Part shown: positions 1 to 35,725 of the stretch, one piece after another | How positions within the stretch are numbered: position 1 is the first letter of the stretch | Layout of the letters: every line of letters begins with the position of its first letter | Source: a virus | DNA length: 35,725 nucleotides | Reading direction: 5' to 3' (one strand) | Virus record (IMG/VR): IMGVR_UViG_3300045988_127927 | Location: 1-35,725 of that record | Program-made: the position numbers and the translations under genes | The notes under the pieces: model-generated | Told to the model about the DNA's origin: nothing | The model's input: the letters and a program-made list of their open reading frames with translations, nothing else | Database searches by the model: none

Positions 1-55
1 ACCGGTAAAAACAATTGGGCTAATATTCACGCGGCCATTAAAACCGCGCCGCCCG
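1..55. repeat. 55-bp exact terminal duplication, copy 1 (circular-assembly overlap)
   Basis: Bases 1-55 (accggtaaaaacaattgggctaatattcac...ccgcgccgcccg) are identical to 35671-35725. Confidence 0.95.
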
Positions 56-300
56 GCTCACCTCTGCATATTGCGCAGGATCCCGATAACTGGGTGTGGG
101 GTTTGCCGTATTATGGCGAGCTTGTGAATATTTTTGACCTTTTGAGCATGGGCAACGCACAACGCACATTTGACCAAAAACAGGTCGATAAATGGACGCG
201 CCGCCCGCGCCCCGGCGACATTAAGGATAATGAGGAAGTCATTACGGGCGACGTAATGACTATCGAAGAATACAATAAGCTTTTTAATTCTGGGAATTAA
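1..300 (+). CDS. tail assembly chaperone, C-terminal part of the -1 frameshift product (gpT-like); continues from 35581-35670 across the circular junction
   Basis: The frame is open from base 1 to the TAA at 298-300. It is contiguous with the -1 frame downstream of the GGGAAAG slippery site at 35575-35581. It lies directly upstream of the tape measure gene. Confidence 0.8.
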   Translation, partial: TGKNNWANIHAAIKTAPPGSPLHIAQDPDNWVWGLPYYGELVNIFDLLSMGNAQRTFDQKQVDKWTRRPRPGDIKDNEEVITGDVMTIEEYNKLFNSGN

Positions 301-323
301 ATAGCGTATTTCATCTATGGAGG

Positions 324-3300
324 GTGGAAGTCTTGGCAGCAATCGAGCTAGCGACTAGTTATCTTACGCTTGCGGTGGAGACTTCCACCCTCTCAAAGCA
401 GGTTTCTAAGGCTCTTAGCGGTGTAGGCTCTATCGGTGCCCGCGCCGGTCGTGAGATTGGCGACGGCATGGCTAATGGCTTTAGCCAGACTAAAAACATT
501 GACATTGAGGGTCTACGCGCGAAGGTCGAGAGTGCAGACCGCGCCCTAGCACAGAGCGCGGATATCATGGCACGAAAGCGCGCGGCCGCCGCGTCCACCA
601 TCAAGCAGGCGCAGGAAAACGTTAGCGCGGCCATGTCTAAAACCGAGGCGGCTAACGCGCGTCTGGGTGCTGCTGAGAGCCGCCTAAACTCGCTTCGTGC
701 TAACGGCGGTAGTGCTGATGCTATCGCGCGTGCTGAGGCGGCGGTGCATAGCGCCCGTGCTAGTGTTTCGACGGCGACGAGCGGGATGTACGGCGCAGAA
801 CAGCGCCTTGTTTCGGCACGCGAGAAGTACACTTCTATTTCGCGCACCGCCGTTTCTCAGACTACCGCGCACGCGCAGGCTTTGAAGGCGGCTAAGGCTG
901 ACTTGCGCGAGGCTGAGGCGGCGACCGGCGCGCTGGGGGGTGCTACCGAGAAGGCAACCGGGCGTTTTGCTGGTTTCCGTAACGCTTTCTCCAAATCATT
1001 TAGCGGTCTACGCGGTACCGTAGACAAGAACATGCAAGAAGCGTTTAGCGGTGTAGCGGCGCAGGCTGAGCACGCCGGGCGTGAGAGCAGCGGCAGGTTT
1101 AAGAGCGCGTTTACTGGTACTATTGCCGCCGCCGGTGGTCTCTTTGCGGGCGTTGGTATTTTCAACGCGGGTAAGGACGCACTGTTTAAGGCGGGCGACC
1201 TTGAGCAGTCCGTAGGTGCGGTTGATGCCGTGTTCAAGGGCTCCGCTGACAAGATGCACGCTTACGCTGACGCGGCATCGGATACCGTCGGTATCTCCAA
1301 GAACGCCTACAACGAACTGGCTAGCGTGCTTGGTGCAAGCTTGAAGAACGGCGGTACGAGCATTGACGAACTAGGCGACAAGACTAACAGCCTTATCGGT
1401 CTTGGTGCTGATTTGGCGTCCCTGTACGGCGGCACCACGAAAGATGCAATTGATGCTATCAGCTCCGCTCTTCGTGGTGAAATGGATCCTATCGAGCGCT
1501 ACGGTATTTCATTGAATGATGCCGCGCTTACCGCTAAGGGTCTAGAGATGGGCATCACTAAGACCGGCGGTGCGTTCACGACTCAGCAGAAGCAGCTAAT
1601 CACTCAAGCGCTGTTGTTCGAGCAGTCTAAGGATGCTCAGGGCAACTTTGCGAAGGAGTCGGATACTTTCGCCCATAAAATGCAGGTGGCTAACGCGCGC
1701 CTGGAGGACATGAGTACTAAAATTGGTGGTGCTATTCTTCCTGTCGTCGTTAAAATTATGGACGTTTTCGGTAAGGCTCTTTCCCCGGTTTTGACTGAGG
1801 TTAGCGGCGGCTTTACCGCATTTGGTGCGGCCTGGGAAAAGTTCGACGGCGATATTACGAGCGCGGGTTTTCCTGGTTTCATGGAGGGCGCGGCATTTGT
1901 CGCGCGTAATGTCTGGGAAACGATTAAAAACGCTTTCCAGAATGGAATTATTCCGCTATTCCGTGACCATGTAATGCCCGTACTAGATACCGTCGGTACG
2001 GCGTTCATGGACTTTTTCAAGGGCATTTACGGTTTTCAGGATTACGGCGAACCGGTCAGTGTTTTTAATCAGATTGGCGGCGCTATCCGTGATATCGGTA
2101 AGTGGCTTGTCGAAAATGTGGGCTTGTGGGCACCTTTTGCCGCCGGTATTACGGCAGCGTTTACCGCATGGAGCACTTATCAGAAAACTATTACCCTGGT
2201 TAAGGTTGCGCAGGAGGCGCTAAACAAGGCATCGGCGGCATTTAGCAAGACTAACGTTATTTTGGTCGTTATTGGCTTGATTGTCGGCGGCCTGATTTTG
2301 GCGTATAACAAAATCGGCTGGTTTAAGGATTTTGTAGACAATTCAATTAAGGTTATCGGCGACGTTTTTGTTTGGCTGTATGAAAATGCGGTAAAGCCCG
2401 CGTTTGAATGGATCGTCGAGGCAATTAAGGGCGTAATTGATTGGTGGAATACCTCTTTTGTGCCCGCTTTCAATGAAGGCGTAAAAATTGTTGGCGACGT
2501 TTTCAACTGGCTGTACGAGAACATTGTTAAGCCGGTATTCGAGGGCGTAAAGGGCGCAATTGAAGGCGTTGTTGATTGGTGGAACACTTCGTTTGTTCCG
2601 GCGTTTGACGCGGGCGTTAGGGCTGTCGGTGCTGTTTTTGAGTGGCTTTACAATAATGTTGTTCAGCCGGTTTGGACGGCTATTAAAACCGTTATCGCGG
2701 TCGTTATTGCTGTTATCCTTACCATTTTCGACGGTTTGAAGGCTGTCGTTGAGAATGTTCTAGCACCTATTTTCAAGTGGCTGTACGAGAATATTATTAT
2801 TCCGGTCTGGAATGGAATTAAGGATATTATTTCTGGTTTCCTGGACTGGTTTAATAACACGCTTGTGCCCGCCGTGAAAACCGTTATTGATATTCTGGGT
2901 AATATCTTTAATTGGCTCCGTGATAACGTCGTCATGCCCGTGTGGAATGGCATTAAGGGCATTATTGACGGCGTTGTTCAGTGGTTCAATAACACCGTAG
3001 CGCCGCTATTCCAGACCGCATCTAATATTATTGGCGACATTTTTAAATGGCTGTGGAATAACGTTGTTTCCCCGGTTTGGGAAAACATTCGCCGTGGTAT
3101 TGATGTTGTCGTGCAGTGGTACAGCGGCGTTGTGCAGCCGCTTATTAAGTCGGTTACGGACGCTATCGGCTCTGTATTCCGCTGGCTGTACGATAATGTT
3201 GTTAAGCCCGTCTGGGATTCGATTCAGAATGTCATCAGGGCGTTTACCGACTACTTTAACGGCGTTATTTTCCCGGCGATTAAGGCTACTATTGACGCTA

Positions 3301-4814
3301 TTTCTTCGGCGTTCCGCTGGTTGCTGGATAACGTGGTACGCCCGGTATGGGACGGTATTCAGAGCGTCATTAGGGGCGTGTGGGAAAACGGAATTAAGCC
3401 CGTATTTGACGCGCTTACTAATTTCGTTACCCGTACTATTCCCGACGCTTTCCGTAACGCGGTGGACGCTATCGGTCGTTTCTGGAATGGCATTGTTGAT
3501 GTTGTGAAGCAGCCGGTTAAGTGGGTTTTGCAGACCGTCGTTAATGATGGTTTTATCCGTAACTTTAATAACCTTGCAGGCACTTTCAACATTGGTAAAA
3601 TTCCTGAGATTAACCTCTCAGGTTGGGCAACCGGTGGTTATACCGGTAAGGGCGGCAAATATGAGCCCGCCGGTATTGTCCACCGTGACGAGTTCGTCAT
3701 TAGGAAAGAGGCGCGGCAGCGTTTCGAGAGGGAAAATCCCGGCGTTCTGGATCATCTGAACCGTACCGGTGAACTACCGGCGGCCTCGCTGGTTGGTGCT
3801 AGTGCGCCGCGTGTCGGTGAATCCTACGCCGCGCCGTTCGGTGTGCGTGATAGCCGCGTGCCCGGCTTCGATATCGGCGGCGTGATATCCGACGCTATTA
3901 ACACTGGTGTAAATGTTGTAAATGCTGGTGTAAATGCTGTACGTGAGCTTGCAGGCACGGCGGCGGGTAAGGTTCTGGACGTGGCTATCACCCCGGCTAA
4001 GAACCTCATTGCTGGTATCGCTGGTTTGTTCCCCGGCTACGCGGGCGACGTGATGCGCGGCGGCGGTGACGCGATTCTCGACGGCGCTAAGAACTGGGTT
4101 GTTGAGAAGCTCAAGGGCAAGGACGAGCACGGCAGGGACGCGGCAAGCGCTCACGCCGTGGCCCCGTCCGGCGGCGGCGTGATGCGCTGGCGTGATACCG
4201 TCGTGCAGGCGCTGGGTATCGCCGGTTTGCCCGCTACCGACGCTTATATCAATGCGTGGTTGAGCCAGATTCAGAGTGAATCTAACGGTGACCCGAACGT
4301 TACACAGAGCGGGTATGTCGATATCAACACGATTACCGGCGATTTGGCTATGGGTCTGGTTCAGGTTATCGGTGCGACGTTCGCCGCGTTCCGTGACCCG
4401 TCGTTGCCTAATAACCGTTTGGATCCGCTGGCTAACCTGGTTGCGGGTATGCGCTACGCTACCGCGCGCTACGGTTTCGGCGGGCAGTTGGGGGTTATCG
4501 GTCATGGCCACGGCTATAGCGGCGGCGGTCTAGTGAATGGTTCTACCGCGTTTAAAAACGCGATTGTTCCTTCTCTTTATGACCGAGGCGGTAAAATTAA
4601 GCAGGGTGTGCAGGTGATTGACCATCGCCGCGCTACCCCTGATTACGTGCTGACCGATAGCCAGTGGAAGACCATGTATTCTATTGCGAACCACACGGCA
4701 CAGAGCACGACTAACGCCGGTATTACTATCGGCAACGTCTACGGTCTGGATGCCGTGGACGTGGCAGAGGAGATTATGAAGAGGAAGCGTCGAGAGGAGC
4801 TACTGAGTGCCTGA
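324..4814 (+). CDS. tape measure protein (1496 aa) with C-terminal lytic transglycosylase (SLT-like) domain
   Basis: It is the largest ORF and sits after the chaperone pair. The N-terminus is Ala-rich coiled coil and there are hydrophobic central segments and W-rich 45-aa repeats. The motif WLSQIQSESNGDPNVTQSGYVDINTITGDLAMGLVQV (about nt 4250-4370) resembles an SLT/lysozyme-like catalytic region. Confidence 0.95.
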   Translation: MEVLAAIELATSYLTLAVETSTLSKQVSKALSGVGSIGARAGREIGDGMANGFSQTKNIDIEGLRAKVESADRALAQSADIMARKRAAAASTIKQAQENVSAAMSKTEAANARLGAAESRLNSLRANGGSADAIARAEAAVHSARASVSTATSGMYGAEQRLVSAREKYTSISRTAVSQTTAHAQALKAAKADLREAEAATGALGGATEKATGRFAGFRNAFSKSFSGLRGTVDKNMQEAFSGVAAQAEHAGRESSGRFKSAFTGTIAAAGGLFAGVGIFNAGKDALFKAGDLEQSVGAVDAVFKGSADKMHAYADAASDTVGISKNAYNELASVLGASLKNGGTSIDELGDKTNSLIGLGADLASLYGGTTKDAIDAISSALRGEMDPIERYGISLNDAALTAKGLEMGITKTGGAFTTQQKQLITQALLFEQSKDAQGNFAKESDTFAHKMQVANARLEDMSTKIGGAILPVVVKIMDVFGKALSPVLTEVSGGFTAFGAAWEKFDGDITSAGFPGFMEGAAFVARNVWETIKNAFQNGIIPLFRDHVMPVLDTVGTAFMDFFKGIYGFQDYGEPVSVFNQIGGAIRDIGKWLVENVGLWAPFAAGITAAFTAWSTYQKTITLVKVAQEALNKASAAFSKTNVILVVIGLIVGGLILAYNKIGWFKDFVDNSIKVIGDVFVWLYENAVKPAFEWIVEAIKGVIDWWNTSFVPAFNEGVKIVGDVFNWLYENIVKPVFEGVKGAIEGVVDWWNTSFVPAFDAGVRAVGAVFEWLYNNVVQPVWTAIKTVIAVVIAVILTIFDGLKAVVENVLAPIFKWLYENIIIPVWNGIKDIISGFLDWFNNTLVPAVKTVIDILGNIFNWLRDNVVMPVWNGIKGIIDGVVQWFNNTVAPLFQTASNIIGDIFKWLWNNVVSPVWENIRRGIDVVVQWYSGVVQPLIKSVTDAIGSVFRWLYDNVVKPVWDSIQNVIRAFTDYFNGVIFPAIKATIDAISSAFRWLLDNVVRPVWDGIQSVIRGVWENGIKPVFDALTNFVTRTIPDAFRNAVDAIGRFWNGIVDVVKQPVKWVLQTVVNDGFIRNFNNLAGTFNIGKIPEINLSGWATGGYTGKGGKYEPAGIVHRDEFVIRKEARQRFERENPGVLDHLNRTGELPAASLVGASAPRVGESYAAPFGVRDSRVPGFDIGGVISDAINTGVNVVNAGVNAVRELAGTAAGKVLDVAITPAKNLIAGIAGLFPGYAGDVMRGGGDAILDGAKNWVVEKLKGKDEHGRDAASAHAVAPSGGGVMRWRDTVVQALGIAGLPATDAYINAWLSQIQSESNGDPNVTQSGYVDINTITGDLAMGLVQVIGATFAAFRDPSLPNNRLDPLANLVAGMRYATARYGFGGQLGVIGHGHGYSGGGLVNGSTAFKNAIVPSLYDRGGKIKQGVQVIDHRRATPDYVLTDSQWKTMYSIANHTAQSTTNAGITIGNVYGLDAVDVAEEIMKRKRREELLSA
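2346..3425 (+). repeat. eight exactly phased 135-nt (45-aa) tandem repeats inside the tape measure gene
   Basis: Units start at 2346, 2481, 2616, 2751, 2886, 3021, 3156 and 3291. Each has the pattern x-G-D/N-hFxWLY(E/D)N-VV-P-VW..I...I..VV.W(W/F)N..V.P with Trp at codon 10. A further degenerate unit follows to about 3500. Confidence 0.85.
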
Positions 4815-5730
4815 CATGAGCAAACCCGCCCCTACGCTGTATTTGCACGCGGGCGGTCTGGACGGCGAAGTTTTTAACTTTTCCTCAGTGGCGACTACGG
4901 CGTTTACCGCGCTAGAGGGTTTGGACGGTTTCGGTATCCCTGAGCCTGACTGGCGCACGGTGCAGCGGAACGACGGCGGCGGCTCTTATGTGCGTTCGCT
5001 CCGGTTGAAAGAGCGTGAACTGTTTATCCCGCTCATGATTTGGGGTGAAAGCCAGGCGGAATGTCTCGCTAATTGGGATGCACTGGTAGCGGCTATGAAT
5101 CCCCGGGTAGGTGAATCGTCCGTGCTGGAGGTTCGCCGCCCGGGGCAAGCCCCGCGCTTTATAAACGTCGTTTATAAATCTGGTCTGGGTGGTAATTTCG
5201 GCAATGACTTTAGGGGCTGGCACTATAAGGTAGGGCTAACCCTAATTGCTCATGATCCGTATTTCTGGGAATCTGACCAAATGCTCAGCTGGAATGTGCG
5301 AGGCGACTACAAGCCGTTTATTAGCGGCGGCGAAATGGTGAAGACACACAAGTTTTTCCCCGTGATTCTGTCGCCGTCCGTGGTGAACGGTTCCCGTGAG
5401 ATTACGATTAGCGGGGATGTGGATTCAGCCCCTATCTGGCAGATTACCGGCGCGGTAACGGATGTTCGAGTAACCAACGTAGAAACCGGTGAGTCGTTCA
5501 GCATCACGGGCAGCATTGCGCCGGGCGAGACTGTCACGATTGATACTACGGTGTTAGACATTTATTCACAGAATGACCGTTCGGGTAATCTCTGGGATAG
5601 GCTAACCACGGATTCTACGCTATTCCGTCTAGGTACTGGCAGGCACACTATCAAGGTGACCGGCTCCGGCATGGACGAGCGTTCAGAAATTGCGTTGATT
5701 TATAAGCCCCGCTACGTGAAGGGAATCTAA
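4807..5730 (+). CDS. distal tail protein (Dit-like)
   Basis: Sits immediately after the TMP. The GTG at 4807 lies 7 nt after GAGGAG and overlaps the TMP stop; an alternative ATG is at 4816. Size (307 aa) and position are typical of siphovirus Dit. Confidence 0.65.
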   Translation: MPDMSKPAPTLYLHAGGLDGEVFNFSSVATTAFTALEGLDGFGIPEPDWRTVQRNDGGGSYVRSLRLKERELFIPLMIWGESQAECLANWDALVAAMNPRVGESSVLEVRRPGQAPRFINVVYKSGLGGNFGNDFRGWHYKVGLTLIAHDPYFWESDQMLSWNVRGDYKPFISGGEMVKTHKFFPVILSPSVVNGSREITISGDVDSAPIWQITGAVTDVRVTNVETGESFSITGSIAPGETVTIDTTVLDIYSQNDRSGNLWDRLTTDSTLFRLGTGRHTIKVTGSGMDERSEIALIYKPRYVKGI

Positions 5731-5735
5731 ACCGA

Positions 5736-6839
5736 ATGTCCGTTCAGGTTTTGATGAGGGATGAGAATTACCGCCCGCGCGGTTTCCTCATCGCGTCCAA
5801 GGTCGAGATGATGCGCCGTCTCAACCGACCGGACACGTTCATAGTGAATGTGTCGGCAGAGTCGGCGCAGCAGGCGACCCGTCTACGCGAGGGTTGGGGG
5901 CTGGTGGTGCAGGACGGTGATTTTAAGGTGTCCGGTGTAATTACGCAGTTCTTCCGTACGGCCAAAGATAATAATCTTGAGGTTGAGGTGACGTGTACCT
6001 CTGAATTGGTGTTCCTTGGTGACCGTCTCACGTATCCAGACCCGGCGCATGAGGAGACTCAGCAGCAGGCCGCCCGCTGGAAGGAACGCGGCGCGGCTGA
6101 GACGGTCATTAAGAATCTTGTCGCTAAAAATCTTGGTGTCGAGGCTCTGGAGTCCCGCCGTATCCCTGGGTTTGCGGTTGCGCCGTCTCAGGGGCGCGGG
6201 GGTGATGCCTCCGTGGACACGCGCCTAAAAAACTTGCTGGATGTGTTGGAGCCGCTGGCGACCGGCGGCGGGTTGCGAATGAACGTTCAGTTTCAACCGG
6301 GCGCGCTGGTCTTCGACACGATCCCAACCCGTAACATATCGCGCCGCGTCCGCCTATCCTGGGTTTCCGGTGAGGTCATCGGTTGGGAAATGACCGACCG
6401 CGCCCCGTCCGTGACCGCCGTTATTGTCGGTGGACAGGGTGAAGGTGTAGACCGTCGCCTAGACTCTAGGCAGCGTCTCGATTCGTGGGGGCGGCGCATC
6501 GAGATTTTCAAAGACCGACGCGATACCGACGAAGCGGACGCGCTGGAAAAGACGGCAAATGAGGAGCTGGATAAGGGCATCTCAGAGCGCATTATGAAGG
6601 TCACCGTACAAGAGAGTGACACGCGAAAATTTGGTGTAGCGTTTGATGTTGGAGACACTATCACGCTTGACGTAGCACCAAATGTCACCCCTTATGATTC
6701 GCGCGTCGTGGAGGCTAAAATTATGTGGAGCGAGAATACGCGTACCGTCGAGCTAACCGCCGGTGCGCTTGATCTGACGCTCTCACAGGAACGTATCGAG
6801 CGGTTGCGCCGTGAAATTGCGCAGCTGGCAACCGTCTAA
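5736..6839 (+). CDS. minor tail protein, tail tip/hub-like (possibly siphovirus Gp37-like family)
   Basis: 367-aa ORF directly after Dit, tightly packed. The family assignment rests on position and size only. Confidence 0.5.
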   Translation: MSVQVLMRDENYRPRGFLIASKVEMMRRLNRPDTFIVNVSAESAQQATRLREGWGLVVQDGDFKVSGVITQFFRTAKDNNLEVEVTCTSELVFLGDRLTYPDPAHEETQQQAARWKERGAAETVIKNLVAKNLGVEALESRRIPGFAVAPSQGRGGDASVDTRLKNLLDVLEPLATGGGLRMNVQFQPGALVFDTIPTRNISRRVRLSWVSGEVIGWEMTDRAPSVTAVIVGGQGEGVDRRLDSRQRLDSWGRRIEIFKDRRDTDEADALEKTANEELDKGISERIMKVTVQESDTRKFGVAFDVGDTITLDVAPNVTPYDSRVVEAKIMWSENTRTVELTAGALDLTLSQERIERLRREIAQLATV

Positions 6840-6855
6840 GAAGGAGGGCGAAAAC

Positions 6856-7884
6856 ATGGCAGATGAACGCATCATTACGGGCGTGCGCACCGTAGAAGAA
6901 TCTTTCCCCGTAGTTAATAAGCCACTAACGGGTGAGCAGTGGAGTAGTGTTACTACGGCTTTCGGTAATGGCACCATCGACGAAGGAACCGGCGATTACC
7001 GCGTAATCCTGGACAATGCATCTAATACGGTGTCGGTCGAGCCGCCCTCCCAAGCGAGCTTTGTTCATGCTACGGTTGGGGGATATTATCACCGCGTTTA
7101 CGGGCGTGTTACGCTCCCGTGCCCGCCGGTCACCACCACCACCACCTATATTTTGGCTATCGTGCTAGACCCGCTCCGACAGGCAACCGAGCCGGTCAAG
7201 CTGGAGCTATTTAAGGCACCTATCACGTATTCCGGTGGACGTAAATATGTGGTGCTTGCTGAGATTACGCGCCGCCCGAATGAGCTTCTTTCACAGGCGA
7301 CGGTGAAGATGAAGAAGCCGAGCATTGCCCCTACGATCACGGTTCAGGAAGTGGCCGGTCTACCGGACGCGAAAACGCAGCCTTTCGGGACTATGGCCTA
7401 CGTGAATAGCGAACGTTCGCTTTATCGCCGTTCCGCTGTTGGTGGTTCCGGTGATGTGTGGGCGCGCGTTATTGGTGCACGTCAGACCCCGGTTCTGGGT
7501 ATGCCCGGCTGGTCTCTGGCACCTATTTCACCGAATAACGCGGGCATTATTACTACCCCTATTACCGAGGGCTTCTATTGCCAGTTCTCCGGTATCTTGC
7601 GCCGTGAAGCGTTCGATTACACGGTGGGCTGGGAAATGTCTAACCTGGGTGTGCTCATTCCTGAACCGCTCCGTACCAAGACGTACCGTGAAACTATTTT
7701 CCCCGCGTTCTGGAACACTAGGGCATCGGGTGTTTTCCCGTTGATCTGTCGTATTCAGTTCCGCACGGGTGAAATTCATGTGCGAGCAAATAACAGTACC
7801 CCTATCCCGTTCGAGCGCGGCGGTGAGCTGCATATCCCGGCGGTGTCGTGGGTTGCGGACAAGTCAAATATCATTGATTGGTGA
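6856..7884 (+). CDS. minor tail protein
   Basis: The ATG at 6856 is preceded by AAGGAGGG (6841-6848). The track ORF starting at 6811 is an upstream extension overlapping the previous gene. Confidence 0.6.
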   Translation: MADERIITGVRTVEESFPVVNKPLTGEQWSSVTTAFGNGTIDEGTGDYRVILDNASNTVSVEPPSQASFVHATVGGYYHRVYGRVTLPCPPVTTTTTYILAIVLDPLRQATEPVKLELFKAPITYSGGRKYVVLAEITRRPNELLSQATVKMKKPSIAPTITVQEVAGLPDAKTQPFGTMAYVNSERSLYRRSAVGGSGDVWARVIGARQTPVLGMPGWSLAPISPNNAGIITTPITEGFYCQFSGILRREAFDYTVGWEMSNLGVLIPEPLRTKTYRETIFPAFWNTRASGVFPLICRIQFRTGEIHVRANNSTPIPFERGGELHIPAVSWVADKSNIIDW

Positions 7885-7893
7885 TGATGAATT

Positions 7894-8256
7894 ATGGCTA
7901 AGATTACGGCGCGGTTCAGCACGCCCGGCGGCAAACCGTACCGGGGGCGCGTGATTTTCTCCCCCCTGGCAGACGTGGTTCTAGGAGCGCGTGGCGACCG
8001 CGTAAACATTCTGGTTGGTGACTTCGAGGCACCGCTAGACTCTACCGGCTTCTTCTCGATTGACCTACCCCCGGGCGAGTACACGGCAAAATTTAAAATT
8101 GATAATGCGGATAGCGGGCAGGTGGGAAAGATTCGGGACGTACTAATCACGGTGAAGGGTGATTCTACCCTAGCGGATTTGATAGCGCCGCCCGCCGCGC
8201 CCGCCGGGGCTATCCGAGTAAACGAACGAGACCTAGAACGTGGAGTGATTGCATAA
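7894..8256 (+). CDS. small minor tail protein (120 aa)
   Basis: Lies in the tail operon. The N-terminal motif ARFSTPGGKPYRGRVIFSP resembles AKFATFQDGHTPVGTVEFVP at the start of the 9692 gene. Confidence 0.55.
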   Translation: MAKITARFSTPGGKPYRGRVIFSPLADVVLGARGDRVNILVGDFEAPLDSTGFFSIDLPPGEYTAKFKIDNADSGQVGKIRDVLITVKGDSTLADLIAPPAAPAGAIRVNERDLERGVIA

Positions 8257-8257
8257 C

Positions 8258-9691
8258 ATGGCACGATATGGCGATATTGTCCTAGTGACACTGGACGAGA
8301 ACAACGAGCTAGAGGGTGACGCGCTAAAGCACGTCGAGCGTGTGGCAGAGCGTGCCGCCGCTACCGCCGCCGCGTCTAAGCTGGACGCTACCGCGTTTGC
8401 TGATTATGTTGCGCAGGCGCAGGCGCGCGGTACTGTCGCGCCGGTCGAGAATCGTAGTGCGTCCCTGAACGCGGTCACTGAATTTAATGCAGATCCGACC
8501 GGTTCGGTGGATTCTACGGCGGCGATTAATCGCGCGATTCAGCAGGCGGCAGAGCGCGGCGGCGGCACCGTTCATCTGCCGGCTGGCACTTATAAGGTGT
8601 CCTATCCCTTTATCGAGCTGTTGGGCTCTGTTCACTTGCAGGGCGCGGGTCGAGAGTCCACCACTCTGTTTGTTGATACCGCTGTGCCGGTTCCGGTGAA
8701 GACCGCCGCTATTCACGCGGGCAATTATGACGAGCCGCGCCGTGGCACCGGAAATATCCTCATGGGTGTTAGCGACCTTTTCATCAAGCCTGAGTATCCG
8801 CTCCGTGAGCACACTAGCAATATCCCCGCTAATGTCGGCGGCATTGTTTTTCACACTGAGCTAGGGGTGAATCCGCATGAACCGGACGGGGCGCACCGCA
8901 TCGAGAACGTCATTATCTGGGATATGGCGTTTGGTATCGCGCTGTTTGGTCTGGATGACCAAGCGTGCCAGGTGCGTAACGTGCGTGTTCGTCGTACCCG
9001 TGAATTTGGTGTGTGCGTGGGTAAGCCGCTGGAGCACACACGCGCTAAGGTGGACGGTAAGCGCGAGACCGGCGCGGGCGACAATATCCTAGACGCGGTG
9101 GACGTGTCCGGCGCGAATATTAGCGGCGAGGGGTTCGCCGGTATCGAGTGCTATACGACTAATACTACGTTTACCGCGTGCAAGTCTTGGTACAACCGCC
9201 GTAGCAGTAGCGGCGTAGAGGGTGCTAAGGGTTCCATCTGGGATACCAAGGGCACCAATGCAGAGCACCCGCACGCCCCTATCAAGAACGGCGCGGGCTT
9301 CTATGTCCACGGTGGACGCAATATTTTCACAGGATGTACGGCGCAGGAGAACGGGGGCCACGGTTTCGCCCTGGTTGGTACCGCTAATCAGGTTGTCGGT
9401 TGCCGCGCCGCGTCTAGTTCATGGTGGGATACGTCCGGTAAGGCACCCAATAGCGCAGCTGATTTTTTCGTCGCAAACTGGGCATGGGGGCTAGTCATGA
9501 CCGGTAACATCGCACAGTCCGAATACGGCGAGAAGACCGGCGCGCGCTACGGCTATTTCTTCGAGTCATGGGGACATGACATTATCGCCCGTGGTAATGC
9601 CGCTATTGCACAGCCTACCGCGCTAAAGGCGGGTAGTATGGGTAAGAACGTGATTATTGAAGTCAATCAGGAAACCGTGAAGGGGGCATAA
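8258..9691 (+). CDS. tailspike-like protein with pectate-lyase-type right-handed beta-helix (putative polysaccharide depolymerase)
   Basis: The motif FNADPTGSVDSTAAINRAIQQAAERGGGTVHLPAGTYKV is the characteristic N-terminal signature of the pectate_lyase_3 / glycosidase beta-helix family. The ATG at 8258 follows the upstream TAA (8254-8256). Confidence 0.75.
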   Translation: MARYGDIVLVTLDENNELEGDALKHVERVAERAAATAAASKLDATAFADYVAQAQARGTVAPVENRSASLNAVTEFNADPTGSVDSTAAINRAIQQAAERGGGTVHLPAGTYKVSYPFIELLGSVHLQGAGRESTTLFVDTAVPVPVKTAAIHAGNYDEPRRGTGNILMGVSDLFIKPEYPLREHTSNIPANVGGIVFHTELGVNPHEPDGAHRIENVIIWDMAFGIALFGLDDQACQVRNVRVRRTREFGVCVGKPLEHTRAKVDGKRETGAGDNILDAVDVSGANISGEGFAGIECYTTNTTFTACKSWYNRRSSSGVEGAKGSIWDTKGTNAEHPHAPIKNGAGFYVHGGRNIFTGCTAQENGGHGFALVGTANQVVGCRAASSSWWDTSGKAPNSAADFFVANWAWGLVMTGNIAQSEYGEKTGARYGYFFESWGHDIIARGNAAIAQPTALKAGSMGKNVIIEVNQETVKGA

Positions 9692-10207
9692 ATGGCGTTG
9701 AGTTATGGCCGCGTTGTGGCTAAGTTTGCGACATTTCAGGATGGGCACACGCCCGTAGGTACGGTCGAGTTTGTGCCGTCTGATTGGGTGACTGATAGCG
9801 GAATCATTCACAGCCCCGCGCCGGTTATCGGCTGGGTGCGTGAAGATGGGCAGCTCTACGGTTCCGAGAAGGCTTACGCCTCCGAGACCCCCGGCGTGAA
9901 GTTGCTTGTTTCCGACCCTAAGCACCCGGCGCGGTACACGGCAACCCCGCGCCTGTATGATCCGGTGACAGGCGCGAGTATTCCAGCCCGTGCGTTCGAG
10001 TTCGAGATTAGGGCAGGCGCTACCGGCGAGATGGTGGAAGACCCGAGCGGCGGCGTTCGCGTTATCTCATCTAATGATGGTTTGTGGACTCTTGAGGTAC
10101 CGGCGGGTGCGTCTATCGTCGCCGTTGGTGATGGTCGATACGAAGCGCGCGGCCTATCTGTCGCCGCCGGCAATGATGGTTCCTGGGTGATTGGAAAGGA
10201 AGGCTAA
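9692..10207 (+). CDS. minor tail protein (171 aa)
   Basis: The ATG abuts the upstream stop. The N-terminus resembles that of the 7894 gene. Confidence 0.55.
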   Translation: MALSYGRVVAKFATFQDGHTPVGTVEFVPSDWVTDSGIIHSPAPVIGWVREDGQLYGSEKAYASETPGVKLLVSDPKHPARYTATPRLYDPVTGASIPARAFEFEIRAGATGEMVEDPSGGVRVISSNDGLWTLEVPAGASIVAVGDGRYEARGLSVAAGNDGSWVIGKEG

Positions 10208-10210
10208 ATC

Positions 10211-10531
10211 ATGGCACAGGCTGAAATCCGTGGCTTGCTGGAGGACGGGCGTGCCCCGTCCACACTGAAAGCTGAAATTCAGGAGATGATTACCGCCGCC
10301 GCCGGTGGTGGTGTCACCACTGAGACAGTCGCTAAGGCTCTAGGCGTGGCTATCGTGCGCAGCACTACCCGCCCGCCCGCTACCATGCACGGCGTACCGA
10401 CTATCTGGGTAAACCCCGCGCTGGAAGGTGCGCTACAGCCGGTACCCACGTTCACACTCAAGGAGAACGGCGCGATCTTGGAGATTGTTACGCCCGAACC
10501 GGCGGGTGGTGCAATGAATGACAACCTATGA
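10211..10531 (+). CDS. hypothetical tail-module protein (106 aa)
   Basis: Compactly placed ORF whose stop overlaps the next start. Confidence 0.5.
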   Translation: MAQAEIRGLLEDGRAPSTLKAEIQEMITAAAGGGVTTETVAKALGVAIVRSTTRPPATMHGVPTIWVNPALEGALQPVPTFTLKENGAILEIVTPEPAGGAMNDNL

Positions 10532-11543
10532 GCTGGTCACTAGGGCGGGCGTTGAAGCTGAGGTAGCTAGGCAGACGGCACGATTTGAAACCCGAGAAAA
10601 GAACTTCGGTTTTAAACCGGGCGAACATTATTATTCCCCGGTAACTTATGCCTGGCCTGACTTTTATAATGGCGCTAATTCTAAGTGGGCTAAATTCCTT
10701 GAATTTGGTAACACTTTGGGTATTGTCATTCTGAACAGGTCTAGTGGTGATTGGCTTTCTAAGCGCCCTGATGTTGATTTTGCGACTCAGGGTTCTATGG
10801 CTCTTAGCGCGGGTGCCCGGCGCGTGTCGTTCTATATTAAGACGCGACACGGCGCTATGTTCGAGGGTATGCCTGTTTCTTACAGGGATAAGATCGCGAC
10901 GAATCTAAACGTTGATTTGTCAGCTATTACGCCTTTTACGGAAGATTTTATTATCGAGTCCGCGCGGGCGGTTAAGAATGATTATCCTGATATTCCGGTT
11001 AATATTTTTCTTGACGAGACAAACCCGTGGATTGAAATGGATTTGCAGAATAAAATCATTGAAGCTTACGTAAGGCTTTATAATCGGCTAAAGCGTGAGC
11101 TTGGTAATGATTGTTTGATTATTATCAATCCTGGTTCTAATACGCCGGCTTCTATGATGGCGGCGTGTGATGTGGTTTTGTCCTATGAGTCGAACGCGGC
11201 GAAATATCTAGATCCTGGCACTCAGTGGATTCACCCTGAGCATTACAAGGGTTTCCCATCGTGGAGGTTCTGGCATGTGATTCATGGTGCTACCCCTGAG
11301 AATATTGATGCCGTGTTCGCTAAGGCCGATAGCCTGGGTATTGGTCATCTTTACGTTACCGACCGCACATTCAAGGTTGGCGGCGGCTCTGAGAACGAAC
11401 CGGAAGAAAACCCCTACGATAAGCCGCCCTCTCAGTGGGTAGAGAACCGCGTGAAGGCTTGGATTGGTGGCACGTTGCCGTTTGAGCAGCGCCTATCAGC
11501 TTTGGAGGCAAAGATTAAGGAATTGGAGGCAAAGCATGTCTAA
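10518..11543 (+). CDS. spherulin-4 / GH135-like putative glycoside hydrolase with C-terminal coiled coil
   Basis: The ordered motifs W..F, GIVILNRSSGDW, RVSFYIKTRHG and VNIFLDETNP parallel the conserved blocks (vIvNPnnGPG, GYVhTsYg, GIFfDE) of the spherulation-specific family 4 TIM-barrel fold. The protein ends in LSALEAKIKELEAKHV. Confidence 0.5.
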   Translation: MTTYELVTRAGVEAEVARQTARFETREKNFGFKPGEHYYSPVTYAWPDFYNGANSKWAKFLEFGNTLGIVILNRSSGDWLSKRPDVDFATQGSMALSAGARRVSFYIKTRHGAMFEGMPVSYRDKIATNLNVDLSAITPFTEDFIIESARAVKNDYPDIPVNIFLDETNPWIEMDLQNKIIEAYVRLYNRLKRELGNDCLIIINPGSNTPASMMAACDVVLSYESNAAKYLDPGTQWIHPEHYKGFPSWRFWHVIHGATPENIDAVFAKADSLGIGHLYVTDRTFKVGGGSENEPEENPYDKPPSQWVENRVKAWIGGTLPFEQRLSALEAKIKELEAKHV

Positions 11544-12084
11544 TTTTCGTATCCCGACCCTGAACGCGGCGGGTGAGTTCACCGGCTCCGCTCTTGCGCA
11601 CATTCAGAAGGTGGCGAGCGCGGCGGGCGGCGGCGGGGGCACCGCTACCGTTCGAGATACCGGGTGGCGGCGTGTTGATTCGCCTAATCTCGCTTCTGGT
11701 TCCGTGTTTTTCCGCCGTGTCGATAACCTTGTTTCTGTTACGGTTCGCGGCGGTTCTTGGGATACGGCTACTATTAAGCCGTCGGCCTCGCGCGCACCTA
11801 ACGGTAGTCCGTTCGGTGATCTGGGTTATCGTACCCGCCTCGCGATTAACATTCTTCCGGGCTTCCGTGCGCTAACCCCGGTGATTGCGCCCGTGATGAC
11901 TGACGACGGCGAGTCGGTGGGGATGCTGATTATGTCGAATCCGTCGGACGGCAACCGCCTGTCTTTCCGTGGCTTCCGTAACGGCCAGAAACAGGATGTA
12001 GCTAACGTCTATTTGCGGTTCCCTATTCTCACGTGGATTACGTCTGAGGATTGGCCGGCCGAGCTACCGGGCGAACCGGCTTAG
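11536..12084 (+). CDS. putative receptor-binding / tail fibre tip protein (182 aa)
   Basis: ATG at 11536 within ATGTCTAA, overlapping the upstream stop. It is the last tail gene before the lysis cassette. It has a Gly run followed by beta-rich sequence. Function is inferred from position only. Confidence 0.45.
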   Translation: MSNFRIPTLNAAGEFTGSALAHIQKVASAAGGGGGTATVRDTGWRRVDSPNLASGSVFFRRVDNLVSVTVRGGSWDTATIKPSASRAPNGSPFGDLGYRTRLAINILPGFRALTPVIAPVMTDDGESVGMLIMSNPSDGNRLSFRGFRNGQKQDVANVYLRFPILTWITSEDWPAELPGEPA

Positions 12085-12143
12085 CCCCGTCTAGGGTGGG
12101 TGTATCATGAAAAAGAATATTCATTCCACAGAAAGAAACACCT

Positions 12144-12629
12144 ATGCCGCCTGATTTTTGGGCACAAATCAGTAGCAATTTTTGGATGGTTCTACAAGCT
12201 GGAACCGCTACCGCCGCCGCCTATGGTGCTAAATGGCTAAAAGAGCTACAAGCGACCAAGAAGAAGGAAGCAGCAGAGCGCCGGGCGCAAGATGCTGTTA
12301 TCCTTGCACGACTTGAAGCGCTGGCAAATCAGCAGAGCGCGGTTAAGGACGAGGTTAAGAATAGCCACGGTACTAATTTGCGTCATGATCTAGATATTGC
12401 TATCCAGAATTCGCAGGAGGCGCGCGATAATTCGACGCAGGCGCTAAAGATTGTCGAGCAAATCCGAGACTCCCTAGAAACCCTTACGGGCGACGTTAGG
12501 GAATCCAAGAAGGAGCATACGGATTTTCGCGAACGCCATAATCAGAGCACGGAAGAGATTCATGACCTTAATAAGCGAGTGAACGCTCTATTTTCTGCAC
12601 AGAACAAGAAGGAGAATAACCATGAGTAA
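12144..12629 (+). CDS. membrane-anchored coiled-coil protein (161 aa), lysis-cassette associated
   Basis: Has an N-terminal hydrophobic segment (FWMVLQAGTATAAAYGAKWL) followed by a long charged heptad-like region. Its stop overlaps the endolysin start. Confidence 0.55.
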   Translation: MPPDFWAQISSNFWMVLQAGTATAAAYGAKWLKELQATKKKEAAERRAQDAVILARLEALANQQSAVKDEVKNSHGTNLRHDLDIAIQNSQEARDNSTQALKIVEQIRDSLETLTGDVRESKKEHTDFRERHNQSTEEIHDLNKRVNALFSAQNKKENNHE

Positions 12630-13215
12630 CTACGTGGACATTACCCACTGGAACGCCACGTCTTTCACGGCGGCGAACCGCACCATTGACGATATTGACA
12701 CTATCGTCATTCATCACTGGGGCGTTGATGGTCAGCGCTTTGATGACGTGTGCCGCTTCTTCCAGAACGGCCCGGGCACTAGTGCCCATTATGTTGTTGA
12801 AGCCGGTAAGTGTGCGCAGCTGGTCGAACTGAAGGATATCGCGTGGCACGCGGGCGATTGGAATGCTAACGCTCGTTCTATTGGTATTGAGTGCCGCCCT
12901 GAGATGTCTGATGAGGACTTCGAGACTCTGGCGCACGTCATTGCGGATATTGAGACTTTCTACGGCAAGAGCTTCTACATTCACGGTCACAAGGATTATT
13001 TCAACACGGCGTGCCCGGGCCGCTGGTATGATCAGCTTGACCACTTGATCGAGCGCGTGAATGAGATTGAAGCTGGCATTGATAATGCACCGGCTCCGCT
13101 GTCTCATGCTGAGGTGGACGAGAAGCGCGCCGCCTGGGAAAAGCTCATGAAGGAGCTGGAAGAGGCTAAGGCCGCCGGTGAAGAAGTCGGTAAGTGCCTG
13201 GCACAGGTAAACTAA
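12622..13215 (+). CDS. endolysin, N-acetylmuramoyl-L-alanine amidase (Amidase_2/PGRP fold)
   Basis: Motifs IVIHHWG, AHYVV, WHAGDWNANARSIGIE and GHKDYFNTACPG are the zinc-amidase signature. Confidence 0.93.
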   Translation: MSNYVDITHWNATSFTAANRTIDDIDTIVIHHWGVDGQRFDDVCRFFQNGPGTSAHYVVEAGKCAQLVELKDIAWHAGDWNANARSIGIECRPEMSDEDFETLAHVIADIETFYGKSFYIHGHKDYFNTACPGRWYDQLDHLIERVNEIEAGIDNAPAPLSHAEVDEKRAAWEKLMKELEEAKAAGEEVGKCLAQVN

Positions 13216-13245
13216 AACGTTCGTTCTATTTTTGGAGGTCTGATT

Positions 13246-13470
13246 ATGAACGAAACTCAGCGTAAGGCAATTTACGCATTTGTTACCGCCCTTATCCCCG
13301 TCGGTATCGTGTACGGTATCGTGACTCAGGAGCAGGCGGCGGTTATCGTGCCCGCTATCCTGGCTGGCCTGTCGCTTATCATGGCTTACGTGCATGTGCC
13401 CGCGCCGGGCGACGGTAAGCAGCAGAGCGACGCGCCGGTACCCGGCGATAGCGAGCGCGGCGACCTGTAA
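13246..13470 (+). CDS. holin (74 aa, two predicted TM helices)
   Basis: GGAGG RBS. Two hydrophobic stretches (AIYAFVTALIPVGIVYGIV and AAVIVPAILAGLSLIMAYV) and a charged C-terminus. Sits directly after the endolysin. Confidence 0.75.
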   Translation: MNETQRKAIYAFVTALIPVGIVYGIVTQEQAAVIVPAILAGLSLIMAYVHVPAPGDGKQQSDAPVPGDSERGDL

Positions 13471-13473
13471 GCG

Positions 13474-13482
13474 TGCTATAAT
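13474..13482 (+). promoter_or_regulatory. consensus extended -10 element TGcTATAAT
   Basis: TG at 13474-13475 and TATAAT at 13477-13482, 4 nt after the holin stop. There is no downstream ORF before the terminator. Confidence 0.3.
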
Positions 13483-13564
13483 ATCGGTGTTCCTTAAATT
13501 GTTCCAGTGATGGGATGTTGAGAGAATATCGGTGGAGTGGTCACACTGTCGGGTGTTGGCACAG

Positions 13565-13607
13565 AAGAAACCCCCTAGTTTGTGGTATAGCTAGGGGGTT
13601 TCTTTTT
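13565..13607. terminator. bidirectional intrinsic terminator between convergent late and leftward modules
   Basis: 14-bp stem (13565-13578 paired with 13591-13604; core AAACCCCCTAG / CTAGGGGGTTT), 12-nt loop, and a T-run on the + strand. Confidence 0.8.
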
Positions 13608-13615
13608 GCCCGGTG

Positions 13616-13870
13616 CTAGGTGAAGTTTTTCCGGTTAGCCTGTACTACGAATACGCGTGGCGTGAAGCCGTCGTATGTGGTTCGGTATCTGGGGTACCGG
13701 GTGCGACACAGCATCTCCACCATATCGCCGGTGAACTTAGTAGCAATGACACGGTACCGTTCTCCGGTCTCCGTTTCGTAGCTGGCTACCCATTCCGAGG
13801 CGGTGAAGCCAGGGTACCGCGCGGCGACCGCACCGGCGTACTCATAGCCGCGCTCTTCGAGGTCAAGCAT
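13616..13870 (-). CDS. hypothetical protein (84 aa)
   Basis: Last gene of the leftward operon. Its ATG overlaps the upstream stop (ATGCTTGA). Confidence 0.6.
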   Translation of the reverse strand: MLDLEERGYEYAGAVAARYPGFTASEWVASYETETGERYRVIATKFTGDMVEMLCRTRYPRYRTTYDGFTPRVFVVQANRKNFT

Positions 13871-14255
13871 TATACGCCCCCAGTCCTAGCGCCTTTTCGA
13901 GCGTGTCGAGGTCTTCGAGCAGGCCGGGCAGCTTGTAACCCTTATTGAGCTGATATCCCAAATCAAGCAATTTCACGATTACGGTTATTTGCAGGCCGTG
14001 CGGATTATGCTGTGTCTTTCGGATGAATCGCGCGGCGGCTTCGAGCGCGCCGGGCGTAGCGGCGGGCGCGGCCTCTAAGTGCAACTCTAGGCACCGGCGG
14101 GCTTTGCGAATGTCTTCCGCGCCGCCTTTCTTTTTGCATCGCCATACGTATTTTATGGCCGCGCCTAGGAAATAGGGCGCTTCCATGATGAGCGGTTCGA
14201 GGGCTAACCCCTGAATCTTGCCATAGTGCGTCGGGTTGATCGGGTCGTTAGTCAT
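13863..14255 (-). CDS. DUF3310-family protein
   Basis: INPTHYGK ... LGAAIKYVWRCKKKGGAEDIRKARRCLE matches the DUF3310 signature. The ATG at 14255 is preceded by GAAAGGGAA; the track start at 14279 is a TTG extension. Confidence 0.75.
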   Translation of the reverse strand: MTNDPINPTHYGKIQGLALEPLIMEAPYFLGAAIKYVWRCKKKGGAEDIRKARRCLELHLEAAPAATPGALEAAARFIRKTQHNPHGLQITVIVKLLDLGYQLNKGYKLPGLLEDLDTLEKALGLGAYNA

Positions 14256-14790
14256 TGCAGGTTTCCCTTTCGAGTTCAAGCAGGAAAGTGCGAGCGTTTA
14301 GCGCCTTGAGCTGGATATAGGGCGGCTGGGTGGTATCGGTGAGAATTGCGGTGAGCCGGTCAATAGTTGCCGTGTACGGGCTTTCAGTCTTGACCGGCGC
14401 AGGCTTTGCCTTAGCCGTCTTAGCGGGCTTTACCGGGGCGGGTGCCAGGTACGCGGCGGTGAGCATCTTTACGGTGCTATCTACCGCCTTACGCGCCTTG
14501 ATGCGACCCGGCGCACGGGATGCCTTGAGAAATTCCAGCGCCTCCGCATAGGTGAAATGCCAGGCCGCGCTAGTAATCTTGATGCCCGCGCTACCTACGG
14601 CGTTAGGCGGGTAGTTGAACTTTTCGCCGGTGCCCGGGTGGTTAGCGAGGTACGAGTTTAGGGCTGCACCGGGTGCCTTGATGCCCGCCGCTTGTAGCAG
14701 TGCAAACGCGCGAATCCAGATTACGCCGTCATCTTCGACGTAAAAGGTCACGGGCTTGGTGTTGATGGTTTCGCAGTGAAGACGGGGCAT
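14248..14790 (-). CDS. hypothetical protein (180 aa), possibly DNA-binding, with Ala/Pro/Lys-rich linker
   Basis: ORF in the leftward operon with a low-complexity PAPVKPAKTAKAKPAPVK linker. No motif recognised. Confidence 0.6.
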   Translation of the reverse strand: MPRLHCETINTKPVTFYVEDDGVIWIRAFALLQAAGIKAPGAALNSYLANHPGTGEKFNYPPNAVGSAGIKITSAAWHFTYAEALEFLKASRAPGRIKARKAVDSTVKMLTAAYLAPAPVKPAKTAKAKPAPVKTESPYTATIDRLTAILTDTTQPPYIQLKALNARTFLLELERETCND

Positions 14791-14792
14791 GA

Positions 14793-15221
14793 TTAGCGCT
14801 TCCTTTCATTGTAGATTTGGGTTAGGTGGATGTGTACGCCGGGCGCGTCGCCGTACTCTTTGACCGCTTCTAGCTTGTTGCATCGCGCGTCATCTTCGAT
14901 AATGCCGCCGCTGGTAAGCGAGTCAAAGACCGCGCGGGTGAGCTTGTCAATGTCCGGTTTTACCGCGTGTATAGGGCCTAGCGTGCCTTGGAATAGCGCG
15001 CCGCTCTTAGGCTCTGTGAACACGAACCGTAGCGAGGCTTGGAACGCTCCGACGATTAGCGGCGCTCCGACCGCCTGGCTGGTCTTGAGGTGGTGCTTTC
15101 GCATGGTTTCGCGCCATTCTTTTGTTTTGGGGTTTGCTTCGACGGCGCGCCCCCGGTAGACGGTCTTTGATCCTTGCGGCACGGGACCAGGTTTACGGGC
15201 TATGAATGTTTTGTAGTGCAT
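14793..15221 (-). CDS. rusA: RusA-like Holliday junction resolvase
   Basis: KPDIDKLTRAVFDSLTSGGIIEDDARC matches the RusA catalytic Asp-rich block. RBS GAAAGG lies upstream. Confidence 0.8.
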   Translation of the reverse strand: MHYKTFIARKPGPVPQGSKTVYRGRAVEANPKTKEWRETMRKHHLKTSQAVGAPLIVGAFQASLRFVFTEPKSGALFQGTLGPIHAVKPDIDKLTRAVFDSLTSGGIIEDDARCNKLEAVKEYGDAPGVHIHLTQIYNERKR

Positions 15222-15242
15222 GTTCTACCTTTCGACATTTAT

Positions 15243-15272
15243 ACTATAAACCTATCTATGGGGTGAACACAA
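15243..15272 (-). promoter_or_regulatory. promoter copy P1 (leftward): TTGTGT-18 bp-TATAGT
   Basis: The minus strand reads ccTTGTGTtcaccccatagatagGTTTATAGTATAAATGtcgaaaggtagaacATG. This is near-identical to the four rightward copies. Confidence 0.7.
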
Positions 15273-15395
15273 GGCTAGACACTGTGAGTATAGTCACTCT
15301 TGCATAATGAACCTATATGCCCCTATATATGGTAGAATTGAAGTACAAGCTAGCAGTGATGTAACATTTCTTGTTTCCTTAGTTTGTTTGGGTTC

Positions 15396-15438
15396 AAAAA
15401 AAATACCCCCTTGATGGTGATTCGAGGGGGTATTTTTG
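15396..15438. terminator. orphan bidirectional terminator hairpin inside the divergent control region
   Basis: A8-TACCCCC ... 15-nt loop ... GGGGGTA-T5. The minus strand gives the hairpin followed by T8. Confidence 0.6.
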
Positions 15439-15455
15439 TGCCCAAAAACAGGAAG

Positions 15456-15488
15456 CAACCCCTGCCAAAAAAGGCACCCCTACCAAAA
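15456..15488 (+). repeat. two direct repeats CA(A)CCCCTrCCAAAA plus a third CCAAAAA tract at 15442
   Basis: gcaacccctgccaaaaaagg and gcacccctaccaaaata, read directly. Confidence 0.6.
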
Positions 15489-15502
15489 TATACCTAGACA
15501 CT

Positions 15503-15560
15503 TTTTACTAGGGGGGGAGGGTTATTTTACTAGGGGGGGTAGGGTTATTTTACTAGGGTA
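15503..15560 (+). repeat. 2.6 tandem copies of the 22/23-bp iteron-like repeat TTTTACTAGGGGGGG(T)AGGGTTA
   Basis: Copies at 15503-15524, 15525-15547 and 15548-15560 (partial). Confidence 0.9.
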
Positions 15561-15610
15561 AATAGAAGTAATTAAATAGAAGTTAAATAAATAGAAGTAA
15601 TTAAATCGAA
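15560..15610 (+). repeat. four tandem copies of the AT-rich 14-15-bp repeat AAATAGAAGTAATT
   Basis: Reads aaatagaagtaatt / aaatagaagttaaat / aaatagaagtaatt / aaatcgaagac. Confidence 0.9.
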
Positions 15611-15648
15611 GACGCGCGCGGGGCGCGGCGGGAATGATTGCAAGCACC

Positions 15649-15660
15649 GGGGGGGGGGGG
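15649..15660 (+). repeat. G12 homopolymer tract
   Basis: Twelve consecutive G, 50 nt upstream of the replication-organiser start codon. Confidence 0.9.
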
Positions 15661-15710
15661 CTATCATGGAGCCAGACCCACGCAACAATAATTTTTGAAA
15701 GGATCTGAAA

Positions 15711-16619
15711 ATGTCCATCACTGCAATTCTGGCAGCTGGCTATGTGACTCACAGCCCCGCCGGTGAACAGCTGAAAGCTTCTAGCCTCTCGACGTTGAAG
15801 GCGCTTGCTTTCTGTACCGGCGAACGCTCTAACGTTTGCTACCCGTCTATGCGTACCTTGCAGGAGATGACCGGGCACACCGCTAAGACGATTCGCGCCG
15901 CCCTGGACACTCTCGAAGAAGTCGGTTTCATCACCCGTAACCACCGCGTAGGAACCTCTAATGCCTACACCTTGCAGATTGACACTATGCGTTCCACTCA
16001 CCGCCGCCGCCGCTGGACTGAAACCCGTGACTCTGGCAACCCCTACGCGGGCGACCCTAACGCCGTAACCGTAGTAGACGAAATCCCCATCGAGGAACAG
16101 CCGGTTAAGCGTAGCGACTTCACAGAAGCCCTGGTAGAGGAAACTACCGCGCCCGCGCCGGTACAGACCGAGCTAATCCCCGCCTCCCCTGTCAAGAAGA
16201 CCAAGAAGCGCAGCACTACCACCACCGCCGCGCTTGATGAAGATTTCGACGAATTCTACAAGCACGCGTACCCGCGCAAAATGGAGCCGTTGAAGGCGCG
16301 CCGTGCATTTGAGAAGGCTGTGAAGAACGGCGCAGACCCGCGCGAAATTATCGAAGGCGCGCGCCGGTTCGCCGCCGCTACCGCCGCTAAGGGTAAAACG
16401 TATATCCCATACCCGGCTTCGTGGCTAAACGCGGGCGGCTGGATGAATGAGGCGGGCGATATTGCCCCGGTAGAACCTACCCCGTGGCAGAAGAAGACCG
16501 CGCGCCTTGTGCAGTCTATGCAGGCCGCCGCCGTGGTGAATAACGCGCCCGCGCTAACCGGCGTAGCACCCGCTACCGCTCCCGCCGAACCCCTGGCTAT
16601 CGAGCCTGGCTACATCTAA
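15711..16619 (+). CDS. replication initiation / replisome-organiser-like protein with N-terminal winged HTH
   Basis: LKALAFCTGERSNVCYPSMRTLQEMTGHTAKTIRAALDTLEEVGFI is HTH_36-like. The C-terminal block FYKHAYPRK..KARRAFEKAV...YIPYPASWLNAGGW is typical of phage replication organiser proteins. The gene is adjacent to iteron-like repeats. Confidence 0.7.
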   Translation: MSITAILAAGYVTHSPAGEQLKASSLSTLKALAFCTGERSNVCYPSMRTLQEMTGHTAKTIRAALDTLEEVGFITRNHRVGTSNAYTLQIDTMRSTHRRRRWTETRDSGNPYAGDPNAVTVVDEIPIEEQPVKRSDFTEALVEETTAPAPVQTELIPASPVKKTKKRSTTTTAALDEDFDEFYKHAYPRKMEPLKARRAFEKAVKNGADPREIIEGARRFAAATAAKGKTYIPYPASWLNAGGWMNEAGDIAPVEPTPWQKKTARLVQSMQAAAVVNNAPALTGVAPATAPAEPLAIEPGYI

Positions 16620-16630
16620 GGAGCGGCGAC

Positions 16631-17086
16631 ATGAATAAGCAGGAATGCGCAACGTTCTACGCACAGGCGGCAAAGGTTGATAGCCGCCTCCCTGATCGTG
16701 AATTTGATGAGTTCGACGCGTGGGAAATGCTTCTAGCGGATATTCCCCCTAAGTTCGCGCCTATGATTTTCCGTGAGATTTACCGCCGCGTTCAGGTTCA
16801 GCAGCTACAGCCGGGGCATATTGTCGAGGCGTGGGAAACCGTTCGTAAGGCGGTGAACGCCGCTATTGCCCGGTGCCTGTCTTTCGAGAAGCGCACGCGC
16901 GAGCTGGACGTGTCAGACCGTGAAGATGCCACGAAATTTAACGAGATTGTGGAAGCGCATAACGCGGCTGTGGATTCGCTACCGGGTGAGGTAGCGGCGG
17001 CCAATGGGTTTACTCACAAGGAGCTGGTACCTGTACCGGGTGAACGTGTGCCCGCGCCCGCCCCGGCGTGGTTTAAGTCACTGTAA
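16631..17086 (+). CDS. hypothetical protein (151 aa)
   Basis: AAGGAG RBS and compact spacing. Confidence 0.65.
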   Translation: MNKQECATFYAQAAKVDSRLPDREFDEFDAWEMLLADIPPKFAPMIFREIYRRVQVQQLQPGHIVEAWETVRKAVNAAIARCLSFEKRTRELDVSDREDATKFNEIVEAHNAAVDSLPGEVAAANGFTHKELVPVPGERVPAPAPAWFKSL

Positions 17087-17103
17087 AAAAGTTAGATTCT
17101 GGC

Positions 17104-17161
17104 TTGCGTTGCGCCCCCTGAAAGGTTTATACTATAAATGTAAGGCAACGAAGACCTTACA
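17104..17161 (+). promoter_or_regulatory. promoter copy P2 (TTGCGT-18-TATACT) plus 5' leader hairpin
   Basis: -35 at 17104-17109, -10 at 17128-17133, hairpin TGTAAGG-9 nt-CCTTACA at 17139-17161, then AGAAACCCAAACCGAAAGGAA. Confidence 0.7.
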
Positions 17162-17188
17162 GAAACCCAAACCGAAAGGAAGCCAGAA

Positions 17189-17599
17189 ATGTTCGGCATC
17201 ACCCGCAATCCCGCAGACGAACGCTACATCACCGCAGACCTTGGTGGCGACACCACCGCCGTAAAGCTTCTGGTACGACCCGACTACATCGCAGGCACTC
17301 ATTACCTGATGATTGACCACAAGAGCGCCATGAAGCTGGCACACCCCAAGAACCCGGGCAAGTGGATCCAGGAACTCCGACAGGGACTACGGCAGCACAA
17401 CGGCGAGGCTCAGCTCTGGAGCACCACCCCCACCGCCGGAAAGGGCGCGCTAGTCACCGCCTGGAAGACCGAGGACGCAATTAACTATCTCGACCTTGAT
17501 AACGTGATCCGCGCTATCGAAGACCGCGCCCCCGCCTCGCACAAGCCTAACGCCGCTATCCTCCGTGACCTCAAGCGTGAGATTGTAGGCGGCATCTAA
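17189..17599 (+). CDS. hypothetical protein (136 aa), first gene of cassette P2
   Basis: The ATG lies 8 nt after GAAAGGAAG. Confidence 0.7.
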   Translation: MFGITRNPADERYITADLGGDTTAVKLLVRPDYIAGTHYLMIDHKSAMKLAHPKNPGKWIQELRQGLRQHNGEAQLWSTTPTAGKGALVTAWKTEDAINYLDLDNVIRAIEDRAPASHKPNAAILRDLKREIVGGI

Positions 17600-17624
17600 C
17601 CCCCGCCGGTTACCGGCAACCAAC

Positions 17625-17648
17625 GCCCCGCCCCTCACCGGGCGGGGC
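17625..17648 (+). terminator. GC hairpin GCCCCGCCC-6 nt-GGGCGGGGC (attenuator/terminator-like)
   Basis: 9-bp all-GC-rich stem. Same arms as the hairpins at 21467 and 23321. No U-tract. Confidence 0.5.
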
Positions 17649-17676
17649 ACACAAACCCCAAACCCGAAAGAAGGAC

Positions 17677-17889
17677 ATGATGAAGACACTCATCACCCGC
17701 TACCCGCGAACCATCGGGTACACCGTAATAGCAGCACTACAGCTAACCACATTTTTCGTGGCCATGCTGAATAACCGGCTAGACCCGGCGCACATCTCAA
17801 ACGTGCTTCTCTCCGTAATCGTCGTGTGCTGTGGCTTTGAAATTGACATGCTAAAGCTTGAGAAGAAGGATACCCGCCGTGAAAATTAA
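17677..17889 (+). CDS. small membrane protein (70 aa, two TM)
   Basis: Hydrophobic segments YTVIAALQLTTFFVAML and VLLSVIVVCCGF. RBS GAAAGAAGGA. Confidence 0.65.
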   Translation: MMKTLITRYPRTIGYTVIAALQLTTFFVAMLNNRLDPAHISNVLLSVIVVCCGFEIDMLKLEKKDTRREN

Positions 17890-18793
17890 CACTCTCATGC
17901 GCCGCGCCGTACCCGCGCCCGCTCCCGGCTCCGACGAATGGAAGCGCAAGATTACCGCCTCCAAGGTGGCATCTGTCGTTTGTAAAAGCCCGTGTACTTC
18001 CAAGTTTGCGCTACACGCTGAGATGACCGGCCGCTACGAGGCAGACCCGATTAACCAGGCGGTATTGGAGGCCGGTAATATTCTGGAACCGGCTGTAGCG
18101 GGTTGGTTTCAGCTGCACAACCCCGACGTAGAAGTGCGTGAGTGCAAGAAGCGCAACACTCCCGTATGGTGGGTATCGCGCGATAGTGAAGACTTTGCCG
18201 CTACCCCCGACCGTATCCTAGTAGACCGTGAGACCGGCGAGGTCACCGCGCTACTGGAAATCAAGACCGCGCGCGTCGCCTCCGAATGGGGCGAAGAAGG
18301 TACCGACGAAATCCCCGAGCACTACCGCCTACAAGCGCTTTGGCAGATGAAATGTACCGGCGTAAAGACCGTTATTTTTGCTGTGCTACATGCCGGGCTG
18401 AGGTTCGCTACATACCGCGTCGAGTGGGACGCGGCGGCGGTTGATGAGCTTACGGCGGCGGCGACCGATTTTATGGACGCGGTACGCACCGGGCAAACCC
18501 CTGACTATCGCGAGGAACCCGGCGCGTTCTCGACCTACGAGGTGCTCCGCTATTATTTCCCTGAGTGCAACGGTGAAGCCGTGATGTTGAGTGATGACCT
18601 GGTCTACCGTACCCGCCGCGCTAAGCGCCTAAAGCGATTGGCCGCGCGTGCTGAGGATATCGTCAAGAATGAGCTAACCGCCGTTATGGGCAACGCGAGC
18701 GCGGGCGTTGATTACGCGAACCGTACCGTGGCGCGGCGCTCTCAGAGGAAGACCACTAAAGGTTATTCCCGCCCGTGGGTGACTATCGTCTAG
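17879..18793 (+). CDS. YqaJ/lambda-Exo-like recombination exonuclease (PD-(D/E)XK)
   Basis: GSDEWKRKITASKVASV, AGNILEP and ATPDRILVD...ALLEIKTAR fit the YqaJ viral recombinase family. The start is uncertain: GTG 17879 after GAAGAAGGA, or ATG 17897. Confidence 0.8.
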   Translation: MKINTLMRRAVPAPAPGSDEWKRKITASKVASVVCKSPCTSKFALHAEMTGRYEADPINQAVLEAGNILEPAVAGWFQLHNPDVEVRECKKRNTPVWWVSRDSEDFAATPDRILVDRETGEVTALLEIKTARVASEWGEEGTDEIPEHYRLQALWQMKCTGVKTVIFAVLHAGLRFATYRVEWDAAAVDELTAAATDFMDAVRTGQTPDYREEPGAFSTYEVLRYYFPECNGEAVMLSDDLVYRTRRAKRLKRLAARAEDIVKNELTAVMGNASAGVDYANRTVARRSQRKTTKGYSRPWVTIV

Positions 18794-18842
18794 GCGGCTG
18801 TAGCGGCGCTGGAAAATTTTCTAAATTTTTTCCGGTTTGGGC

Positions 18843-18912
18843 TTGTTTCCCCTCATAAATAGATTTATACTATAAATGTAAGGAAAACAAAGGAACCACC
18901 GGAAACCTTACA
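18843..18912 (+). promoter_or_regulatory. promoter copy P3 (TTGTTT-17-TATACT) plus 5' leader hairpin
   Basis: -35 at 18843-18848, -10 at 18866-18871, hairpin TGTAAGG-22 nt-CCTTACA at 18877-18912. The upstream AT-rich block gctggaaaattttctaaatttt is identical to that of P5. Confidence 0.7.
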
Positions 18913-18937
18913 ACCCAAACCGAAAGGAAACGAAATC

Positions 18938-19309
18938 ATGGAACTCACCGCTAAGGACTTCACCGCACAGCTGGCCGCTAAGGGTTACACCCCCGGTATC
19001 GACTTCGACGTTGATAACGGCGACGAACCGCACACCGTGAAGCTCACTGGCGCGATCACCTTTAACGGCGCAGATGGTTTTATGGACTTCCGCAACGCAG
19101 AGGAATACTACGGCATCACCTGTGCAGAGTATGAAGACCTCGCGTTCTTCTCCAAGACCTACCCGCTTACCGAGGCACAGATTACCGACATCGAAGAAGG
19201 CGGCGAACCCGGCAACGCAGAACAGGAAGAAAAGTTCTTCGACGCATGGCGTGCAGCTCTCGACGGTATCGGTATCGACCTGAACGACATTCCGGTTTCC
19301 AGCCGCTAA
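18938..19309 (+). CDS. highly acidic protein (123 aa), first gene of cassette P3
   Basis: By my count about 26 D/E against about 8 K/R. Strong RBS GAAAGGAAA. Lies between the exonuclease and RecT genes. Confidence 0.75.
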   Translation: MELTAKDFTAQLAAKGYTPGIDFDVDNGDEPHTVKLTGAITFNGADGFMDFRNAEEYYGITCAEYEDLAFFSKTYPLTEAQITDIEEGGEPGNAEQEEKFFDAWRAALDGIGIDLNDIPVSSR

Positions 19310-19336
19310 GCAACGCACATAAGCACCGATAGACCC

Positions 19337-19377
19337 GCCGGGCGGCGGACTCTTCCGAATACCCGCCGCCGCCCGGC
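19337..19377 (+). terminator. GC hairpin (12-bp stem GCCGGGCGGCGG / CCGCCGCCCGGC, 17-nt loop) followed by ATTT
   Basis: Read directly. Located between the acidic gene and recT. Confidence 0.5.
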
Positions 19378-19406
19378 ATTTACCACCACCGAAAGGAACC
19401 TACACC

Positions 19407-20225
19407 GTGGGCACTGAAATTCAGCAATTCACAGGCACCGCTCTACAGGTAAAGAATGATTTTGTAGATCCCATCAAGAACGCGATTACCGGCGCGTTAC
19501 CGCTATTCATGCGTGAAGACTCCGAGGCCTGGATTAGGGGCGCAATTCTGGAGGTTAGCAAGACTCCGCAGCTTGTCCAGTACGCCAAAAACAATTTTCC
19601 AGCATTTGCAGGCACGCTAACCCGTGTCGCCGCGCTGGGTTTACCGCTCAACCGTGACATGGTGTACGTGCTCCCCTTTGCATCGAAACAGGGGATGCAG
19701 GCCAACGTTATCATGGGTTGGCGCGGTGAGCTTGAACTCATTTATCGCGCGGGCAACGTCGAGACCGTCCACCATGAAGAAATCTTTGAGAATGACGGCT
19801 ACGAATGGAAGGACGGCGCCCCCCGCCTTATCGCTCCCGCCCCGGAAGGGCAGCGCGGCAAAATCAAGCACGCCGTAGCATGGGCTGTCTTGAAGAGCGG
19901 CAAAATCAGCCAATACGCGGTTGTGAGTGCCGACCGCATCGCCGCCGCCAAGAAAGCATCACGCGGCTCTAACTCCCCGTCTAGCCCCTGGGTACAGCAC
20001 GAGGTAGCAATGTGGCGCAAAACGGCAATTCATGAGCTGGCGAACTTCGTAGATTCAAGCGTAGAAGAGTGCCGACCGGAACGCCTGGAAGCCATGAAGA
20101 CCCGCGCGGCTCTCGCTTTGGACGTGGAGCGCGAAAAGACCGCGCGCATGGCAGAGGAAAACAGGGCTATGGAACTCAAGATTAAGCTAATGGAACTGGA
20201 ACAGACTAAGAAGGAAGGGGCATAA
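19407..20225 (+). CDS. recT: RecT-family single-strand annealing protein
   Basis: LPLNRDMVYVLPF, ANVIMGWRGELELIYRAGNVETVHHEEIFENDGYEW and the SPW..H...M..KTA block are RecT-like. GTG start after GAAAGGAA. Confidence 0.85.
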   Translation: MGTEIQQFTGTALQVKNDFVDPIKNAITGALPLFMREDSEAWIRGAILEVSKTPQLVQYAKNNFPAFAGTLTRVAALGLPLNRDMVYVLPFASKQGMQANVIMGWRGELELIYRAGNVETVHHEEIFENDGYEWKDGAPRLIAPAPEGQRGKIKHAVAWAVLKSGKISQYAVVSADRIAAAKKASRGSNSPSSPWVQHEVAMWRKTAIHELANFVDSSVEECRPERLEAMKTRAALALDVEREKTARMAEENRAMELKIKLMELEQTKKEGA

Positions 20226-20226
20226 G

Positions 20227-20547
20227 ATGACCCTAAATGCAACCCGTACACACTACATTAACGAGTATGATTACTCACATATCCGCTGGCGCGGCTTCGT
20301 AAAGCGCCTCGCCCTCCGCGCAGCATCTCTAGCCGATTCGCGCGGCGTGCTGAACATTGGGCGTGACAAGTTTTTTAAGGATACTCTAGGCGACGAATAC
20401 AACCCCCGCTACATCTCGCACATCATCACTGACTGTAACCGCATCGAGCGCGTGAGTTTTGCGACCATTGGGCACAGTGCGAGCGCCCGCCTGGTCATTG
20501 TCTTTGATGACGAAAAGATTAGTAAGAGCATGGAAAAGAAGGGCTAG
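20227..20547 (+). CDS. hypothetical protein (106 aa)
   Basis: The ATG lies 1 nt after the recT stop, with AAGGAAGGGG upstream. Confidence 0.65.
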   Translation: MTLNATRTHYINEYDYSHIRWRGFVKRLALRAASLADSRGVLNIGRDKFFKDTLGDEYNPRYISHIITDCNRIERVSFATIGHSASARLVIVFDDEKISKSMEKKG

Positions 20548-20550
20548 AAC

Positions 20551-21099
20551 ATGTCTTCTACCGTAACCGTACTAGGAAATATTGGGGCGGACGCAGAGCG
20601 ACGCGAGACGCAGAACGGCACCCCGTACCTGACTTTCACCGTTGCGGATTCACGCTCTAAATGGGACGCGGCCGCCGGTAAGTATGTCCCGCTAAATACG
20701 ACGTGGCGACGCGTAACCACCTTTAAGGGGTTGGACTATTTGCCCGATCAGCTTGTCAGGGGTGCGACCGTCTACGTATCCGGTAGCGAGGAATTGCGCA
20801 CCTGGGACAAAGAGGACGGGACGAAGGGTTACAGCCTGGATGTTACGGCGCATGTGGTGAAGGTGGTATCAAAGTCCACCGATAGCGGGGCACCCGCGCA
20901 GGTTCAGACTAGCCCGGTTGCCGCGTACCCGGCGAACACCGCCGCCCCGGTTCAGCAGCAGGGATACGCACAGCAGGCGCAGCCTATGCAGGGCGGTTAT
21001 GCACAGCCCGCCGCCGCCGCGCCGCCCGCCGGTTACCAAGCCGCCGCTAACGCATCGAGCGGATGGGGTGGATACGATAACGGGGCGACCCCGTTCTAG
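20551..21099 (+). CDS. ssb: single-stranded DNA-binding protein
   Basis: OB-fold N-terminus VTVLGNIGADAERRETQNGTPYLTFTVA, a Gly/Gln/Ala/Pro-rich linker and a C-terminal ...ATPF tail. Confidence 0.9.
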   Translation: MSSTVTVLGNIGADAERRETQNGTPYLTFTVADSRSKWDAAAGKYVPLNTTWRRVTTFKGLDYLPDQLVRGATVYVSGSEELRTWDKEDGTKGYSLDVTAHVVKVVSKSTDSGAPAQVQTSPVAAYPANTAAPVQQQGYAQQAQPMQGGYAQPAAAAPPAGYQAAANASSGWGGYDNGATPF

Positions 21100-21111
21100 C
21101 CCTAGCCCGCT

Positions 21112-21139
21112 AACCCCCGGTGAGTAATCGCCGGGGGTT
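21112..21139 (+). terminator. hairpin AACCCCCGG-10 nt-CCGGGGGTT after ssb
   Basis: 9-bp stem read directly, followed by TGG (weak U-tract). Confidence 0.5.
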
Positions 21140-21189
21140 TGGCGTACCCGGCGCGGGAAAAATTTTTTTGAAAAATCTTTGATTCTGGC

Positions 21190-21245
21190 TTGCTTTCCAC
21201 CCCACACAAGGTTTATACTATAAATGTAAGGCAAAGAGCCTTACA
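21190..21245 (+). promoter_or_regulatory. promoter copy P4 (TTGCTT-18-TATACT) plus 5' leader hairpin
   Basis: -35 at 21190-21195, -10 at 21214-21219, hairpin TGTAAGGC-5 nt-GCCTTACA at 21225-21245. An AT-rich block lies upstream at 21155-21180. Confidence 0.7.
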
Positions 21246-21271
21246 GAAACCCAAGCCGAAAGGAAACCCCA

Positions 21272-21451
21272 ATGTTGGAGTACTACGAAATTCAGGAATA
21301 CGTTACCGAGGTAGCAGCAGGTAACTACCCGTTCCGAGTAATCGACGCGGTAACCGCCGATATTTACGAACGCGGCGTAGCCGTCGAGATGGAAGACCTC
21401 AAGGCATACCCGCGAACCCGTGAACTTCTCAAGATTCACAACGCGGCCTAA
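21272..21451 (+). CDS. 59-aa acidic protein, first gene of cassette P4 (absent from the ORF track)
   Basis: ATG after CCGAAAGGAAACCCCA. Translation: MLEYYEIQEYVTEVAAGNYPFRVIDAVTADIYERGVAVEMEDLKAYPRTRELLKIHNAA. A gapless alignment gives 20/59 identities to the 23125 ORF. Confidence 0.75.
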   Translation: MLEYYEIQEYVTEVAAGNYPFRVIDAVTADIYERGVAVEMEDLKAYPRTRELLKIHNAA

Positions 21452-21466
21452 CAATCAACCAACTAA

Positions 21467-21489
21467 GCCCCGCCCTAACCGGGCGGGGC
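21467..21489 (+). terminator. GC hairpin GCCCCGCCC-5 nt-GGGCGGGGC
   Basis: Same arms as the hairpins at 17625 and 23321. Confidence 0.5.
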
Positions 21490-21503
21490 ACCCCTAGCAA
21501 ATC

Positions 21504-22079
21504 ATGGCAAATCAGTTTTACAAATCAGAAACATGCTCACAGTGCGGTAACCCCTGGGAAAAACCCGATCTGGTCAATTGCCGCCGGTGCAAACAGTGGG
21601 AACTCAAACGCGCCCGCACCCGCCGCAAAAAGGCAGAGAAAGCGGGTGAGCTAGAGCGCAAGCGCAAAAACAAGGAGTGGGCCGCAACCCATTGCTACAT
21701 TTGCGGTTCGCTTATGGATAATCCAGACCCCAAATGCTACCGGTGCCGCGAACGCATCAAGCGCCGCGAAAAATGGCTAGAACGCCGCGCCGAACGCATG
21801 AAACCGAACGACCTAAACAACCTAGAAGGCGTAAGGAAGTTCCTACAGGCGCGCCGCCGCCGCCTCAACCAAGACCCCCACACCCCCCCATCGAAGGAAT
21901 CGACACATGAAACACCCCATCACCGGGCGACCCCTAACCATCACCGCCGCCGCGCTCGCAACAGTACCGACCGGCTTTTTTCTCGCCGCGCTCATCACCG
22001 GCGGCGGCGTGAACATCGGCAGCTCTATTCTCACCCTCGCTACGTGGTGGGTGGGTGTGCTGATCGTGGCATTGTTTGA
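21504..22079 (+). CDS. zinc-ribbon protein (two CxxC...CxxC pairs), basic; 3' end uncertain
   Basis: Contains CSQCGNPW...CRRCKQW and CYICGSL...CYRCRERI. The last ~57 codons overlap the 21907 gene and read as low-complexity His/Arg sequence. A C7 tract lies at 21883-21889. Confidence 0.55.
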   Translation: MANQFYKSETCSQCGNPWEKPDLVNCRRCKQWELKRARTRRKKAEKAGELERKRKNKEWAATHCYICGSLMDNPDPKCYRCRERIKRREKWLERRAERMKPNDLNNLEGVRKFLQARRRRLNQDPHTPPSKESTHETPHHRATPNHHRRRARNSTDRLFSRRAHHRRRREHRQLYSHPRYVVGGCADRGIV

Positions 22080-22122
22080 GGCCAACCCGCGCGACGCGCG
22101 AACCAACCGAGAGGAACACTAA
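21907..22122 (+). CDS. small membrane protein (71 aa, two TM)
   Basis: ATG after CGAAGGAA. Hydrophobic segments LTITAAALATVPTGFFLAALI and ILTLATWWVGVLIVALF. Confidence 0.7.
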   Translation: MKHPITGRPLTITAAALATVPTGFFLAALITGGGVNIGSSILTLATWWVGVLIVALFEANPRDARTNREEH

Positions 22123-22124
22123 TC

Positions 22125-22763
22125 ATGCGTATTATCGAATTGGAAAAGTACCAAGCACCCGGCAAGCTCTGGCACATTGTCACTACCGAGGCGGTAGACA
22201 AGCTGCGCACCACGGCTATTATTTTCGCTGACACCCCGGCGAAAACCTACATTTCGCTTGTCGCCGCCGCTGAAATCGCAGGCGTAAGTGAAACCGGCGT
22301 ACGCGACTATCTCAAGAAGCACGGCGCGCGGCCTAAGCTATTCACCGTCCCGGCTAACGTCAATCGCACCGGACAGGCGCGAAAAATGGCGTTTATCGAC
22401 CCGCTTACCATGTTCCATATTCTCTTAGAGGTAGACCCGCGCGAACAGAGCGTTAGGGGTTGGTTCCATGACCTAACGCACTTCGACGGCGACGAAATCC
22501 CCAAATTCTGGGGCATGACGAATGTTCGAGAGGCGGCGATTATCGAAGATAAGGCGCGCGAAATCGAACTACTGGAAATTCCAGACTTTACCCCGCCCGC
22601 CCGCGTCGAGTTTGACGCTACCGGCGGAATCGAGCAGCTGAACCGCATCATCTCAGACCTACACGCCCCGTACCATGTACGAGTGAAGGCGCTACAGATT
22701 CAGCATGAGGTGAATCAGCTCGCTAATACCGTAGACAAGCTGAATGAAGGAAAGGACGCATAA
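22125..22763 (+). CDS. HTH-containing DNA-binding protein (212 aa)
   Basis: ISLVAAAEIAGVSETGVRDYLKKHG looks like a helix-turn-helix. The C-terminus is coiled coil. Confidence 0.6.
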   Translation: MRIIELEKYQAPGKLWHIVTTEAVDKLRTTAIIFADTPAKTYISLVAAAEIAGVSETGVRDYLKKHGARPKLFTVPANVNRTGQARKMAFIDPLTMFHILLEVDPREQSVRGWFHDLTHFDGDEIPKFWGMTNVREAAIIEDKAREIELLEIPDFTPPARVEFDATGGIEQLNRIISDLHAPYHVRVKALQIQHEVNQLANTVDKLNEGKDA

Positions 22764-22764
22764 A

Positions 22765-23007
22765 ATGCGCATGACTCGACAGATTATCAAGCTCTCAAGC
22801 TACCGCGTGAAGGGTGTAACTTTCGCCGTGGAGTTTGACTATGACAAGCCGGGTGACCGCCGCACTAAGATTGGGCAGGCGTTGAAGTCAATCATTGGTA
22901 TTCATGAGCTGAATTATCTGAGCAATCAGGCAATTAAGATTATGGGTAGCGGTGAATCCGCGCGTGAGGTGTGGAGCTATGAGGTGGTGGAGACTGAGGA
23001 TATTTAG
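22765..23007 (+). CDS. hypothetical protein (80 aa)
   Basis: The ATG at 22765 lies 8 nt after GAAGGAAAGGA. The track start at 22744 sits inside the upstream gene. Confidence 0.6.
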   Translation: MRMTRQIIKLSSYRVKGVTFAVEFDYDKPGDRRTKIGQALKSIIGIHELNYLSNQAIKIMGSGESAREVWSYEVVETEDI

Positions 23008-23040
23008 CTGGAAAATTTTCTAAATTTTCTTGGTTTTGGC

Positions 23041-23098
23041 TTGCTTTGCACACCCCAATAGGTTTATACTATAAATGTAAGGCAAAGGAGGTCTTACA
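23041..23098 (+). promoter_or_regulatory. promoter copy P5 (TTGCTT-18-TATACT) plus 5' leader hairpin
   Basis: -35 at 23041-23046, -10 at 23065-23070, hairpin TGTAAG(G)-loop-(T)CTTACA at 23076-23098. The palindrome GAAAATTTTC lies upstream at 23011-23020. Confidence 0.7.
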
Positions 23099-23124
23099 GA
23101 AACCCAAACCGAAAGGAGCTAGCA

Positions 23125-23304
23125 ATGCTGGCACGTCACGAAATTCTCGAATCCATCACCACCGCAGCATACGGCGAAATCTCGACCGCCGTTCTGGAAG
23201 CCGCGGCAACCGAGATTTGGGAAAATAACAGCTTCGAGACTATGGCAGATTTTGAAGCCTACGATAAGACCTGGGAAATCGTCGCAAAGCACGACGCTAA
23301 GTAA
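23125..23304 (+). CDS. 59-aa acidic protein, first gene of cassette P5 (absent from the ORF track); paralogue of 21272-21451
   Basis: ATG after CCGAAAGGAGCTAGCA. Translation: MLARHEILESITTAAYGEISTAVLEAAATEIWENNSFETMADFEAYDKTWEIVAKHDAK. Confidence 0.75.
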   Translation: MLARHEILESITTAAYGEISTAVLEAAATEIWENNSFETMADFEAYDKTWEIVAKHDAK

Positions 23305-23320
23305 CCCCTAACCACATAAC

Positions 23321-23347
23321 GCCCCGCCCGCTAACCCCGGGCGGGGC
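23321..23347 (+). terminator. GC hairpin GCCCCGCCCG-7 nt-CGGGCGGGGC
   Basis: Followed by CACCAAACCCCAAACCCGAAAGGAA, as after the 17625 hairpin. Confidence 0.5.
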
Positions 23348-23380
23348 ACCAAACCCCAAACCCGAAAGGAACAACACGAA

Positions 23381-23779
23381 ATGGCAATGTCTTACGCAGA
23401 AGCCAAAATCTGGAATGATGAACACCTCCCGATCTTGAACCGTATCGGTATCACAACGGGCGTACGAGATGACCGGTACGGTGACCCCGCCGGTGCATTT
23501 GTCGAAATTGTCTACACGGTACACGGCAGGCTTAAGCGCGCGGCTGATCTAATGTCAAACGACCATAGCGAATTTGCCCTAGCCGTCGCCGAACGTCTGA
23601 AAGAATTTGCGGGTATCGGCGGCAAATACGAGCAGCAGGCCGCCGCCGTAATCAACGCCCTAACCGAACTCGACCGTGTACACCGCATTACCGAACTAGA
23701 GAATGAGGCAGAAGAGCACGAGCGCGCCGCTAGTAAGGCGTACAAGAAGATTAAGGCTCTCATCTCATTCAAGCCCTAA
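23381..23779 (+). CDS. hypothetical protein (132 aa) with C-terminal coiled coil
   Basis: RBS CGAAAGGAA. Confidence 0.65.
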   Translation: MAMSYAEAKIWNDEHLPILNRIGITTGVRDDRYGDPAGAFVEIVYTVHGRLKRAADLMSNDHSEFALAVAERLKEFAGIGGKYEQQAAAVINALTELDRVHRITELENEAEEHERAASKAYKKIKALISFKP

Positions 23780-23793
23780 CCAAGGAACAGAAC

Positions 23794-24273
23794 ATGCTAG
23801 AGGAAATCCTAAACGCGTTCGACCCGCACGCGTTTTTCACCACCGCCCCGCTCTGGACAGTATTCACGCTACCCGGCGCAGCAATGGGCATATTCACCAC
23901 GATTAGCGCACTAGTGATAATGTGCCTAGTCTACCCATACAAGGACGCAGACCCCGATTACGAGTTTAGAGGCGTACTATGCTGTGTAATCGCAGGTATA
24001 GGCGGCGCCCTGGTCTTCGTAACCGACGTTATCGCCCTGGTCATGTTCTGGGACGGCGCGTTACACCCGGCGCTCACCGCTCACGGCGTAAACGGTAATA
24101 GCGCCCGTATCCTATCCGACATGATCGCGATCATCACTAATACGGCGGCTTTTACTGCACCCATCGCCGTGTGCGTAGAAATTTTTCGAGCTTTGGAGCA
24201 TCTAGAAGACCGCCGCGTTACCCGCCGTAGGTACCTGGAAGCCCGCGCCTTGGAGCGTGCAACCCGTGACTAA
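23794..24273 (+). CDS. integral membrane protein (159 aa, about four TM)
   Basis: Several 18-22-residue hydrophobic stretches and a basic C-terminus. Confidence 0.65.
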   Translation: MLEEILNAFDPHAFFTTAPLWTVFTLPGAAMGIFTTISALVIMCLVYPYKDADPDYEFRGVLCCVIAGIGGALVFVTDVIALVMFWDGALHPALTAHGVNGNSARILSDMIAIITNTAAFTAPIAVCVEIFRALEHLEDRRVTRRRYLEARALERATRD

Positions 24274-24439
24274 ACGCCGTGACCGCAACCGTGCCGCGCG
24301 CCGCCGTAAACGCGTCTACATCTGGCACTGGTCAGAAGACGAAGACCCGCTATACGCCATAGCCGCGCAAATCGTCCAAGAAATCTACACCACAAGGAGC
24401 ACACCCCATGAAACGCTACGAGCGCGAGGTGTTCGCTAA
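24266..24439 (+). CDS. small basic protein (57 aa), tentative
   Basis: GTG within GTGACTAA, overlapping the upstream stop and lying after GGAGCG. Third codon positions are C-rich like neighbouring early genes. N-terminus is KRRDRNRAARRRKR. Confidence 0.45.
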   Translation: MTKRRDRNRAARRRKRVYIWHWSEDEDPLYAIAAQIVQEIYTTRSTPHETLRARGVR

Positions 24440-24854
24440 CGTACCCATCATGAGCACCTATAACCAATACACCGATAAAAACGACTTTCCGAACCACGGA
24501 ATAATTTACAGGGCACTACCCGACCAAATCCTACGAGCCGCTTTCATGCTCACATGGAAAGCCGGTGTGAGCTGGAAAGAAGACAGAAACAGGACGATTC
24601 GAGACGCACTAGCGGCTATCGACGCAGCTAAAGCGGTGTACCCGTCCATGCGCCTTAAGAAACCGCTAGCAAGTCAAGATGCTCAGCTGGATTATTTGCT
24701 AATGATCGTAGAAGGTATCAATAACGCGGGCGACTTCAAGAGTAAGCACCAATACGGCGCATTGAAAGCTATTCTGTCCGCACAGAAGACCAACGATATT
24801 GCCCACCTGGGCGTTGCAGGCATGAACCTGTACGGCTGGGCAGGTGAGCAATGA
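24408..24854 (+). CDS. hypothetical protein (148 aa)
   Basis: AAGGAG RBS 7 nt upstream. Confidence 0.65.
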   Translation: MKRYEREVFANVPIMSTYNQYTDKNDFPNHGIIYRALPDQILRAAFMLTWKAGVSWKEDRNRTIRDALAAIDAAKAVYPSMRLKKPLASQDAQLDYLLMIVEGINNAGDFKSKHQYGALKAILSAQKTNDIAHLGVAGMNLYGWAGEQ

Positions 24855-25051
24855 CTAGCGCCGTATGCGCTCGCTGTGGATGCCCGGCCAATGAGTACAC
24901 CTCATCATGCAGGGCGTGCTATATGCGCCGCCGCTACCGGGCATCTGTACCACAGAAACCCGCCGTTACCCGGCAACCTGTCTACACCGGAAAGGTTGCC
25001 GGGCGGGTACCCGCCCTAAACTCACTGATACCACCACGAAAGGAACACTAA
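24851..25051 (+). CDS. small zinc-finger protein (66 aa)
   Basis: Contains CARCGCP...SSCRACY. ATGA overlap with the upstream gene. Confidence 0.55.
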   Translation: MTSAVCARCGCPANEYTSSCRACYMRRRYRASVPQKPAVTRQPVYTGKVAGRVPALNSLIPPRKEH

Positions 25052-25054
25052 AAA

Positions 25055-25120
25055 ATGGACTTGCTAGGAATCTTGCTAGTCGCCTGGTTTATCCGGATGA
25101 TCTGGGGCATGAACAAGTAG
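25055..25120 (+). CDS. 21-aa hydrophobic micropeptide ORF (MDLLGILLVAWFIRMIWGMNK), tentative
   Basis: ATG after CCACGAAAGGAACACTAAAAA. The same CGAAAGGAAC RBS context precedes recT. Confidence 0.35.
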   Translation: MDLLGILLVAWFIRMIWGMNK

Positions 25121-25131
25121 GAGAACACCCC

Positions 25132-25440
25132 ATGACCGAATATTCACGCGACAAACTCTACGTGCAGCTTGACGCACTCCGAACCACCCTAGAAGAAGCA
25201 GTAGACGCAGGCGATATCTACGAGACCCCCTCCCACGTCTACCCCGGCGGCAACCGTAAGCCCGCATATCTCAACCTGAAAACCCCGGAAGAAACCGTAA
25301 CCATCACCTCAGAAAATGACGTAATCAACATCGAAGATCTGGAAGGCGTGATTATCGGTAACGGCAAGTGGCACATCATGCACGCGCTGGAACCCGGCGG
25401 CAAAGCCCCGCTAGGCGGCTTCATTCTTGAACGCATCTAA
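25132..25440 (+). CDS. hypothetical protein (102 aa)
   Basis: ATG after GTAGGAGAACACCCC. The track ORF from 24907 is an unlikely upstream extension overlapping two genes. Confidence 0.6.
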   Translation: MTEYSRDKLYVQLDALRTTLEEAVDAGDIYETPSHVYPGGNRKPAYLNLKTPEETVTITSENDVINIEDLEGVIIGNGKWHIMHALEPGGKAPLGGFILERI

Positions 25441-25454
25441 GAAGGAGATGACTA

Positions 25455-26069
25455 ATGACCGACACCACGCTAAAGCTAACCGAAGCGTTCAATAGGCACA
25501 ACAGTCTATACAACGCCTTGCTAGGCGGCATGAAGACCCTGACCACCTCCCACGCTGAGGAAATCGCCATCACCCTAGACGCGCGGCACGCCCGGGCACT
25601 AACCCGAATCCTAAACGCTGCACCACTCGACGGCGACCCACTCAACACCCGCGTAAACGTCGAAACTGACACGGACGCATGGGAAACCGACGCATCAAAA
25701 ATTAACCGGTATCTCGAAGAGAACGAATTAGACCCGACGCTAAATAATGTTGCGGCCGCGTTTATCTACGCAGAAACCGAATTCCCCCGCCTGGACATTG
25801 AACTACAGGGAAAGGAGTACCGTGTAACACGCATCACCAAGGTTGAGCAGTCTACAAGCGACGGCGGCGGGCGCGGTAGCGCCTCCACAAAAATTAAGGT
25901 GGACGCGCCCGGCTGGAACGAATACCCCGTATTTGAGTTTTGGGGAACCGAACTATACGACGTAGAAGGCGAAGAGTGCAAGAAGGCTAAAGCCCGCGCG
26001 CTTAGCTATTACCACCCCGATAACGTAGCAGCTTTAGGCGGTATCCTCATGGAGCACATTACCGACTAA
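25455..26069 (+). CDS. hypothetical protein (204 aa)
   Basis: GAAGGAG RBS. Confidence 0.65.
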   Translation: MTDTTLKLTEAFNRHNSLYNALLGGMKTLTTSHAEEIAITLDARHARALTRILNAAPLDGDPLNTRVNVETDTDAWETDASKINRYLEENELDPTLNNVAAAFIYAETEFPRLDIELQGKEYRVTRITKVEQSTSDGGGRGSASTKIKVDAPGWNEYPVFEFWGTELYDVEGEECKKAKARALSYYHPDNVAALGGILMEHITD

Positions 26070-26135
26070 CCACACCACAACCACGCGGGGCGACGGACAC
26101 AACACCGCCGCCCCGCACAATCCGAAAGGCACACC

Positions 26136-26393
26136 ATGCGAAAACTCGACGCAATAAAAGCCATGCTACTAAGCGCAACCATATACGGCGCGCTAACAAA
26201 TCCCGAGAAGCACGAATCTCAAAAAGACTACACACTAGTCCTAGACATGGACGGCGAAAACCCGCTAGGTGAACCCGCCGTAACACTCACCATGAACCTA
26301 AAATCCCTGAGCTACGTAGCTGGACTACTCACCGCCGGGCGACTCGCAACCGAGGCAGCAGACGCACGAAAGAAGAAGCCATTCAATGACTAA
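26136..26393 (+). CDS. hypothetical protein (85 aa)
   Basis: RBS CGAAAGG. Confidence 0.6.
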   Translation: MRKLDAIKAMLLSATIYGALTNPEKHESQKDYTLVLDMDGENPLGEPAVTLTMNLKSLSYVAGLLTAGRLATEAADARKKKPFND

Positions 26394-26622
26394 CAGCCCT
26401 AGAAAAGTAGACGTACTGATAAGCATAAGCACTGAGCAAGGCACGATCTACAAGCACCTCACCGGATGCACCCTAGACACAAGCAGCACAGAGGGAAACC
26501 AAGAGCGCACCGGAACCCTGACAATGGACATCGAACAAGCCGGGCAACTCATAGATTTTCTCGCAACCGGGCGGGCGACCATCGAGAAAATAGAACCAAC
26601 CCAAGGAGGAAAGACAGAATGA
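26386..26622 (+). CDS. hypothetical protein (78 aa)
   Basis: Start overlaps the upstream gene by 8 nt. Confidence 0.55.
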   Translation: MTNSPRKVDVLISISTEQGTIYKHLTGCTLDTSSTEGNQERTGTLTMDIEQAGQLIDFLATGRATIEKIEPTQGGKTE

Positions 26623-26909
26623 CAGAACCCATCACAAAAGACGAAATACTAAAGACCCTAAAATTCGCGCGAGAAATAGCAGACCTAGGAGGAAAGAGCG
26701 ACATACTAGCAGCAACCCACGCTACACTAACACGGCTCTTTCCAGCAATGCCCGGGCATATCGACATCACAGCAAAGACCTACACAATCAAGCCACACCC
26801 GCCCGAGGCAGAGACAACCGTAACGGTGACACTCACAACAACTCTAGACGGACTCTACTACCTAGACTACGAGCTAAACCAACTGGCAGAGGAAGCAGGA
26901 ATGTACTAA
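26619..26909 (+). CDS. hypothetical protein (96 aa)
   Basis: ATGA overlap with the upstream stop, AAGGAGGAAAG RBS. The track ORF from 26466 is an extension. Confidence 0.6.
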   Translation: MTEPITKDEILKTLKFAREIADLGGKSDILAATHATLTRLFPAMPGHIDITAKTYTIKPHPPEAETTVTVTLTTTLDGLYYLDYELNQLAEEAGMY

Positions 26910-27059
26910 CCCAATACGCTATAATGGATACGTAACATTCATACCGAATGATTACGGCGTTGTTTCGGATTCTAGACGAAACCCACACAGGATATTCAAA
27001 TAGCCCCGGCGACCGAAAACAGTAGGAGCCGGGGCTAACCCTTACCCACGGTAGGAGCC

Positions 27060-27368
27060 ATGACCAACAAACGAGATTCACGGTACCGCGCAGCACAACA
27101 GAAGTTCAAAGCCCGCGCCGCCGCTCACAACCTACCATGCAACATCTGTGGACACCCAATAGATTACACACTACCCCACAACGACGAATGGGGAAGCGTA
27201 AACATGGACGCATTCGAGTTAGATCATTTGTACGCAGTCGCTACCCACAAAGAACTAGAACTAGACCCCGCAAACTTCCGAGCCACACACGCAGGATGCA
27301 ACCGCGCCAAAGGCAATGACCGACAAACCGCAAAAACAAACCCCACAACCCGGCAATGGGTACGGTAG
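27060..27368 (+). CDS. HNH endonuclease
   Basis: CNICGHPIDY ... ELDHLYAVATH ... NFRATHAGCNRAKGN is an HNH motif with zinc-coordinating Cys. It lies immediately upstream of the terminase genes. Confidence 0.88.
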   Translation: MTNKRDSRYRAAQQKFKARAAAHNLPCNICGHPIDYTLPHNDEWGSVNMDAFELDHLYAVATHKELELDPANFRATHAGCNRAKGNDRQTAKTNPTTRQWVR

Positions 27369-27384
27369 AATAAAACCCGAACAC

Positions 27385-27509
27385 TAGAACACCCCAATAG
27401 AACACACATACGGGGGGCGGTAAAAAAATAGAACACACCTTCGACACCCAAACCTGGGCGCAGTGTCAATCTCCCCCCGCTGGAATTTACCGGGCATCGC
27501 GCGCGCGAT
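27385..27509 (+). promoter_or_regulatory. putative cos / terminase-recognition region
   Basis: Three TAGAACAC repeats (27385, 27398, 27429), G6 and C6 runs, and the 14-bp palindrome ATCGCGCGCGCGAT (27496-27509), all between the HNH and TerS genes. Confidence 0.45.
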
Positions 27510-27530
27510 TATAGCATTAGAGGTCTTTTT

Positions 27531-27905
27531 ATGAACATTTGGCGTATTGGCATGATGAAGAGCGTGCAAGAATCTATCACCGCCGCCGTGAACGACGGTT
27601 TGATTAAGAATGCAGATAGCGCTAAATGTGCGCTCGCGTTGAAGTATGCCGCCGCGTTGGATGAAGCCTACGAGCTGTACAACGAAGACGGTGATTTTGA
27701 TTTGCTGTTGAAGGCTCTGAATATTGTCGGTCCGAACCTCAACAAGGCGCTGGACTCTCTGGGTTGCGCCCCGTATTCGCGTAAGGATATGCAGGCGCAG
27801 GCGACCGAGACCGACCGACTAGATGAGCTTATCGAGCAGCGCGGCAAGGAAGACCCCGCGCTAGTCGCCCGGATCATGGCAGAGATTGAAGGTGAAGAGG
27901 ATTAG
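27531..27905 (+). CDS. terminase small subunit
   Basis: Lies upstream of TerL. 124 aa with an acidic C-terminus. ALDSLGCAPYSRKDMQ resembles the LGLTPaaR motif of P27-type TerS. Confidence 0.6.
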   Translation: MNIWRIGMMKSVQESITAAVNDGLIKNADSAKCALALKYAAALDEAYELYNEDGDFDLLLKALNIVGPNLNKALDSLGCAPYSRKDMQAQATETDRLDELIEQRGKEDPALVARIMAEIEGEED

Positions 27906-29487
27906 CGATTACTCCAAGCTCAAGGGTAAGGCGGTGCCCCGGCTGTGGACGCGCCCGCTCCGTGAGCTTACCCCGCTAACCACGTTCGGGTTTGAAGCTA
28001 TCCAGTTTGCAGAGCATGACCTAGGGCTAGAGCTGCACCCGTGGCAGAAGTGGTTTCTGTTGCACTCGCTGGAGCTGGAGCCTGGCTATGAGACGGGCGA
28101 CCCGCTCCCCATGTTGCGCTATAAAACAGTTGTGCTCTTGGTTTCTCGACAGAACGGCAAATCATTTGTTCTTTCCGCGCGGCTTCTTTGGCGTATGTTC
28201 ATGTGGGATAAAGGCGTAAAGCCGCCGCTAATTCTGAGCACGGCGCATAAGCTGTCACTAGCGGAAGAGATTCTAGATGATGCGCACCGTACCGTATCCC
28301 TCTCTGAGATGCATGACCGCATAGCGCAAAGGTCTAACACGAACGGCAATAAGTTTTTTCGCCTGGATAACGGCGCGCGCTGGAAGTGCGAGGCGGCATC
28401 AGATGACGGCGGGCGCGGCCTGTCCGTAACTGATCTAGCCTTTGATGAGTTGCGACAACAAAAAGAGTGGAGCGCATGGGCGGCTATGACCAACACGATT
28501 AACGCCGTGCAGTCTAGCCAGACTATCGCCGTGTCTAATGCTGGCGAGGCTAAAAGCGAGGTGTTGCGCTCGCTTAGGTCTAAAGCTCTTGAGGAGATAG
28601 AGGCGCGGGCGACGGCAGAGAAACGCGGCGAAGAGTACGCGCCGGTTGATGCCTCACTGGGACTCTTCGAGTGGAGCGCGCCGGATGATTGCGACATTTG
28701 GGATACCGCCGGGTGGTGCCAGGCTAACCCGTCTTTGGGTTATCCTAACTCGATTACCGGCGACATGCTCGCATCGAAGGCCGCGCTAGTCGGTGAACCC
28801 GGCGCGGGGTTGCCAGAGCACAAGTTTAGGACTGAAAACCTGTGCCAGTGGGTGAACGTCACGGCGGACTCGCTGTTCAGCTCCGAGGAATTGGAAGCGT
28901 GTCTAGACCCTGAATCTATGATCGCACCGGATAGCCCGGTGTATCTTTCTGTGGACGTTTCGCGTGACCGCAAGATGACAAGCCTATCAATCGCTGGTTT
29001 TCGGGACGACGGCAAACCACACGTTGAGTTCGTGACTCAACGAGCCTTTACCGAGTGGGTACCGGAATTTTTGGCTAATGGGCTTGCGTTCAAGCCCGCC
29101 GCCGTGATTATGCAGGGGCGCGGCTGTGCTGCATCGTCGCTAATCCCGTTCATTGAACAGGCTGGTACGCCGGTTGTTCGGTGCGAGGGCGGCGACCTCC
29201 CCAATGCCTACGGCTTGTTCTATGACCGGGTGATGGAGAAGTCGGTTAGCTGGATTGAGCAGGAAACGCTCATAGGCGCGCTCTCAGAGATTCGCACCAA
29301 ATCGACCGGCGACGCATTTCTATTCAACCGCGAGAAGTCGCCGGTTGATATTGCCCCGGCGTGTGCCGCCGCGTTCGCCCTATGGGGTTTGCTGAACACG
29401 GTTGCAGGGGCGAAAAAAGAAAGTGCGTATAATGAAGCTGAAATGTGGTATAAGCAAGAAGAAGATGAAGGGGGTAAATGGTGGTAG
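27886..29487 (+). CDS. terminase large subunit
   Basis: HPWQKWFLLHSLE and the Walker A-like VVLLVSRQNGKS, followed by a nuclease-domain-sized C-terminus. The start is uncertain (TTG 27886 or GTG 27892). Confidence 0.9.
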   Translation: MKVKRISDYSKLKGKAVPRLWTRPLRELTPLTTFGFEAIQFAEHDLGLELHPWQKWFLLHSLELEPGYETGDPLPMLRYKTVVLLVSRQNGKSFVLSARLLWRMFMWDKGVKPPLILSTAHKLSLAEEILDDAHRTVSLSEMHDRIAQRSNTNGNKFFRLDNGARWKCEAASDDGGRGLSVTDLAFDELRQQKEWSAWAAMTNTINAVQSSQTIAVSNAGEAKSEVLRSLRSKALEEIEARATAEKRGEEYAPVDASLGLFEWSAPDDCDIWDTAGWCQANPSLGYPNSITGDMLASKAALVGEPGAGLPEHKFRTENLCQWVNVTADSLFSSEELEACLDPESMIAPDSPVYLSVDVSRDRKMTSLSIAGFRDDGKPHVEFVTQRAFTEWVPEFLANGLAFKPAAVIMQGRGCAASSLIPFIEQAGTPVVRCEGGDLPNAYGLFYDRVMEKSVSWIEQETLIGALSEIRTKSTGDAFLFNREKSPVDIAPACAAAFALWGLLNTVAGAKKESAYNEAEMWYKQEEDEGGKWW

Positions 29488-30995
29488 CGCCTGGTATTAG
29501 TAATATCGGTCATATTATCGTTGATGCTTTCCGCTCGCGTACCCCGCGTACGGCGGCGGCCTGGGACGGGCGACCGGTTGATATTTTCGTGAACGGCGGC
29601 GGCGGCTCTGATAATGTGTCGCCGCAAAACGCAAGCTATGAATCAATGTACCGGTATCAGCCGCATCTCCGAACCGCTATTGACTTCTTGGCTTCCAACA
29701 TTGCGCAGCTGTCGATTCACAGTTTTAAGCGCGGCGGTGATGGTTCGCGCTCGCGTGAAACCGAGTCGCTGGCACATGCCCGCTTGTCGGTGAATCCGAA
29801 CCGGTACATGACCGGGTACGAACTGATCTATAGCCTGGTTGCTGATATGGCGCTGTACAATCGGGCGTATTGGTTTTTTGCACCGGGTGAAGACGGACGA
29901 ATCGAGATTCACCCGTTCCCGGCGGGCTGGGTTTCCCCGGTTTTTGCGGACTTCTCGACGGTTGATTACTATTCGGTGAAGGTTCCCGGCGGCTCCGAGG
30001 AGCTGAAAATCTCCCCTGAAAATTGTGTCGCGTTCAACGGCTGGAGTCCCGGGCTAACGTCCCCGTCGTCCCCGGTGGATTCTTTGCGCCTGGTGCTGGA
30101 AGAGAATTACCATTCGCGAAAATACCGCGTTCAGTTTTGGCGTAATCATGGCCGCGTCGGTACGTACCTTTCCCGTCCGGTAAACGCGCCGGATTGGGAT
30201 AACACGGCGCGCCGCCGCTTCTACAGCATGTGGGAAGATTTTACGTCGGATACGGGCGCGCGTGCCGGTTCTACGCCGCTTCTTGAGGACGGCATCGAGA
30301 TTAAGAGCAATTCTTTTAAGAGCGCAGATGAGGAATGGGCAGATTCGGTGCGCCTGGGTTTGCAGACGGTTGCACAGGTCTATCAGATCCCGCCGGGCAT
30401 GATTGGTGCAGATAGCACCGAAACTTACGGCTCCCTAAAGGAGCGTAACCGAATGTTGTTCAAGAACACGCTAGGCGCGCGTATCCGATTTATCGAAGAC
30501 CGTATCAACGCCTTTGTACTCCCTATCCTGGGAATTGATAACACTGAATTTTTCGTTGAGTTCAATACCGAGGGGATGCTACGCGGCGACTTCGAGACGC
30601 AGGCAGCTATCATGTCCACGGCGACCGGCGGCGCTTGGATGACTCGCAACGAGTCCCGCGCGCTTATGAACCTACCGCCGCTTGACATGCCCGGTGCGGA
30701 TGAGCTGATTACCCCGCTAAATGTCATGGTAGGTGGGCAGACATCACCGCAAGACGGCGGCACCGCGTTTCAGGGCGGCGGCAAAAACCGAACGGTCATT
30801 CTAAAATTCTTGGAGCGGTGCGACCGCATCAAGACCGCGCGAGGAATTGCAGATATGCCGTGGGGTAGGCTAACCCGTGAGCTGACTGATGACCTGGACG
30901 GTAACGCAGAATTTGCTAAGGCGATTACCGACGCGCTCGCTAAGATGCAGGGCGGCGCTTTCGTGGACATGATTACTGCATTTGAGGAGAAATAG
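29478..30995 (+). CDS. portal protein (HK97 family)
   Basis: 505 aa, follows TerL. The conserved portal core pattern (YRYQPHLRTAIDFLASNIAQLSIHSFKR etc.) is present. Confidence 0.88.
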   Translation: MVVAPGISNIGHIIVDAFRSRTPRTAAAWDGRPVDIFVNGGGGSDNVSPQNASYESMYRYQPHLRTAIDFLASNIAQLSIHSFKRGGDGSRSRETESLAHARLSVNPNRYMTGYELIYSLVADMALYNRAYWFFAPGEDGRIEIHPFPAGWVSPVFADFSTVDYYSVKVPGGSEELKISPENCVAFNGWSPGLTSPSSPVDSLRLVLEENYHSRKYRVQFWRNHGRVGTYLSRPVNAPDWDNTARRRFYSMWEDFTSDTGARAGSTPLLEDGIEIKSNSFKSADEEWADSVRLGLQTVAQVYQIPPGMIGADSTETYGSLKERNRMLFKNTLGARIRFIEDRINAFVLPILGIDNTEFFVEFNTEGMLRGDFETQAAIMSTATGGAWMTRNESRALMNLPPLDMPGADELITPLNVMVGGQTSPQDGGTAFQGGGKNRTVILKFLERCDRIKTARGIADMPWGRLTRELTDDLDGNAEFAKAITDALAKMQGGAFVDMITAFEEK

Positions 30996-30996
30996 A

Positions 30997-31743
30997 ATGA
31001 CCATTCAGTTTAAGGACGCGGCAGGCTTCCAGGAGACCGAGGACGGCAGCGGCATTTTTGAGGGTTACGCCTCTGTGTTTGGCAACGTCGATTCTTACGG
31101 TGACAAGGTGATTAAGGGCGCGTTTGCTAAGTCGCTGGCTAAGTCGTTCCCGAACGACGGCGCGGGTATCCCCTGTTATTGGAGTCACCGCATGGACGAC
31201 CCGGAATTTATTCTAGGCAAGACCATTAGCGCCGTGGAAGATGAGCACGGTCTCAAGGTTCGCGTTAGCCTTGACCTTGAGAATCCGAAGGCGGCGGCCG
31301 CGTACCGTGCTTTGAAGGCGGGCGCGGTGAATCAAATGTCATTCGCCTATGAGGTGCTTGATAGCCACTTTGTACCCGAGAAGGGCGCGAAGTACGGCGG
31401 CGTGAACGAGCTTCGAGAACTGAATATTTTTGAAGTCTCCGTAGTGCAGATTGGTGCGAATACCGCTACGAGTATTGACATGGTAAAATCGGCTATGAAG
31501 AACGACGATTCTATTTCTATTTCTACCCCCGGCGCTATCGAGCAGCTGGAAGAAGTAGTAGACGTTCTCCGTAATATCATTGATTCCGCTAAGACTGATA
31601 GTAGTGATGAGGAGCTGGATACGGCGGGTGACTCAGAGGAACCGGAAACGGTCAATGAGCAGACCCCCGCGCCGGTCAAGTCGTGTACGCTCTCAGACTC
31701 AGAGCGCGAATATTTCAAGAGCATTTTCAATGTAAAGAAGTAA
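30997..31743 (+). CDS. prohead protease (HK97/S78 family) with acidic C-terminal extension
   Basis: FEGYASVFGNVDSYGDKVIKGAF, WSHRMDD and VNQMSFAY match the S78 catalytic His/Ser blocks. Confidence 0.88.
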   Translation: MTIQFKDAAGFQETEDGSGIFEGYASVFGNVDSYGDKVIKGAFAKSLAKSFPNDGAGIPCYWSHRMDDPEFILGKTISAVEDEHGLKVRVSLDLENPKAAAAYRALKAGAVNQMSFAYEVLDSHFVPEKGAKYGGVNELRELNIFEVSVVQIGANTATSIDMVKSAMKNDDSISISTPGAIEQLEEVVDVLRNIIDSAKTDSSDEELDTAGDSEEPETVNEQTPAPVKSCTLSDSEREYFKSIFNVKK

Positions 31744-31753
31744 AGGAGTGGAT

Positions 31754-33001
31754 ATGTCCAAGACTATGACTATTCACGAGCGCCTGGAAGAGGCACGCGC
31801 TAAGGGCGCGGATATTCTGGCCGCGGTAGACCGTGGCGAGGATGTAGACGTAGCAGAGCTTAAGGCGGCAGGTGACGAAGTTACCCGCCTTGAGACCCTG
31901 GCGACCGAGGCAGAGGCGGCGCGCTCCATGTTTAAGAGCATGGGCACCGCGCGCGAGGCTGTAAAGAGCGCAGAGGTTGAGACCCCCGCCCCGGCTGGTT
32001 CGCTGGGTGAGCAGGTTGCCGCCGCTTTCATGAAGTCCGGTACCCTGTCGGCTCTGGGTGCGCAGGTTCAGCACACCCGAGGCGAGTTCTACAGCTCTAA
32101 GGCACCGGGCGACCCGACCACCACCACTAACGCGGTTACCGGTAACGGCCTGACCGTTGCACTTACCGACGTTGATAAGAACGTCGTCAAGCCTTACGCT
32201 CTTCCTTTCTCCATTTCGTCGTGGCTGTCGAGCGGTACCCTGTCGGGTAACTCCCTGACTTATTTTGTCGCTAACGAGTGGACTTCTTCGAGCGGCCGCC
32301 CCGGCGTGGTTGGTGAGAACGGCAAGAAGCCCGGCGCGACCGCGCCCGCGTTCGAGACTAAGACCCTCCCGCTCCGCAAGATTGCGGGCTGGGTTGCACA
32401 GTCCGACGAAATGGCGGAAGACGCCGGTTTCCTGTCTTCGCTCATCAATGAGCAGCTTCTCGACGAGCTTAAGAAGGCCGAAGAGGAACAGATCGTATCT
32501 GGTACTGGTACCGGTAATGACCTGACCGGTATTCTGTCTACCCCGGGTATTTTCTCCGAGGCTGTAGCGACCACCGCCGCTAAGGACGTGCTTGAAAGCA
32601 TGTACAAGGTTAAGACCAAGATTGAAGCGGCTTCCGGTATGTCGGTTGATGCGGTTATCGTGAACCCTGAGGATATCGCAGGTATTCGCCTGGCGACCGA
32701 CTCTAACGGTCAGTATCTGTTTGGTGGCCCCGCGTACGCGCCCTATGGCAATGGCCCGTTTGTTGCAGACCTGAACGCTTTCGGTGTGCCTATTTATGTG
32801 TCTAAAGCTGTACCGCCTAAGACCGTTCTTGTCGGTAGCTCTAAGGGTGCGACCGTGTACCGCAAGGGCGGCGTACGTGTGGAAGTCTCGAATAATGTTA
32901 ATGATGATTTTCTGTACAACCGCTTCCGTGTGCTGGCAGAAGAGCGTCTTCTGTTGGCTGTGAAGCAGCCGAAGGCTTTCGGTAAGCTTACCTTGAAGTA
33001 A
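31754..33001 (+). CDS. major capsid protein (HK97 fold) with N-terminal delta/scaffold-like coiled coil
   Basis: AAAGGAG RBS. Contains LTGILSTPGI and AVIVNPEDIAGIRLATDSNGQYLFGGP, blocks typical of Phage_capsid. Confidence 0.92.
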   Translation: MSKTMTIHERLEEARAKGADILAAVDRGEDVDVAELKAAGDEVTRLETLATEAEAARSMFKSMGTAREAVKSAEVETPAPAGSLGEQVAAAFMKSGTLSALGAQVQHTRGEFYSSKAPGDPTTTTNAVTGNGLTVALTDVDKNVVKPYALPFSISSWLSSGTLSGNSLTYFVANEWTSSSGRPGVVGENGKKPGATAPAFETKTLPLRKIAGWVAQSDEMAEDAGFLSSLINEQLLDELKKAEEEQIVSGTGTGNDLTGILSTPGIFSEAVATTAAKDVLESMYKVKTKIEAASGMSVDAVIVNPEDIAGIRLATDSNGQYLFGGPAYAPYGNGPFVADLNAFGVPIYVSKAVPPKTVLVGSSKGATVYRKGGVRVEVSNNVNDDFLYNRFRVLAEERLLLAVKQPKAFGKLTLK

Positions 33002-33030
33002 AACGGTTATTCCTTTTGAGAGGGGGAAAT

Positions 33031-33537
33031 ATGCGCTATCCGTCGCTTGCTAACACTAATGTTCCGGTGAATCTTGATGAAGTTGCCGGGGAAATGGTGC
33101 GCGGCTATTGTGGCTGGCATGTTTCCCCCTCGCTTGAGGAGACGTTTAGGCTGGACGGTACGGGCGGTAACCGCTTCCATCTTCCGAGTAACCATGTCGA
33201 GAACGTCCATTCTGTTTTTGTGGACGGCGTGCAGGTGAACGGCTATTCGTTTTCAACGGATGGTTGGGTACAGCTCCCGCCGGGCGTGGTTACCCCTAAG
33301 AAGCCGGGTGCGGTTGTTGTGACCGCGCGGCATGGCTGGGATTACGTCCCGGCTGTGCAGTCTGTCATTAAGTCGGTTCGGCAGCGTTTGGAGATGGACG
33401 CGGGCAACGTCGTTTCACAGCGCGCGGGTACACAGTATGTGGCCTATGGCTCCCGTGATGGTGAGTCCACCGGTGGCTATTTGCTACAGACTGAACGCGC
33501 GGCGCTCGCGCCGTACAAGCTGGAACAGGTGATCTAG
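33031..33537 (+). CDS. head-tail adaptor (gp6-like connector)
   Basis: First gene after the capsid gene. GAGAGGGGG RBS. Confidence 0.6.
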   Translation: MRYPSLANTNVPVNLDEVAGEMVRGYCGWHVSPSLEETFRLDGTGGNRFHLPSNHVENVHSVFVDGVQVNGYSFSTDGWVQLPPGVVTPKKPGAVVVTARHGWDYVPAVQSVIKSVRQRLEMDAGNVVSQRAGTQYVAYGSRDGESTGGYLLQTERAALAPYKLEQVI

Positions 33538-33539
33538 CC

Positions 33540-33881
33540 ATGCTTTCACTTGCACGGTACAGTACCCCGGCGGTGTTGATTCGCCGCCGTTCCGGTAAGG
33601 ATTCGCGCGGCTTCCAGACGGTGACCGAGACACGCGAACCTATCACGGCGTTTCTGGACGCTCCGACGGTTTCCGAGGAGTCCCCGGCTGGTAAGGCTGG
33701 CACGCCGGATGTTTTGGAGCATGTGCTCTATTTGGAGCCGGGTACGCGGGTTAGCGCCCGTGACCGGTTGGAAATAGAAGGTTCATTCTTTGAGGTTATC
33801 GGTGTGGCACCGCCCATCAAGAACATTTTCACGGGCGCGGTGTTCCACACAGAATGTAAGGTTAGGCGGGTAGAGGCATGA
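33540..33881 (+). CDS. head closure protein
   Basis: Size (113 aa) and position. Confidence 0.5.
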   Translation: MLSLARYSTPAVLIRRRSGKDSRGFQTVTETREPITAFLDAPTVSEESPAGKAGTPDVLEHVLYLEPGTRVSARDRLEIEGSFFEVIGVAPPIKNIFTGAVFHTECKVRRVEA

Positions 33882-34132
33882 CGCGCGATAAGCTTGTTTT
33901 CAATGAGAAGGCACTAAAAGCCTTGCGTAAAGACCCGGCGGTTATCCGTGACCTTGAGAAGCGGGCGCGGCGTATTGCCGCCGCCGCCGGTGGTGAAGCA
34001 ATGGGCTATAAGGTCACGGTTTTGGAGCTGGAAGACCCGCGCGGCGCTGTCTCTGTCATGGCGACCGGACGCGCGGCAGCACATAACCGGAAACACAATT
34101 CACTGATTAGGGCTATTGATGCTGGACGCTAA
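33878..34132 (+). CDS. neck/head-tail joining protein (84 aa)
   Basis: ATGA overlap with the upstream gene, and position. Confidence 0.45.
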   Translation: MTRDKLVFNEKALKALRKDPAVIRDLEKRARRIAAAAGGEAMGYKVTVLELEDPRGAVSVMATGRAAAHNRKHNSLIRAIDAGR

Positions 34133-34535
34133 AATCTGGCGTGTTGATTCGCCGGTGACCGCGTGCTACGCCTATTTCTCAGGTCTGAATCTTAGCGCTA
34201 CTGTCGCGCGTGATGAGGAGCCGCCCGGCTGGGACGGCTCTACCCCGCTAGTGCTCATTCGGGACGGCGGCGGCAACCGGCAAGAGCTGAACCTCCGACA
34301 TGGCCGCGTGACTATTGACGTTAGGCACCCTGAACCTGGCGCGGCGTACGATTTAGCGGAAAAAATTCATGAGCTTTTTTGTTTGTGGGTTTTCACTAAT
34401 GCGCCGGTTATTTTTGATCCGCATAATGTCGATTCACCGGCTTATAATCCGAGTGATTCGCCCCGCGTACCGGCTTATACTTTTACCGTGGAAATTGCGG
34501 TAAAATCCGAAAATACTATTAGCACTAAAATTTAG
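34119..34535 (+). CDS. tail terminator-like protein
   Basis: Lies immediately upstream of the major tail protein. ATG at 34119. Confidence 0.5.
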   Translation: MLDAKIWRVDSPVTACYAYFSGLNLSATVARDEEPPGWDGSTPLVLIRDGGGNRQELNLRHGRVTIDVRHPEPGAAYDLAEKIHELFCLWVFTNAPVIFDPHNVDSPAYNPSDSPRVPAYTFTVEIAVKSENTISTKI

Positions 34536-34560
34536 TGTTTAAATGTTTGGAGATTAAATT

Positions 34561-35148
34561 ATGGCTCTTGACGCTACCTATGTTGCTAAGCCGGTAAATG
34601 TCACCGGCGGCATTAAGTTTGCGCCTATTGGCACCGCTACCCCTACTGATCCGACTTCCGTTCTGAACGCGGCTTTTAAGGAGCTGGGTTATGTGACTGA
34701 GGACGGTCTCAAGCTTTCGCATGATGCAAGCGACGATAAGATTAAGGTTTGGGGCGGCGTTACTATCCGCACTATCCGTTCTGACTATTCGGCAACTATT
34801 ACCGGTACTCTTCTTTCCACTCTCGACGTGGACGTTTTGAAGACTGTTTTTGGCGATAATCAGGTTCAGCAGAAGAGCGGCTTTATTGCAATTAAGCACA
34901 CCTCAGATATTGCACCGGAAAAGGTCTACATTATCGAGACTAAGGATGCATCTACCGGCGGCCGCAAGCGCTACGTTGTGCCTAAGGGCCAGATTACCGT
35001 TTCCGGTGATGTGAACCTGTCTCATAAGGAGATTACCGGCTTTGAGGTGACTATCGAGGCGCTGGCAGATAAGGCCGGCGTATGCTACTGGGAATTTGTG
35101 GAGACCACCCCGTCTAGTCCTGTTGCCGCCGTCCCTGGCGTAGGCTAA
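34561..35148 (+). CDS. major tail protein
   Basis: 195 aa. N-terminus ALDATYVAKPVNVTGGIKFAPIGTATPTD...LGYVTEDGLKLS is typical of siphovirus major tail proteins. It is followed by a strong terminator and the chaperone pair. Confidence 0.85.
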   Translation: MALDATYVAKPVNVTGGIKFAPIGTATPTDPTSVLNAAFKELGYVTEDGLKLSHDASDDKIKVWGGVTIRTIRSDYSATITGTLLSTLDVDVLKTVFGDNQVQQKSGFIAIKHTSDIAPEKVYIIETKDASTGGRKRYVVPKGQITVSGDVNLSHKEITGFEVTIEALADKAGVCYWEFVETTPSSPVAAVPGVG

Positions 35149-35163
35149 TAGCCCCTAATTTTT

Positions 35164-35222
35164 CCCCGCCCGCCCTTTTTTTGTTCTGATTTTCGGGGCG
35201 GGCGCGGGGATACCCTTTTTTT
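35164..35222 (+). terminator. intrinsic terminator after the major tail gene
   Basis: CCCCGCCCGCCC ... GGGGCGGGCGCGGGG stem with bulges, followed by a T7 run at 35216-35222. Confidence 0.7.
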
Positions 35223-35257
35223 GAAAATCAGACAATACGGATTGGAGAAAATCGAAC

Positions 35258-35584
35258 ATGGCAACTACTAAGGCAAACCCGAGCGCAACCCGTGCAGCAC
35301 GTAACGCGGCAAAGGCTAAGAAGCGCGTCCGCAAGTACGAGAAGCAGTACACCTATAACACCTTTGAATCTTCCATTTTCGAGGGTGAGTTTAAGCTCCC
35401 CTCCATGCGACAGATCCCGCAGACTTACGCACTCGATTTGCGCACCGGCGATTTTAACGCGCTTTACCGCTGGCTTGAAGAAGTAGGCGTACCGACTGAG
35501 GATATTGACGCTATTAAGTCGCTGGATTCTGAGGAGATTGAAACTTTCTTCGAGGAATGGAATAGCGGCGAACTGGGAAAGTAA
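35258..35584 (+). CDS. tail assembly chaperone (gpG-like, 108 aa)
   Basis: Lies between the major tail protein and the TMP. Ends ...GAA CTG GGA AAG TAA with the slippery heptamer in the zero frame. Confidence 0.85.
   Translation: MATTKANPSATRAARNAAKAKKRVRKYEKQYTYNTFESSIFEGEFKLPSMRQIPQTYALDLRTGDFNALYRWLEEVGVPTEDIDAIKSLDSEEIETFFEEWNSGELGK
35575..35581 (+). promoter_or_regulatory. -1 programmed ribosomal frameshift slippery heptamer G_GGA_AAG
   Basis: Canonical X_XXY_YYZ in the correct phase, one codon before the stop. The -1 frame is open for 129 further codons. Confidence 0.85.
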
Positions 35585-35725
35585 TAGCCTGTCTCAATTC
35601 ATTTAAAGAGCATGAAGACGAGGTACGCGCCCGGCTTCTTGAACTGGGTTTGAATTGGGACGGGAAAAGAACCGGTAAAAACAATTGGGCTAATATTCAC
35701 GCGGCCATTAAAACCGCGCCGCCCG
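35581..35725 (+). CDS. start of the -1 frame extension of the chaperone (gpT part), continuing to 300 after the junction
   Basis: GTA ATA GCC TGT ... AAA AGA ACC GGT contains no stops and is in phase with 1-300. Confidence 0.8.
35671..35725. repeat. 55-bp exact terminal duplication, copy 2
   Basis: Identical to 1-55. Confidence 0.95.

Follow-up and report, generated by a model that had tools for sequence, protein, structure and literature searches.

The genes between positions 7894 and 12084 of the window (the whole 35.7 kb stretch of DNA analyzed) likely encode a single tail appendage, built of several parts, of a Rothia siphophage, in which two predicted glycan-degrading enzymes would cooperate (Table 1). 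The first would be a pectate-lyase-3-type beta-helix protein (8258-9691) and the second a GH135/spherulin-4-type TIM-barrel glycosidase (10518-11543) in which the Asp-Glu...Glu positions of the active site of Sph3 from fungi are kept. In the assembly order we infer, the anchor-like small proteins (genes 7894 and 9692) would attach the enzymes to the baseplate, and the variable 182-aa protein would serve as the receptor-binding head. At host contact, the polysaccharide of the cell envelope (capsule, slime or wall glycan) would be cleaved by the two enzymes at different linkages, which could open the way for the tail tip to its receptor. If correct, this putative, sequence-derived appendage would represent a candidate kind of phage tool for breaching the bacterial coat. 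Rothia is a mouth bacterium, and the spherulin-4/GH135 enzyme type has so far been studied only in fungi.

Genome context and the beta-helix protein

The phage genome is complete, circularly assembled and of the siphophage type, and its host is probably Rothia. All the ORFs of the region were present as described in an earlier, sequence-only reading, on the plus strand and tightly packed, with TAA stop codons in four ORFs and TGA in 10211-10531. Pfam and PHROG matches gave a gene order of TMP, Dit and Gp37-like protein, then both enzyme genes, then amidase and holin, placing the enzyme genes downstream of the baseplate genes and upstream of the endolysin/holin genes. The same placement was found in five related loci (L007, L011, L013, L015 and L017) and in phage Spartoi. 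These analyses upheld the sequence-only reading in its main claim of two different predicted glycan-degrading enzymes in one tail module, both in the families assigned and in the tail position.

Table 1. Features of the tail module and flanking genes in the window.
Feature	Position	Strand	Basis
Baseplate genes (context)	4807..7884	+	Pfam and PHROG matches
Dit	4807-5730	+	Pfam/PHROG
Sipho_Gp37-like protein	5736-6839	+	Pfam/PHROG
342-aa variable protein	probable start 6856	+	start inferred from L017 homologue
120-aa small protein, N-terminal motif ARF...G.V.F.P	7894..8256	+	ORF, homologues
477-aa right-handed beta-helix protein, pectate-lyase-3 / RHGA-epimerase family (PF12708)	8258..9691	+	Pfam
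171-aa small protein, anchor-domain N-terminus of ~115 residues, motif G.V.F.P at 23-29	9692..10207	+	HMM
106-aa small protein directly upstream of spherulin-4 gene, 14-nt overlap	10211..10531	+	ORF
341-aa spherulin-4 / GH135-like (beta/alpha)8-barrel, predicted glycoside hydrolase	10518..11543	+	Pfam, PDB profile search, AlphaFold, Foldseek
Codons F164-L165-D166-E167, aligned with FFDE of Sph3 (Asp166/Glu167, putative catalytic)	11007..11018	+	profile alignment, translation checked
Codon N204 (motif NPGSN), aligned with NPG of Sph3	11127-11129	+	alignment, invariant
Codon E224 (motif YES), aligned with Sph3 Glu222	11187..11189	+	profile alignment
Short C-terminal coiled-coil-like helix LPFEQRLSALEAKIKELEAKH	11475..11537	+	helix 320-340 in model, heptad spacing
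182-aa protein: N-terminal module (MSNFRIPTLNAAGEFTGSALAHIQKVA), Gly-rich linker, variable C-terminal domain	11536..12084	+	ORF
Lysis genes (context)	12622..13470	+	Pfam
Amidase_2 endolysin	12622-13215	+	Pfam PF01510, E 6.6e-19
Holin-like protein	13246-13470	+	Phage_holin_9, E 7e-5, under family cut-off

The beta-helix protein matched PF12708 (Pect-lyase_RHGA_epim; E 1.8e-12, 48 bits, cut-off 27), which is the family called pectate-lyase-3 in the sequence-only reading, and the match covered the segment quoted there. A second, weaker Pfam match was to Beta_helix (E 2e-4), the N-terminal ~65 residues were helical, and PHROG tailspike families also matched the protein. Profile searching of the PDB identified the AlgE4 epimerase (9e-12), a GH87 alpha-1,3-glucanase (3e-10) and phage pectin-lyase-fold proteins. 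Despite a poor AlphaFold model (pLDDT 55), every Foldseek match listed was to beta-helix lyases, epimerases, glycosidases, adhesins or phage tailspikes. Homologues with 56-57% identity occur in Rothia genomes, and we predict that the protein is a polysaccharide depolymerase.

Among the structural matches of the model were beta-helix tailspike and tail-fibre depolymerases of phages (P22, HK620, Det7, CBA120 TSPs, Klebsiella phage Depo32 and phi29 gp12); the window protein is of their fold class and is likewise encoded in a tail locus. By analogy with these phages, the window enzymes would be virion-borne. Unlike the known tailspikes, the window beta-helix enzyme is coupled, and in relatives sometimes fused, to an unrelated TIM-barrel enzyme, whereas in the multi-tailspike phages known so far the enzymes are several beta-helix proteins, serving different hosts.

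The spherulin-4 protein

The second enzyme matched PF12138 (Spherulin4) over residues 44-307 (E 1.3e-10, 41.6 bits, cut-off 30.2). Its AlphaFold model was confident (pLDDT 86, pTM 0.83) and comprised a helix (9-24), a barrel (~37-300) and two C-terminal helices (306-317 and 320-340). Sph3 of Aspergillus, the founding member of GH135, is a retaining endo-alpha-1,4-N-acetylgalactosaminidase of the galactosaminogalactan pathway (PDB 5C5G, 5D6T). It was identified by the PDB profile search (5C5G/5D6T, E 1.3e-3) and, in its GalNAc-bound form (5D6T), was the best Foldseek PDB match of the model (E 1.1e-7, TM 0.73 on target); a GH191 alpha-galactosaminidase (9ep5) ranked seventh. Profile and structure searches confirmed the GH135-type TIM barrel that had been proposed from the blocks IVILNRSSGDW, FYIKTRHG and NIFLDETNP, which include columns invariant among the homologues.

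Profile alignment placed FLDE of the window protein over FFDE of Sph3, and YES over its FEA. The putative catalytic residues of Sph3 are Asp166, Glu167 and Glu222 (PMC10485009). The corresponding D166 and E167 were invariant in 114/114 sequences, as was N204, and E224 was present in 113/114, with a gap in the remaining one; none of the homologues, even at 28% identity, has a substitution at any of the three Sph3 catalytic positions. As in Sph3, the window protein belongs to PF12138 and has a (beta/alpha)8 fold, with an Asp-Glu pair after one strand (beta4) and a Glu in a later strand (beta6), the strands being counted on the model. Unlike Sph3, it derives from a phage tail module rather than a polysaccharide synthesis cluster, is without a membrane anchor and has flanking helices/coiled coil, and its homologues have fibre repeats or a fused beta-helix. 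The identity to Sph3 was only ~16%, so the substrate specificity of Sph3 is not transferable.

The general fold is also that of the PelA hydrolase domain (GH166) and Ega3 (GH114), TIM-barrel cutters of alpha-1,4-linked GalNAc/GalN polymers (Pel, galactosaminogalactan) with chemistry as in GH135, neither of which was among the best 50 Foldseek PDB matches. Pel loci have been reported from streptococci (S. thermophilus among them) and actinobacteria (PMC7112168). These groups overlap the host groups of phages with spherulin-4 proteins; no evidence was found for Pel production by Rothia.

The short C-terminal coiled coil described in the sequence-only reading was borne out by model helix 320-340, in which hydrophobic residues 322, 326, 329, 333 and 336 have a 4-3-4-3 spacing over ~2.5 heptads. 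The pattern LP.E.RL.ALE of this coil is kept in homologues. Its function as a virion-attachment device is speculative, and in homologues (P0056 and VA460) a further domain follows C-terminal to the coil.

Homologues were found in only 2 phages (4 records) among 50,697 phage records, in agreement with the earlier view that a GH135-type fold is unusual in phages. Viral proteins named "spherulation-specific family 4" (Rothia phage Spartoi gp21, a 429-aa ORF of VA460, metagenomic Siphoviridae proteins of 463-1052 aa and Atacama soil virus proteins) share a homologous predicted catalytic domain (28-51% identity) in which the invariant residues are the same. NCBI record DAX51402.1, which carries this name automatically, is included in the 90% cluster of the window protein. 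Within the literature searched, there was no study of any viral spherulin-4 protein, these being annotated as hypothetical or read as sporulation genes, no described link to tail fibres or a beta-helix partner, and no paper treating a spherulin-4 protein as a tail enzyme.

Small proteins of the tail module

The sequence-only reading had pointed to similar N-termini in the small proteins of genes 7894 and 9692. The motif copies are GKPYRGRVIFSP (G.P..G.V.F.P) in the former and GHTPVGTVEFVP (G..P.G.V.F.P) in the latter, with different spacing. In relaxed form, the motif was found in only 5 of 2242 six-frame ORF segments from nine loci, each time near the N-terminus of a plus-strand tail-locus protein, and the level expected by chance from shuffling was 0.09 per 87 proteins. 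The motif was real and far above chance.

An HMM of the 171-aa protein's family identified Spartoi gp20 (E 2.4e-8), whose gene immediately precedes the spherulin-4 gene of that phage, and the N-terminus of an 853-aa collagen plus PF12708 fibre of L011 (E 1.2e-3), and an independent HMM from other loci matched the 171-aa protein (E 2e-4); some seeds of the family HMMs were picked for carrying the motif, and the scores for homology between the two small proteins are weak. In many IMG/VR loci, this anchor-domain family was found at the N-terminus of beta-helix fibres (E 1e-13 to 1e-34), and anchor-related domains flank spherulin-4 genes in many. The family accordingly takes the form of small proteins adjoining spherulin-4 genes or of domains fused to beta-helix fibres. 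By eye, the C-terminal ~45 residues of the 171-aa protein have a motif, DG.W.L.VP.G, like that of bacterial Ig-like repeat proteins, which matches repeats of 796- and 1841-aa proteins.

The 120-aa protein joined the anchor-domain family weakly (E 0.14 and 2.6e-3). Its counterpart was a separate 121-aa gene in 19 of the 19 homologues found (63-92% identity), and the diverged relative L017 likewise keeps it separate. Residues 3-60 matched the N-terminus of the profile of PHROG 14726, 'tail fiber protein' (E 7.5e-4), and BLASTP related the protein to a 176-aa protein directly upstream of an Actinomyces spherulin-4 fibre (E 4e-4). The 120-aa protein is a candidate for a baseplate-proximal adaptor of the beta-helix enzyme. 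No relation between the 120-aa and 171-aa proteins was detected by BLASTP (E 0.81) or hhalign (probability 0.7%). The shared motif marks an N-terminal domain family, solidly for the 171-aa protein and weakly for the 120-aa protein.

These findings modify the duplicated adaptor-plus-enzyme arrangement proposed earlier. The anchor family of the 171-aa protein lends an adaptor role partial support, direct comparison did not relate the two small proteins, and the direct upstream neighbor of the spherulin-4 gene is the 106-aa ORF rather than the 171-aa gene. The 106-aa gene separates the 171-aa gene from that of the enzyme, so simple duplication does not describe the arrangement.

The 106-aa ORF was left unmentioned in the earlier reading. 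Its product carries part of a module of ~35 residues at the N-terminus, with a Gly-rich linker behind it, and the protein is 84% identical in L017; an HMM of the module gave E 2e-3 for it and 5.8e-6 for the equivalent 100-aa protein of L015. Both the 106-aa and the 182-aa protein bear the module, as does, weakly, the beta-helix enzyme; in relatives it also occurs on the spherulin-4 enzyme itself. Since the window spherulin-4 protein is without this module and without the fibre repeats found in some homologues, its attachment is something we can only infer.

The downstream 182-aa gene is also part of the tail module. Its true start is the ATG at 11536, which overlaps the spherulin-4 stop (ATGTCTAA). 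The protein matched the C-terminal end of longer proteins in PHROGs 21909, 32123 and 3971, and P0056 has a homologous domain in one polypeptide with its spherulin-4 domain, C-terminal to this domain and the coil (BLASTP, E 3e-4). It was the least conserved protein of the tail module (63% identity to L017) and is a candidate receptor-binding head.

Enzyme pairing and alternative explanations

Of 80 related viral contigs (IMG/VR loci), 55 have a beta-helix gene adjoining the spherulin-4 gene. Three arrangements occur: the beta-helix gene lies upstream, it lies directly downstream, or the two genes are joined to encode one ~820-aa protein. Single ~820-aa frames with both enzymes were found in L050, L051, L063 and L064; Pfam confirmed both domains in L050 and L063 (identity to the window proteins, 41% and 60%). 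Members of the two families occur together or as one fused protein in different lineages, at 50-99% identity. Judged from this recurrent pairing, the two enzymes are partners, which is a new result of this analysis. Relative to L017, the enzymes were 88.5% and 90.6% identical, versus 63-70% for the 182-aa, 342-aa and 120-aa proteins, a range that covers the likely receptor-binding proteins, and the spherulin-4 protein was the most conserved of the tail module.

Several related proteins have features of tail fibres. Actinomyces spherulin-4 versions have ~260 residues of fibre-like repeats N-terminal to the barrel, Spartoi gp22, encoded just downstream of the spherulin-4 gene, has collagen repeats, and in L015 the spherulin-4 neighbor has a Peptidase_S74 chaperone domain. 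One BFVD structural match was annotated as a tip attachment protein J fibre-domain protein. As homologues have fibre-like repeats, collagen-bearing neighbors or a C-terminal head domain, a virion-borne two-enzyme appendage appears to be the best reading of these sequences.

Phages are known to attain a broad host range by carrying several depolymerases, as with the multiple tailspikes of CBA120 and in the multi-depolymerase Klebsiella phages, and related loci carry extra enzymes, such as a GDSL esterase and GDPD. The sequence-only reading had suggested broadened host range, in which case the two enzymes would be alternatives, each opening a different host strain or capsule type. We consider this unlikely, as both families occur together across lineages in three arrangements, including fusion in one polypeptide, and both enzymes are more conserved than their neighbors, whereas host-range cassettes usually vary most. 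Pairing, fusion and conservation are more in keeping with joint action on a single host envelope than with alternative hosts. A non-virion role for the spherulin-4-like protein, as a lysis accessory enzyme freed with the endolysin and cutting wall-linked polysaccharide from within, would be comparable to LysB of mycobacteriophages. The S. thermophilus phage VA460 homologue lies between holin and lysin, that of an A. naeslundii prophage follows a GH25 muramidase gene and adjoins the integrase, both atypical positions for a tail gene, and the window gene is two genes upstream of the amidase. Nevertheless, such a role is quite improbable: no N-terminal signal peptide or transmembrane segment was seen in the spherulin-4 sequences inspected by eye, many homologues have fibre-like repeats, the tail-protein N-terminal module, a head-like C-terminal domain or a beta-helix fusion, and in most loci other genes of tail-fibre type (collagen, Peptidase_S74, beta-helix) separate the spherulin-4 gene from the lysis genes.

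Phage receptor-binding proteins often employ carbohydrate-active folds as modules for binding, and the TIM barrel could likewise recognize a glycan without cutting it. Sph3 itself binds Pel without hydrolysis (bioRxiv 10.1101/113696). Retention of the Sph3 catalytic positions and N204 down to 28% identity would be unexpected of a pure binding domain, and receptor-binding parts usually vary, whereas the spherulin-4 protein is the most conserved of the tail module; binding alone is thus very unlikely. We give hardly any credence to an auxiliary host-metabolism gene whose product would act within the infected cell or lysogen, affecting either spore-like development or the cell's own exopolysaccharide production, although the Pfam name, the interpretation of the Atacama soil virus proteins as such genes (PMC8269230) and the requirement for fungal Sph3 in synthesis of its own polymer (PMC9860509) would be in keeping with it. 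In most loci, the gene is in the late structural operon rather than in a moron position, and the fibre architecture and fusion to a tailspike-type domain also argue for the virion-borne appendage. The deduced hosts, Rothia, Actinomyces and S. thermophilus, are not known to form spores, and the "sporulation" reading of viral spherulin-4 proteins is probably a misreading. The mean length of the Atacama proteins, 1265 aa, fits tail fibres.

Fold and conservation of the two predicted enzymes

The 341-aa spherulin-4 protein matched PF12138 (Spherulin4) with 41.6 bits against a cut-off of 30.2 (E 1.3e-10), residues 44-307 aligning to profile positions 13-232 of 239, and a precomputed PF12138 match was present on all 111 of its 111 database homologues. 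The AlphaFold model of this protein was confident (pLDDT 86, pTM 0.83; 13-sequence alignment); in it, one N-terminal helix precedes, and two C-terminal helices follow, a core of eight strands that alternate with helices. Its top Foldseek match in the PDB was 5D6T, the Aspergillus clavatus GH135 enzyme Sph3 with bound GalNAc (E 1.1e-7; TM 0.56 by query and 0.73 by target). Together, these data upheld the spherulin-4/GH135-type assignment of the sequence-only reading, as profile search and structure prediction both pointed to an enzyme family with an Sph3-like barrel. The C-terminal coil noted in that reading was also recovered, as a predicted helix with heptad spacing, and the flanking helices were the only attachment-like part of the model.

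A PDB search with the single sequence of the spherulin-4 protein returned no match, so an alignment profile was needed to reach Sph3. In the profile alignment to 5C5G, a second Sph3 structure, the phage motifs FLDE, NPGS, and YES fell on FFDE, NPGA, and FEA, respectively, with D166-E167 aligned to the D-E of FFDE and E224 to the E of FEA. The putative catalytic residues of Sph3 are Asp166, Glu167, and Glu222 (PMC10485009), to which the 5C5G chain index was related by an offset of +50 that we inferred. Phage residues D166, E167, E224, and N204 were kept in all 114 homologues having a residue at the position, including two phage proteins of only 28% identity. Because the putative catalytic positions are so strictly conserved, the alignment argues for the spherulin-4 protein being an active enzyme.

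The pectate-lyase-3 signature reported for the 477-aa protein was confirmed by a match to PF12708 (Pect-lyase_RHGA_epim) on the very segment that had been quoted (residues 73-158; 48 bits against a cut-off of 27, E 1.8e-12). PF12708 was also found in homologues, with or without PF13229, and the 477-aa protein additionally matched PHROG tailspike families. Its profile matched AlgE epimerases, a GH87 alpha-1,3-glucanase, and a phage pectin-lyase-fold protein in the PDB, mainly over the N-terminal cap region. The AlphaFold model was poor (pLDDT 55, pTM 0.57; 14-sequence alignment), and a fold search from it gives the fold class only: all listed Foldseek matches belonged to the beta-helix group, at TM of only 0.28-0.46, and among them were the HK620, Det7, and CBA120 tailspikes and Depo32, a Klebsiella depolymerase. 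Invariant Asp, Glu, and His columns were numerous in the alignment of the beta-helix homologues.

Organization of the tail locus and pairing of the enzymes

The ends of the window shared an exact 55-bp direct repeat (1-55 and 35671-35725), such as an assembler leaves on a circular molecule, which indicated a complete circular genome whose unique sequence amounts to 35,670 bp and whose opening point lies between the genes for the tail chaperones and the tape measure. No tRNA gene was detected in the window. The tail-module region is part of one late operon in which the genes abut or overlap. The longest-ORF starts of the ORFs spanning 6811-7884 and 11464-12084 are probably wrong; ATG 6856 is the probable start of the 342-aa protein, and the 182-aa gene begins at ATG 11536. 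Three of the genes (beta-helix, 171-aa, and 106-aa) lie in one frame, and those of the 120-aa and beta-helix proteins are 1 nt apart. A single gene split by stops, frameshifts, or recoding was rejected because the stops are ordinary TAA or TGA codons and the boundaries are conserved, both in a relative whose proteins are 63-91% identical and in 19 of 19 homologues of the 120-aa protein.

Genes of the tail and lysis region of the window, and sites of two short terminal motifs in the window and in related viral loci
Feature	Sequence	Coordinates	Strand	Remarks
Tape measure	window	324-4814	+	
Dit	window	4807-5730	+	
Sipho_Gp37-like protein	window	5736-6839	+	
342-aa protein	window	6856-7884	+	probable ATG start, by comparison with L017
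120-aa protein	window	7894-8256	+	
477-aa beta-helix protein	window	8258-9691	+	PF12708
171-aa protein	window	9692-10207	+	
106-aa protein	window	10211-10531	+	
341-aa spherulin-4 protein	window	10518-11543	+	PF12138
182-aa protein	window	11536-12084	+	ATG start, overlapping the spherulin-4 stop (ATGTCTAA)
161-aa protein	window	12144-12629	+	
Amidase_2 endolysin	window	12622-13215	+	
Holin-like protein	window	13246-13470	+	
~35-residue N-terminal module	window	11536-11640		
~35-residue N-terminal module	window	10211-10330		
~35-residue N-terminal module	window	8258-8370		
~35-residue N-terminal module	L013	10001-10110		
~35-residue N-terminal module	L015	10025-10140		
~35-residue N-terminal module	L050	8486-8570		
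Similar C-terminal end	window	10050-10204		
Similar C-terminal end	L015	9226-9660 (C-terminal end)		
Similar C-terminal end	L015	9670-9972 (C-terminal end)		
Similar C-terminal end	L015	10001-11164 (C-terminal end)		
Similar C-terminal end	L010	9478-10008		

The beta-helix profile was searched against the best 80 IMG/VR loci with spherulin-4 genes, and a beta-helix gene adjoined the spherulin-4 gene in 55 of them. Three arrangements were found. The beta-helix gene was either upstream, with small genes between, as in the window, or immediately downstream, or both domains occurred in a single reading frame of ~820 aa (four contigs: L050, L051, L063, and L064). In the fused ORFs of L050 and L063, which had 41% and 60% identity to the two window proteins, Pfam placed PF12708 N-terminally and PF12138 at residues 528-767. 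The frequency of this pairing and its three arrangements, fusion among them, indicated that the pair stayed together through rearrangement and fusion; on these sequence comparisons, the two predicted enzymes are partners.

About 25 IMG/VR loci (L069-L097; e.g., L069 9026-11152 and L086 9101-12136) encoded long spherulin-4 proteins of 683-1012 aa, in which ~325 N-terminal and sometimes ~400 C-terminal residues were unrecognised by Pfam. No beta-helix partner gene was detected beside the long genes of these loci, most of which had a small anchor-domain protein encoded directly upstream.

In the window, in the near-identical contig L007, and in the diverged relative L017, the spherulin-4 gene was located in the tail/baseplate module, after the Dit and Tal genes and before the lysis genes. 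Tail-module placement was also seen in four further phage lineages (L011, L013, L015, and Rothia phage Spartoi), the exceptions being S. thermophilus phage VA460 and a prophage of A. naeslundii. Features of fibres were found in or beside several homologues. In the Actinomyces spherulin-4 proteins (592 aa), fibre-like repeats over ~260 residues precede the barrel, collagen repeats were present in the gene after that of the Spartoi spherulin-4 protein (gp21), and a Peptidase_S74 domain was encoded by the gene following spherulin-4 in L015. In a viral structure library, one match bore the annotation of a tip attachment protein J fibre-domain protein. In the homologue P0056, barrel and coil were followed by a domain homologous to the separate 182-aa protein of the window, and the extension of the VA460 protein was comparable. 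Based on the tail-module position and these fibre features, the window locus is read as a tail appendage carrying two predicted glycanases of different folds that are co-inherited and sometimes fused.

In such an appendage, the enzymes would be mounted on the baseplate via the small anchor-domain proteins and a shared N-terminal module, and would attack two linkage types in the capsule or wall glycan of the host; receptor binding would fall to the variable 182-aa head. Relative to L017, few proteins of the module were as conserved as the two enzymes (88.5% and 90.6% identity), and the 182-aa, 342-aa, and 120-aa proteins were the least conserved (63-70% identity). This pattern fits a shared envelope target for both enzymes and receptor binding by the variable proteins. 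The earlier suggestion that two depolymerases broaden the host range fits it less well.

The spherulin-4 protein might alternatively be a lysis-accessory enzyme, a role suggested by where its gene lies in VA460 and the Actinomyces prophage. In VA460 (L001 7899-9188), the 429-aa homologue, with a C-terminal extension of ~140 aa, is encoded between an annotated holin and an intron-split lysin, which is odd for a tail protein. Neither the fibre architectures nor the fusion to the beta-helix enzyme, however, fits easily with a lysis role. That the barrel serves for binding only is unlikely given the conserved active-site positions. Viral spherulin-4 proteins have also been reported as sporulation genes (PMC8269230), but that reading follows from the family name, and the average length of the viral proteins in that study, 1265 aa, fits tail fibres.

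Other predicted enzymes were encoded beside some spherulin-4 genes. The L015 tail locus (7449-14774) encoded, in a row, a GDSL esterase (597 aa), a spherulin-4 protein (387 aa), a Peptidase_S74 chaperone-domain protein (464 aa), and a PF12708 beta-helix protein (737 aa), i.e., four predicted enzymatic or processing domains. The A. naeslundii prophage (L010 6906-13591; MSRL01000020.1), with an adjoining integrase, encoded, in this order, a 557-aa GH25 protein, the 592-aa spherulin-4 fibre, and a 602-aa glycerophosphodiesterase (GDPD), a set of three that possibly acts on glycan, teichoic acid, and peptidoglycan.

Anchor-like domain and N-terminal module

The small proteins encoded before the two enzymes had been noted to share an N-terminal motif. 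A relaxed form of this motif occurred five times in 2242 six-frame ORF segments, with 0.09 expected per 87 proteins, and all five occurrences were near the N-terminus of a tail-locus protein. The motif thus stood above chance, but direct homology of the 120-aa and 171-aa proteins found no support from BLASTP (E 0.81) or from hhalign (0.7% probability, in a different region), and the two were linked weakly, via family HMMs with third-party sequences only.

The profile of the 171-aa family matched Spartoi gp20, encoded directly upstream of the Spartoi spherulin-4 gene (E 2.4e-8), and the N-terminus of an 853-aa collagen-plus-beta-helix fibre of L011 (E 1.2e-3). Conversely, a profile built solely from other loci matched the 171-aa family (E 2e-5 to 1e-3), the small proteins directly upstream of the long spherulin-4 genes (E 1e-15 to 1e-34), the N-termini of beta-helix proteins of 757-856 aa, and proteins encoded just downstream of the fused enzymes. 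By these profile matches, the 171-aa protein is a member of an anchor-like N-terminal domain family that accompanies these enzymes, free or fused. For the 120-aa protein, the matches to this family were weak (E 0.14 with an independent profile and 2.6e-3 with a profile including the 171-aa family), and BLASTP gave 4e-4 against the small protein upstream of the Actinomyces enzyme. Support for its membership is partly circular because some seeds were chosen for carrying the motif.

A second N-terminal module of ~35 residues, with a consensus of roughly RIPxL..G.FTG..A.IQKV followed by a Gly-rich (Gly/Ala-rich) linker, was found on the 182-aa and 106-aa proteins of the window (E 2e-3 for the latter). 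It was also found on spherulin-4 proteins of other lineages, at the start of the fused enzyme of L050, and, weakly, on beta-helix proteins (E 0.33 in the window and 0.009 in L017). This module is common to otherwise unrelated tail-locus proteins and may be a docking peptide.

Several tail-locus proteins ended in a similar short C-terminal motif (e.g., NDGSWVIGKEG, DNGDGTLSIFIGE, DNNDGTATITLTTKE, and RDGSLTIGATRE). In the 171-aa protein, the last ~45 residues matched a repeat present in 8-10 copies in unrelated proteins of 796 aa and 1841 aa (P0312 and P0311).

Candidate substrate, host and distribution

Phage tail depolymerases are known, and those studied are mostly beta-helix or beta-propeller enzymes from phages of Gram-negative bacteria. 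To our knowledge, the GH135 catalytic family has been known only from the processing of fungal biofilm polymers. In the literature searched, we found no description of a GH135-type catalytic family in a phage tail, of its steady pairing with a beta-helix enzyme, or of the split-or-fused design. By the present analyses, hundreds of viral contigs encode this family in their tail loci, where it is coupled or even fused to a beta-helix enzyme. Confirmation of activity would widen the range of GH135 to bacterial targets, indicate that Rothia and its relatives bear an uncharacterised surface glycan, provide new antibiofilm enzymes against oral actinobacteria, correct the name-driven sporulation reading of such viral genes, and furnish a natural case of two different glycanases in one phage appendage.

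GH135 chemistry suggests alpha-linked GalNAc as the putative linkage cut by the spherulin-4 protein. Streptococci, S. thermophilus among them, and actinobacteria encode Pel, an alpha-1,4 GalN/GalNAc polymer (PMC7112168; see also PMC9135694), and the pel locus is variably carried by S. thermophilus strains (PMC7112168). Literature searches gave nothing usable on the surface polysaccharide composition of Rothia or on Pel in Rothia, and the Pel link is therefore a lead only. A broader proposal, which we consider unlikely as it stands, is that the phage spherulin-4 proteins form a large unrecognised class of virion-borne GH135-like endo-alpha-N-acetylgalactosaminidases, obligately paired with a beta-helix enzyme, with a Pel-like or wall-linked polymer rich in GalNAc/GalN as their substrate in Gram-positive bacteria from the mouth and from dairy (Rothia, Actinomyces, and S. 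thermophilus). If so, such polymers would coat these bacteria and gate phage infection, and the viral "sporulation" genes of desert soil would be tail depolymerases.

A host scan of genome contigs gave distant matches only, to metagenome-assembled genomes of Saccharibacteria and Xanthomonadales, so the host, by inference Rothia, was taken from the names on homologues. Beta-helix homologues of 56-57% identity were found in chromosomal contigs of Rothia sp. and R. mucilaginosa, and the cluster represented by P0003, a protein 71% identical to the spherulin-4 protein, contained a protein from an uncultured Rothia. Related contigs came from human oral metagenomes.

A nucleotide search of phage genomes gave no match to the window, and identity of the terminase to those of isolated phages (actinobacteriophages) did not exceed 40%. 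The 50,697 deposited phage records yielded a spherulin-4 homologue in only two phages, Spartoi (gp21) and VA460 (the 429-aa ORF), both annotated as hypothetical. In IMG/VR, at least 302 viral contigs encoded a relative. The window protein belongs to a 90% cluster of 336 members, whose contigs measure 35-37 kb; NCBI already lists one member, automatically named "Spherulation-specific family 4".

L007 and L017 showed no integrase, and the window lineage may be non-integrating; integrases were present in the related lineages L011, L015, and L009. The early region of the window (13600-27900) carried genes for RusA, HTH_36, a YqaJ exonuclease, RecT, and SSB.

Follow-up and report, generated by a model that had tools for sequence, protein, structure and literature searches.

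The window analysed here, a stretch of 35,725 nt, comes from the 35.7-kb genome of an uncultured phage whose host is probably the oral bacterium Rothia, relatives of its endolysin in Rothia prophages being the sole basis for this assignment. One and the same cassette, present in five copies (P1 to P5), heads five blocks of replication and recombination genes. The P1 block holds RusA (14793-15221, minus strand) and others, the P2 block a YqaJ exonuclease, the P3 block RecT and SSB, and the P4 and P5 blocks ORFs of unknown function. The first genes of the latter two (21272-21451 and 23125-23304, plus strand, 59 aa each; the second in repeat family D7) are paralogues sharing 34% amino-acid identity (E 8e-11).

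The motif TTTATAsTATAAATG occurs at five sites in the window, all intergenic and co-oriented with the genes, and nowhere else, against a mean of 0.41 and a maximum of 2 matches in shuffled sequences. A search with TTTATACTATAAATG at up to three mismatches returned the same five places only, each scored twice, once per strand, since its core is a palindrome. The motif is restricted to the replication/recombination half, and a motif search over the whole window found no copy in the structural half, where a preliminary description of this DNA had noticed none. The five sites and all -35 and -10 coordinates given there are likewise correct. The repeat was, however, sized at about 45 bp; the copies are real, but alignment (repeat families D3, D4, and D8) extends the similarity by some 50 nt on the downstream side, where it takes in a hairpin and a conserved region for ribosome binding, so that the full unit is a cassette of about 110 bp. 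Its parts follow in the order A/T-rich block, GGCTTGC (-35), 18-nt spacer, TAnnnT (-10), ATAAAT, and a G, the predicted +1 and first base of a GUAAGG...CCUUAC hairpin, with ACCCAAACCGAAAGGA and the ATG behind it.

P1 (15222..15276, minus strand) is the exception, having a short leader and no hairpin. Its -35 TTGTGT (15272-15267) and -10 TATAGT (15248-15243) are separated by 18 nt, and a 15-nt leader, GTCGAAAGGTAGAAC, leads from the predicted +1 G (15236) to the ATG of RusA (15221). The other four cassettes lie on the plus strand. P2 (17075..17188; families D3 and D8) has an A/T-rich block upstream, -35 TTGCGT (17104-17109), an 18-nt spacer, and -10 TATACT (17128-17133); its leader runs from the predicted +1 (17140) through a CA-rich stretch and Shine-Dalgarno (17164-17180) to the ATG (17189), and from the predicted first transcribed base it can form the hairpin GUAAGGC...CCUUAC (17140..17160; -8.3 kcal/mol, z -3.0). 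P3 (18808..18937; family D4) opens with the 22-nt A/T-rich block GCTGGAAAATTTTCTAAATTTT and has -35 TTGTTT (18843-18848) and -10 TATACT (18866-18871), being the only one of the five with a 17-nt spacer. Between its predicted +1 (18878) and ATG (18938) lies a hairpin (18878..18911) with outer stem GUAAGG/CCUUAC and inner stem GG/CC (loop family ‘C’). P4 (21156..21271) combines an A/T block, -35 TTGCTT (21190-21195), an 18-nt spacer, and -10 TATACT (21214-21219) with a leader from the predicted +1 (21226) to the ATG (21272), in which GUAAGGC-aaaga-GCCUUAC folds at -12 kcal/mol (21226..21244; z -4.7). P5 (23007..23124) shares the block of P3 without change, as had been described, followed by -35 TTGCTT (23041-23046), an 18-nt spacer, -10 TATACT (23065-23070), a predicted +1 (23077), a hairpin with one G-U pair (GUAAGGC...GUCUUAC, 23077..23097), and the ATG (23125).

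We folded six hairpin leaders, the four from the window and two loop variants of relatives, and in each the stem begins at nucleotide 1 and the ribosome site is unpaired; nearly all leader variants of the relatives fold likewise. Folding z-scores are unremarkable for P3 and P5 and only modest for two more of the six. Changes in the outer stem among relatives are mostly G-U-compatible, and no double compensatory change in this stem was found within the cassette family alignment. The inner stem changes in concert, from GG/CC to GGG/CCC.

Conservation was read from 101 distinct cassette copies at 60 related loci (108 raw hits). The -35 TTG is present in 100% of distinct copies, and the -10 hexamer follows T(99%)A(99%)-y-r-s-T(100%), positions 1, 2, and 6 being held at 99-100% and positions 3-5 varying. 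The spacer measures 18 nt in 97 of the 108 raw hits and has low information content. Relatives also keep A and T tracts at -55 to -42, an invariant G seven bases past the hexamer, and, without exception, the orientation and placement of the cassette. An invariant TTG, a spacer kept in length and free in sequence, and a hexamer varying only at its middle positions are the signature of a housekeeping-sigma promoter, and P1 to P5 are very probably promoters at the hexamers originally picked. The spacer similarity noted in the preliminary description holds within this one genome but not among relatives, where nothing in the cassette varies more than the 13 nt at the spacer's 5' side. Against the housekeeping reading, the -35 shares just 3 of the 6 positions with TTGACA, and a generic promoter scan left the five sites off its list. 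Moreover, AGGTT ahead of the hexamer and (A/G)TAAATGT behind it are 98-100% invariant in the 101 copies; this core of about 20 bp exceeds the needs of a plain promoter, and its constraint is greater than RNA polymerase contacts obviously explain.

A temperate relative, L072, carries a 190-nt repeat in three copies that is unrelated in sequence to the P1-P5 cassette. Its plan is TTGGCA, 18 nt, TATACT, 6 nt, G, a GUAGG...CCUAC hairpin, ACCGAAAGGAAAC, and ATG, and the early rightward promoter region of the same phage has TTGACG-18-TATAGT. Because the two cassettes are built alike though unrelated, their common features come down to canonical promoter elements and a 5'-terminal hairpin. The AGGTT and (A/G)TAAATGT flanks are absent from the L072 cassette and are therefore no general host requirement.

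Comparison of homologous regions indicates that related phages swapped or lost genes at the cassettes. The P2-P5 cassettes span 4.7% of the region and contain 47 of 222 homology break ends, an approximately 4.5-fold enrichment in a set of non-independent events; break ends also gather at non-cassette sites (22.1, 22.6, 24.8, and 25.2 kb). One relative (L028) lacks 17189-18793, the whole P2 unit, through fusion of the P2 and P3 cassettes, and loop families have been shuffled between cassette positions among relatives. The idea that the copies delimit separately fired units fared less well. The sole terminator-like structure directly upstream of any cassette is a GC-rich 9-bp hairpin followed by TTTGG (21114..21137, plus strand), which lies past the SSB stop codon (21099) and ahead of P4; none was found ahead of P2, P3, or P5, each of which comes after the preceding gene's stop codon. 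Nested, additive transcripts would be as likely as separate ones.

We propose, with a probability of roughly 0.65, that each copy forms a complete expression unit of its own, about 110 bp long, which unites a housekeeping-type promoter, a stabilising 5' hairpin, a ribosome site, and a crossover point. At the DNA level it would be a strong housekeeping-sigma promoter (sigma-70 / actinobacterial SigA), composed of an A/T-rich UP-like block, the GGCTTGC -35, an 18-bp spacer, the TAnnnT -10, and an A/T-rich discriminator, and transcribed by the RNA polymerase of the host, probably Rothia. The predicted start is the G opening GUAAGG, and thus four of the five mRNAs would begin with the stem-loop, leaving the CA-rich single-stranded ACCCAAACC and the Shine-Dalgarno GAAAGGA open to ribosomes. 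Most probably, we infer, the hairpin serves to shield the 5' end against 5'-end-dependent decay, which would yield stable, well-translated messages for five early/middle gene blocks. Since each genome contains several copies of the same ~100 bp, and all relatives have them, the cassettes would also serve as homologous crossover points, at which downstream genes may be exchanged, gained, or lost.

It is possible, though doubtful, that a phage repressor or activator binds the core AGGTTTA-N5-TAAATGT with its outer TTTA/TAAA dyad, making P1 to P5 one phage-controlled regulon, in line with the suggestion of the preliminary description. Such a protein would account for near-invariance at -17 to -13 and -5 to +2 beside a free spacer, for an outer dyad retained in nearly all copies, and for core flanks missing from the L072 cassette, and by eye several early ORFs resemble nucleic-acid binders, with Cys4 zinc ribbons in 21504-22079 and 24851-25051 (weak DZR_2 hit) and a helix-turn-helix-like stretch in 22125-22763. 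The hexamer variation nevertheless fits TAnnnT exactly, and 4-bp half-sites 5 bp apart are short for a dimeric operator. The 13-bp palindrome, once suggested as an operator, remains perfect in no more than 61 of the 101 copies; inner dyad positions are broken on one side in the other 40 (C2/A6 in 20, T2/G6 in 12) and never compensated, which weakens the operator idea. No sigma factor, RNA polymerase (Sigma70_r2/r4 and polymerase domains), repressor, Cro, or antirepressor was detected among the ORFs searched, and the one clear HTH protein (15711-16619) is a replication initiator (phrog_270, E 4e-27). The notion of a phage-controlled programme is weakened by this, yet it keeps some probability, because many ORFs lack a detectable family and the invariant core is some 20 bp long. 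These same two features, the former among early ORFs, together with reuse confined to one gene class, would suit a phage-specified sigma factor or RNA polymerase comparable to the T7 class or SPO1 middle promoters, and a sigma factor is indeed encoded by certain actinobacteriophage clusters that have five repeated intergenic motifs (Microbacterium cluster EI, PMC7302621). We consider this improbable: the sites are canonical (TTG / 18 bp / TAnnnT) and vary only where housekeeping sigma tolerates it, the same geometry recurs in the unrelated cassette and early promoter region of L072, and little is left to express such a factor first because nearly all early genes lie behind P1-P5.

Read on the other strand, the hairpin and the UUUAUAGUAU after it could act as a terminator of antisense (leftward) transcription, which would explain conservation of the -10 region, and in a pattern scan the hairpins of P2 and P4 do register as terminator-like when read on the minus strand (17161-17139 and 21245-21225). 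This is very improbable, as the stems are weak (3-4 G-C pairs) with a poor U-tract tail, the DNA to the right of P2-P5 contains neither leftward genes nor leftward promoters, the core occurs in P1 without a hairpin, and terminator-like hits in the region are at chance level (23 versus 21.5 expected). At least one cassette-plus-gene duplication did occur, because the P4 and P5 units open with paralogous genes, but that all copies are neutral remnants of recent duplications without regulatory function is scarcely credible. The P4 and P5 cassettes are ~64-87% identical in DNA against 34% amino-acid identity of the adjoining genes, whose coding sequences have drifted apart much further than the cassettes ahead of them, and the 101 variants combine invariant columns with a free spacer and loop in strict placement and orientation.

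Several known systems are close to this cassette, whose sequence gave zero matches in 50,697 phage records. In the Escherichia coli ompA and Bacillus subtilis aprE leaders, a hairpin at or a few nucleotides from the 5' end, with an accessible ribosome-binding site after it, protects against 5'-end-dependent RNases; in those cases the leader belongs to a single host gene and its effect on half-life has been measured, whereas the present leader is a reused phage module whose effect is predicted from position and fold. Streptomyces phage phiC31 is likewise an actinobacteriophage with a near-identical promoter family across its early region, but its promoters are unlike housekeeping promoters and are repressor-controlled via conserved inverted-repeat operators, while the present promoter is of canonical form, its dyad has not been maintained, and no gene for a repressor was detected.

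Cluster O mycobacteriophages have sets of SigA-like promoters, and repeat-repeat recombination explains deletions among them (PMC4351075); start-associated sequences occur in Microbacterium Cluster EF and in Cluster K, and 30-bp repeats in Clusters EC and EI (PMC7302621). Such motifs of actinobacteriophages resemble P1-P5 in their 5-12 conserved copies in short intergenic gaps among non-structural genes, some overlapping the ribosome-binding site (compare ACCGAAAGGA here). They differ in their length of 13-30 bp, have no sequence similarity to this cassette, and are, variously, simple promoter predictions that lack common flanks or repeats whose function is unknown; none is described as a unit of promoter, 5'-terminal hairpin, and ribosome site.

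The closest analogue is the PeSL (promoter-early stem-loop) cassette found in T4-type myoviruses (Arbiol et al. 2010, PMC2839356; Comeau et al. 2014, PMC4122927). For PeSLs, mini-circles as well as promoter and terminator activity have been demonstrated, whereas promoter activity of the present cassette is predicted from its sequence, and a proteobacterial host and T4-like myovirus stand against a probable actinobacterium and a 36-kb siphovirus. The PeSL stem-loop lies upstream of the promoter and terminates incoming transcription; here the conserved stem-loop is downstream, at the predicted mRNA 5' end and without a U-tract, and only one of five copies has an upstream hairpin. Both are nonetheless conserved composite elements of ~100 bp that recur in many copies amid early genes and ORFans and have an AT-rich upstream region, a housekeeping-sigma promoter, a stem-loop, and a 3' Shine-Dalgarno and start codon. 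Both sit at insertion, deletion, or replacement junctions of close relatives, where copy-copy recombination deletes intervening genes, as in the loss of the P2 unit. We read the P1-P5 cassette as a neat variation on a phage design already known and not as a new principle.

The earlier observation that one promoter recurs five times in the non-structural half of this phage genome is confirmed and extended. Each of the five sites, with its -35 and -10 hexamers, lies exactly where the preliminary description had placed it, and the reported lack of the motif in the structural half also holds, TTTATACTATAAATG at up to three mismatches occurring only at the five sites (0.41 expected). The upstream block said to be common to P3 and P5 is indeed 22 identical A/T-rich bases. 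The repeat had been put at about 45 bp; the core motif is real, but the cassette to which it belongs is longer, at about 110 bp. The copies are P1, on the minus strand with a predicted start at 15236, and P2 to P5, on the plus strand with predicted starts at 17140, 18878, 21226, and 23077. The full cassette runs from an A/T-rich block through GGCTTGC (-35), an 18-nt spacer (17 nt in P3), TATAsT (-10), and ATAAAT to GTAAGG, a loop, CCTTAC, A(G)AAACCCAAACCGAAAGGA, and ATG. Leftward P1 matches the other copies as far as GT, from where a short leader of 15 nt runs to the RusA gene. Behind P4 and P5 the leading genes are paralogues with only 34% identity, their cassettes having remained alike.

The first and last 55 bases of the window (1-55 and 35671-35725) are identical, which shows a circular assembly and a true genome of 35,670 bp; the same contig, also identical, is present in a human metagenome (ZHAN15 scaffold_246). 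Genes for the small and large terminase, portal, and capsid extend from 27.5 kb to the end, and those for the tape measure, tail and host recognition, an Amidase_2 endolysin, and a holin occupy 0.3-13.5 kb. A leftward block encoding RusA and a DUF3310 protein (13.6-15.2 kb) is followed from 15.7 kb by a rightward block with a replication initiator (phrog_270), YqaJ exonuclease, RecT, SSB, and many family-less ORFs. No integrase or repressor was detected in the window, and no tRNAs were found. The endolysin is 57-63% identical to Rothia-named proteins, its R. mucilaginosa relative sitting in a prophage that adjoins chromosomal genes, and the large terminase is ~39% identical to terminases of Arthrobacter and Microbacterium phages; judged by these relatives, the host is probably Rothia. 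A nucleotide search with a 9-kb region and one cassette against 50,697 deposited phage genomes gave no match, and an exact scan of 185,579 bacterial species genomes with a cassette 20-mer returned only single chance matches in AT-rich genomes, none of them in Rothia.

Several further repeats and signals were seen outside the cassettes. The tape-measure gene (324-4814) contains at least five tandem-like repeats of 135 nt (45 codons) at 2421-3235. The element (A/C)TAGAACAC occurs three times within 55 bp at 27384-27436; the small terminase gene (27531-27905) begins some 100 bp downstream, and the element may be a packaging recognition site. Two iteron arrays (15503-15611), with 2.5 copies of a 23-nt unit and 3.7 copies of the 14-nt unit TAAATAGAAGTAAT, followed by a run of 12 G (15649-15660), lie just upstream of the phrog_270 initiator gene (15711-16619; E 4e-27), and this region is likely an origin of replication. 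The replication-initiator unit is the only rightward early unit with no cassette at its head. A rightward promoter-like site within 15300-15437, TTGCAT-N18-TATATA with an overlapping TGgTAGAAT, is unlike the cassette; about 90 nt downstream of it, an A-run, hairpin, and T-run (15396-15437) resemble a bidirectional terminator, and site and structure together could give rise to a small RNA divergent from P1.

Relatives were recovered from viral and metagenome collections by exact-pattern scans and a RecT-based search, and the same cassette is found in ~16 near-complete contigs of 33-37 kb and in many fragments, the RecT proteins of its bearers being 92-97% identical. In all, 101 distinct cassette sequences from 60 loci were obtained, which served as the conservation set. 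The -35 TTG is invariant (100%), being present in all 97 copies with an 18-nt spacer, where it is directly preceded by GGC; the base after it is C in 85%. An 18-nt spacer is seen in 43 of 46 copies when the window is taken with ten loci, and in 97 of the 108 raw hits, and the 13 positions at the spacer's 5' side carry less than 1 bit of information at most, the length being fixed and the sequence free. The columns of the -10 hexamer read T (99%), A (99%), T/C, A/G, C/G/A, and T (100%), with the variants TATACT, TATAGT, TACACT, TATGCT, TACGCT, TACAAT, and TATAAT. They follow the TAnnnT rule of housekeeping-sigma promoters and so support the hexamers originally assigned; the per-column pattern in the 101 copies, the central finding of the analysis, agrees with the promoter claim as it was first made. 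TTGnnn, TAnnnT, and a spacer of 16-19 bp, the marks of a housekeeping-sigma (sigma-70 or SigA) promoter, are all present. Such promoters begin transcription 5-9 nt past the -10 and rely on the host holoenzyme; here an invariant G stands 7 nt past the hexamer. On this comparative sequence evidence the cassettes are well supported as predicted promoters. The AGGTT just before the hexamer and the (A/G)TAAATGT after it are both 98-100% conserved, exceeding what the promoter model requires.

TATAAA, the second half of the palindrome, was considered as the true -10 and rejected: it reads TGTAAA in 12 of the 101 copies, with loss of the essential A, and lacks a conserved -35 at a suitable distance. 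The five sites are missing from the output of a generic promoter and terminator scan, since their -35 agrees with TTGACA at only three of six positions; the match counts of the scan equal chance. No match to TTG-N17/18-TAyrnT was found in ~24 kb of Rothia chromosome beside prophages, a sample too small to be informative. The likeness of TTGCTT to the T4 MotA box was dismissed as a coincidence, the spacing being wrong and a MotA/AsiA context missing.

With TAnnnT taken as the -10, the predicted start falls on the invariant G seven bases on, and this G is the first base of GUAAGG. In the four window leaders of P2 to P5 a hairpin forms from the first nucleotide onward, with a folding energy of -7.7 to -12 kcal/mol, and leaves the ribosome site unpaired. 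Two loop variants from relatives fold in like manner (-8.7 and -12.2 kcal/mol), as do nearly all of the ~64 non-P1 leader variants from relatives. The loops fall into four families: a short loop, GAGG-n4-CCUC, GG(G)-n5-(C)CC, and GAC-n5-GUC. In the inner stem GG/CC gives way to GGG/CCC on both sides at once; the outer stem has no double compensations, its changes being one-sided and mostly G-U-compatible. In an Rfam search of 13-28 kb no family matched, and only a sub-threshold COG2908 match on the other strand was returned. The predicted leader hairpin is well supported, conservation and position backing it and covariation falling short of proof. Going by general knowledge of 5'-terminal stem-loops, it would shield the 5' end of the mRNA.

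At no more than one mismatch the ribosome-site motif ACCGAAAGGA occurs at seven sites (17170, 18918, 19387, 21254, 22105, 23107, and 23360), all on the plus strand of the early region and with the nearest ORF start 8 or 9 bp past the motif end; at up to two mismatches the total of 14 found against 9.2 expected is not above chance. Together with 17662 and 26120 these make nine plus-strand early-region sites at which the motif lies just upstream of an ORF start, the cassettes not being its only setting. Near-identical GC-rich hairpins, GCCCCGCCC...GGGCGGGGC, lacking a U-tract, come after the opening gene of both the P2 and the P5 unit (17625-17648 and 23321-23347), with AAACCCCAAACCCGAAAGGA and then the next start codon behind each (repeat D17); attenuation, or a part in processing or stability, may be their role.

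Homology between the window and its relatives breaks off or resumes time and again at the cassettes (17181-17184, 18794-18861, 21274, and 23082-23117). Across all loci the P2-P5 cassettes, 4.7% of the region, take 47 of the 222 break ends, which are not independent events; further breakpoint hot spots lie outside the cassettes at 22.1, 22.6, 24.8, and 25.2 kb. The same cassette is followed by different downstream genes in five of the relatives (L021, L023, L025, L027, and L029). In another, L028 (contig IMGVR_UViG_3300045988_119263), the whole P2 unit including the YqaJ exonuclease is missing and RecT is kept, in keeping with the shortness of the contig (33.6 kb); a single chimeric cassette at 1596-1696 of L028 joins the upstream part of P2 to the downstream part of P3. 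The loop families are likewise shuffled among the P2-P5 positions between genomes.

L072, a temperate relative, resembles the window phage in its tail and lysis module and has, in addition, an integrase, an ImmA/HTH pair, and one or more Cro-like genes. The window-type motif is absent from L072, which has a 190-nt repeat of its own, unrelated to the window cassette, in three minus-strand copies (11959-12148, 13507-13696, and 14551-14740). These promoter-hairpin-RBS repeats precede three leftward genes with similar N-termini, located between the lysis genes and the integrase, and read TTGGCA, 18 nt, TATACT, 6 nt, G, a hairpin GUAGG...CCUAC, ACCGAAAGGAAAC, and ATG; the early rightward promoter region of L072 has TTGACG-18-TATAGT. 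Both cassette families have canonical promoter geometry and open the predicted transcript with a hairpin; they do not have the AGGTT and TAAATGT flanks in common. The L072 cassette would thus offer independent support for a promoter plus 5'-hairpin plan. Window 13616-15221 has no integrase or repressor, and the equivalent L072 region (11074-17688) carries the integrase, ImmA/HTH pair, and Cro-like gene; the lineage with the cassette may have branched off from temperate Rothia phages and become lytic.

The preliminary description also speculated that the core palindrome could be an operator, that transcription is possibly under phage control, and that the promoters divide the region into separately fired units. 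The palindrome TTTATAsTATAAA (6+1+6) is perfect in only 61 of the 101 copies; the others depart from it on one side (20 have C at position 2 and A at 6, 12 have T and G there), compensating pairs are absent among the 101, and only the outer TTTA/TAAA is invariant. The dyad symmetry of a repressor operator is not kept across copies and relatives, and the operator reading is weakened by these comparisons. The GAAAATTTTC palindrome of the A/T block drifts in relatives (GAAAAATTTTC, GAAAATTTTTC), which fits A- and T-tracts, not a specific operator. Family searches, in which many early ORFs had no match, detected no repressor or Cro-type gene; nor was a phage regulator, sigma factor, or RNA polymerase found among the ORFs searched against Pfam, PHROGs, and PDB sequences, many of them matchless. 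The sole clear HTH protein in the window is the replication initiator. Two early ORFs (21504-22079 and 24851-25051) with no family match carry CxxC motifs in pairs along with very basic tails, features suggestive of zinc ribbons, and are candidate nucleic-acid-binding regulators. As to separate units, a terminator-like GC hairpin (21114-21137, then TTT) lies upstream of P4 only, and P2, P3, and P5 come directly after the previous stop codon; insulated units are no more probable than nested transcripts that add up along the region. All three readings, operator, separate units, and phage control, are weak or provisional.

Repeated intergenic motifs and sets of SigA-like promoters have been reported in actinobacteriophages (PMC4351075, PMC7302621), and the SAS of Cluster K and EF phages is an unusually conserved motif of ~13 bp that occupies the ribosome-binding position in some of the genes (PMC7302621); neither this composite nor this sequence is described in those papers. 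Among the literature searched there was no paper describing a Rothia phage. The cassette could provide ready-made, strong predicted promoters and leaders for Rothia, an abundant oral actinobacterium without genetic tools.

Among described systems the closest is the PeSL of T4-type phages, in which ~100 bp combine a stem-loop, an AT-rich region, a sigma-70 promoter, and a Shine-Dalgarno sequence into an element that mediates the shuffling of modules (PMC2839356, PMC4122927). A further PeSL trait is the excised mini-circle that carries one chimeric cassette. Like PeSL (PMC2839356), the cassette has an AT-rich upstream region, a predicted strong housekeeping-type early promoter, an SD and ATG at its 3' end, and a conserved length of ~100 bp. 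Its copies also mark indel and replacement junctions between close relatives, the P2 unit having been lost in L028 by a P2/P3 fusion. The PeSL stem-loop is an upstream terminator, whereas that of the window cassette is a downstream leader element, lying past the predicted +1 and followed by A/C-rich sequence with no U-tract. A bolder joint reading, to which we give roughly one chance in five, is that the invariant 20-bp core (AGGTTTA-yrsTr-TAAATGT) would be the target of an unrecognised early-ORFan protein, for example a zinc-ribbon or HTH-like protein of the P4 unit, timing or shutting off the five units together, and that the whole cassette would be the first mobile regulatory module of the PeSL type on record beyond the T4-type phages, its stem-loop re-purposed as an mRNA 5'-end cap and not a terminator. 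The plainer reading as a predicted promoter with a hairpin leader reveals no new principle of gene regulation; it would carry the PeSL idea, in which early-gene drive is combined with crossover points at which genes are shuffled, over to a small siphovirus that infects a Gram-positive bacterium, with the hairpin at the message 5' end as its departure from the PeSL design. By this analogy the cassette would work like PeSL in most respects while failing one defining feature, the terminating stem-loop.

Follow-up and report, generated by a model that had tools for sequence, protein, structure and literature searches.

A conserved hairpin fused to four promoters of a probable Rothia phage

Why would a phage keep both arms of a short hairpin nearly fixed, let the loop between them vary and place the whole at the same offset in four near-identical promoters? 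The question arises from a window of 35,725 nucleotides, the whole stretch of DNA analysed here (IMG/VR record IMGVR_UViG_3300045988_127927, positions 1 to 35,725), which is a phage genome of roughly 36 kb whose host is probably Rothia. The hairpin cassette is real, conserved and promoter-fused at a fixed offset, and the hairpin most likely shields the 5′ ends of the first early messages from degradation.

A promoter cassette repeated four times

The plus strand carries four copies of a cassette of about 110 nt (P2–P5) that reads, in order, a −35 box TTGCnT, a 17–18-nt spacer, a −10 box TATACT, ATAAA, TGTAAGG(C), a variable loop and (G)CCTTACA, followed by a C/A-rich, U-free leader, the Shine–Dalgarno (SD) sequence GAAAGGA and an ATG. 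P2–P5 thus look like near-identical strong promoters of the sigma-A/sigma-70 type, presumably read by the host RNA polymerase, and all genes around them lie on the plus strand. A PWM scan finds only five promoters of this kind in the genome, these four and a leftward copy, P1. The P2 core spans 17104–17133 (−35 TTGCGT at 17104–17109, 18-nt spacer, −10 TATACT at 17128–17133; PWM 55), with an A/T-rich tract upstream of it; P3 spans 18843–18871 (TTGTTT at 18843–18848, TATACT at 18866–18871) with a spacer of 17 nt, not the 18 nt first given; P4 spans 21190–21219 (TTGCTT, 18-nt spacer, TATACT at 21214–21219); and P5, with the best PWM score (65), spans 23041–23070 (TTGCTT, 18-nt spacer, TATACT at 23065–23070).

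All four stems reported in the earlier note are present where it had placed them, except that they do not follow the −10 box directly: the five bases ATAAA separate TATACT from TGTAAGG. At P2 (17139–17161), TGTAAGG(C) and CCTTACA enclose the loop CAACGAAGA, giving either 7 bp around a loop of 9 nt or an eighth C-G pair with a bulged A. The P3 hairpin (18877–18912) belongs to a long class, in which the 7-bp outer helix TGTAAGG/CCTTACA closes a 22-nt loop made of an A-rich internal loop, an inner GG/CC helix (G18892-G18893/C18899-C18900) and the apical loop AACCA. P4 (21225–21245) forms 8 bp between TGTAAGGC and GCCTTACA around a 5-nt loop, AAAGA, and P5 (23076–23098) forms 8 bp between TGTAAGGC and GTCTTACA, including the one G.U pair already noticed, around AAAGGAG, a loop of 7 nt rather than about nine. 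As stems of 7 bp are common in the window (roughly 135 nested or overlapping entries in a stem scan), the significance lies in identical arms recurring at a constant distance from one and the same promoter. The 18-mer TATACTATAAATGTAAGG occurs four times against 0.01 expected and the leader AACCCAARCCGAAAGGA four times against 0.15, TGTAAGG is found eight times in the genome, seven of them inside cassettes, and a covariance model of the element matches the window at these four plus-strand sites and nowhere else.

The C/A-rich, U-free P2 leader (17162–17191; SD GAAAGGA at 17174–17180, ATG at 17189) opens an ORF of 136 aa (17189–17599). The leaders of P3 (ACCCAAACC, 18913–18940; SD 18922–18928, ATG 18938) and P4 (21246–21274; SD 21258–21264, ATG 21272) precede acidic ORFs of 123 and 59 aa, and that of P5 (23099–23127; SD 23111–23117, ATG 23125) precedes a 59-aa paralogue of the first P4 ORF (family D7). 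The shared leader AGAAACCCAArCCGAAAGGA, said to follow each stem, does so generally, except that P3 lacks ‘GAA’ and reads CCTTACA-ACCCAAACCGAAAGGA. Three of the four first ORFs encode small acidic proteins, which, from their sequences, would fit roles in host takeover or anti-defence.

The predicted transcription start

From established promoter geometry, the predicted +1 is the G of TGTAAGG, 7 nt past the −10 box (G17140 at P2), so that the stem starts where a TAnnnT −10 box places the first transcribed base, in line with the earlier proposal of a stem at or near +1. P1 provides an internal control for this position. It lies on the minus strand at 15219–15275 (−35 TTGTGT at 15272–15267, −10 TATAGT at 15248–15243, ATG at 15221–15219; PWM 38) and reads GGTTTATAGTATAAATGTCGAAAGGTAGAACATG; inspection of this copy bears out that the promoter is there and the stem is not, and a hairpin after the ORF, described below for P2–P5, is missing as well. 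P1 matches the other promoters through ATAAATGT and its SD begins only 3 nt further on, which puts the start at or before the first stem base and never downstream of it. The pair formed by the T preceding the predicted +1 G is the most variable of the covariance alignment (six U.G cells and four gaps), as expected if that T lies outside the transcript.

Conservation and covariation in relatives

We compared the element across about 20 related metagenomic phage genomes of 35–37 kb, which hold 72 distinct cassettes with 58 distinct hairpin segments; no cultured relative was found. The covariance-model search of related phages that had been suggested returned 126 matches (73 distinct) in these genomes. 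Four prophage loci at a greater distance, with terminases 62–65% identical, gave none, and the element has no match in Rfam. When cassettes are anchored on the leader, and hence retrieved independently of the −10 box, the −10 hexamers are TATACT (47), TACACT (10), TATAGT (10), TATGCT (2), TACGCT (1), TACAAT (1) and TGTACT (1), all but the last fitting TAnnnT; the hairpin always begins 6 nt past that box.

The description ‘fixed arms, free loops’ holds over the 72 cassettes. Of these, 68 have TGTAAGG as their 5′ arm, next to a promoter spacer that has diverged to about 40–60% identity. The 3′ arm permits G.U wobbles as well as a single mismatch or bulge at its centre, where at least three independent changes (CCATACA, CCTACA and CCCTACA) break the central A-U pair. 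Arm spacing is bimodal, at 5–7 or 21–25 nt. Long loops contain a covarying inner helix in the variants GG/CC, GGG/CCC, GAC/GUC and GAGG/CCUC, with compensatory changes in two of its three pairs (GC to AU in 8 cells, GC to CG in 10). In the outer helix, no compensatory double change occurs among the 73 distinct sequences; the one-sided changes that still pair are all G.U or U.G (12 cells) and pair on the plus strand only, which points to a plus-strand structure. Together, the wobbles, the covarying inner helix and the variable arm spacing favour a plus-strand RNA structure over a DNA operator.

The minimum-free-energy folds of 57 of the 58 distinct segments show pairing for five or more of the six bases predicted to be transcribed first. 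The 5′ untranslated regions, when folded as had been proposed, support the stem for primary transcripts begun at the G, where it forms with a probability of 0.99 or more and leaves the SD about 70% unpaired, but less so elsewhere: the P3 leader folds no better than its shuffles (z = −0.2), and read-through transcripts are predicted to lack the stems of P3 and P5. The hairpin energy is modest (median −7.2 kcal/mol), and the P4 leader folds with z = −3.6 relative to shuffles.

A second hairpin behind the first ORF

The 5′ hairpin belongs to a larger conserved unit that the first reading of the sequence had overlooked and that is a new finding here: each hairpin promoter is followed by one short ORF, a GC-only hairpin without a U-tract and another C/A-rich leader. 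At P2 this hairpin, GCCCCGCCC-CTCACC-GGGCGGGGC (17625–17648, plus strand, as are the others), begins 25 nt past the stop of the first ORF and is followed by the leader ACACAAACCCCAAACCCGAAAGAAGGA. Its counterparts after the first ORFs of P3, P4 and P5 are CCGGGCGGCGG...CCGCCGCCCGG (19338–19376), 3′ of which lies the SD of recT, GCCCCGCCC-TAACC-GGGCGGGGC (21467–21489), and GCCCCGCCCG-CTAACCC-CGGGCGGGGC (23321–23347), followed by ACCAAACCCCAAACCCGAAAGGA. Such a hairpin is present at all four sites in the window and at about 40 of 45 in relatives, again with constant arms and variable loops, and shows one compensatory change (GCCCCTCCC/GGGAGGGGC in L168). Since the canonical terminators of this phage (13565–13604 and 15399–15437) carry U-tracts and the GC hairpins do not, the latter are more likely stability or processing elements.

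What the hairpin may do

Our preferred reading, held tentatively, is that the element is a protective 5′-terminal stem-loop on four early mRNAs and that it and the 3′ GC hairpin flank the first cistron like a pair of brackets. Transcription would begin at the G of TGTAAGG and the first six or seven bases would pair at once, leaving no single-stranded 5′ end for a pyrophosphohydrolase, RNase E or RNase J to enter. Secondary structure at the 5′ end is known to stabilize mRNA, since both RppH and RNase E depend on a 5′ end that is single-stranded (PMC3997798). Behind the hairpin, the unstructured, U-free, C/A-rich leader would expose a strong SD; 15–30 nt past the stop of the short first ORF the U-less GC hairpin would close the bracket, yielding a stable, heavily translated immediate-early message, with downstream genes reached through read-through. 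The near-invariance of the 5′ arm may stem in part from its doubling as the promoter's initially transcribed region, whose TGT is common to P1. A purely structural cap should nevertheless covary more freely, which suggests that something reads the sequence and keeps alive the regulator docking that the earlier note had raised beside protection; overall, its interpretation is partly supported.

In such a docking scheme, which we consider possible but unlikely, a sequence-specific RNA-binding factor of phage or host would bind the hairpin on the nascent transcript, recruited by the invariant stem base and the conserved C/A-rich leader. The factor might modify RNA polymerase so that the GC hairpins are read through, in the manner of lambda nut, put or LoaP, with processive antitermination and a switch from immediate-early to delayed-early genes as the outcome, or it might make the four messages one regulon by controlling their translation or decay jointly. 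Pairing alone would indeed not demand as much invariance as the 5′ arm and stem base show, the order of promoter, hairpin, short ORF, strong hairpin and recombination and replication genes mirrors the lambda immediate-early arrangement (in about 40 of 45 cassettes), P1 lacks both hairpins, and clade-specific basic zinc-ribbon proteins (21504–22079, with 52 K+R in 191 aa and a pI of 10.8, and 24851–25051) are candidate factors. Yet the loops, which N-type proteins read, are unconstrained here in both length and sequence, nothing resembling boxA lies close to the cassettes, Rfam offers no match, and no candidate protein has a recognizable RNA-binding or antiterminator domain. The GC hairpins, lacking the U-tracts of the evident phage terminators, may not terminate at all. 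Moreover, the hairpin sits at +1 in every copy, a position that docking sites do not need, and the same leader design follows the GC hairpin at internal genes; its recurrence after a completely different hairpin argues for a generic structural role.

The constant arms and variable loops of the GC hairpins raise another reading, that the pattern reflects the recombination dynamics of the clade and that the element, with little function of its own, was spread and homogenized by duplication and recombination among co-infecting relatives, its conserved blocks serving mainly as stretches of homology through which modules are exchanged. Loop types do not keep to particular downstream genes (GAGG/CCTC, for one, precedes three different first ORFs), and the clade, with more than 70 terminase clusters at ≥90% identity, is both tight and abundant. 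We find this improbable: the promoter spacer within the cassette diverged freely, so homogenization did not extend to every part of it, both arms are kept, three or four different inner helices retain their complementarity, and the hairpin still forms in 57 of 58 distinct variants. Less probable still is a DNA operator, in which a dimeric repressor, from phage or host, would sit on TGTAAGG/CCTTACA over +1 and silence or time the four promoters. Both half-sites are conserved and overlap the predicted start of four co-regulated promoters, TGTAAGG is concentrated in cassettes, and actinobacteriophages offer a precedent in inverted repeats with an invariant 7 bp that are presumed binding sites for dimers, such as TGTTCGGNNNCCGAACA of Cluster O; the spacer of that repeat, however, is fixed at 3 bp (PMC4351075), whereas the half-sites here are 5 to 25 nt apart over all cassettes and 5 to 22 nt within this genome, which is incompatible with a fixed dimer. 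A covarying inner helix would be meaningless for a duplex operator, the tolerated G.U wobbles are DNA-level mismatches on the other strand, the 3′ half-site accepts deletion or substitution of its central base, and the only repressor or HTH regulator candidate found is a replication-initiator-like protein. That the stem, followed by TTTATAGTATAAA on the minus strand, is an intrinsic terminator of minus-strand transcription is scarcely credible. A consensus scan does score the P2 and P4 stems as terminator-like on that strand, but such sites number 22 against 22.2 in shuffled sequence, the T-run is interrupted, plus-strand G.U pairs become A.C mismatches, and every gene around the cassettes lies on the plus strand.

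Comparison with known systems

A protective 5′ stem-loop has close parallels in the leaders of ompA and papA of E. coli and aprE of B. subtilis, where, as predicted here, a short stem-loop starts at or within 1–2 nt of +1 and is followed by an open leader with a strong SD. In phage T7, gene 10 and the class III transcripts likewise begin with a 5′ stem-loop joined to a repeated, near-identical phage promoter. For these stabilizers the sequence of the stem is unimportant, whereas the 5′ arm here is almost invariant and without observed compensatory changes; the host also differs, being probably an actinobacterium with RNase E plus RNase J, and the 5′ stem is here paired with a conserved 3′ GC hairpin around one ORF.

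Among actinobacteriophage elements, the nearest in design are SAS and ESAS, of Cluster K mycobacteriophages and Cluster EF Microbacterium phages. SAS is an over-conserved motif across the RBS of a subset of non-structural genes, and ESAS is an inverted repeat before it whose arms are conserved, the left more than the right, around a variable spacer of 4–13 bp (PMC3203893, PMC7302621); as of 2025, neither had been tested for function (PMC12699233). The Cluster EF SAS consensus GGGAAAGGACCCC contains GAAAGGA, as do our leaders, and the hairpin shares with ESAS the conserved arms, variable spacer and better-kept left arm. However, ESAS arms are 17 bp and imperfect rather than 7–8 bp, SAS copies number 11–19 per genome rather than four, and fusion to a promoter at fixed distance, as found here, is not reported for them. 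Their sequences are unrelated to the cassette, and the SAS consensus was not found in the window.

Lambda nut (boxA plus boxB), HK022 put and LoaP units also combine a promoter-proximal RNA hairpin with a conserved linear element and head early transcription, with a short first gene and then a strong hairpin. In boxB, however, the loop is the conserved, recognized part, while loops here are free; put requires a pair of stem-loops, U-tracts are missing from the downstream hairpins here, no boxA was found near the cassettes, and no N-, Q- or NusG-like protein was identified in the phage.

The proposed bracketing of the first cistron can be compared with the T7 early mRNAs, bounded by hairpins that RNase III processes, and with the segmental stabilization of polycistronic operons such as pufBA, papBA and malEFG-REP. 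There, RNA structures delimit a first early cistron, often an anti-defence gene, so that it accumulates more than the downstream genes, as is proposed here; the stems in this phage, at 7–11 bp, are too short for RNase III. The protective 5′ device would thus be of a known kind, in a form that is previously undescribed and well conserved.

A hairpin at the predicted 5′ end of four early transcripts

The four plus-strand early promoters P2–P5 share a cassette of roughly 110 nt that comprises, from 5′ to 3′, an A/T-rich tract, GGCTTG with the −35 box TTGCnT, a spacer of 17–18 nt that differs between copies, GGTT, TATACT, ATAAA, TGTAAGG(C), a loop, (G)CCTTACA, a U-free C/A-rich leader, the Shine–Dalgarno sequence (SD) GAAAGGA, 7–9 nt and ATG. 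Together with P1, a leftward, minus-strand copy, they are the only five promoters of this type that a position-weight scan finds in the genome. An earlier note on this sequence had described a stem with fixed arms and free loops just behind each of P2–P5, a description that is essentially correct. All four stems lie where it placed them, with arms spaced 5, 7, 9 and 22 nt apart, but the loop of the P5 copy (23076–23098) has 7 nt rather than about 9, and five bases intervene between the −10 box and the stem, which had been said to follow directly. The shared leader is likewise present in four copies, although the one at P3 does not contain the quoted GAA. P1, whose minus strand reads GGTTTATAGTATAAATGTCGAAAGGTAGAACATG, indeed has no hairpin. 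The 18-mer TATACTATAAATGTAAGG occurs 4 times (0.01 expected) and the leader ACCCAAACCGAAAGGA also 4 times (0.15 expected), and no free-standing copy of the hairpin without a promoter was found in the window or in its relatives.

Across 72 distinct cassettes from related phages, the −10 hexamer is TATACT in 47, TACACT in 10, TATAGT in 10, TATGCT in 2, and TACGCT, TACAAT and TGTACT in one each. As TAnnnT is thus kept in 71 of them (all but TGTACT) while the middle positions vary freely, the pattern identifies this box as a real sigma-A/sigma-70 element; the promoter spacer is only 40–60% conserved in relatives. The distance from the −10 box to the first G of TGTAAGG is 7 nt in all four sites. 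P1 and P2–P5 are alike through ATAAATGT, and the SD of P1 begins 3 nt after it, so transcription should not start downstream of the stem base. We therefore predict that +1 is the G of TGTAAGG and that the stem begins within about 0–2 nt of the 5′ end. The least conserved pair is the nominal T–A just outside that first G.

The −10 region, TTTATA-C/G-TATAAA, is a perfect 13-bp palindrome (17125–17138 and the equivalent sites of the other four promoters). On the genome plus strand, TTTATACTATAAA is common to P1 and P2–P5, and the −10 box of P1 in its own sense is therefore TATAGT. Two other assignments were rejected: TATAAA as the −10 box, which would require a spacer of 23 nt, and CTTACA as the −35 box of a downstream promoter, after which no −10 box follows.

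When the 5′ untranslated regions are folded as primary transcripts from the first G, all four stems form with a probability of at least 0.99, with the SD about 70% unpaired. Adding 80 nt of read-through sequence on the upstream side is predicted to prevent the P3 and P5 stems from forming. Of the 58 hairpin variants, 57 have at least 5 of their first 6 nt paired, and folding z-scores are modest (−0.2 to −3.6). Predicted folding hence favours the stem in the primary transcript with the ribosome-binding site (RBS) accessible, as expected of a 5′-terminal stabiliser.

Conservation and covariation in related phages

Relatives were collected by three pattern scans (two on the promoter core and one on the leader), in which the 3′ arm was left free and the 5′ arm was free beyond its first two bases, and by an additional RecT-based scan whose loci are all 92–97% identical. 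In all, about 20 contigs of related phages were obtained. With the leader as the sole anchor, the 72 distinct promoter cassettes and, among them, 58 different hairpin segments were recovered. Built on 27 copies of the long class, a covariance model matches exactly the four sites in the window, and 126 sites (73 distinct) in relatives.

The contrast between fixed arms and free loops extends to these relatives. The 5′ arm is nearly invariant (TGTAAGG in 68 of 72 cassettes), whereas the enclosed length ranges from 5 to 25 nt with a bimodal distribution of 5–7 or 21–25 nt. The 3′ arm is mostly CCTTACA but has at least ten variants, among which CCTTACG, CCTTATA, CCTTGCA and TCTTACA are compatible with G·U pairing, and CCATACA, CCCTACA and CCTACA produce a mismatch or bulge at the central A–U pair. 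Long loops follow a common plan, with an A-rich 5′ strand of 8–9 nt (rArAACArA), an inner helix of 2–4 bp, an apical loop of 4–6 nt and a 3′ strand of 4–5 nt ((GG)AAA). The inner helix is GG/CC, GGG/CCC, GGG/CCU, GAC/GUC or GAGG/CCUC, and the kind of loop shows only a weak association with the gene behind it.

In the covariance-model alignment, the outer helix is 98% paired and shows double changes at 0 of 7 pairs; its one-sided changes are all G·U or U·G (12 cells), and 10 cells are unpaired. Two of the three inner-helix pairs carry compensatory changes (GC to AU in 8 cells, GC to CG in 10) in an alignment that is fitted to the model and so leans towards it, and in closely related sequences whose various inner helices may reflect three or four separate events. 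Pairing falls to 21–57% when the partners are slid by 1–3 columns. With a MAFFT alignment as input, RNAalifold detects no more than the outer helix, since inner helices from different classes do not line up; alignment to the covariance model solves this problem.

The hairpin is thus a real, conserved and clade-specific element. Four more distant prophage loci (L228–L231), with terminases 62–65% identical, contain neither the cassette nor a repeated promoter and give no match to the covariance model; the cassette therefore seems to have arisen within the clade that is apparently virulent. L228–L231, the nearest of the more distant relatives examined, are temperate prophages with an integrase, HTH_3 repressor-like genes and closely spaced early genes. 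A promoter-pattern scan covering one genome per species found no prophage copy with the TGTAAGG hairpin or the leader. Its four single hits, in Taylorbacteria, Bacteroidetes and Desulfovibrionaceae metagenome-assembled genomes and a Lachnospiraceae genome, were set aside as chance matches, no hairpin or leader following them.

First open reading frames and GC-only hairpins

A single short open reading frame (ORF) follows each hairpin promoter, encoding 136, 123, 59 and 59 aa from P2 to P5. The latter three are very acidic (pI 4.0–4.6; 4.05 for the 123-aa P3 ORF at 18938–19309), have no match in Pfam or PHROGs and are candidate host-takeover, anti-defence or DNA-mimic proteins. The first ORFs of P4 and P5 (21272–21451 and 23125–23304) are acidic paralogues of each other, and their likeness runs from the leader into the coding region.

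Behind each of these ORFs, on the plus strand, stands a GC-only hairpin without a U-tract (17625–17648, 19338–19376, 21467–21489 and 23321–23347). It begins 15–28 nt after the stop codon in the window, and up to 32 nt after it in most relatives, and precedes a further C/A-rich leader whose SD serves the next gene. About 40 of the 45 cassettes in relatives keep this arrangement, again with fixed arms and free loops, and the stem shows one compensatory change, in the related contig L168. No such hairpin follows the first ORF of P1; further strong GC-only hairpins without U-tracts lie at 26085–26116 and 27001–27037. The genome also has two long, perfect hairpins flanked on both sides by A-runs and T-runs, one at the convergent junction of the late and leftward operons (13565–13604) and one in the intergenic region between P1 and the putative origin (15399–15437), which look like bidirectional intrinsic terminators. 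Since canonical terminators in this phage carry A/U-tracts, simple termination is a less likely role for the U-less GC hairpins, and the use of one design (hairpin, U-free leader, SD) with two unrelated stems argues for a generic structural role. A 5-nt loop–loop pairing between the P3 5′ hairpin and its own GC hairpin (CGGAA/UUCCG) was considered and rejected, as it is not kept in relatives with other loop types.

Phage genome, host and clade

The window begins and ends with the same 55 bases (1–55 and 35671–35725), so that it most likely represents a circular genome assembled in full (about 35,670 bp), in which the duplication is a k-mer overlap and the gene order wraps. That order is of siphovirus type: small terminase (27531), large terminase (27886), portal, capsid and tail genes of the late region, including a tape-measure-like ORF of 1496 aa (324–4814), and a lysis amidase (12622), then a short leftward operon with RusA-like and DUF3310-like genes (13616–15221) and a long rightward early region (15711–27368) with an HTH_36 replication-initiator-like gene (15711–16619), YqaJ exonuclease, RecT, SSB and HNH genes; the RusA, DUF3310 and SSB calls derive from Pfam-annotated homologues. 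No integrase or repressor was seen in the window. Arthrobacter and Microbacterium phages have terminases about 39% identical to this one, the closest named endolysin homologues are from Rothia mucilaginosa (63%) and uncultured Rothia (57%), and G+C is about 55%, from which we infer that the phage probably infects Rothia or a closely related host. Terminase clusters at ≥90% identity number more than 70 on 35–37-kb contigs, which shows that the clade is abundant in metagenomes; megablast and blastn against 50,697 GenBank phage records returned no related phage.

Several further features accompany this organization. Within the tape-measure-like ORF, 2421–3235 contains at least five tandem units with a period of 135 nt that are 62–72% identical. 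Just 5′ of the HTH_36 gene, 15483–15610 holds direct repeats, TTTTACTAGGGGGGG(T)AGGGTTA three times and a AAATAGAAGT-type unit four times, that look like origin iterons. No promoter of the P1–P5 type precedes the late genes (gaps 26909–27060 and 27369–27530); a TATAAT lies at 26921–26926 in the gap 5′ of the HNH gene, and the 160-bp gap before the small terminase (27369–27530) might hold a late promoter or the cos/pac region.

A proposed protective stem-loop and competing explanations

Both RNase E and RNase J are present in Actinobacteria (see also PMC10641625). A 5′-terminal protective stem-loop is the best-supported, if tentative, reading of the hairpin: pyrophosphohydrolase and RNase E need single-stranded 5′ ends, the accepted explanation for stabilization by the ompA, papA and aprE leaders (PMC3997798). 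The 5′ stem-loop and the 3′ GC hairpin would together give a long-lived first-cistron message, and P1 might reach similar stability through an SD almost at its 5′ end. Protection from 5′-end-dependent decay was also the first of two interpretations in the earlier note and appears the better supported of them, though it was incomplete in that it missed both the paired 3′ hairpin and the constraint on sequence.

That constraint is what the protection model does not explain, as only TGT of the near-invariant TGTAAGG is common to P1 and hence attributable to the promoter. Because of this leftover conservation we keep as the main rival a sequence-specific reader of the hairpin, either an RNA-binding regulator, the second interpretation of the note, or a nut-like antitermination factor. 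The layout is suggestively lambda-like, but the loops are free and both boxA and U-tracts are absent. Searches of 20 early proteins against Pfam and PHROGs for a trans-acting factor returned only YqaJ, RecT, HTH_36, HNH and TerS domains and a weak zinc ribbon. Two very basic, clade-specific proteins with CxxC zinc-ribbon motifs are encoded at 21504–22079 (191 aa, 52 K+R, pI 10.8) and 24851–25051 (66 aa, pI 10.2) and are possible nucleic-acid-binding regulators. It seems to us improbable that the hairpin at +1 and its C/A-rich leader act as a cis RNA signal through which a phage or host factor switches the four immediate-early units from expressing the first ORF alone to reading through the U-less GC hairpins; such a mechanism would be a new processive antitermination or RNA-regulon system in a virulent Rothia phage, and maybe a model for ESAS-type repeats of other actinobacteriophages.

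Readings at the level of DNA or of the opposite strand are disfavoured, as is that of a functionless hitch-hiker. An operator for a dimeric repressor would account for an inverted repeat but calls for fixed half-site spacing, and the arms here are 5, 7, 9 or 22 nt apart in the window and 5–25 nt in relatives. This five-fold variation, the covarying inner helix and tolerated wobbles that exist only on the plus strand all point to a plus-strand RNA structure rather than duplex DNA. A terminator acting on antisense transcripts would meet an interrupted T-run and G·U pairs turned into A·C mismatches, in a region with no minus-strand genes; nor does the plus strand resemble an intrinsic terminator, the stem being followed by AGAAACCC.

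Should protection be correct, these abundant, uncultured phages of oral actinobacteria would assemble each immediate-early message from one small standard module: strong promoter, protective 5′ hairpin, U-free leader, single ORF and 3′ GC hairpin. It would be a clean natural design for mRNA stability in Actinobacteria, a group whose RNase E and RNase J rules are still under study, and could serve directly as an expression cassette in Rothia and other Micrococcaceae, and the small acidic first ORFs would be good candidates for host takeover or anti-defence.

Comparison with known systems

The hairpin belongs to no Rfam family in gathering-threshold or permissive scans. In lambda nut, a boxB with a conserved loop is read by the arginine-rich N protein next to boxA, whereas here the loops vary in both sequence and length, and neither a boxA near the cassettes, nor an Rfam match, nor an N-like protein (Pfam, PHROGs) was found. 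The Cluster O palindrome TGTTCGGNNNCCGAACA, a presumed binding site for a dimer, keeps a constant 3-bp spacer (PMC4351075), unlike the variably spaced arms described here.

Functionally, 5′-terminal stem-loop stabilisers are the closest known systems. T7 gene 10 and class III transcripts begin with a stem-loop that is also fused to a repeated phage promoter. For such stabilisers structure is expected to be conserved over sequence; here the outer helix varies through G·U wobbles only, and compensation is seen at 2 of 3 inner-helix pairs in the model-fitted alignment.

Closest in form among actinobacteriophages are the SAS/ESAS elements of Cluster K and Cluster EF. Many non-structural genes of these phages have at their RBS the 13-bp SAS consensus GGGATAGGAGCCC, which in Cluster EF reads GGGAAAGGACCCC, and in ESAS this over-conserved RBS motif follows inverted repeats with a variable spacer and a better-conserved left arm (PMC3203893, PMC7302621). 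The sequences are unrelated: the window holds one chance-level match to the SAS consensus (2 mismatches, 8596–8608, minus strand) and none at the leaders. The arms are also shorter here, 7–8 bp against 17 bp in ESAS (PMC3203893), and ESAS is not known at a promoter +1. The hairpins nevertheless share with SAS/ESAS inverted repeats with a variable spacer immediately 5′ of an RBS motif and a better-conserved left arm. As the role of those elements has been open since 2011 and still awaits a test (PMC12699233), this formal likeness means that the same simple reporter experiments could inform both.

Follow-up and report, generated by a model that had tools for sequence, protein, structure and literature searches.

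A conserved acidic protein encoded in a fixed slot of variable content beside recT of a probable Rothia phage

Between the exonuclease and RecT genes of a ~36-kb siphovirus-type actinophage, in a slot of its early or replication region, lies a gene for a strongly acidic 123-aa protein. The gene is genuine and under selection, its charge is extreme, the slot that holds it has a fixed architecture, its distribution is patchy, and its product shows no homology or fold match outside its own family. The best reading of these data is that the protein is an accessory counter-defence or host-takeover factor, a charge-based binder carried in a fixed expression slot, and that it is neither an integral third subunit of Exo/RecT nor a homologue of Gam. 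This reading is held tentatively, with a likelihood somewhat short of even. The protein is a reasonable candidate inhibitor, with a DNA-binding or defence protein of the host as its putative target. The 35.7-kb stretch of DNA that was analysed is referred to below as the window.

The acidic gene and its neighbours

The host of the phage is probably Rothia, judging from the relatives of its endolysin, which are named Rothia, and from the similarity of its terminase and endolysin to those of Micrococcaceae phages. The acidic gene is found in the replication and recombination block, after a replication-initiator gene. On its upstream side is a YqaJ/RecE-like exonuclease (Exo; 17858–18793, plus strand; Pfam PF09588, 3.6e-16; phrog_434, 3.1e-57), which is 88–93% identical in relatives and closes the operon that begins with a promoter repeat at 17126. 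The true start of Exo is probably the GTG at 17879 or the ATG at 17897. The first core gene downstream is that of the single-strand annealing protein RecT (19407–20225, plus strand; PF03837, 3.5e-22; phrog_148, 1.4e-38). The Pfam and PHROGs matches thus bear out the exonuclease and RecT assignments of the first-pass annotation. Tightly packed behind RecT are a gene for a 106-aa protein with no assigned function (20227–20547, plus strand) and the SSB gene (20551–21099, plus strand; PF00436, 4.3e-16). The spacings between these three genes are 1 and 3 nt, the next promoter repeat comes only at 21212, and they probably share one transcription unit.

The acidic ORF (18938–19309, plus strand) starts with ATG. 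Its product contains 26 Asp and Glu residues and 8 Lys and Arg residues, just as had been estimated by eye, giving a net charge of -18 and a pI of 4.05. Both of the acidic runs pointed out at that stage were found, DFDVDNGDE at residues 22–30 and EEGGEPGNAEQEE at residues 86–98. At -0.146 charges per residue it is the most acidic of the 52 non-overlapping ORFs in the window, in which the runner-up reaches -0.089 (its own antisense ORF excluded) and the median pI is 6.65. Since many small phage proteins are acidic, charge alone is weak evidence. DNA mimicry is associated with small size and high acidity (PMC9836394; PMC3902945), and the 123-aa protein combines small size with an excess of Asp and Glu and a low pI. 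Its size and pI match those of known DNA mimics, among them gp5.9 with a pI of 4.0 (PMC9836394).

A comparison of 10 orthologous DNA sequences gave a dN/dS of 0.23 for the sense frame, indicating purifying selection on 18938–19309. The same sequences gave a dN/dS of 1.2 for the longer antisense ORF (18908–19318), which is thereby ruled out as the true gene. The 45 homologue clusters are 65–97% identical and almost all 122–129 aa long, as expected of a real gene. The protein has no hydrophobic N-terminal segment, as read from its sequence.

Four fixed slots with exchangeable cargo

The acidic gene is preceded by the second of four copies of a promoter-like backbone element (18808–18883, plus strand), recognised from the repeat and from an alignment of the four copies. 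This copy is made up of an AT-rich tract (GGAAAATTTTCTAAATTTT), a -35-like TTGTTT box (18843–18848), a 17-nt spacer, a -10-like TATACT box (18866–18871) and an invariant core, TTTATACTATAAATGTAAGG (18864–18883). The core occurs four times on the plus strand (at 17126, 18864, 21212 and 23063) against an expectation of 0. When the four copies are aligned, the AT-rich tract, a TTGxxT -35-like box, a spacer of 17–18 nt and the TATACT are all seen to be kept upstream. All 10 related phage loci carry the element at these four positions. It was missed by a generic sigma-70 scan, and its promoter activity is inferred.

Directly after the -10-like box comes an inverted repeat, TGTAAGG ... CCTTACA (18877–18912, plus strand), predicted to fold into a hairpin at the transcript's 5' end. 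The repeat is kept in all four cassettes, and a scan detected the copies at 17139–17161 and 21225–21245 as stem-loops. A ribosome-binding site, GAAAGGA (18922–18928, plus strand), can be read 10 nt before the ATG and is likewise conserved across the four cassettes. On the far side of the gene is a GC-rich hairpin (19337–19377, plus strand) with a stem of 12 bp, CCGGGCGGCGG...CCGCCGCCCGG, a 17-nt loop and no U tract, with a folding energy of -33.6 kcal/mol (z = -3.2). There is no further promoter-like element between the acidic ORF and RecT.

Each of the four promoter repeats is followed by exactly one small ORF and then by a GC hairpin of 9–12 bp. The acidic gene occupies slot 2, and its three sister slots are on the same (plus) strand. 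Slot 1 (17126–17648) consists of the core at 17126–17145, a 136-aa cargo ORF (17189–17599) and a hairpin at 17625–17648; locus L024 has a 120-aa ORF instead of this cargo, and L011 has none. Slot 3 (21212–21489) has its core at 21212–21231, a 59-aa cargo ORF (21272–21451) that is missing in L011 and L028, and a hairpin at 21467–21489. Slot 4 (23063–23347), with the core at 23063–23082 and the hairpin at 23321–23347, carries a 59-aa paralogue of the slot 3 cargo (23125–23304), in place of which L012, L015 and L017 have ORFs of 140 or 202 aa. Across the 10 related loci, then, the promoters are fixed, and what varies is the first ORF after each, which can be exchanged or missing. In relatives without a cargo ORF, the promoter-like element directly precedes core genes.

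Slot 2 itself holds the acidic gene in 8 of the 10 related IMG/VR phages, and with the window included the gene adjoins RecT in 9 of 11. The other two phages, otherwise near-identical, have an unrelated gene for a non-acidic 91-aa protein in its place, and their RecT is still 94% identical. The 91-aa protein has no match in Pfam, PHROGs, NCBIfam or PADLOC; nor do the other slot cargo ORFs have a match, in comparisons that apart from the 136-aa ORF covered Pfam and PHROGs only. From a few nucleotides past the stop codon, through the hairpin and up to RecT, the sequence is conserved with either cargo, the acidic gene or the 91-aa one. The promoter-like element is thus part of the phage backbone, as is the GC hairpin, and the ORF alone is exchanged. 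The acidic gene had been credited with a promoter of its own in a one-gene cassette (P3). The promoter-like repeat is real, but it is not private to the gene, and because it also fronts core genes in cargo-less relatives, the acidic ORF need not be the only gene of the cassette.

Related phages show further variation. Phage L015 has lost the 136-aa gene, a 70-aa gene and Exo from between promoter repeats 1 and 2 and has kept the acidic gene with RecT. The acidic-gene allele of L018 is 70% identical to that of the window, its RecT 94%. In OR148987, a saliva phage that is more distantly related, 22 bp separate Exo from RecT and no acidic gene lies between them. Homologues that are 76–80% identical are carried by elements of 158–292 kb, where their flanks differ from those in the ~36-kb phages and where no Exo, RecT or SSB gene was found within 10 kb. 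In phages of ~51 kb, the family member is the second gene of an early block, with no Exo or RecT nearby. The family thus spans mobile elements of three kinds, as an accessory gene under horizontal exchange would (PMC3594210; bioRxiv 10.1101/2023.04.06.535777). The insertion between genes that adjoin each other in OR148987, the varying slot in the 10 close relatives and the diverged L018 allele are of the same kind.

In the ~51-kb phage and the large elements, neighbouring genes of unassigned function are also acidic. One neighbouring acidic protein of 107 aa has no match in Pfam, PHROGs, NCBIfam or PADLOC, and about 40 ORFs of the 158–292-kb elements have none in Pfam or PHROGs. Neither a megablast search with positions 17000–21500 nor a tblastn search with the acidic protein (E <= 1) gave a match among 50,697 phage records.

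The acidic gene resembles phage morons in being a single ORF between conserved genes, with a promoter-like element before it and a hairpin after it, and in being patchy in related phages and shared with unrelated elements (PMC3594210; bioRxiv 10.1101/2023.04.06.535777). Unlike the promoter and terminator that travel with a moron, however, the element and hairpin are not imported: they flank varied cargo or none, and they also serve the downstream core genes. The classical moron situation is expression from a prophage. This does not seem to apply here, since the window contains no identified integrase gene and two scans of 185,579 reference genomes, one with the family profile and one with RecT, turned up no prophage.

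Predicted fold and conserved charge

The acidic protein has no match in Pfam or PHROGs (E <= 0.1), NCBIfam or PADLOC, nor does a member of the sister clade described below, and these searches revealed no catalytic or known domain. The best hit of the family profile among PDB sequences (E = 0.26) was judged spurious, and an exhaustive HMM search of 1.84 billion proteins recovered the family alone. No homology to the Gam family (PF06064) was found in Pfam, PHROGs or PDB sequences, in keeping with the lack of similarity to Gam seen at the outset.

A first AlphaFold2 (AF2) model, made from 28 close homologues, reached a pLDDT of 75 and had no Foldseek match in the PDB or BFVD (E <= 0.001). When the divergent sister clade was added, a second model reached a pLDDT of 92 and a pTM of 0.82. 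It is a mixed α/β fold of five strands and five helices, with a predicted first half of α1 (5–14), β1 (17–27), β2 (33–44), β3 (47–50) and α2 (51–58) and a second half of α3 (63–66), β4 (71–76), α4 (79–86), α5 (94–109) and β5 (120–122). No solved structure in the PDB matched this model either (best E = 0.28, TM <= 0.36). Structure prediction had been put forward as a check on function; it has delivered a confident model, but with no PDB match it assigns no function. Likenesses to a dsRBD, Rad52, T7 Gp1.2 and BAZ2A were low-ranked, with TM < 0.36, and were rejected. A confident model without a fold match is typical of small phage-encoded inhibitors.

The predicted fold is not the helical dimer of Gam, and no chain of Gam, gp5.9 or Abc2 was among the Foldseek PDB matches. 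The description of the protein as a Gam-like candidate therefore does not hold, by sequence (Pfam, PHROGs) or by predicted fold (Foldseek). Neither homology nor a fold match to ArdA or Ocr was found (Pfam; Foldseek against the PDB and BFVD, E <= 0.001). Two short motifs were also considered and dismissed. The C-terminal DLNDIPV is not a mimic of the SSB C-terminal tail, as its proline varies and the motif stops short of the C-terminus. ALDGIGIDL is not the ArdA "antirestriction motif", which forms the dimer interface of ArdA, a protein to which no homology was seen.

Within the acidic clade of 27 homologues, net charge ranges from -13 to -23 and is thus conserved. Every member has an acidic residue at positions D26, D46, D50, E55, E66 and E97, and 96% have one at D24. 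A sister clade in the ~51-kb phages, 37–45% identical, has a net charge of about 0, so the fold does not need the charge, and the ancestral role of the family need not have been DNA mimicry. At 20 positions, 80% or more of the acidic clade have Asp or Glu, and six of these (24, 26, 29, 46, 97 and 98) are Arg or Lys in the sister clade. The six cluster in the β1–β2 hairpin, the β2–β3 turn and the start of α5, which points to one surface patch whose polarity sets specificity. Along β1, D22, D24 and D26 alternate with I21, F23 and V25 in the sequence and predicted secondary structure. They should therefore form an exposed acidic row that runs into D29 and E30. The ~20 conserved acidic residues include this predicted row and the hairpin tip (D22, D24, D26, D29 and E30) as well as E95, E97 and E98 at the start of α5.

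Proposed role and its alternatives

In the preferred reading, that of an accessory charge-based binder, the 123-aa protein is the cargo of a fixed slot that provides the promoter-like element, the 5' hairpin and the ribosome-binding site upstream and the GC hairpin and RecT ribosome-binding site downstream. The slot 2 promoter would most likely drive the RecT, 106-aa and SSB genes as well, with transcription reading through the hairpin, and the acidic gene would be the promoter-proximal cistron and probably the most highly expressed. Its product would be a compact, probably cytoplasmic α/β protein without a recognisable fold relative, most likely a non-enzymatic, stoichiometric binder. The negative surface may occupy a basic site on a host protein, probably a nucleic-acid-binding site, and possibly does so by DNA mimicry. 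Anti-defence genes are known to concentrate among accessory genes in variable slots (bioRxiv 10.1101/2023.04.06.535777). An inhibitor role had first been suggested by charge and position. The charge has proved extreme and conserved, and the gene is a small accessory gene in a variable slot, but the argument from position has been weakened.

That argument matters most if the protein is a functional analogue of Gam or gp5.9, which would block the host AdnAB or RecBCD double-strand-end helicase-nuclease so that phage DNA ends and Exo/RecT recombination intermediates survive. The gene lies directly before RecT, and after Exo in most relatives; it stays beside RecT even where Exo has been lost (L015), its pI equals that of gp5.9 (PMC9836394), and the recombination modules of lambda and P22 hold anti-RecBCD genes (PMC9836394; bioRxiv 10.1101/2023.04.06.535777). 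The protein shares with lambda Gam and T7 gp5.9 a small size, a high acidity, a proposed non-enzymatic nature and a gene beside those for the phage's exonuclease and annealing protein. However, Gam and gp5.9 are helical dimers (PMC9836394), as are the known anti-RecBCD mimics, and the acidic protein is predicted to be α/β and shares neither sequence nor fold with Gam, gp5.9 or Abc2. The place of a third Red partner is also undermined by the 91-aa swap in 2 of 10 relatives, by the loss of Exo in L015, by OR148987, by the homologues in large elements and ~51-kb phages away from recombination genes, and by the non-acidic sister clade. Within its phage group the gene is dispensable and swappable, a further difference from Gam and gp5.9. 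As the sister slots hold unrelated cargo near unrelated core genes, adjacency to RecT may only reflect the position of the slot, and analogy with Gam makes for an improbable explanation. A recombination-related role nevertheless keeps some standing from that adjacency in 9 of 11 phages. It could take the form of an accessory factor, as proposed for P22 Arf, that binds RecT, SSB or the 106-aa protein and modulates annealing or loading instead of hitting a host protein. The gene is probably co-transcribed with all three and is mostly kept with RecT in the group, and P22 Arf, whose mechanism is unknown, is likewise a small, acidic recombination factor (PMC9836394). The arrangement also recalls Arf and Abc1/Abc2 of P22 in that small accessory genes are interleaved with core recombinase genes, although no homology to them was detected. 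Against such a role, an unrelated gene can take the place of the acidic one while RecT stays 94% identical, OR148987 does without it between Exo and RecT, and the large elements carry it with no RecT or SSB within 10 kb; we consider this explanation quite improbable.

Other alternatives look away from recombination. One is a DNA mimic that counters restriction or BREX, functionally of the Ocr/ArdA type and made early to shield incoming DNA. This would fit a small acidic protein in a promoter-proximal position, with a gene common to several mobile elements whose host is probably the same. Ocr and ArdA work through surface carboxylates (PMC2731889, PMC3439906, PMC7261183), and the acidic protein shares with Ocr, ArdA and small ArdA its charge density, small size and carriage by several kinds of mobile element. 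It differs from them in having no Pfam or PDB structural match, and its gene lies away from the genome end and not in a clearly first-injected region; the chance of this explanation is small. The acidity could also be incidental to a role that has nothing to do with DNA-binding proteins: the protein might, for instance, exclude superinfecting phages, modulate transcription or metabolism, or serve in competition between phages. No cargo of the four slots, nor any alternate, has an assigned function, the sister clade is neutral, and many neighbouring genes in the other elements are acidic too. However, conservation of the acidic positions in the clade is strong, and the charge reversals are grouped in one region instead of being scattered. 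An unrelated role is unlikely, yet it deserves to be kept in mind.

The preferred reading of a charge-based accessory binder may be taken further, into a combination that is doubtful as a whole. The protein could represent an undescribed fold family of Rothia-type phages and giant elements in which one patch, made up of the β1–β2 hairpin, the β2–β3 turn and the start of α5, acts as a polarity switch. Family members of the acidic kind would then be structurally new DNA mimics, able to disable a DNA-end nuclease or a defence system of actinobacteria, and those of the Arg/Lys kind would use the shared scaffold to bind nucleic acid or an acidic target. The four fixed slots, each made up of promoter, cargo and hairpin, would serve as a dedicated plug-in system through which counter-defence genes of this sort are exchanged.

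Should the protein prove to inhibit a nuclease or defence system of its host, it would rank among the early examples of such inhibitors for oral Actinomycetota (Rothia), and the DNA mimics would gain a new fold. Gam serves as a recombineering helper in E. coli, and if the inhibitor role is true, the acidic protein could similarly aid Exo/RecT recombineering in actinobacteria. The acidic and basic sister clades amount to a natural mutagenesis experiment that could serve to map the functional surface. For these phages, fixed slots in which only the ORF is exchanged offer a simple rule by which accessory, and probably counter-defence, genes can be located.

The acidic gene and its product

The ORF at 18938-19309 (+) has an ATG start with GAAAGGA 10 nt upstream and encodes a 123-aa protein. 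As the first-pass annotation had described, it is flanked by a YqaJ/RecE-like exonuclease gene (Exo, 17858/17879-18793) and by RecT (19407-20225), which is followed by a 106-aa gene with no assigned function and then SSB. An antisense ORF (18908-19318) overlaps the same DNA and is longer than the acidic ORF. Across 10 orthologous sequences, dN/dS is 0.23 in the sense frame versus 1.2 in the antisense frame, which identifies the + frame as the gene, under purifying selection, and rules out the antisense ORF. A RusA-like Holliday-junction resolvase is encoded away from the Exo/RecT/SSB block, at 14793-15221 (-).

A recount confirmed the earlier estimate of 26 Asp/Glu against 8 Lys/Arg, and both acidic runs, DFDVDNGDE and EEGGEPGNAEQEE, are present. 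The protein has a net charge of -18 and a pI of 4.05. At -0.146 charges per residue, it is the most acidic among the 52 non-overlapping ORFs of the window (median pI 6.65); the runner-up, its own antisense ORF set aside, has -0.089.

The protein belongs to no family in Pfam, PHROGs, NCBIfam or PADLOC, which bears out the earlier remark that it has no sequence similarity to Gam. It has no match in 50,697 phage genomes and no credible one among PDB sequences (best E = 0.26). When 1.84 billion representative proteins were searched exhaustively with a profile, nothing came up but the protein's own family and one sister clade (P0047 and P0058-P0061). The sister-clade proteins are 127 aa long and 37-45% identical to the acidic protein, and their gene is the second in the early block of a ~51-kb phage.

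AlphaFold2 gave a pLDDT of just 75 with 28 close homologues and of 92 (pTM 0.82) after the sister clade was added. The predicted topology is α1 (5-14), β1 (17-27), β2 (33-44), β3 (47-50) and α2 (51-58), followed by α3 (63-66), β4 (71-76), α4 (79-86), α5 (94-109) and β5 (120-122). Foldseek found no significant match to this model in the PDB (best E = 0.28, TM ≤ 0.36), and none to the earlier pLDDT-75 model in the PDB or BFVD. The protein thus has no structural kinship to Gam, gp5.9, Abc2, Ocr, ArdA, Ugi or other solved DNA mimics. The model is mixed α/β, in contrast to the helical dimers formed by Gam and gp5.9 (PMC9836394), so that the proposed likeness to Gam does not extend to the fold. What unites DNA mimics is their function, and their folds differ widely (PMC3902945, PMC9836394); the missing similarity rules out those families, not the mechanism. 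The acidic-protein family is uncharacterised, narrowly distributed and without a recognisable fold relative.

At 20 positions, at least 80% of the acidic-clade sequences have an acidic residue; the sister clade is still acidic at 8 of these, neutral at 6 and has Arg or Lys at the other 6. The reversed positions lie in strand β1 and its hairpin tip (24, 26 and 29), in the β2-β3 turn (46) and at the start of α5 (97 and 98). The change is clustered in one region rather than scattered, which is how a partner-specific interaction surface would look. In β1, the acidic D22, D24 and D26 alternate with the hydrophobic I21, F23 and V25 and, by the model, should therefore share one exposed face that runs on into D29 and E30. 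IDFDVDNGDEPHT in the acidic clade corresponds to IDLRLRYGRTRGL in the sister clade. The sister clade has a net charge of 0 and a pI of 6.8, so the fold needs no negative charge and acidity is not general to the family.

Slots with promoter-like elements and the recombination module

The + strand contains four copies of the 20-mer TTTATACTATAAATGTAAGG (at 17126, 18864, 21212 and 23063), where none would be expected. All four copies share an upstream AT-rich tract, a TTGxxT box 17-18 nt ahead of TATACT, an inverted repeat (TGTAAGG/CCTTACA) just 3' of the element that would form a 5' hairpin, and a GAAAGGA ribosome-binding site. A generic sigma-70 scan did not call these elements, so their presumed promoter function rests on conservation and layout. 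Behind each element lies exactly one small ORF (136, 123, 59 and 59 aa), and between that ORF and the ribosome-binding site of the next gene stands a GC-rich hairpin of 9-12 bp that lacks a U tract (z = -3.2 to -3.6). The resulting slots span 17126-17648 (slot 1), 18864-19377 (slot 2), 21212-21489 (slot 3) and 23063-23347 (slot 4), all on the + strand. The slot-3 and slot-4 ORFs (21272-21451 and 23125-23304) are acidic paralogues that share 71% DNA identity across the repeat's first 77 nt.

All ten ~36-kb contigs of related IMG/VR phages that were compared have the elements at unchanged positions, with a variable first ORF behind each. Slot 1 usually carries the 136-aa ORF, which gives way to a 120-aa ORF in L024; L011 has none. 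Slot 2 usually holds the acidic gene, replaced by an unrelated 91-aa ORF in L024 and L028. The usual 59-aa ORF of slot 3 is absent from L011 and L028, where the slot is empty, and its paralogue in slot 4 is exchanged for a 140-aa ORF in L012 and L015 and a 202-aa ORF in L017. Where a slot is empty, the core gene lies directly behind the promoter element. In slot 2, conservation sets in a few nucleotides past the stop codon and extends across the hairpin as far as the start of RecT, with either cargo. Promoter and hairpin thus belong to the backbone and the ORF alone is exchanged; the four slots are plug-in sites for accessory genes.

Since no further element occurs before 21212, RecT, the 106-aa gene and SSB must also depend on the slot-2 promoter for their transcription. 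In the resulting unit, the acidic gene is the cistron nearest the presumed promoter. The promoter cassettes of the first-pass annotation are therefore real as a repeated layout, but not as private single-gene units.

The gene order was compared among ten relatives sharing the RecT gene (92-97% identity). The acidic gene alone separates Exo from RecT in four phages; in four others a 119-aa hydrophobic protein precedes it, and in two that protein is followed by the unrelated 91-aa gene. L015 (IMGVR_UViG_3300045988_119263) alone has a deletion that removes all that lies between the first two promoter repeats, Exo included, and leaves the acidic gene and RecT. The deletion probably arose by recombination between the repeats, since its end points coincide with them. 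At L015 1584-2173, the 136-aa gene, a 70-aa gene and the exonuclease are missing, leaving RecT without Exo. In OR148987, a more distant saliva phage (RecT 42% identical), Exo and RecT are 22 bp apart with nothing between them. With its slot swapped, Exo lost in L015, the gap empty in OR148987 and homologues elsewhere, the acidic gene is not an obligatory third partner of Exo/RecT, and its place beside RecT may be a mere consequence of slot position.

The 119-aa protein lies directly after Exo in L012, L014 (3319-3678), L017, L018, L024 and L028, and is absent from the window. It apparently has four membrane-spanning segments, judging from its sequence, and no match in Pfam, PHROG or PADLOC.

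Phage, host and homologues in large elements

The window ends are identical over 55 bp (1-55 and 35671-35725), which indicates a complete genome, either assembled as a circle or terminally redundant, whose unique sequence comes to 35,670 bp (54.8% G+C). The terminase and endolysin are nearest to those of Arthrobacter, Glutamicibacter and Microbacterium phages. The sole bacteria named among the listed close homologues of the endolysin are Rothia mucilaginosa (63% identical) and uncultured Rothia. The record of one related phage has saliva as its source and Homo sapiens as its host. The host is probably Rothia. No integrase gene was identified, and 185,579 reference genomes yielded no prophage copy; a virulent phage is thus probable.

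The longest ORF (324-4814, 1496 aa), presumably the tape-measure protein, contains at least 5-6 diverged tandem copies of a 135-bp (45-aa) repeat at 2421-3235. A zinc-ribbon-like ORF (21504-22079, 191 aa) matches relatives in two different reading frames, with residues 1-129 and about 125-191, and its counterpart in L011 and L028 stops at 134 aa; the window copy may have undergone a frameshift or stop-codon loss, extending it over the start of ORF 21907-22122.

Contigs of 158-292 kb carry, at a conserved position, homologues that are 76-80% identical to the acidic protein; Exo, RecT and SSB are all missing within 10 kb of them. A very acidic 107-aa ORF (L001 9623-9946), with no database match, lies 54 bp upstream of the homologue. 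These contigs (L001, L004, L005, L033, L034 and L035; 53% G+C) have long intergenic regions with a ~210-bp repeat in both orientations, and some 40 inspected neighbour ORFs have no Pfam/PHROG match except TnpB/IS605 OrfB transposase genes. The elements may be jumbo phages, megaplasmids or something else. Given its patchy presence across phages and large elements, the acidic gene behaves as a horizontally exchanged accessory gene, a class termed morons or accessory-region genes (PMC3594210; bioRxiv 10.1101/2023.04.06.535777).

Possible functions

Every function considered for the acidic protein is one that we infer. The best supported reading, held at somewhat less than even confidence, is that of a promoter-proximal accessory gene whose product would be a non-enzymatic binder. 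With its conserved acidic surface it would block a basic site, probably one for nucleic-acid binding, on a host protein, and so serve in counter-defence or host takeover, possibly as a DNA mimic. An accessory role of another kind, with the acidity incidental, is unlikely, though less so than the readings that follow; the neutral sister clade sits easily with it, the clustering of the charge change less so.

A Gam-like inhibitor of AdnAB or RecBCD would suit the charge and the neighbouring Exo and RecT, but with a different fold and homologues that have no such genes within 10 kb it is improbable, and an anti-restriction protein like Ocr or ArdA, similarly acidic but of unrelated fold, is equally so. 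The position before RecT would fit an accessory factor for recombination with RecT or SSB as its target, on the lines proposed for P22 Arf; with the gene exchanged or missing in phages that keep RecT, this is the least probable.

Small, acidic accessory proteins are already familiar from variable slots in phages. Less usual are the fixed promoter-ORF-hairpin slots, with the ORF as the only exchanged part, the charge-reversed sister clade and the occurrence of the gene in very large elements.

What the first reader, a model, noticed from the sequence alone, without database searches (positions are those of the whole stretch)
21272..23304. Two paralogous 59-aa acidic proteins, missed by the ORF track, are the first products of cassettes P4 and P5
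ORFs 21272-21451 and 23125-23304 each fall just below the track's 60-aa cut-off. Each starts at the same distance from the conserved leader/RBS. A gapless alignment over the same length gives 20/59 identities: ML..(Y/H)EI.E..T..A.G.....V(I/L)(D/E)A...(D/E)I(Y/W)E......M.D..AY..T.E....H.A. By my count both are net acidic, roughly -6 and -9. Small, acidic, duplicated proteins placed as the first gene behind strong early promoters fit the usual profile of phage host-takeover or anti-defence proteins (anti-restriction, anti-CRISPR and similar). I recognise no known family.
Basis: partly seen in the sequence, partly recalled or inferred. Interest (0 to 1): 0.8.

Follow-up and report, generated by a model that had tools for sequence, protein, structure and literature searches.

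The report
Orphan small acidic early phage proteins
Two real, related 59-residue acidic proteins head two early operons of an uncultured phage, probably of oral Rothia bacteria; they form a new orphan family with a confidently predicted four-helix fold, but their suggested anti-defence role is plausible and untested.

Summary
ORFs 21272-21451 (A59) and 23125-23304 (B59) align without gaps at 20/59 identities (BLASTP E 8e-11; 0 of 100,000 shuffles reach this). Net charges are -5 and -8. Each starts 7 nt after the same CGAAAGGA ribosome-binding site, behind two of five near-identical promoters.

Both are genuine genes. dN/dS is 0.12 (A59) and 0.29 (B59), indels are in frame, and about 90 homologue clusters exist. 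AlphaFold2 predicts the same four-helix fold for both (pLDDT 96 and 95).

No known family matches in Pfam, PHROGs, NCBIfam, PADLOC, PDB sequences, a profile scan of 1.84 billion proteins, or Foldseek against PDB and BFVD.

The window is a complete 35.7-kb siphovirus with no integrase hit. Its host is probably Rothia. Each gene sits between a 5' stem-loop and a G+C-rich 3' hairpin. B59 keeps this layout in a second phage lineage behind a different promoter. Either gene can be absent or decayed, but none of 22 genomes lacks both.

Best reading, confidence about 0.4: abundant immediate-early proteins that bind and block a host factor. Whether that factor is a defence system is unproven. The family is new, but the kind of object is familiar, so interest is moderate.

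The parts
21156..21225 (+). Promoter P4. It has an A/T-rich UP-like tract (21156-21182), a -35 TTGCTT (21190-21195), an 18-nt spacer and a -10 TATACT (21214-21219). The 13-bp palindrome TTTATAcTATAAA (21212-21224) overlaps the -10.
   Evidence: One of five near-identical copies in the window, against 0 expected by chance. Coordinates were read. Promoter function is inferred from the sigma-70/sigmaA consensus and has not been measured.
21226..21244 (+). 5' leader stem-loop GUAAGGC-AAAGA-GCCUUAC, at the predicted transcript start.
   Evidence: Minimum free energy -12.0 kcal/mol for 21226-21274, z = -4.7, 0 of 200 shuffles fold as well. All four rightward cassettes have the same stem. A stem of different sequence occupies the same place before B59 in lineage-2 phage L080 (-24.9 kcal/mol, z = -5.8).
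21257..21264 (+). Shine-Dalgarno motif CGAAAGGA, 7 nt before the A59 ATG.
   Evidence: Seven copies in the window against 1.35 expected; six of them lie just upstream of early-gene start codons.
21272..21451 (+). A59: a 59-aa acidic protein (net -5, pI 4.6) predicted to have four helices (residues 4-15, 21-34, 40-44, 49-58).
   Evidence: dN/dS 0.12. AlphaFold2 pLDDT 96.2, pTM 0.82.
21467..21489 (+). G+C-rich 3' hairpin GCCCCGCCC-uaacc-GGGCGGGGC with no U-run, 16 nt after the A59 stop codon.
   Evidence: -22.9 kcal/mol, z = -4.8. The motif occurs exactly three times in the genome, always after the first gene of a cassette.
23007..23076 (+). Promoter P5. It has an UP-like tract (23007-23033), a -35 TTGCTT (23041-23046), an 18-nt spacer, a -10 TATACT (23065-23070) and the palindrome at 23063-23075.
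   Evidence: Sequence read.
23077..23097 (+). 5' leader stem-loop GUAAGGC...GUCUUAC.
   Evidence: -8.7 kcal/mol, which is not better than shuffled sequence on its own (z = -0.6). The case rests on its conserved position and stem across cassettes and genomes.
23110..23117 (+). Shine-Dalgarno motif CGAAAGGA, 7 nt before the B59 ATG.
23125..23304 (+). B59: a 59-aa acidic protein (net -8, pI 4.4; family range -7 to -14) with the same four predicted helices as A59.
   Evidence: dN/dS 0.29. AlphaFold2 pLDDT 95.0, pTM 0.77.
23321..23347 (+). G+C-rich 3' hairpin GCCCCGCCCG-cuaaccc-CGGGCGGGGC with no U-run. A second copy of the CCCAAACCCGAAAGGA leader follows it and serves the next gene (ATG at 23381).
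   Evidence: -25.8 kcal/mol, z = -4.5. Repeat D8; motif count. The hairpin is conserved after B59 in lineage-2 phages L078 and L080.

Best explanation
A59 and B59 are paralogous, non-enzymatic, cytoplasmic four-helix proteins. I propose that they are made first and in excess from two of the phage's five near-identical host-type promoters, and that they act by binding and blocking a host protein at the start of infection.

Shown:
- They are real, selected genes and the first cistrons of their cassettes.
- Each cassette has the order promoter, 5' stem-loop, strong ribosome-binding site, 59-aa gene, G+C-rich hairpin, downstream genes.
- The B59 gene with its 3' hairpin travels as a unit between two phage lineages that use different promoters.
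- Each paralogue is individually dispensable.

Inferred:
- The 5' stem-loop stabilises the mRNA. The 3' hairpin acts as a leaky terminator or 3' stabiliser. In Actinobacteria, hairpins without a U-tract have been proposed to terminate transcription (my own knowledge). Together these would make the first protein accumulate well above the distal products, as a stoichiometric inhibitor requires.
- The target is a host factor, most likely a basic or nucleic-acid-binding one such as a nuclease or defence component, or part of the transcription machinery. The two paralogues would cover the same or variant targets.
For: Real genes and paralogues.

Fold and size: both proteins have the same confident fold. 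With only 59 residues, no cysteine and one invariant histidine, there is no room for catalysis.

Acidity: D+E is 19-22%, and B-type proteins average a net charge of -11.

Expression layout:
- The first-cistron position is identical in about 22 genomes.
- The 5' stem-loops and 3' hairpins are stable: -22.9 and -25.8 kcal/mol after A59 and B59, -31.0 and -31.7 kcal/mol for the segments after the other two first genes.
- The GCCCCGCCC...GGGCGGGGC hairpin occurs only after first genes.
- In a second phage lineage B59 is again first, behind a different promoter, with a 5' hairpin of different sequence and the same 3' hairpin.

Accessory behaviour:
- Where A59 or B59 is absent, the leader is fused directly to the next gene.
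- B59 is broken by four independent internal deletions, nonsense mutations or frameshifts.
- No genome of 22 lacks both paralogues.

Independence from neighbours: intact B59 precedes at least five unrelated or divergent downstream genes, so it does not depend on a particular phage partner. The Zn-ribbon gene persists in genomes without A59.
Against: - No expression or binding data exist.
- Nothing matches any known anti-defence, anti-sigma or DNA-mimic protein, by sequence or by fold.
- Acidity is moderate and not unique in this genome.
- dN/dS of 0.12-0.29 with variability concentrated in loops (helix 0.45 bits, loop 0.78 bits) does not show the diversifying selection expected at an arms-race interface.
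- 'Never both lost' is not statistically significant: about 0.6 double losses are expected among the 16 genomes sampled without regard to the family.
- The 3' hairpins lack U-runs, so termination is conjecture. They could equally be processing sites or recombination scars.
- The P5 5' hairpin is not more stable than shuffled sequence.
Confidence: 0.4

Rival explanations
1. Phage-directed regulator or adaptor. In this reading A59 and B59 bind RNA polymerase, a sigma factor or a phage protein. Their role would be to time the switch from the five identical early promoters to late transcription or replication, as small early factors such as T4 AsiA do (my own knowledge). They would not counter defence.
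For: - The family is confined to phages that share this early-region design, and it is nearly core: one or both copies are present in 22 of 22 genomes, and one copy in the second lineage.
- Purifying selection is strong.
- The phage has no RNA polymerase gene and no recognisable late regulator among its Pfam hits, so some early ORFan must control late genes.
- The proteins are small and all-helical, like AsiA.
Against: - Neither paralogue is individually essential, and B59 decays repeatedly, which is unusual for a core timing factor.
- Foldseek against the PDB found no match with E below 1, and Pfam gave no hit.
- The second lineage uses different promoters yet keeps B59. This argues against a promoter-specific role.
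Confidence: 0.25
2. Chaperone, antidote or partner of a phage-encoded product of the same operon. One candidate is neutralisation of the very basic Zn-ribbon protein downstream of A59.
For: An acidic A59 sits directly before a basic Zn-ribbon protein. That ORF has net +30 in the window's extended version. Small acidic partners of basic proteins are common (my own knowledge).
Against: - Genomes without A59 keep the Zn-ribbon gene, placed directly behind the promoter.
- Intact B59 precedes at least five different second genes: p132/146, p140, p202/204, p138/120 and p107.
- The second lineage has B59 in yet another context.
Confidence: 0.1
3. The ORFs matter mainly as translated leader elements. 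Their translation, together with the 3' hairpin, would tune expression of the downstream genes, and the peptide itself would be unimportant.
For: The ORFs are very short, promoter-proximal and immediately followed by a strong hairpin. Where A59 is present, the next gene lacks a Shine-Dalgarno motif.
Against: - Conservation at the amino-acid level and dN/dS of 0.12-0.29.
- The two paralogues keep the same confidently predicted fold at 34% identity, with dS saturated at 1.43.
- No alternative pairing overlaps the ORF.
- The stop codon lies 16-19 nt before the hairpin.
Confidence: 0.04

Closest known systems
T7 gp0.3 Ocr, and DNA-mimic anti-restriction proteins in general (ArdA, T4 Arn, T7 gp5.9). 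This comparison rests on my own knowledge.
   Same: Small and acidic with no enzymatic motif. The gene is the first cistron behind strong host-type early promoters, so the product appears before anything else. Non-essential accessory genes.
   Different: - No sequence or profile match and no fold match in the PDB.
- Only 59 aa, with 19-22% D+E, against roughly 27-30% for Ocr and ArdA.
- The predicted compact four-helix unit has no evident B-DNA-like array of carboxylates. This could not be examined because no model coordinates were available.
Anti-CRISPR (acr) operons. This comparison rests on my own knowledge.
   Same: Small ORFan proteins of 50-150 aa, often acidic. They sit at the head of a very strong early promoter, move between unrelated phages as a module, and vary in presence between close relatives.
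   Different: - No HTH (Aca-like) regulator follows; the downstream genes are a Zn-ribbon protein or a hypervariable slot.
- No match to any solved Acr by Foldseek against the PDB.
- The CRISPR status of the host is unknown.
T4 AsiA, T7 Gp2, and other small early proteins that bind RNA polymerase or sigma. This comparison rests on my own knowledge.
   Same: Small early proteins, all-helical in the case of AsiA, acidic, and acting stoichiometrically by binding.
   Different: No Pfam or PDB sequence hit and no fold hit. Either paralogue can be lost.
Start-associated sequences of cluster K mycobacteriophages. This comparison rests on my own knowledge.
   Same: A conserved motif that includes the ribosome-binding site (here CCCAAACCGAAAGGA) is repeated just upstream of a subset of start codons in an actinobacteriophage.
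   Different: The motif sequence differs. Here it is combined with repeated promoters and hairpins. No functional test is possible with these tools.

Membership tests
Ocr (T7 gp0.3) / ArdA DNA-mimic anti-restriction proteins | Sequence or profile membership in the Pfam Ocr or ArdA models, or in any homologous cluster. | tested here: not met
   Pfam returned no families even at E <= 1. The profile search of 1.84 billion representatives found only the family itself plus weak hits that are probably compositional. The PDB sequence search returned nothing.
Ocr (T7 gp0.3) / ArdA DNA-mimic anti-restriction proteins | A fold resembling solved DNA mimics. | tested here: not met
   Foldseek of both models against the PDB gave a best E of 1.6 and 2.9. 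Against BFVD the best E was 1.2.
Ocr (T7 gp0.3) / ArdA DNA-mimic anti-restriction proteins | A very high density of surface carboxylates that imitates the DNA backbone. | tested here: inconclusive
   D+E is 19-20% in the window copies and averages 22% in B-type proteins (net -7 to -14). This is acidic but below classical mimics. Surface geometry could not be examined.
Ocr (T7 gp0.3) / ArdA DNA-mimic anti-restriction proteins | Inhibition of type I restriction-modification or of another DNA-binding defence enzyme. | not testable with these tools
   This needs plating or biochemical assays.
Anti-CRISPR operon | An adjacent aca gene encoding an HTH repressor. | tested here: not met
   The downstream genes are a Zn-ribbon protein (after A59) or a variable gene (after B59). 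Neither gave a significant HTH hit.
Anti-CRISPR operon | Similarity to a known Acr in sequence or structure. | tested here: not met
   Searches found none.
T4 AsiA-type anti-sigma factor | A match to the AsiA family in sequence or fold. | tested here: not met
   No Pfam hit and no PDB fold hit.
Leader peptide / attenuator uORF | The peptide sequence is itself unconstrained, and translation couples to alternative RNA hairpins. | tested here: not met
   dN/dS is 0.12 and 0.29. Both paralogues have a confident conserved fold. Only a single stable hairpin lies downstream, with no alternative pairing into the ORF.
PHROG phrog_18669 (unknown function) | A significant profile match. | tested here: not met
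   E = 0.025 over 19 residues for A59 only, and nothing for B59.

The most novel reading that the evidence does not exclude
A59 and B59 found a new family, with a new fold, of counter-defence or host-shut-off proteins specific to phages of oral Actinobacteria (Rothia). The portable unit of strong promoter, 5' stem-loop, small gene and U-less GC hairpin would then be a recognisable expression cassette that flags such genes, and the hypervariable slot behind it, in uncultured actinophages.
Probability: 0.3. Interest if true: 0.55.

Novelty: new member of a known kind. Interest (0 to 1): 0.35.

Why it matters
Phages of Rothia are almost uncharacterised. One 2026 paper notes a single previously characterised phage for R. 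dentocariosa (PMC13532340).

This phage lineage is common in human oral metagenomes; one A59 variant alone is recorded on 89 contigs. If these two proteins neutralise a host function, they would give a first handle on phage-host conflict in an abundant oral actinobacterium. They would also add a new small fold to the inhibitor repertoire.

The repeated promoter, stem-loop, gene and hairpin design could be used to find comparable genes in other uncultured actinophages. If the proteins have no host target, they remain two of the many conserved phage ORFans.

Tried and rejected
1. Homology searches, all negative:
- Pfam, PHROGs, NCBIfam and PADLOC.
- PDB sequences with the family profile.
- Word-indexed search of 5.8 billion proteins.
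- Exhaustive profile search of 1.84 billion representatives.
- Foldseek of both models against the PDB and of the A59 model against BFVD.

2. A third diverged copy in the window, or a shared domain in the other first-cistron proteins p136 and ac123. A six-frame hmmsearch found only the two known copies.

3. B59 as an obligate partner of the downstream 132-aa protein. Early loci suggested that a lost or decayed B59 went with a different second gene. This was rejected, because intact B59 also precedes p140, p202/204, p138/120 and p107.

4. 'At least one paralogue is always kept' as proof of redundancy. The observed count is 0 of 22 genomes lacking both. Only about 0.6 double losses are expected among the 16 genomes sampled independently of the family, so this is not significant.

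5. A prophage or integrated context. The family was not found in 185,579 GTDB species genomes, and the phage proteins scanned gave no integrase or repressor Pfam hit.

6. A close cultured relative. There was no megablast hit, and TerL is at most 40% identical to any GenBank phage.

7. Known RNA families and tRNAs: none in the window.

8. Literature on the source assemblies and on Rothia phages: nothing relevant to these proteins.
Full report
**1. The observation**

The two ORFs exist exactly as described: 21272-21451 and 23125-23304, + strand, ATG start, 59 codons.

BLASTP gives E 8e-11. None of 100,000 shuffles exceeded 15 identities. Identities are spread evenly, 10 in each half. The similarity is therefore not just a spill-over of the duplicated promoter and leader into the 5' end of the genes (repeat D5).
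- Spacing: both ATGs lie 7 nt after an identical CGAAAGGA.
- Promoter numbering: the promoter core TTTATACTATAAATG occurs five times. One copy is on the minus strand at 15236-15250 and drives the RusA operon. Four are on the plus strand at 17126, 18864, 21212 and 23063.

**2. Are they genes?**

Yes.

- The GC content by codon position is gene-like.
- A profile search found 91 protein clusters, almost all 58-63 aa, in two subtypes. A-type begins MLEYYEIQ. B-type begins MLxxHEILES and is much the commoner.
- Nei-Gojobori dN/dS among distinct alleles taken from related contigs is 0.12 for A59 (n = 18) and 0.29 for B59 (n = 14). Between the paralogues, dN is 0.67 and dS is saturated at 1.43, so the duplication is old.
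- Length variants are in frame.
- AlphaFold2, run with the family alignment, gives the same four helices (residues 4-15, 21-34, 40-44, 49-58) for A59 (pLDDT 96.2, pTM 0.82) and for B59 (pLDDT 95.0, pTM 0.77).

**3. The setting**

The window is a complete phage genome of about 35.67 kb with a 55-bp assembly overlap and 54.8% G+C.

- Structural and lysis genes: a siphovirus tail module (Dit, Gp37-like protein, a 1496-aa tape-measure-like protein), an HK97-type head module, an HNH protein with small and large terminase subunits, and an Amidase_2 endolysin.
- Early region: an HTH_36 Rep-like protein, YqaJ exonuclease, RecT, SSB and RusA.
- Lifestyle: no integrase or repressor family was detected. 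No tRNA or Rfam element was found.
- Relatives: nothing close exists among GenBank phages. TerL is at most 40% identical to any of them, and the nearest belong to phages of Arthrobacter and Microbacterium.
- Host: identical A59 proteins are annotated in RefSeq as Rothia mucilaginosa (on a 35,246-bp contig that is the whole phage) and as Rothia sp.. The nearest endolysin relatives are largely actinobacterial, led by Sinomonas at 41% identity. The host is therefore probably oral Rothia. This is an inference from assembly labels, not a demonstration.

**4. Anatomy of the cassettes**

Each of the four rightward promoters has the same parts in the same order.

- An A/T-rich UP-like tract.
- TTGCTT, an 18-nt spacer, and TATACT.
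- A 13-bp palindrome overlapping the -10.
- A stem-loop GUAAGG...CCUUAC at the predicted transcript start.
- The leader ACCCAAACCGAAAGGA.

Every first cistron is followed by a very stable G+C-rich hairpin without a U-run. The first cistrons are p136, the very acidic ac123, A59 and B59. The folded segments have minimum free energies of -22.9 to -31.7 kcal/mol.

The motif GCCCCGCCC...GGGCGGGGC occurs exactly three times in the genome, after p136, A59 and B59. After B59 the hairpin is followed by a second copy of the RBS leader, which serves the next gene (repeat D8).

I infer three things from this layout; none has been shown.

- The 5' stem-loop protects the mRNA.
- The 3' hairpin acts as a leaky terminator or 3' stabiliser. 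Hairpins without a U-tract have been proposed as terminators in Actinobacteria (my own knowledge).
- As a result, the first protein is made in excess over the distal ones.

**5. Comparative genomics**

I collected loci in three ways: through the family itself, through the promoter pattern and through RecT. This gave 22 distinct genomes of the same lineage in which both slots are readable.

| State | Genomes |
|---|---|
| Both paralogues intact | 12 |
| A59 intact, B59 cleanly absent | 3 |
| A59 intact, B59 broken | 4 |
| B59 intact, A59 absent | 3 |
| Neither present | 0 |

- The four broken B59 alleles carry different internal deletions, nonsense mutations or frameshifts.
- Where a gene is absent, the promoter, leader and RBS abut the next gene's ATG.
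- 'Never both lost' is suggestive but not significant. About 0.6 double losses are expected among the 16 genomes sampled without regard to the family.
- The gene after the B59 hairpin is hypervariable, with at least six alternatives. Intact B59 occurs with most of them. B59 therefore does not depend on a particular neighbour.
- Likewise, the Zn-ribbon gene persists without A59.

B59 also occurs as a single copy in a second phage lineage of 31-32 kb. That lineage has an SPP1-type portal, a different TerL and capsid, and an N6/N4 methyltransferase. There B59 is again the first gene after a promoter, but the promoter has a different sequence. In L080 the 5' stem-loop also has a different sequence (GUAGGGGG...CCCCCUAC, -24.9 kcal/mol). 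The same 3' GC hairpin and RBS leader follow the gene. The gene plus its 3' hairpin is thus a portable unit, and its promoter-proximal position is conserved.

**6. What it is not**

No family matched in any of the following.

- Pfam, PHROGs, NCBIfam or PADLOC.
- PDB sequences.
- An exhaustive HMM scan of 1.84 billion representatives. It returned only the family itself plus a few weak hits that are probably compositional.
- Foldseek against the PDB, for both models (best E 1.6 and 2.9).
- Foldseek against BFVD (best E 1.2).

The family was also absent from 185,579 GTDB species genomes. The window holds no third copy.

**7. Interpretation**

The proteins are too small for catalysis and have no cofactor motif, no cysteine and only one invariant histidine. 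They are acidic: B-type proteins average a net charge of -11. They are promoter-proximal in a layout that should favour abundance. They are individually dispensable, and the module is mobile.

The best-supported mechanism is a stoichiometric binder or inhibitor of a host protein, made at the very start of infection (confidence about 0.4). This resembles T7 Ocr, anti-CRISPR operons and small proteins that bind RNA polymerase. That resemblance comes from my own knowledge and is a lead, not a test. Every membership criterion I could test was not met or was inconclusive.

Three points speak against a specifically anti-defence role.

- Acidity is moderate, and several other proteins of this phage are comparably acidic.
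- Purifying selection is fairly strong.
- Variability sits in loops rather than on a helical face.

The rivals, in order of weight:

- A phage-directed timing or RNA polymerase factor (0.25).
- A partner of an operon product (0.1), weakened.
- A mere leader ORF (0.04), contradicted.

**8. Verdict**

This is a new orphan family with no detectable structural relatives. It is still a familiar kind of object, a small early phage ORFan, and its function is undetermined.

Noticed in passing
window 15236-15250 (-), 17126-17140, 18864-18878, 21212-21226, 23063-23077 (+): There are five near-identical promoters. Their -10 region lies within a perfect 13-bp palindrome, TTTATAcTATAAA, which could be an operator for a common regulator. 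The rightward four also share an A/T-rich UP-like tract.
   Followed up: partly
window 15503-15611, and 15650-15661: The divergent intergenic region before the Rep-like gene holds 2.5 copies of a 23-bp repeat (TTTTACTAGGGGGGGTAGGGTTA), 3.7 copies of a 14-bp A/T-rich repeat (TAAATAGAAGTAAT) and a run of 12 G. This looks like an iteron-type replication origin.
   Followed up: partly
window 18938-19309: The first gene of the RecT/SSB cassette encodes a 123-aa protein with net charge -18 and pI 4.05. It is the most acidic early product and a stronger DNA-mimic or Gam-like candidate than A59 or B59. It has no Pfam, PHROG or PDB match. In some relatives an unrelated 91-aa gene takes its place.
   Followed up: partly
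window 23381-23779, and the equivalent slot in L008, L009, L019, L033, L040, L042, L044 and L054: The gene right after the B59 hairpin is a hot-spot of replacement. At least six alternative genes occupy it (132/146, 140, 202/204, 120/138, 107 and 45 aa) between otherwise near-identical phages.
   Followed up: partly
window 21504-22079: The Zn-ribbon ORF is 191 aa here but 134-135 aa in relatives, and it runs over the 71-aa membrane-protein ORF (21907-22122). This suggests a lost stop codon or a frameshift in this genome. It has no Shine-Dalgarno motif when A59 is present, but it uses the strong leader RBS in genomes without A59.
   Followed up: partly
L078 and L080 (31-32 kb contigs); L081 (69-kb contig); L001 (66-kb contig): A second phage lineage shares B59 and parts of the early region but has different structural genes. 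L081 joins lineage-2 early genes to lineage-1 late genes. In L001 the fourth promoter slot directly follows the 148-aa gene, and cassettes I-III are missing. These may be real mosaics, deletions or misassemblies.
   Followed up: no
window 2364-3211, within ORF 324-4814: Seven tandem 135-nt (45-aa) repeats lie in the 1496-aa ORF, which is probably the tape-measure protein.
   Followed up: no
window 1-55 and 35671-35725: An exact 55-bp terminal duplication shows that the window is a circularly assembled complete genome.
   Followed up: no
P0087, P0088, P0090; L038 5250-5300: Several B59 remnants are internal deletions. Some join short repeated peptide or DNA motifs (HEI...TEI; EIWE...TWEI). This suggests slippage or illegitimate recombination inside the gene.
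   Followed up: partly
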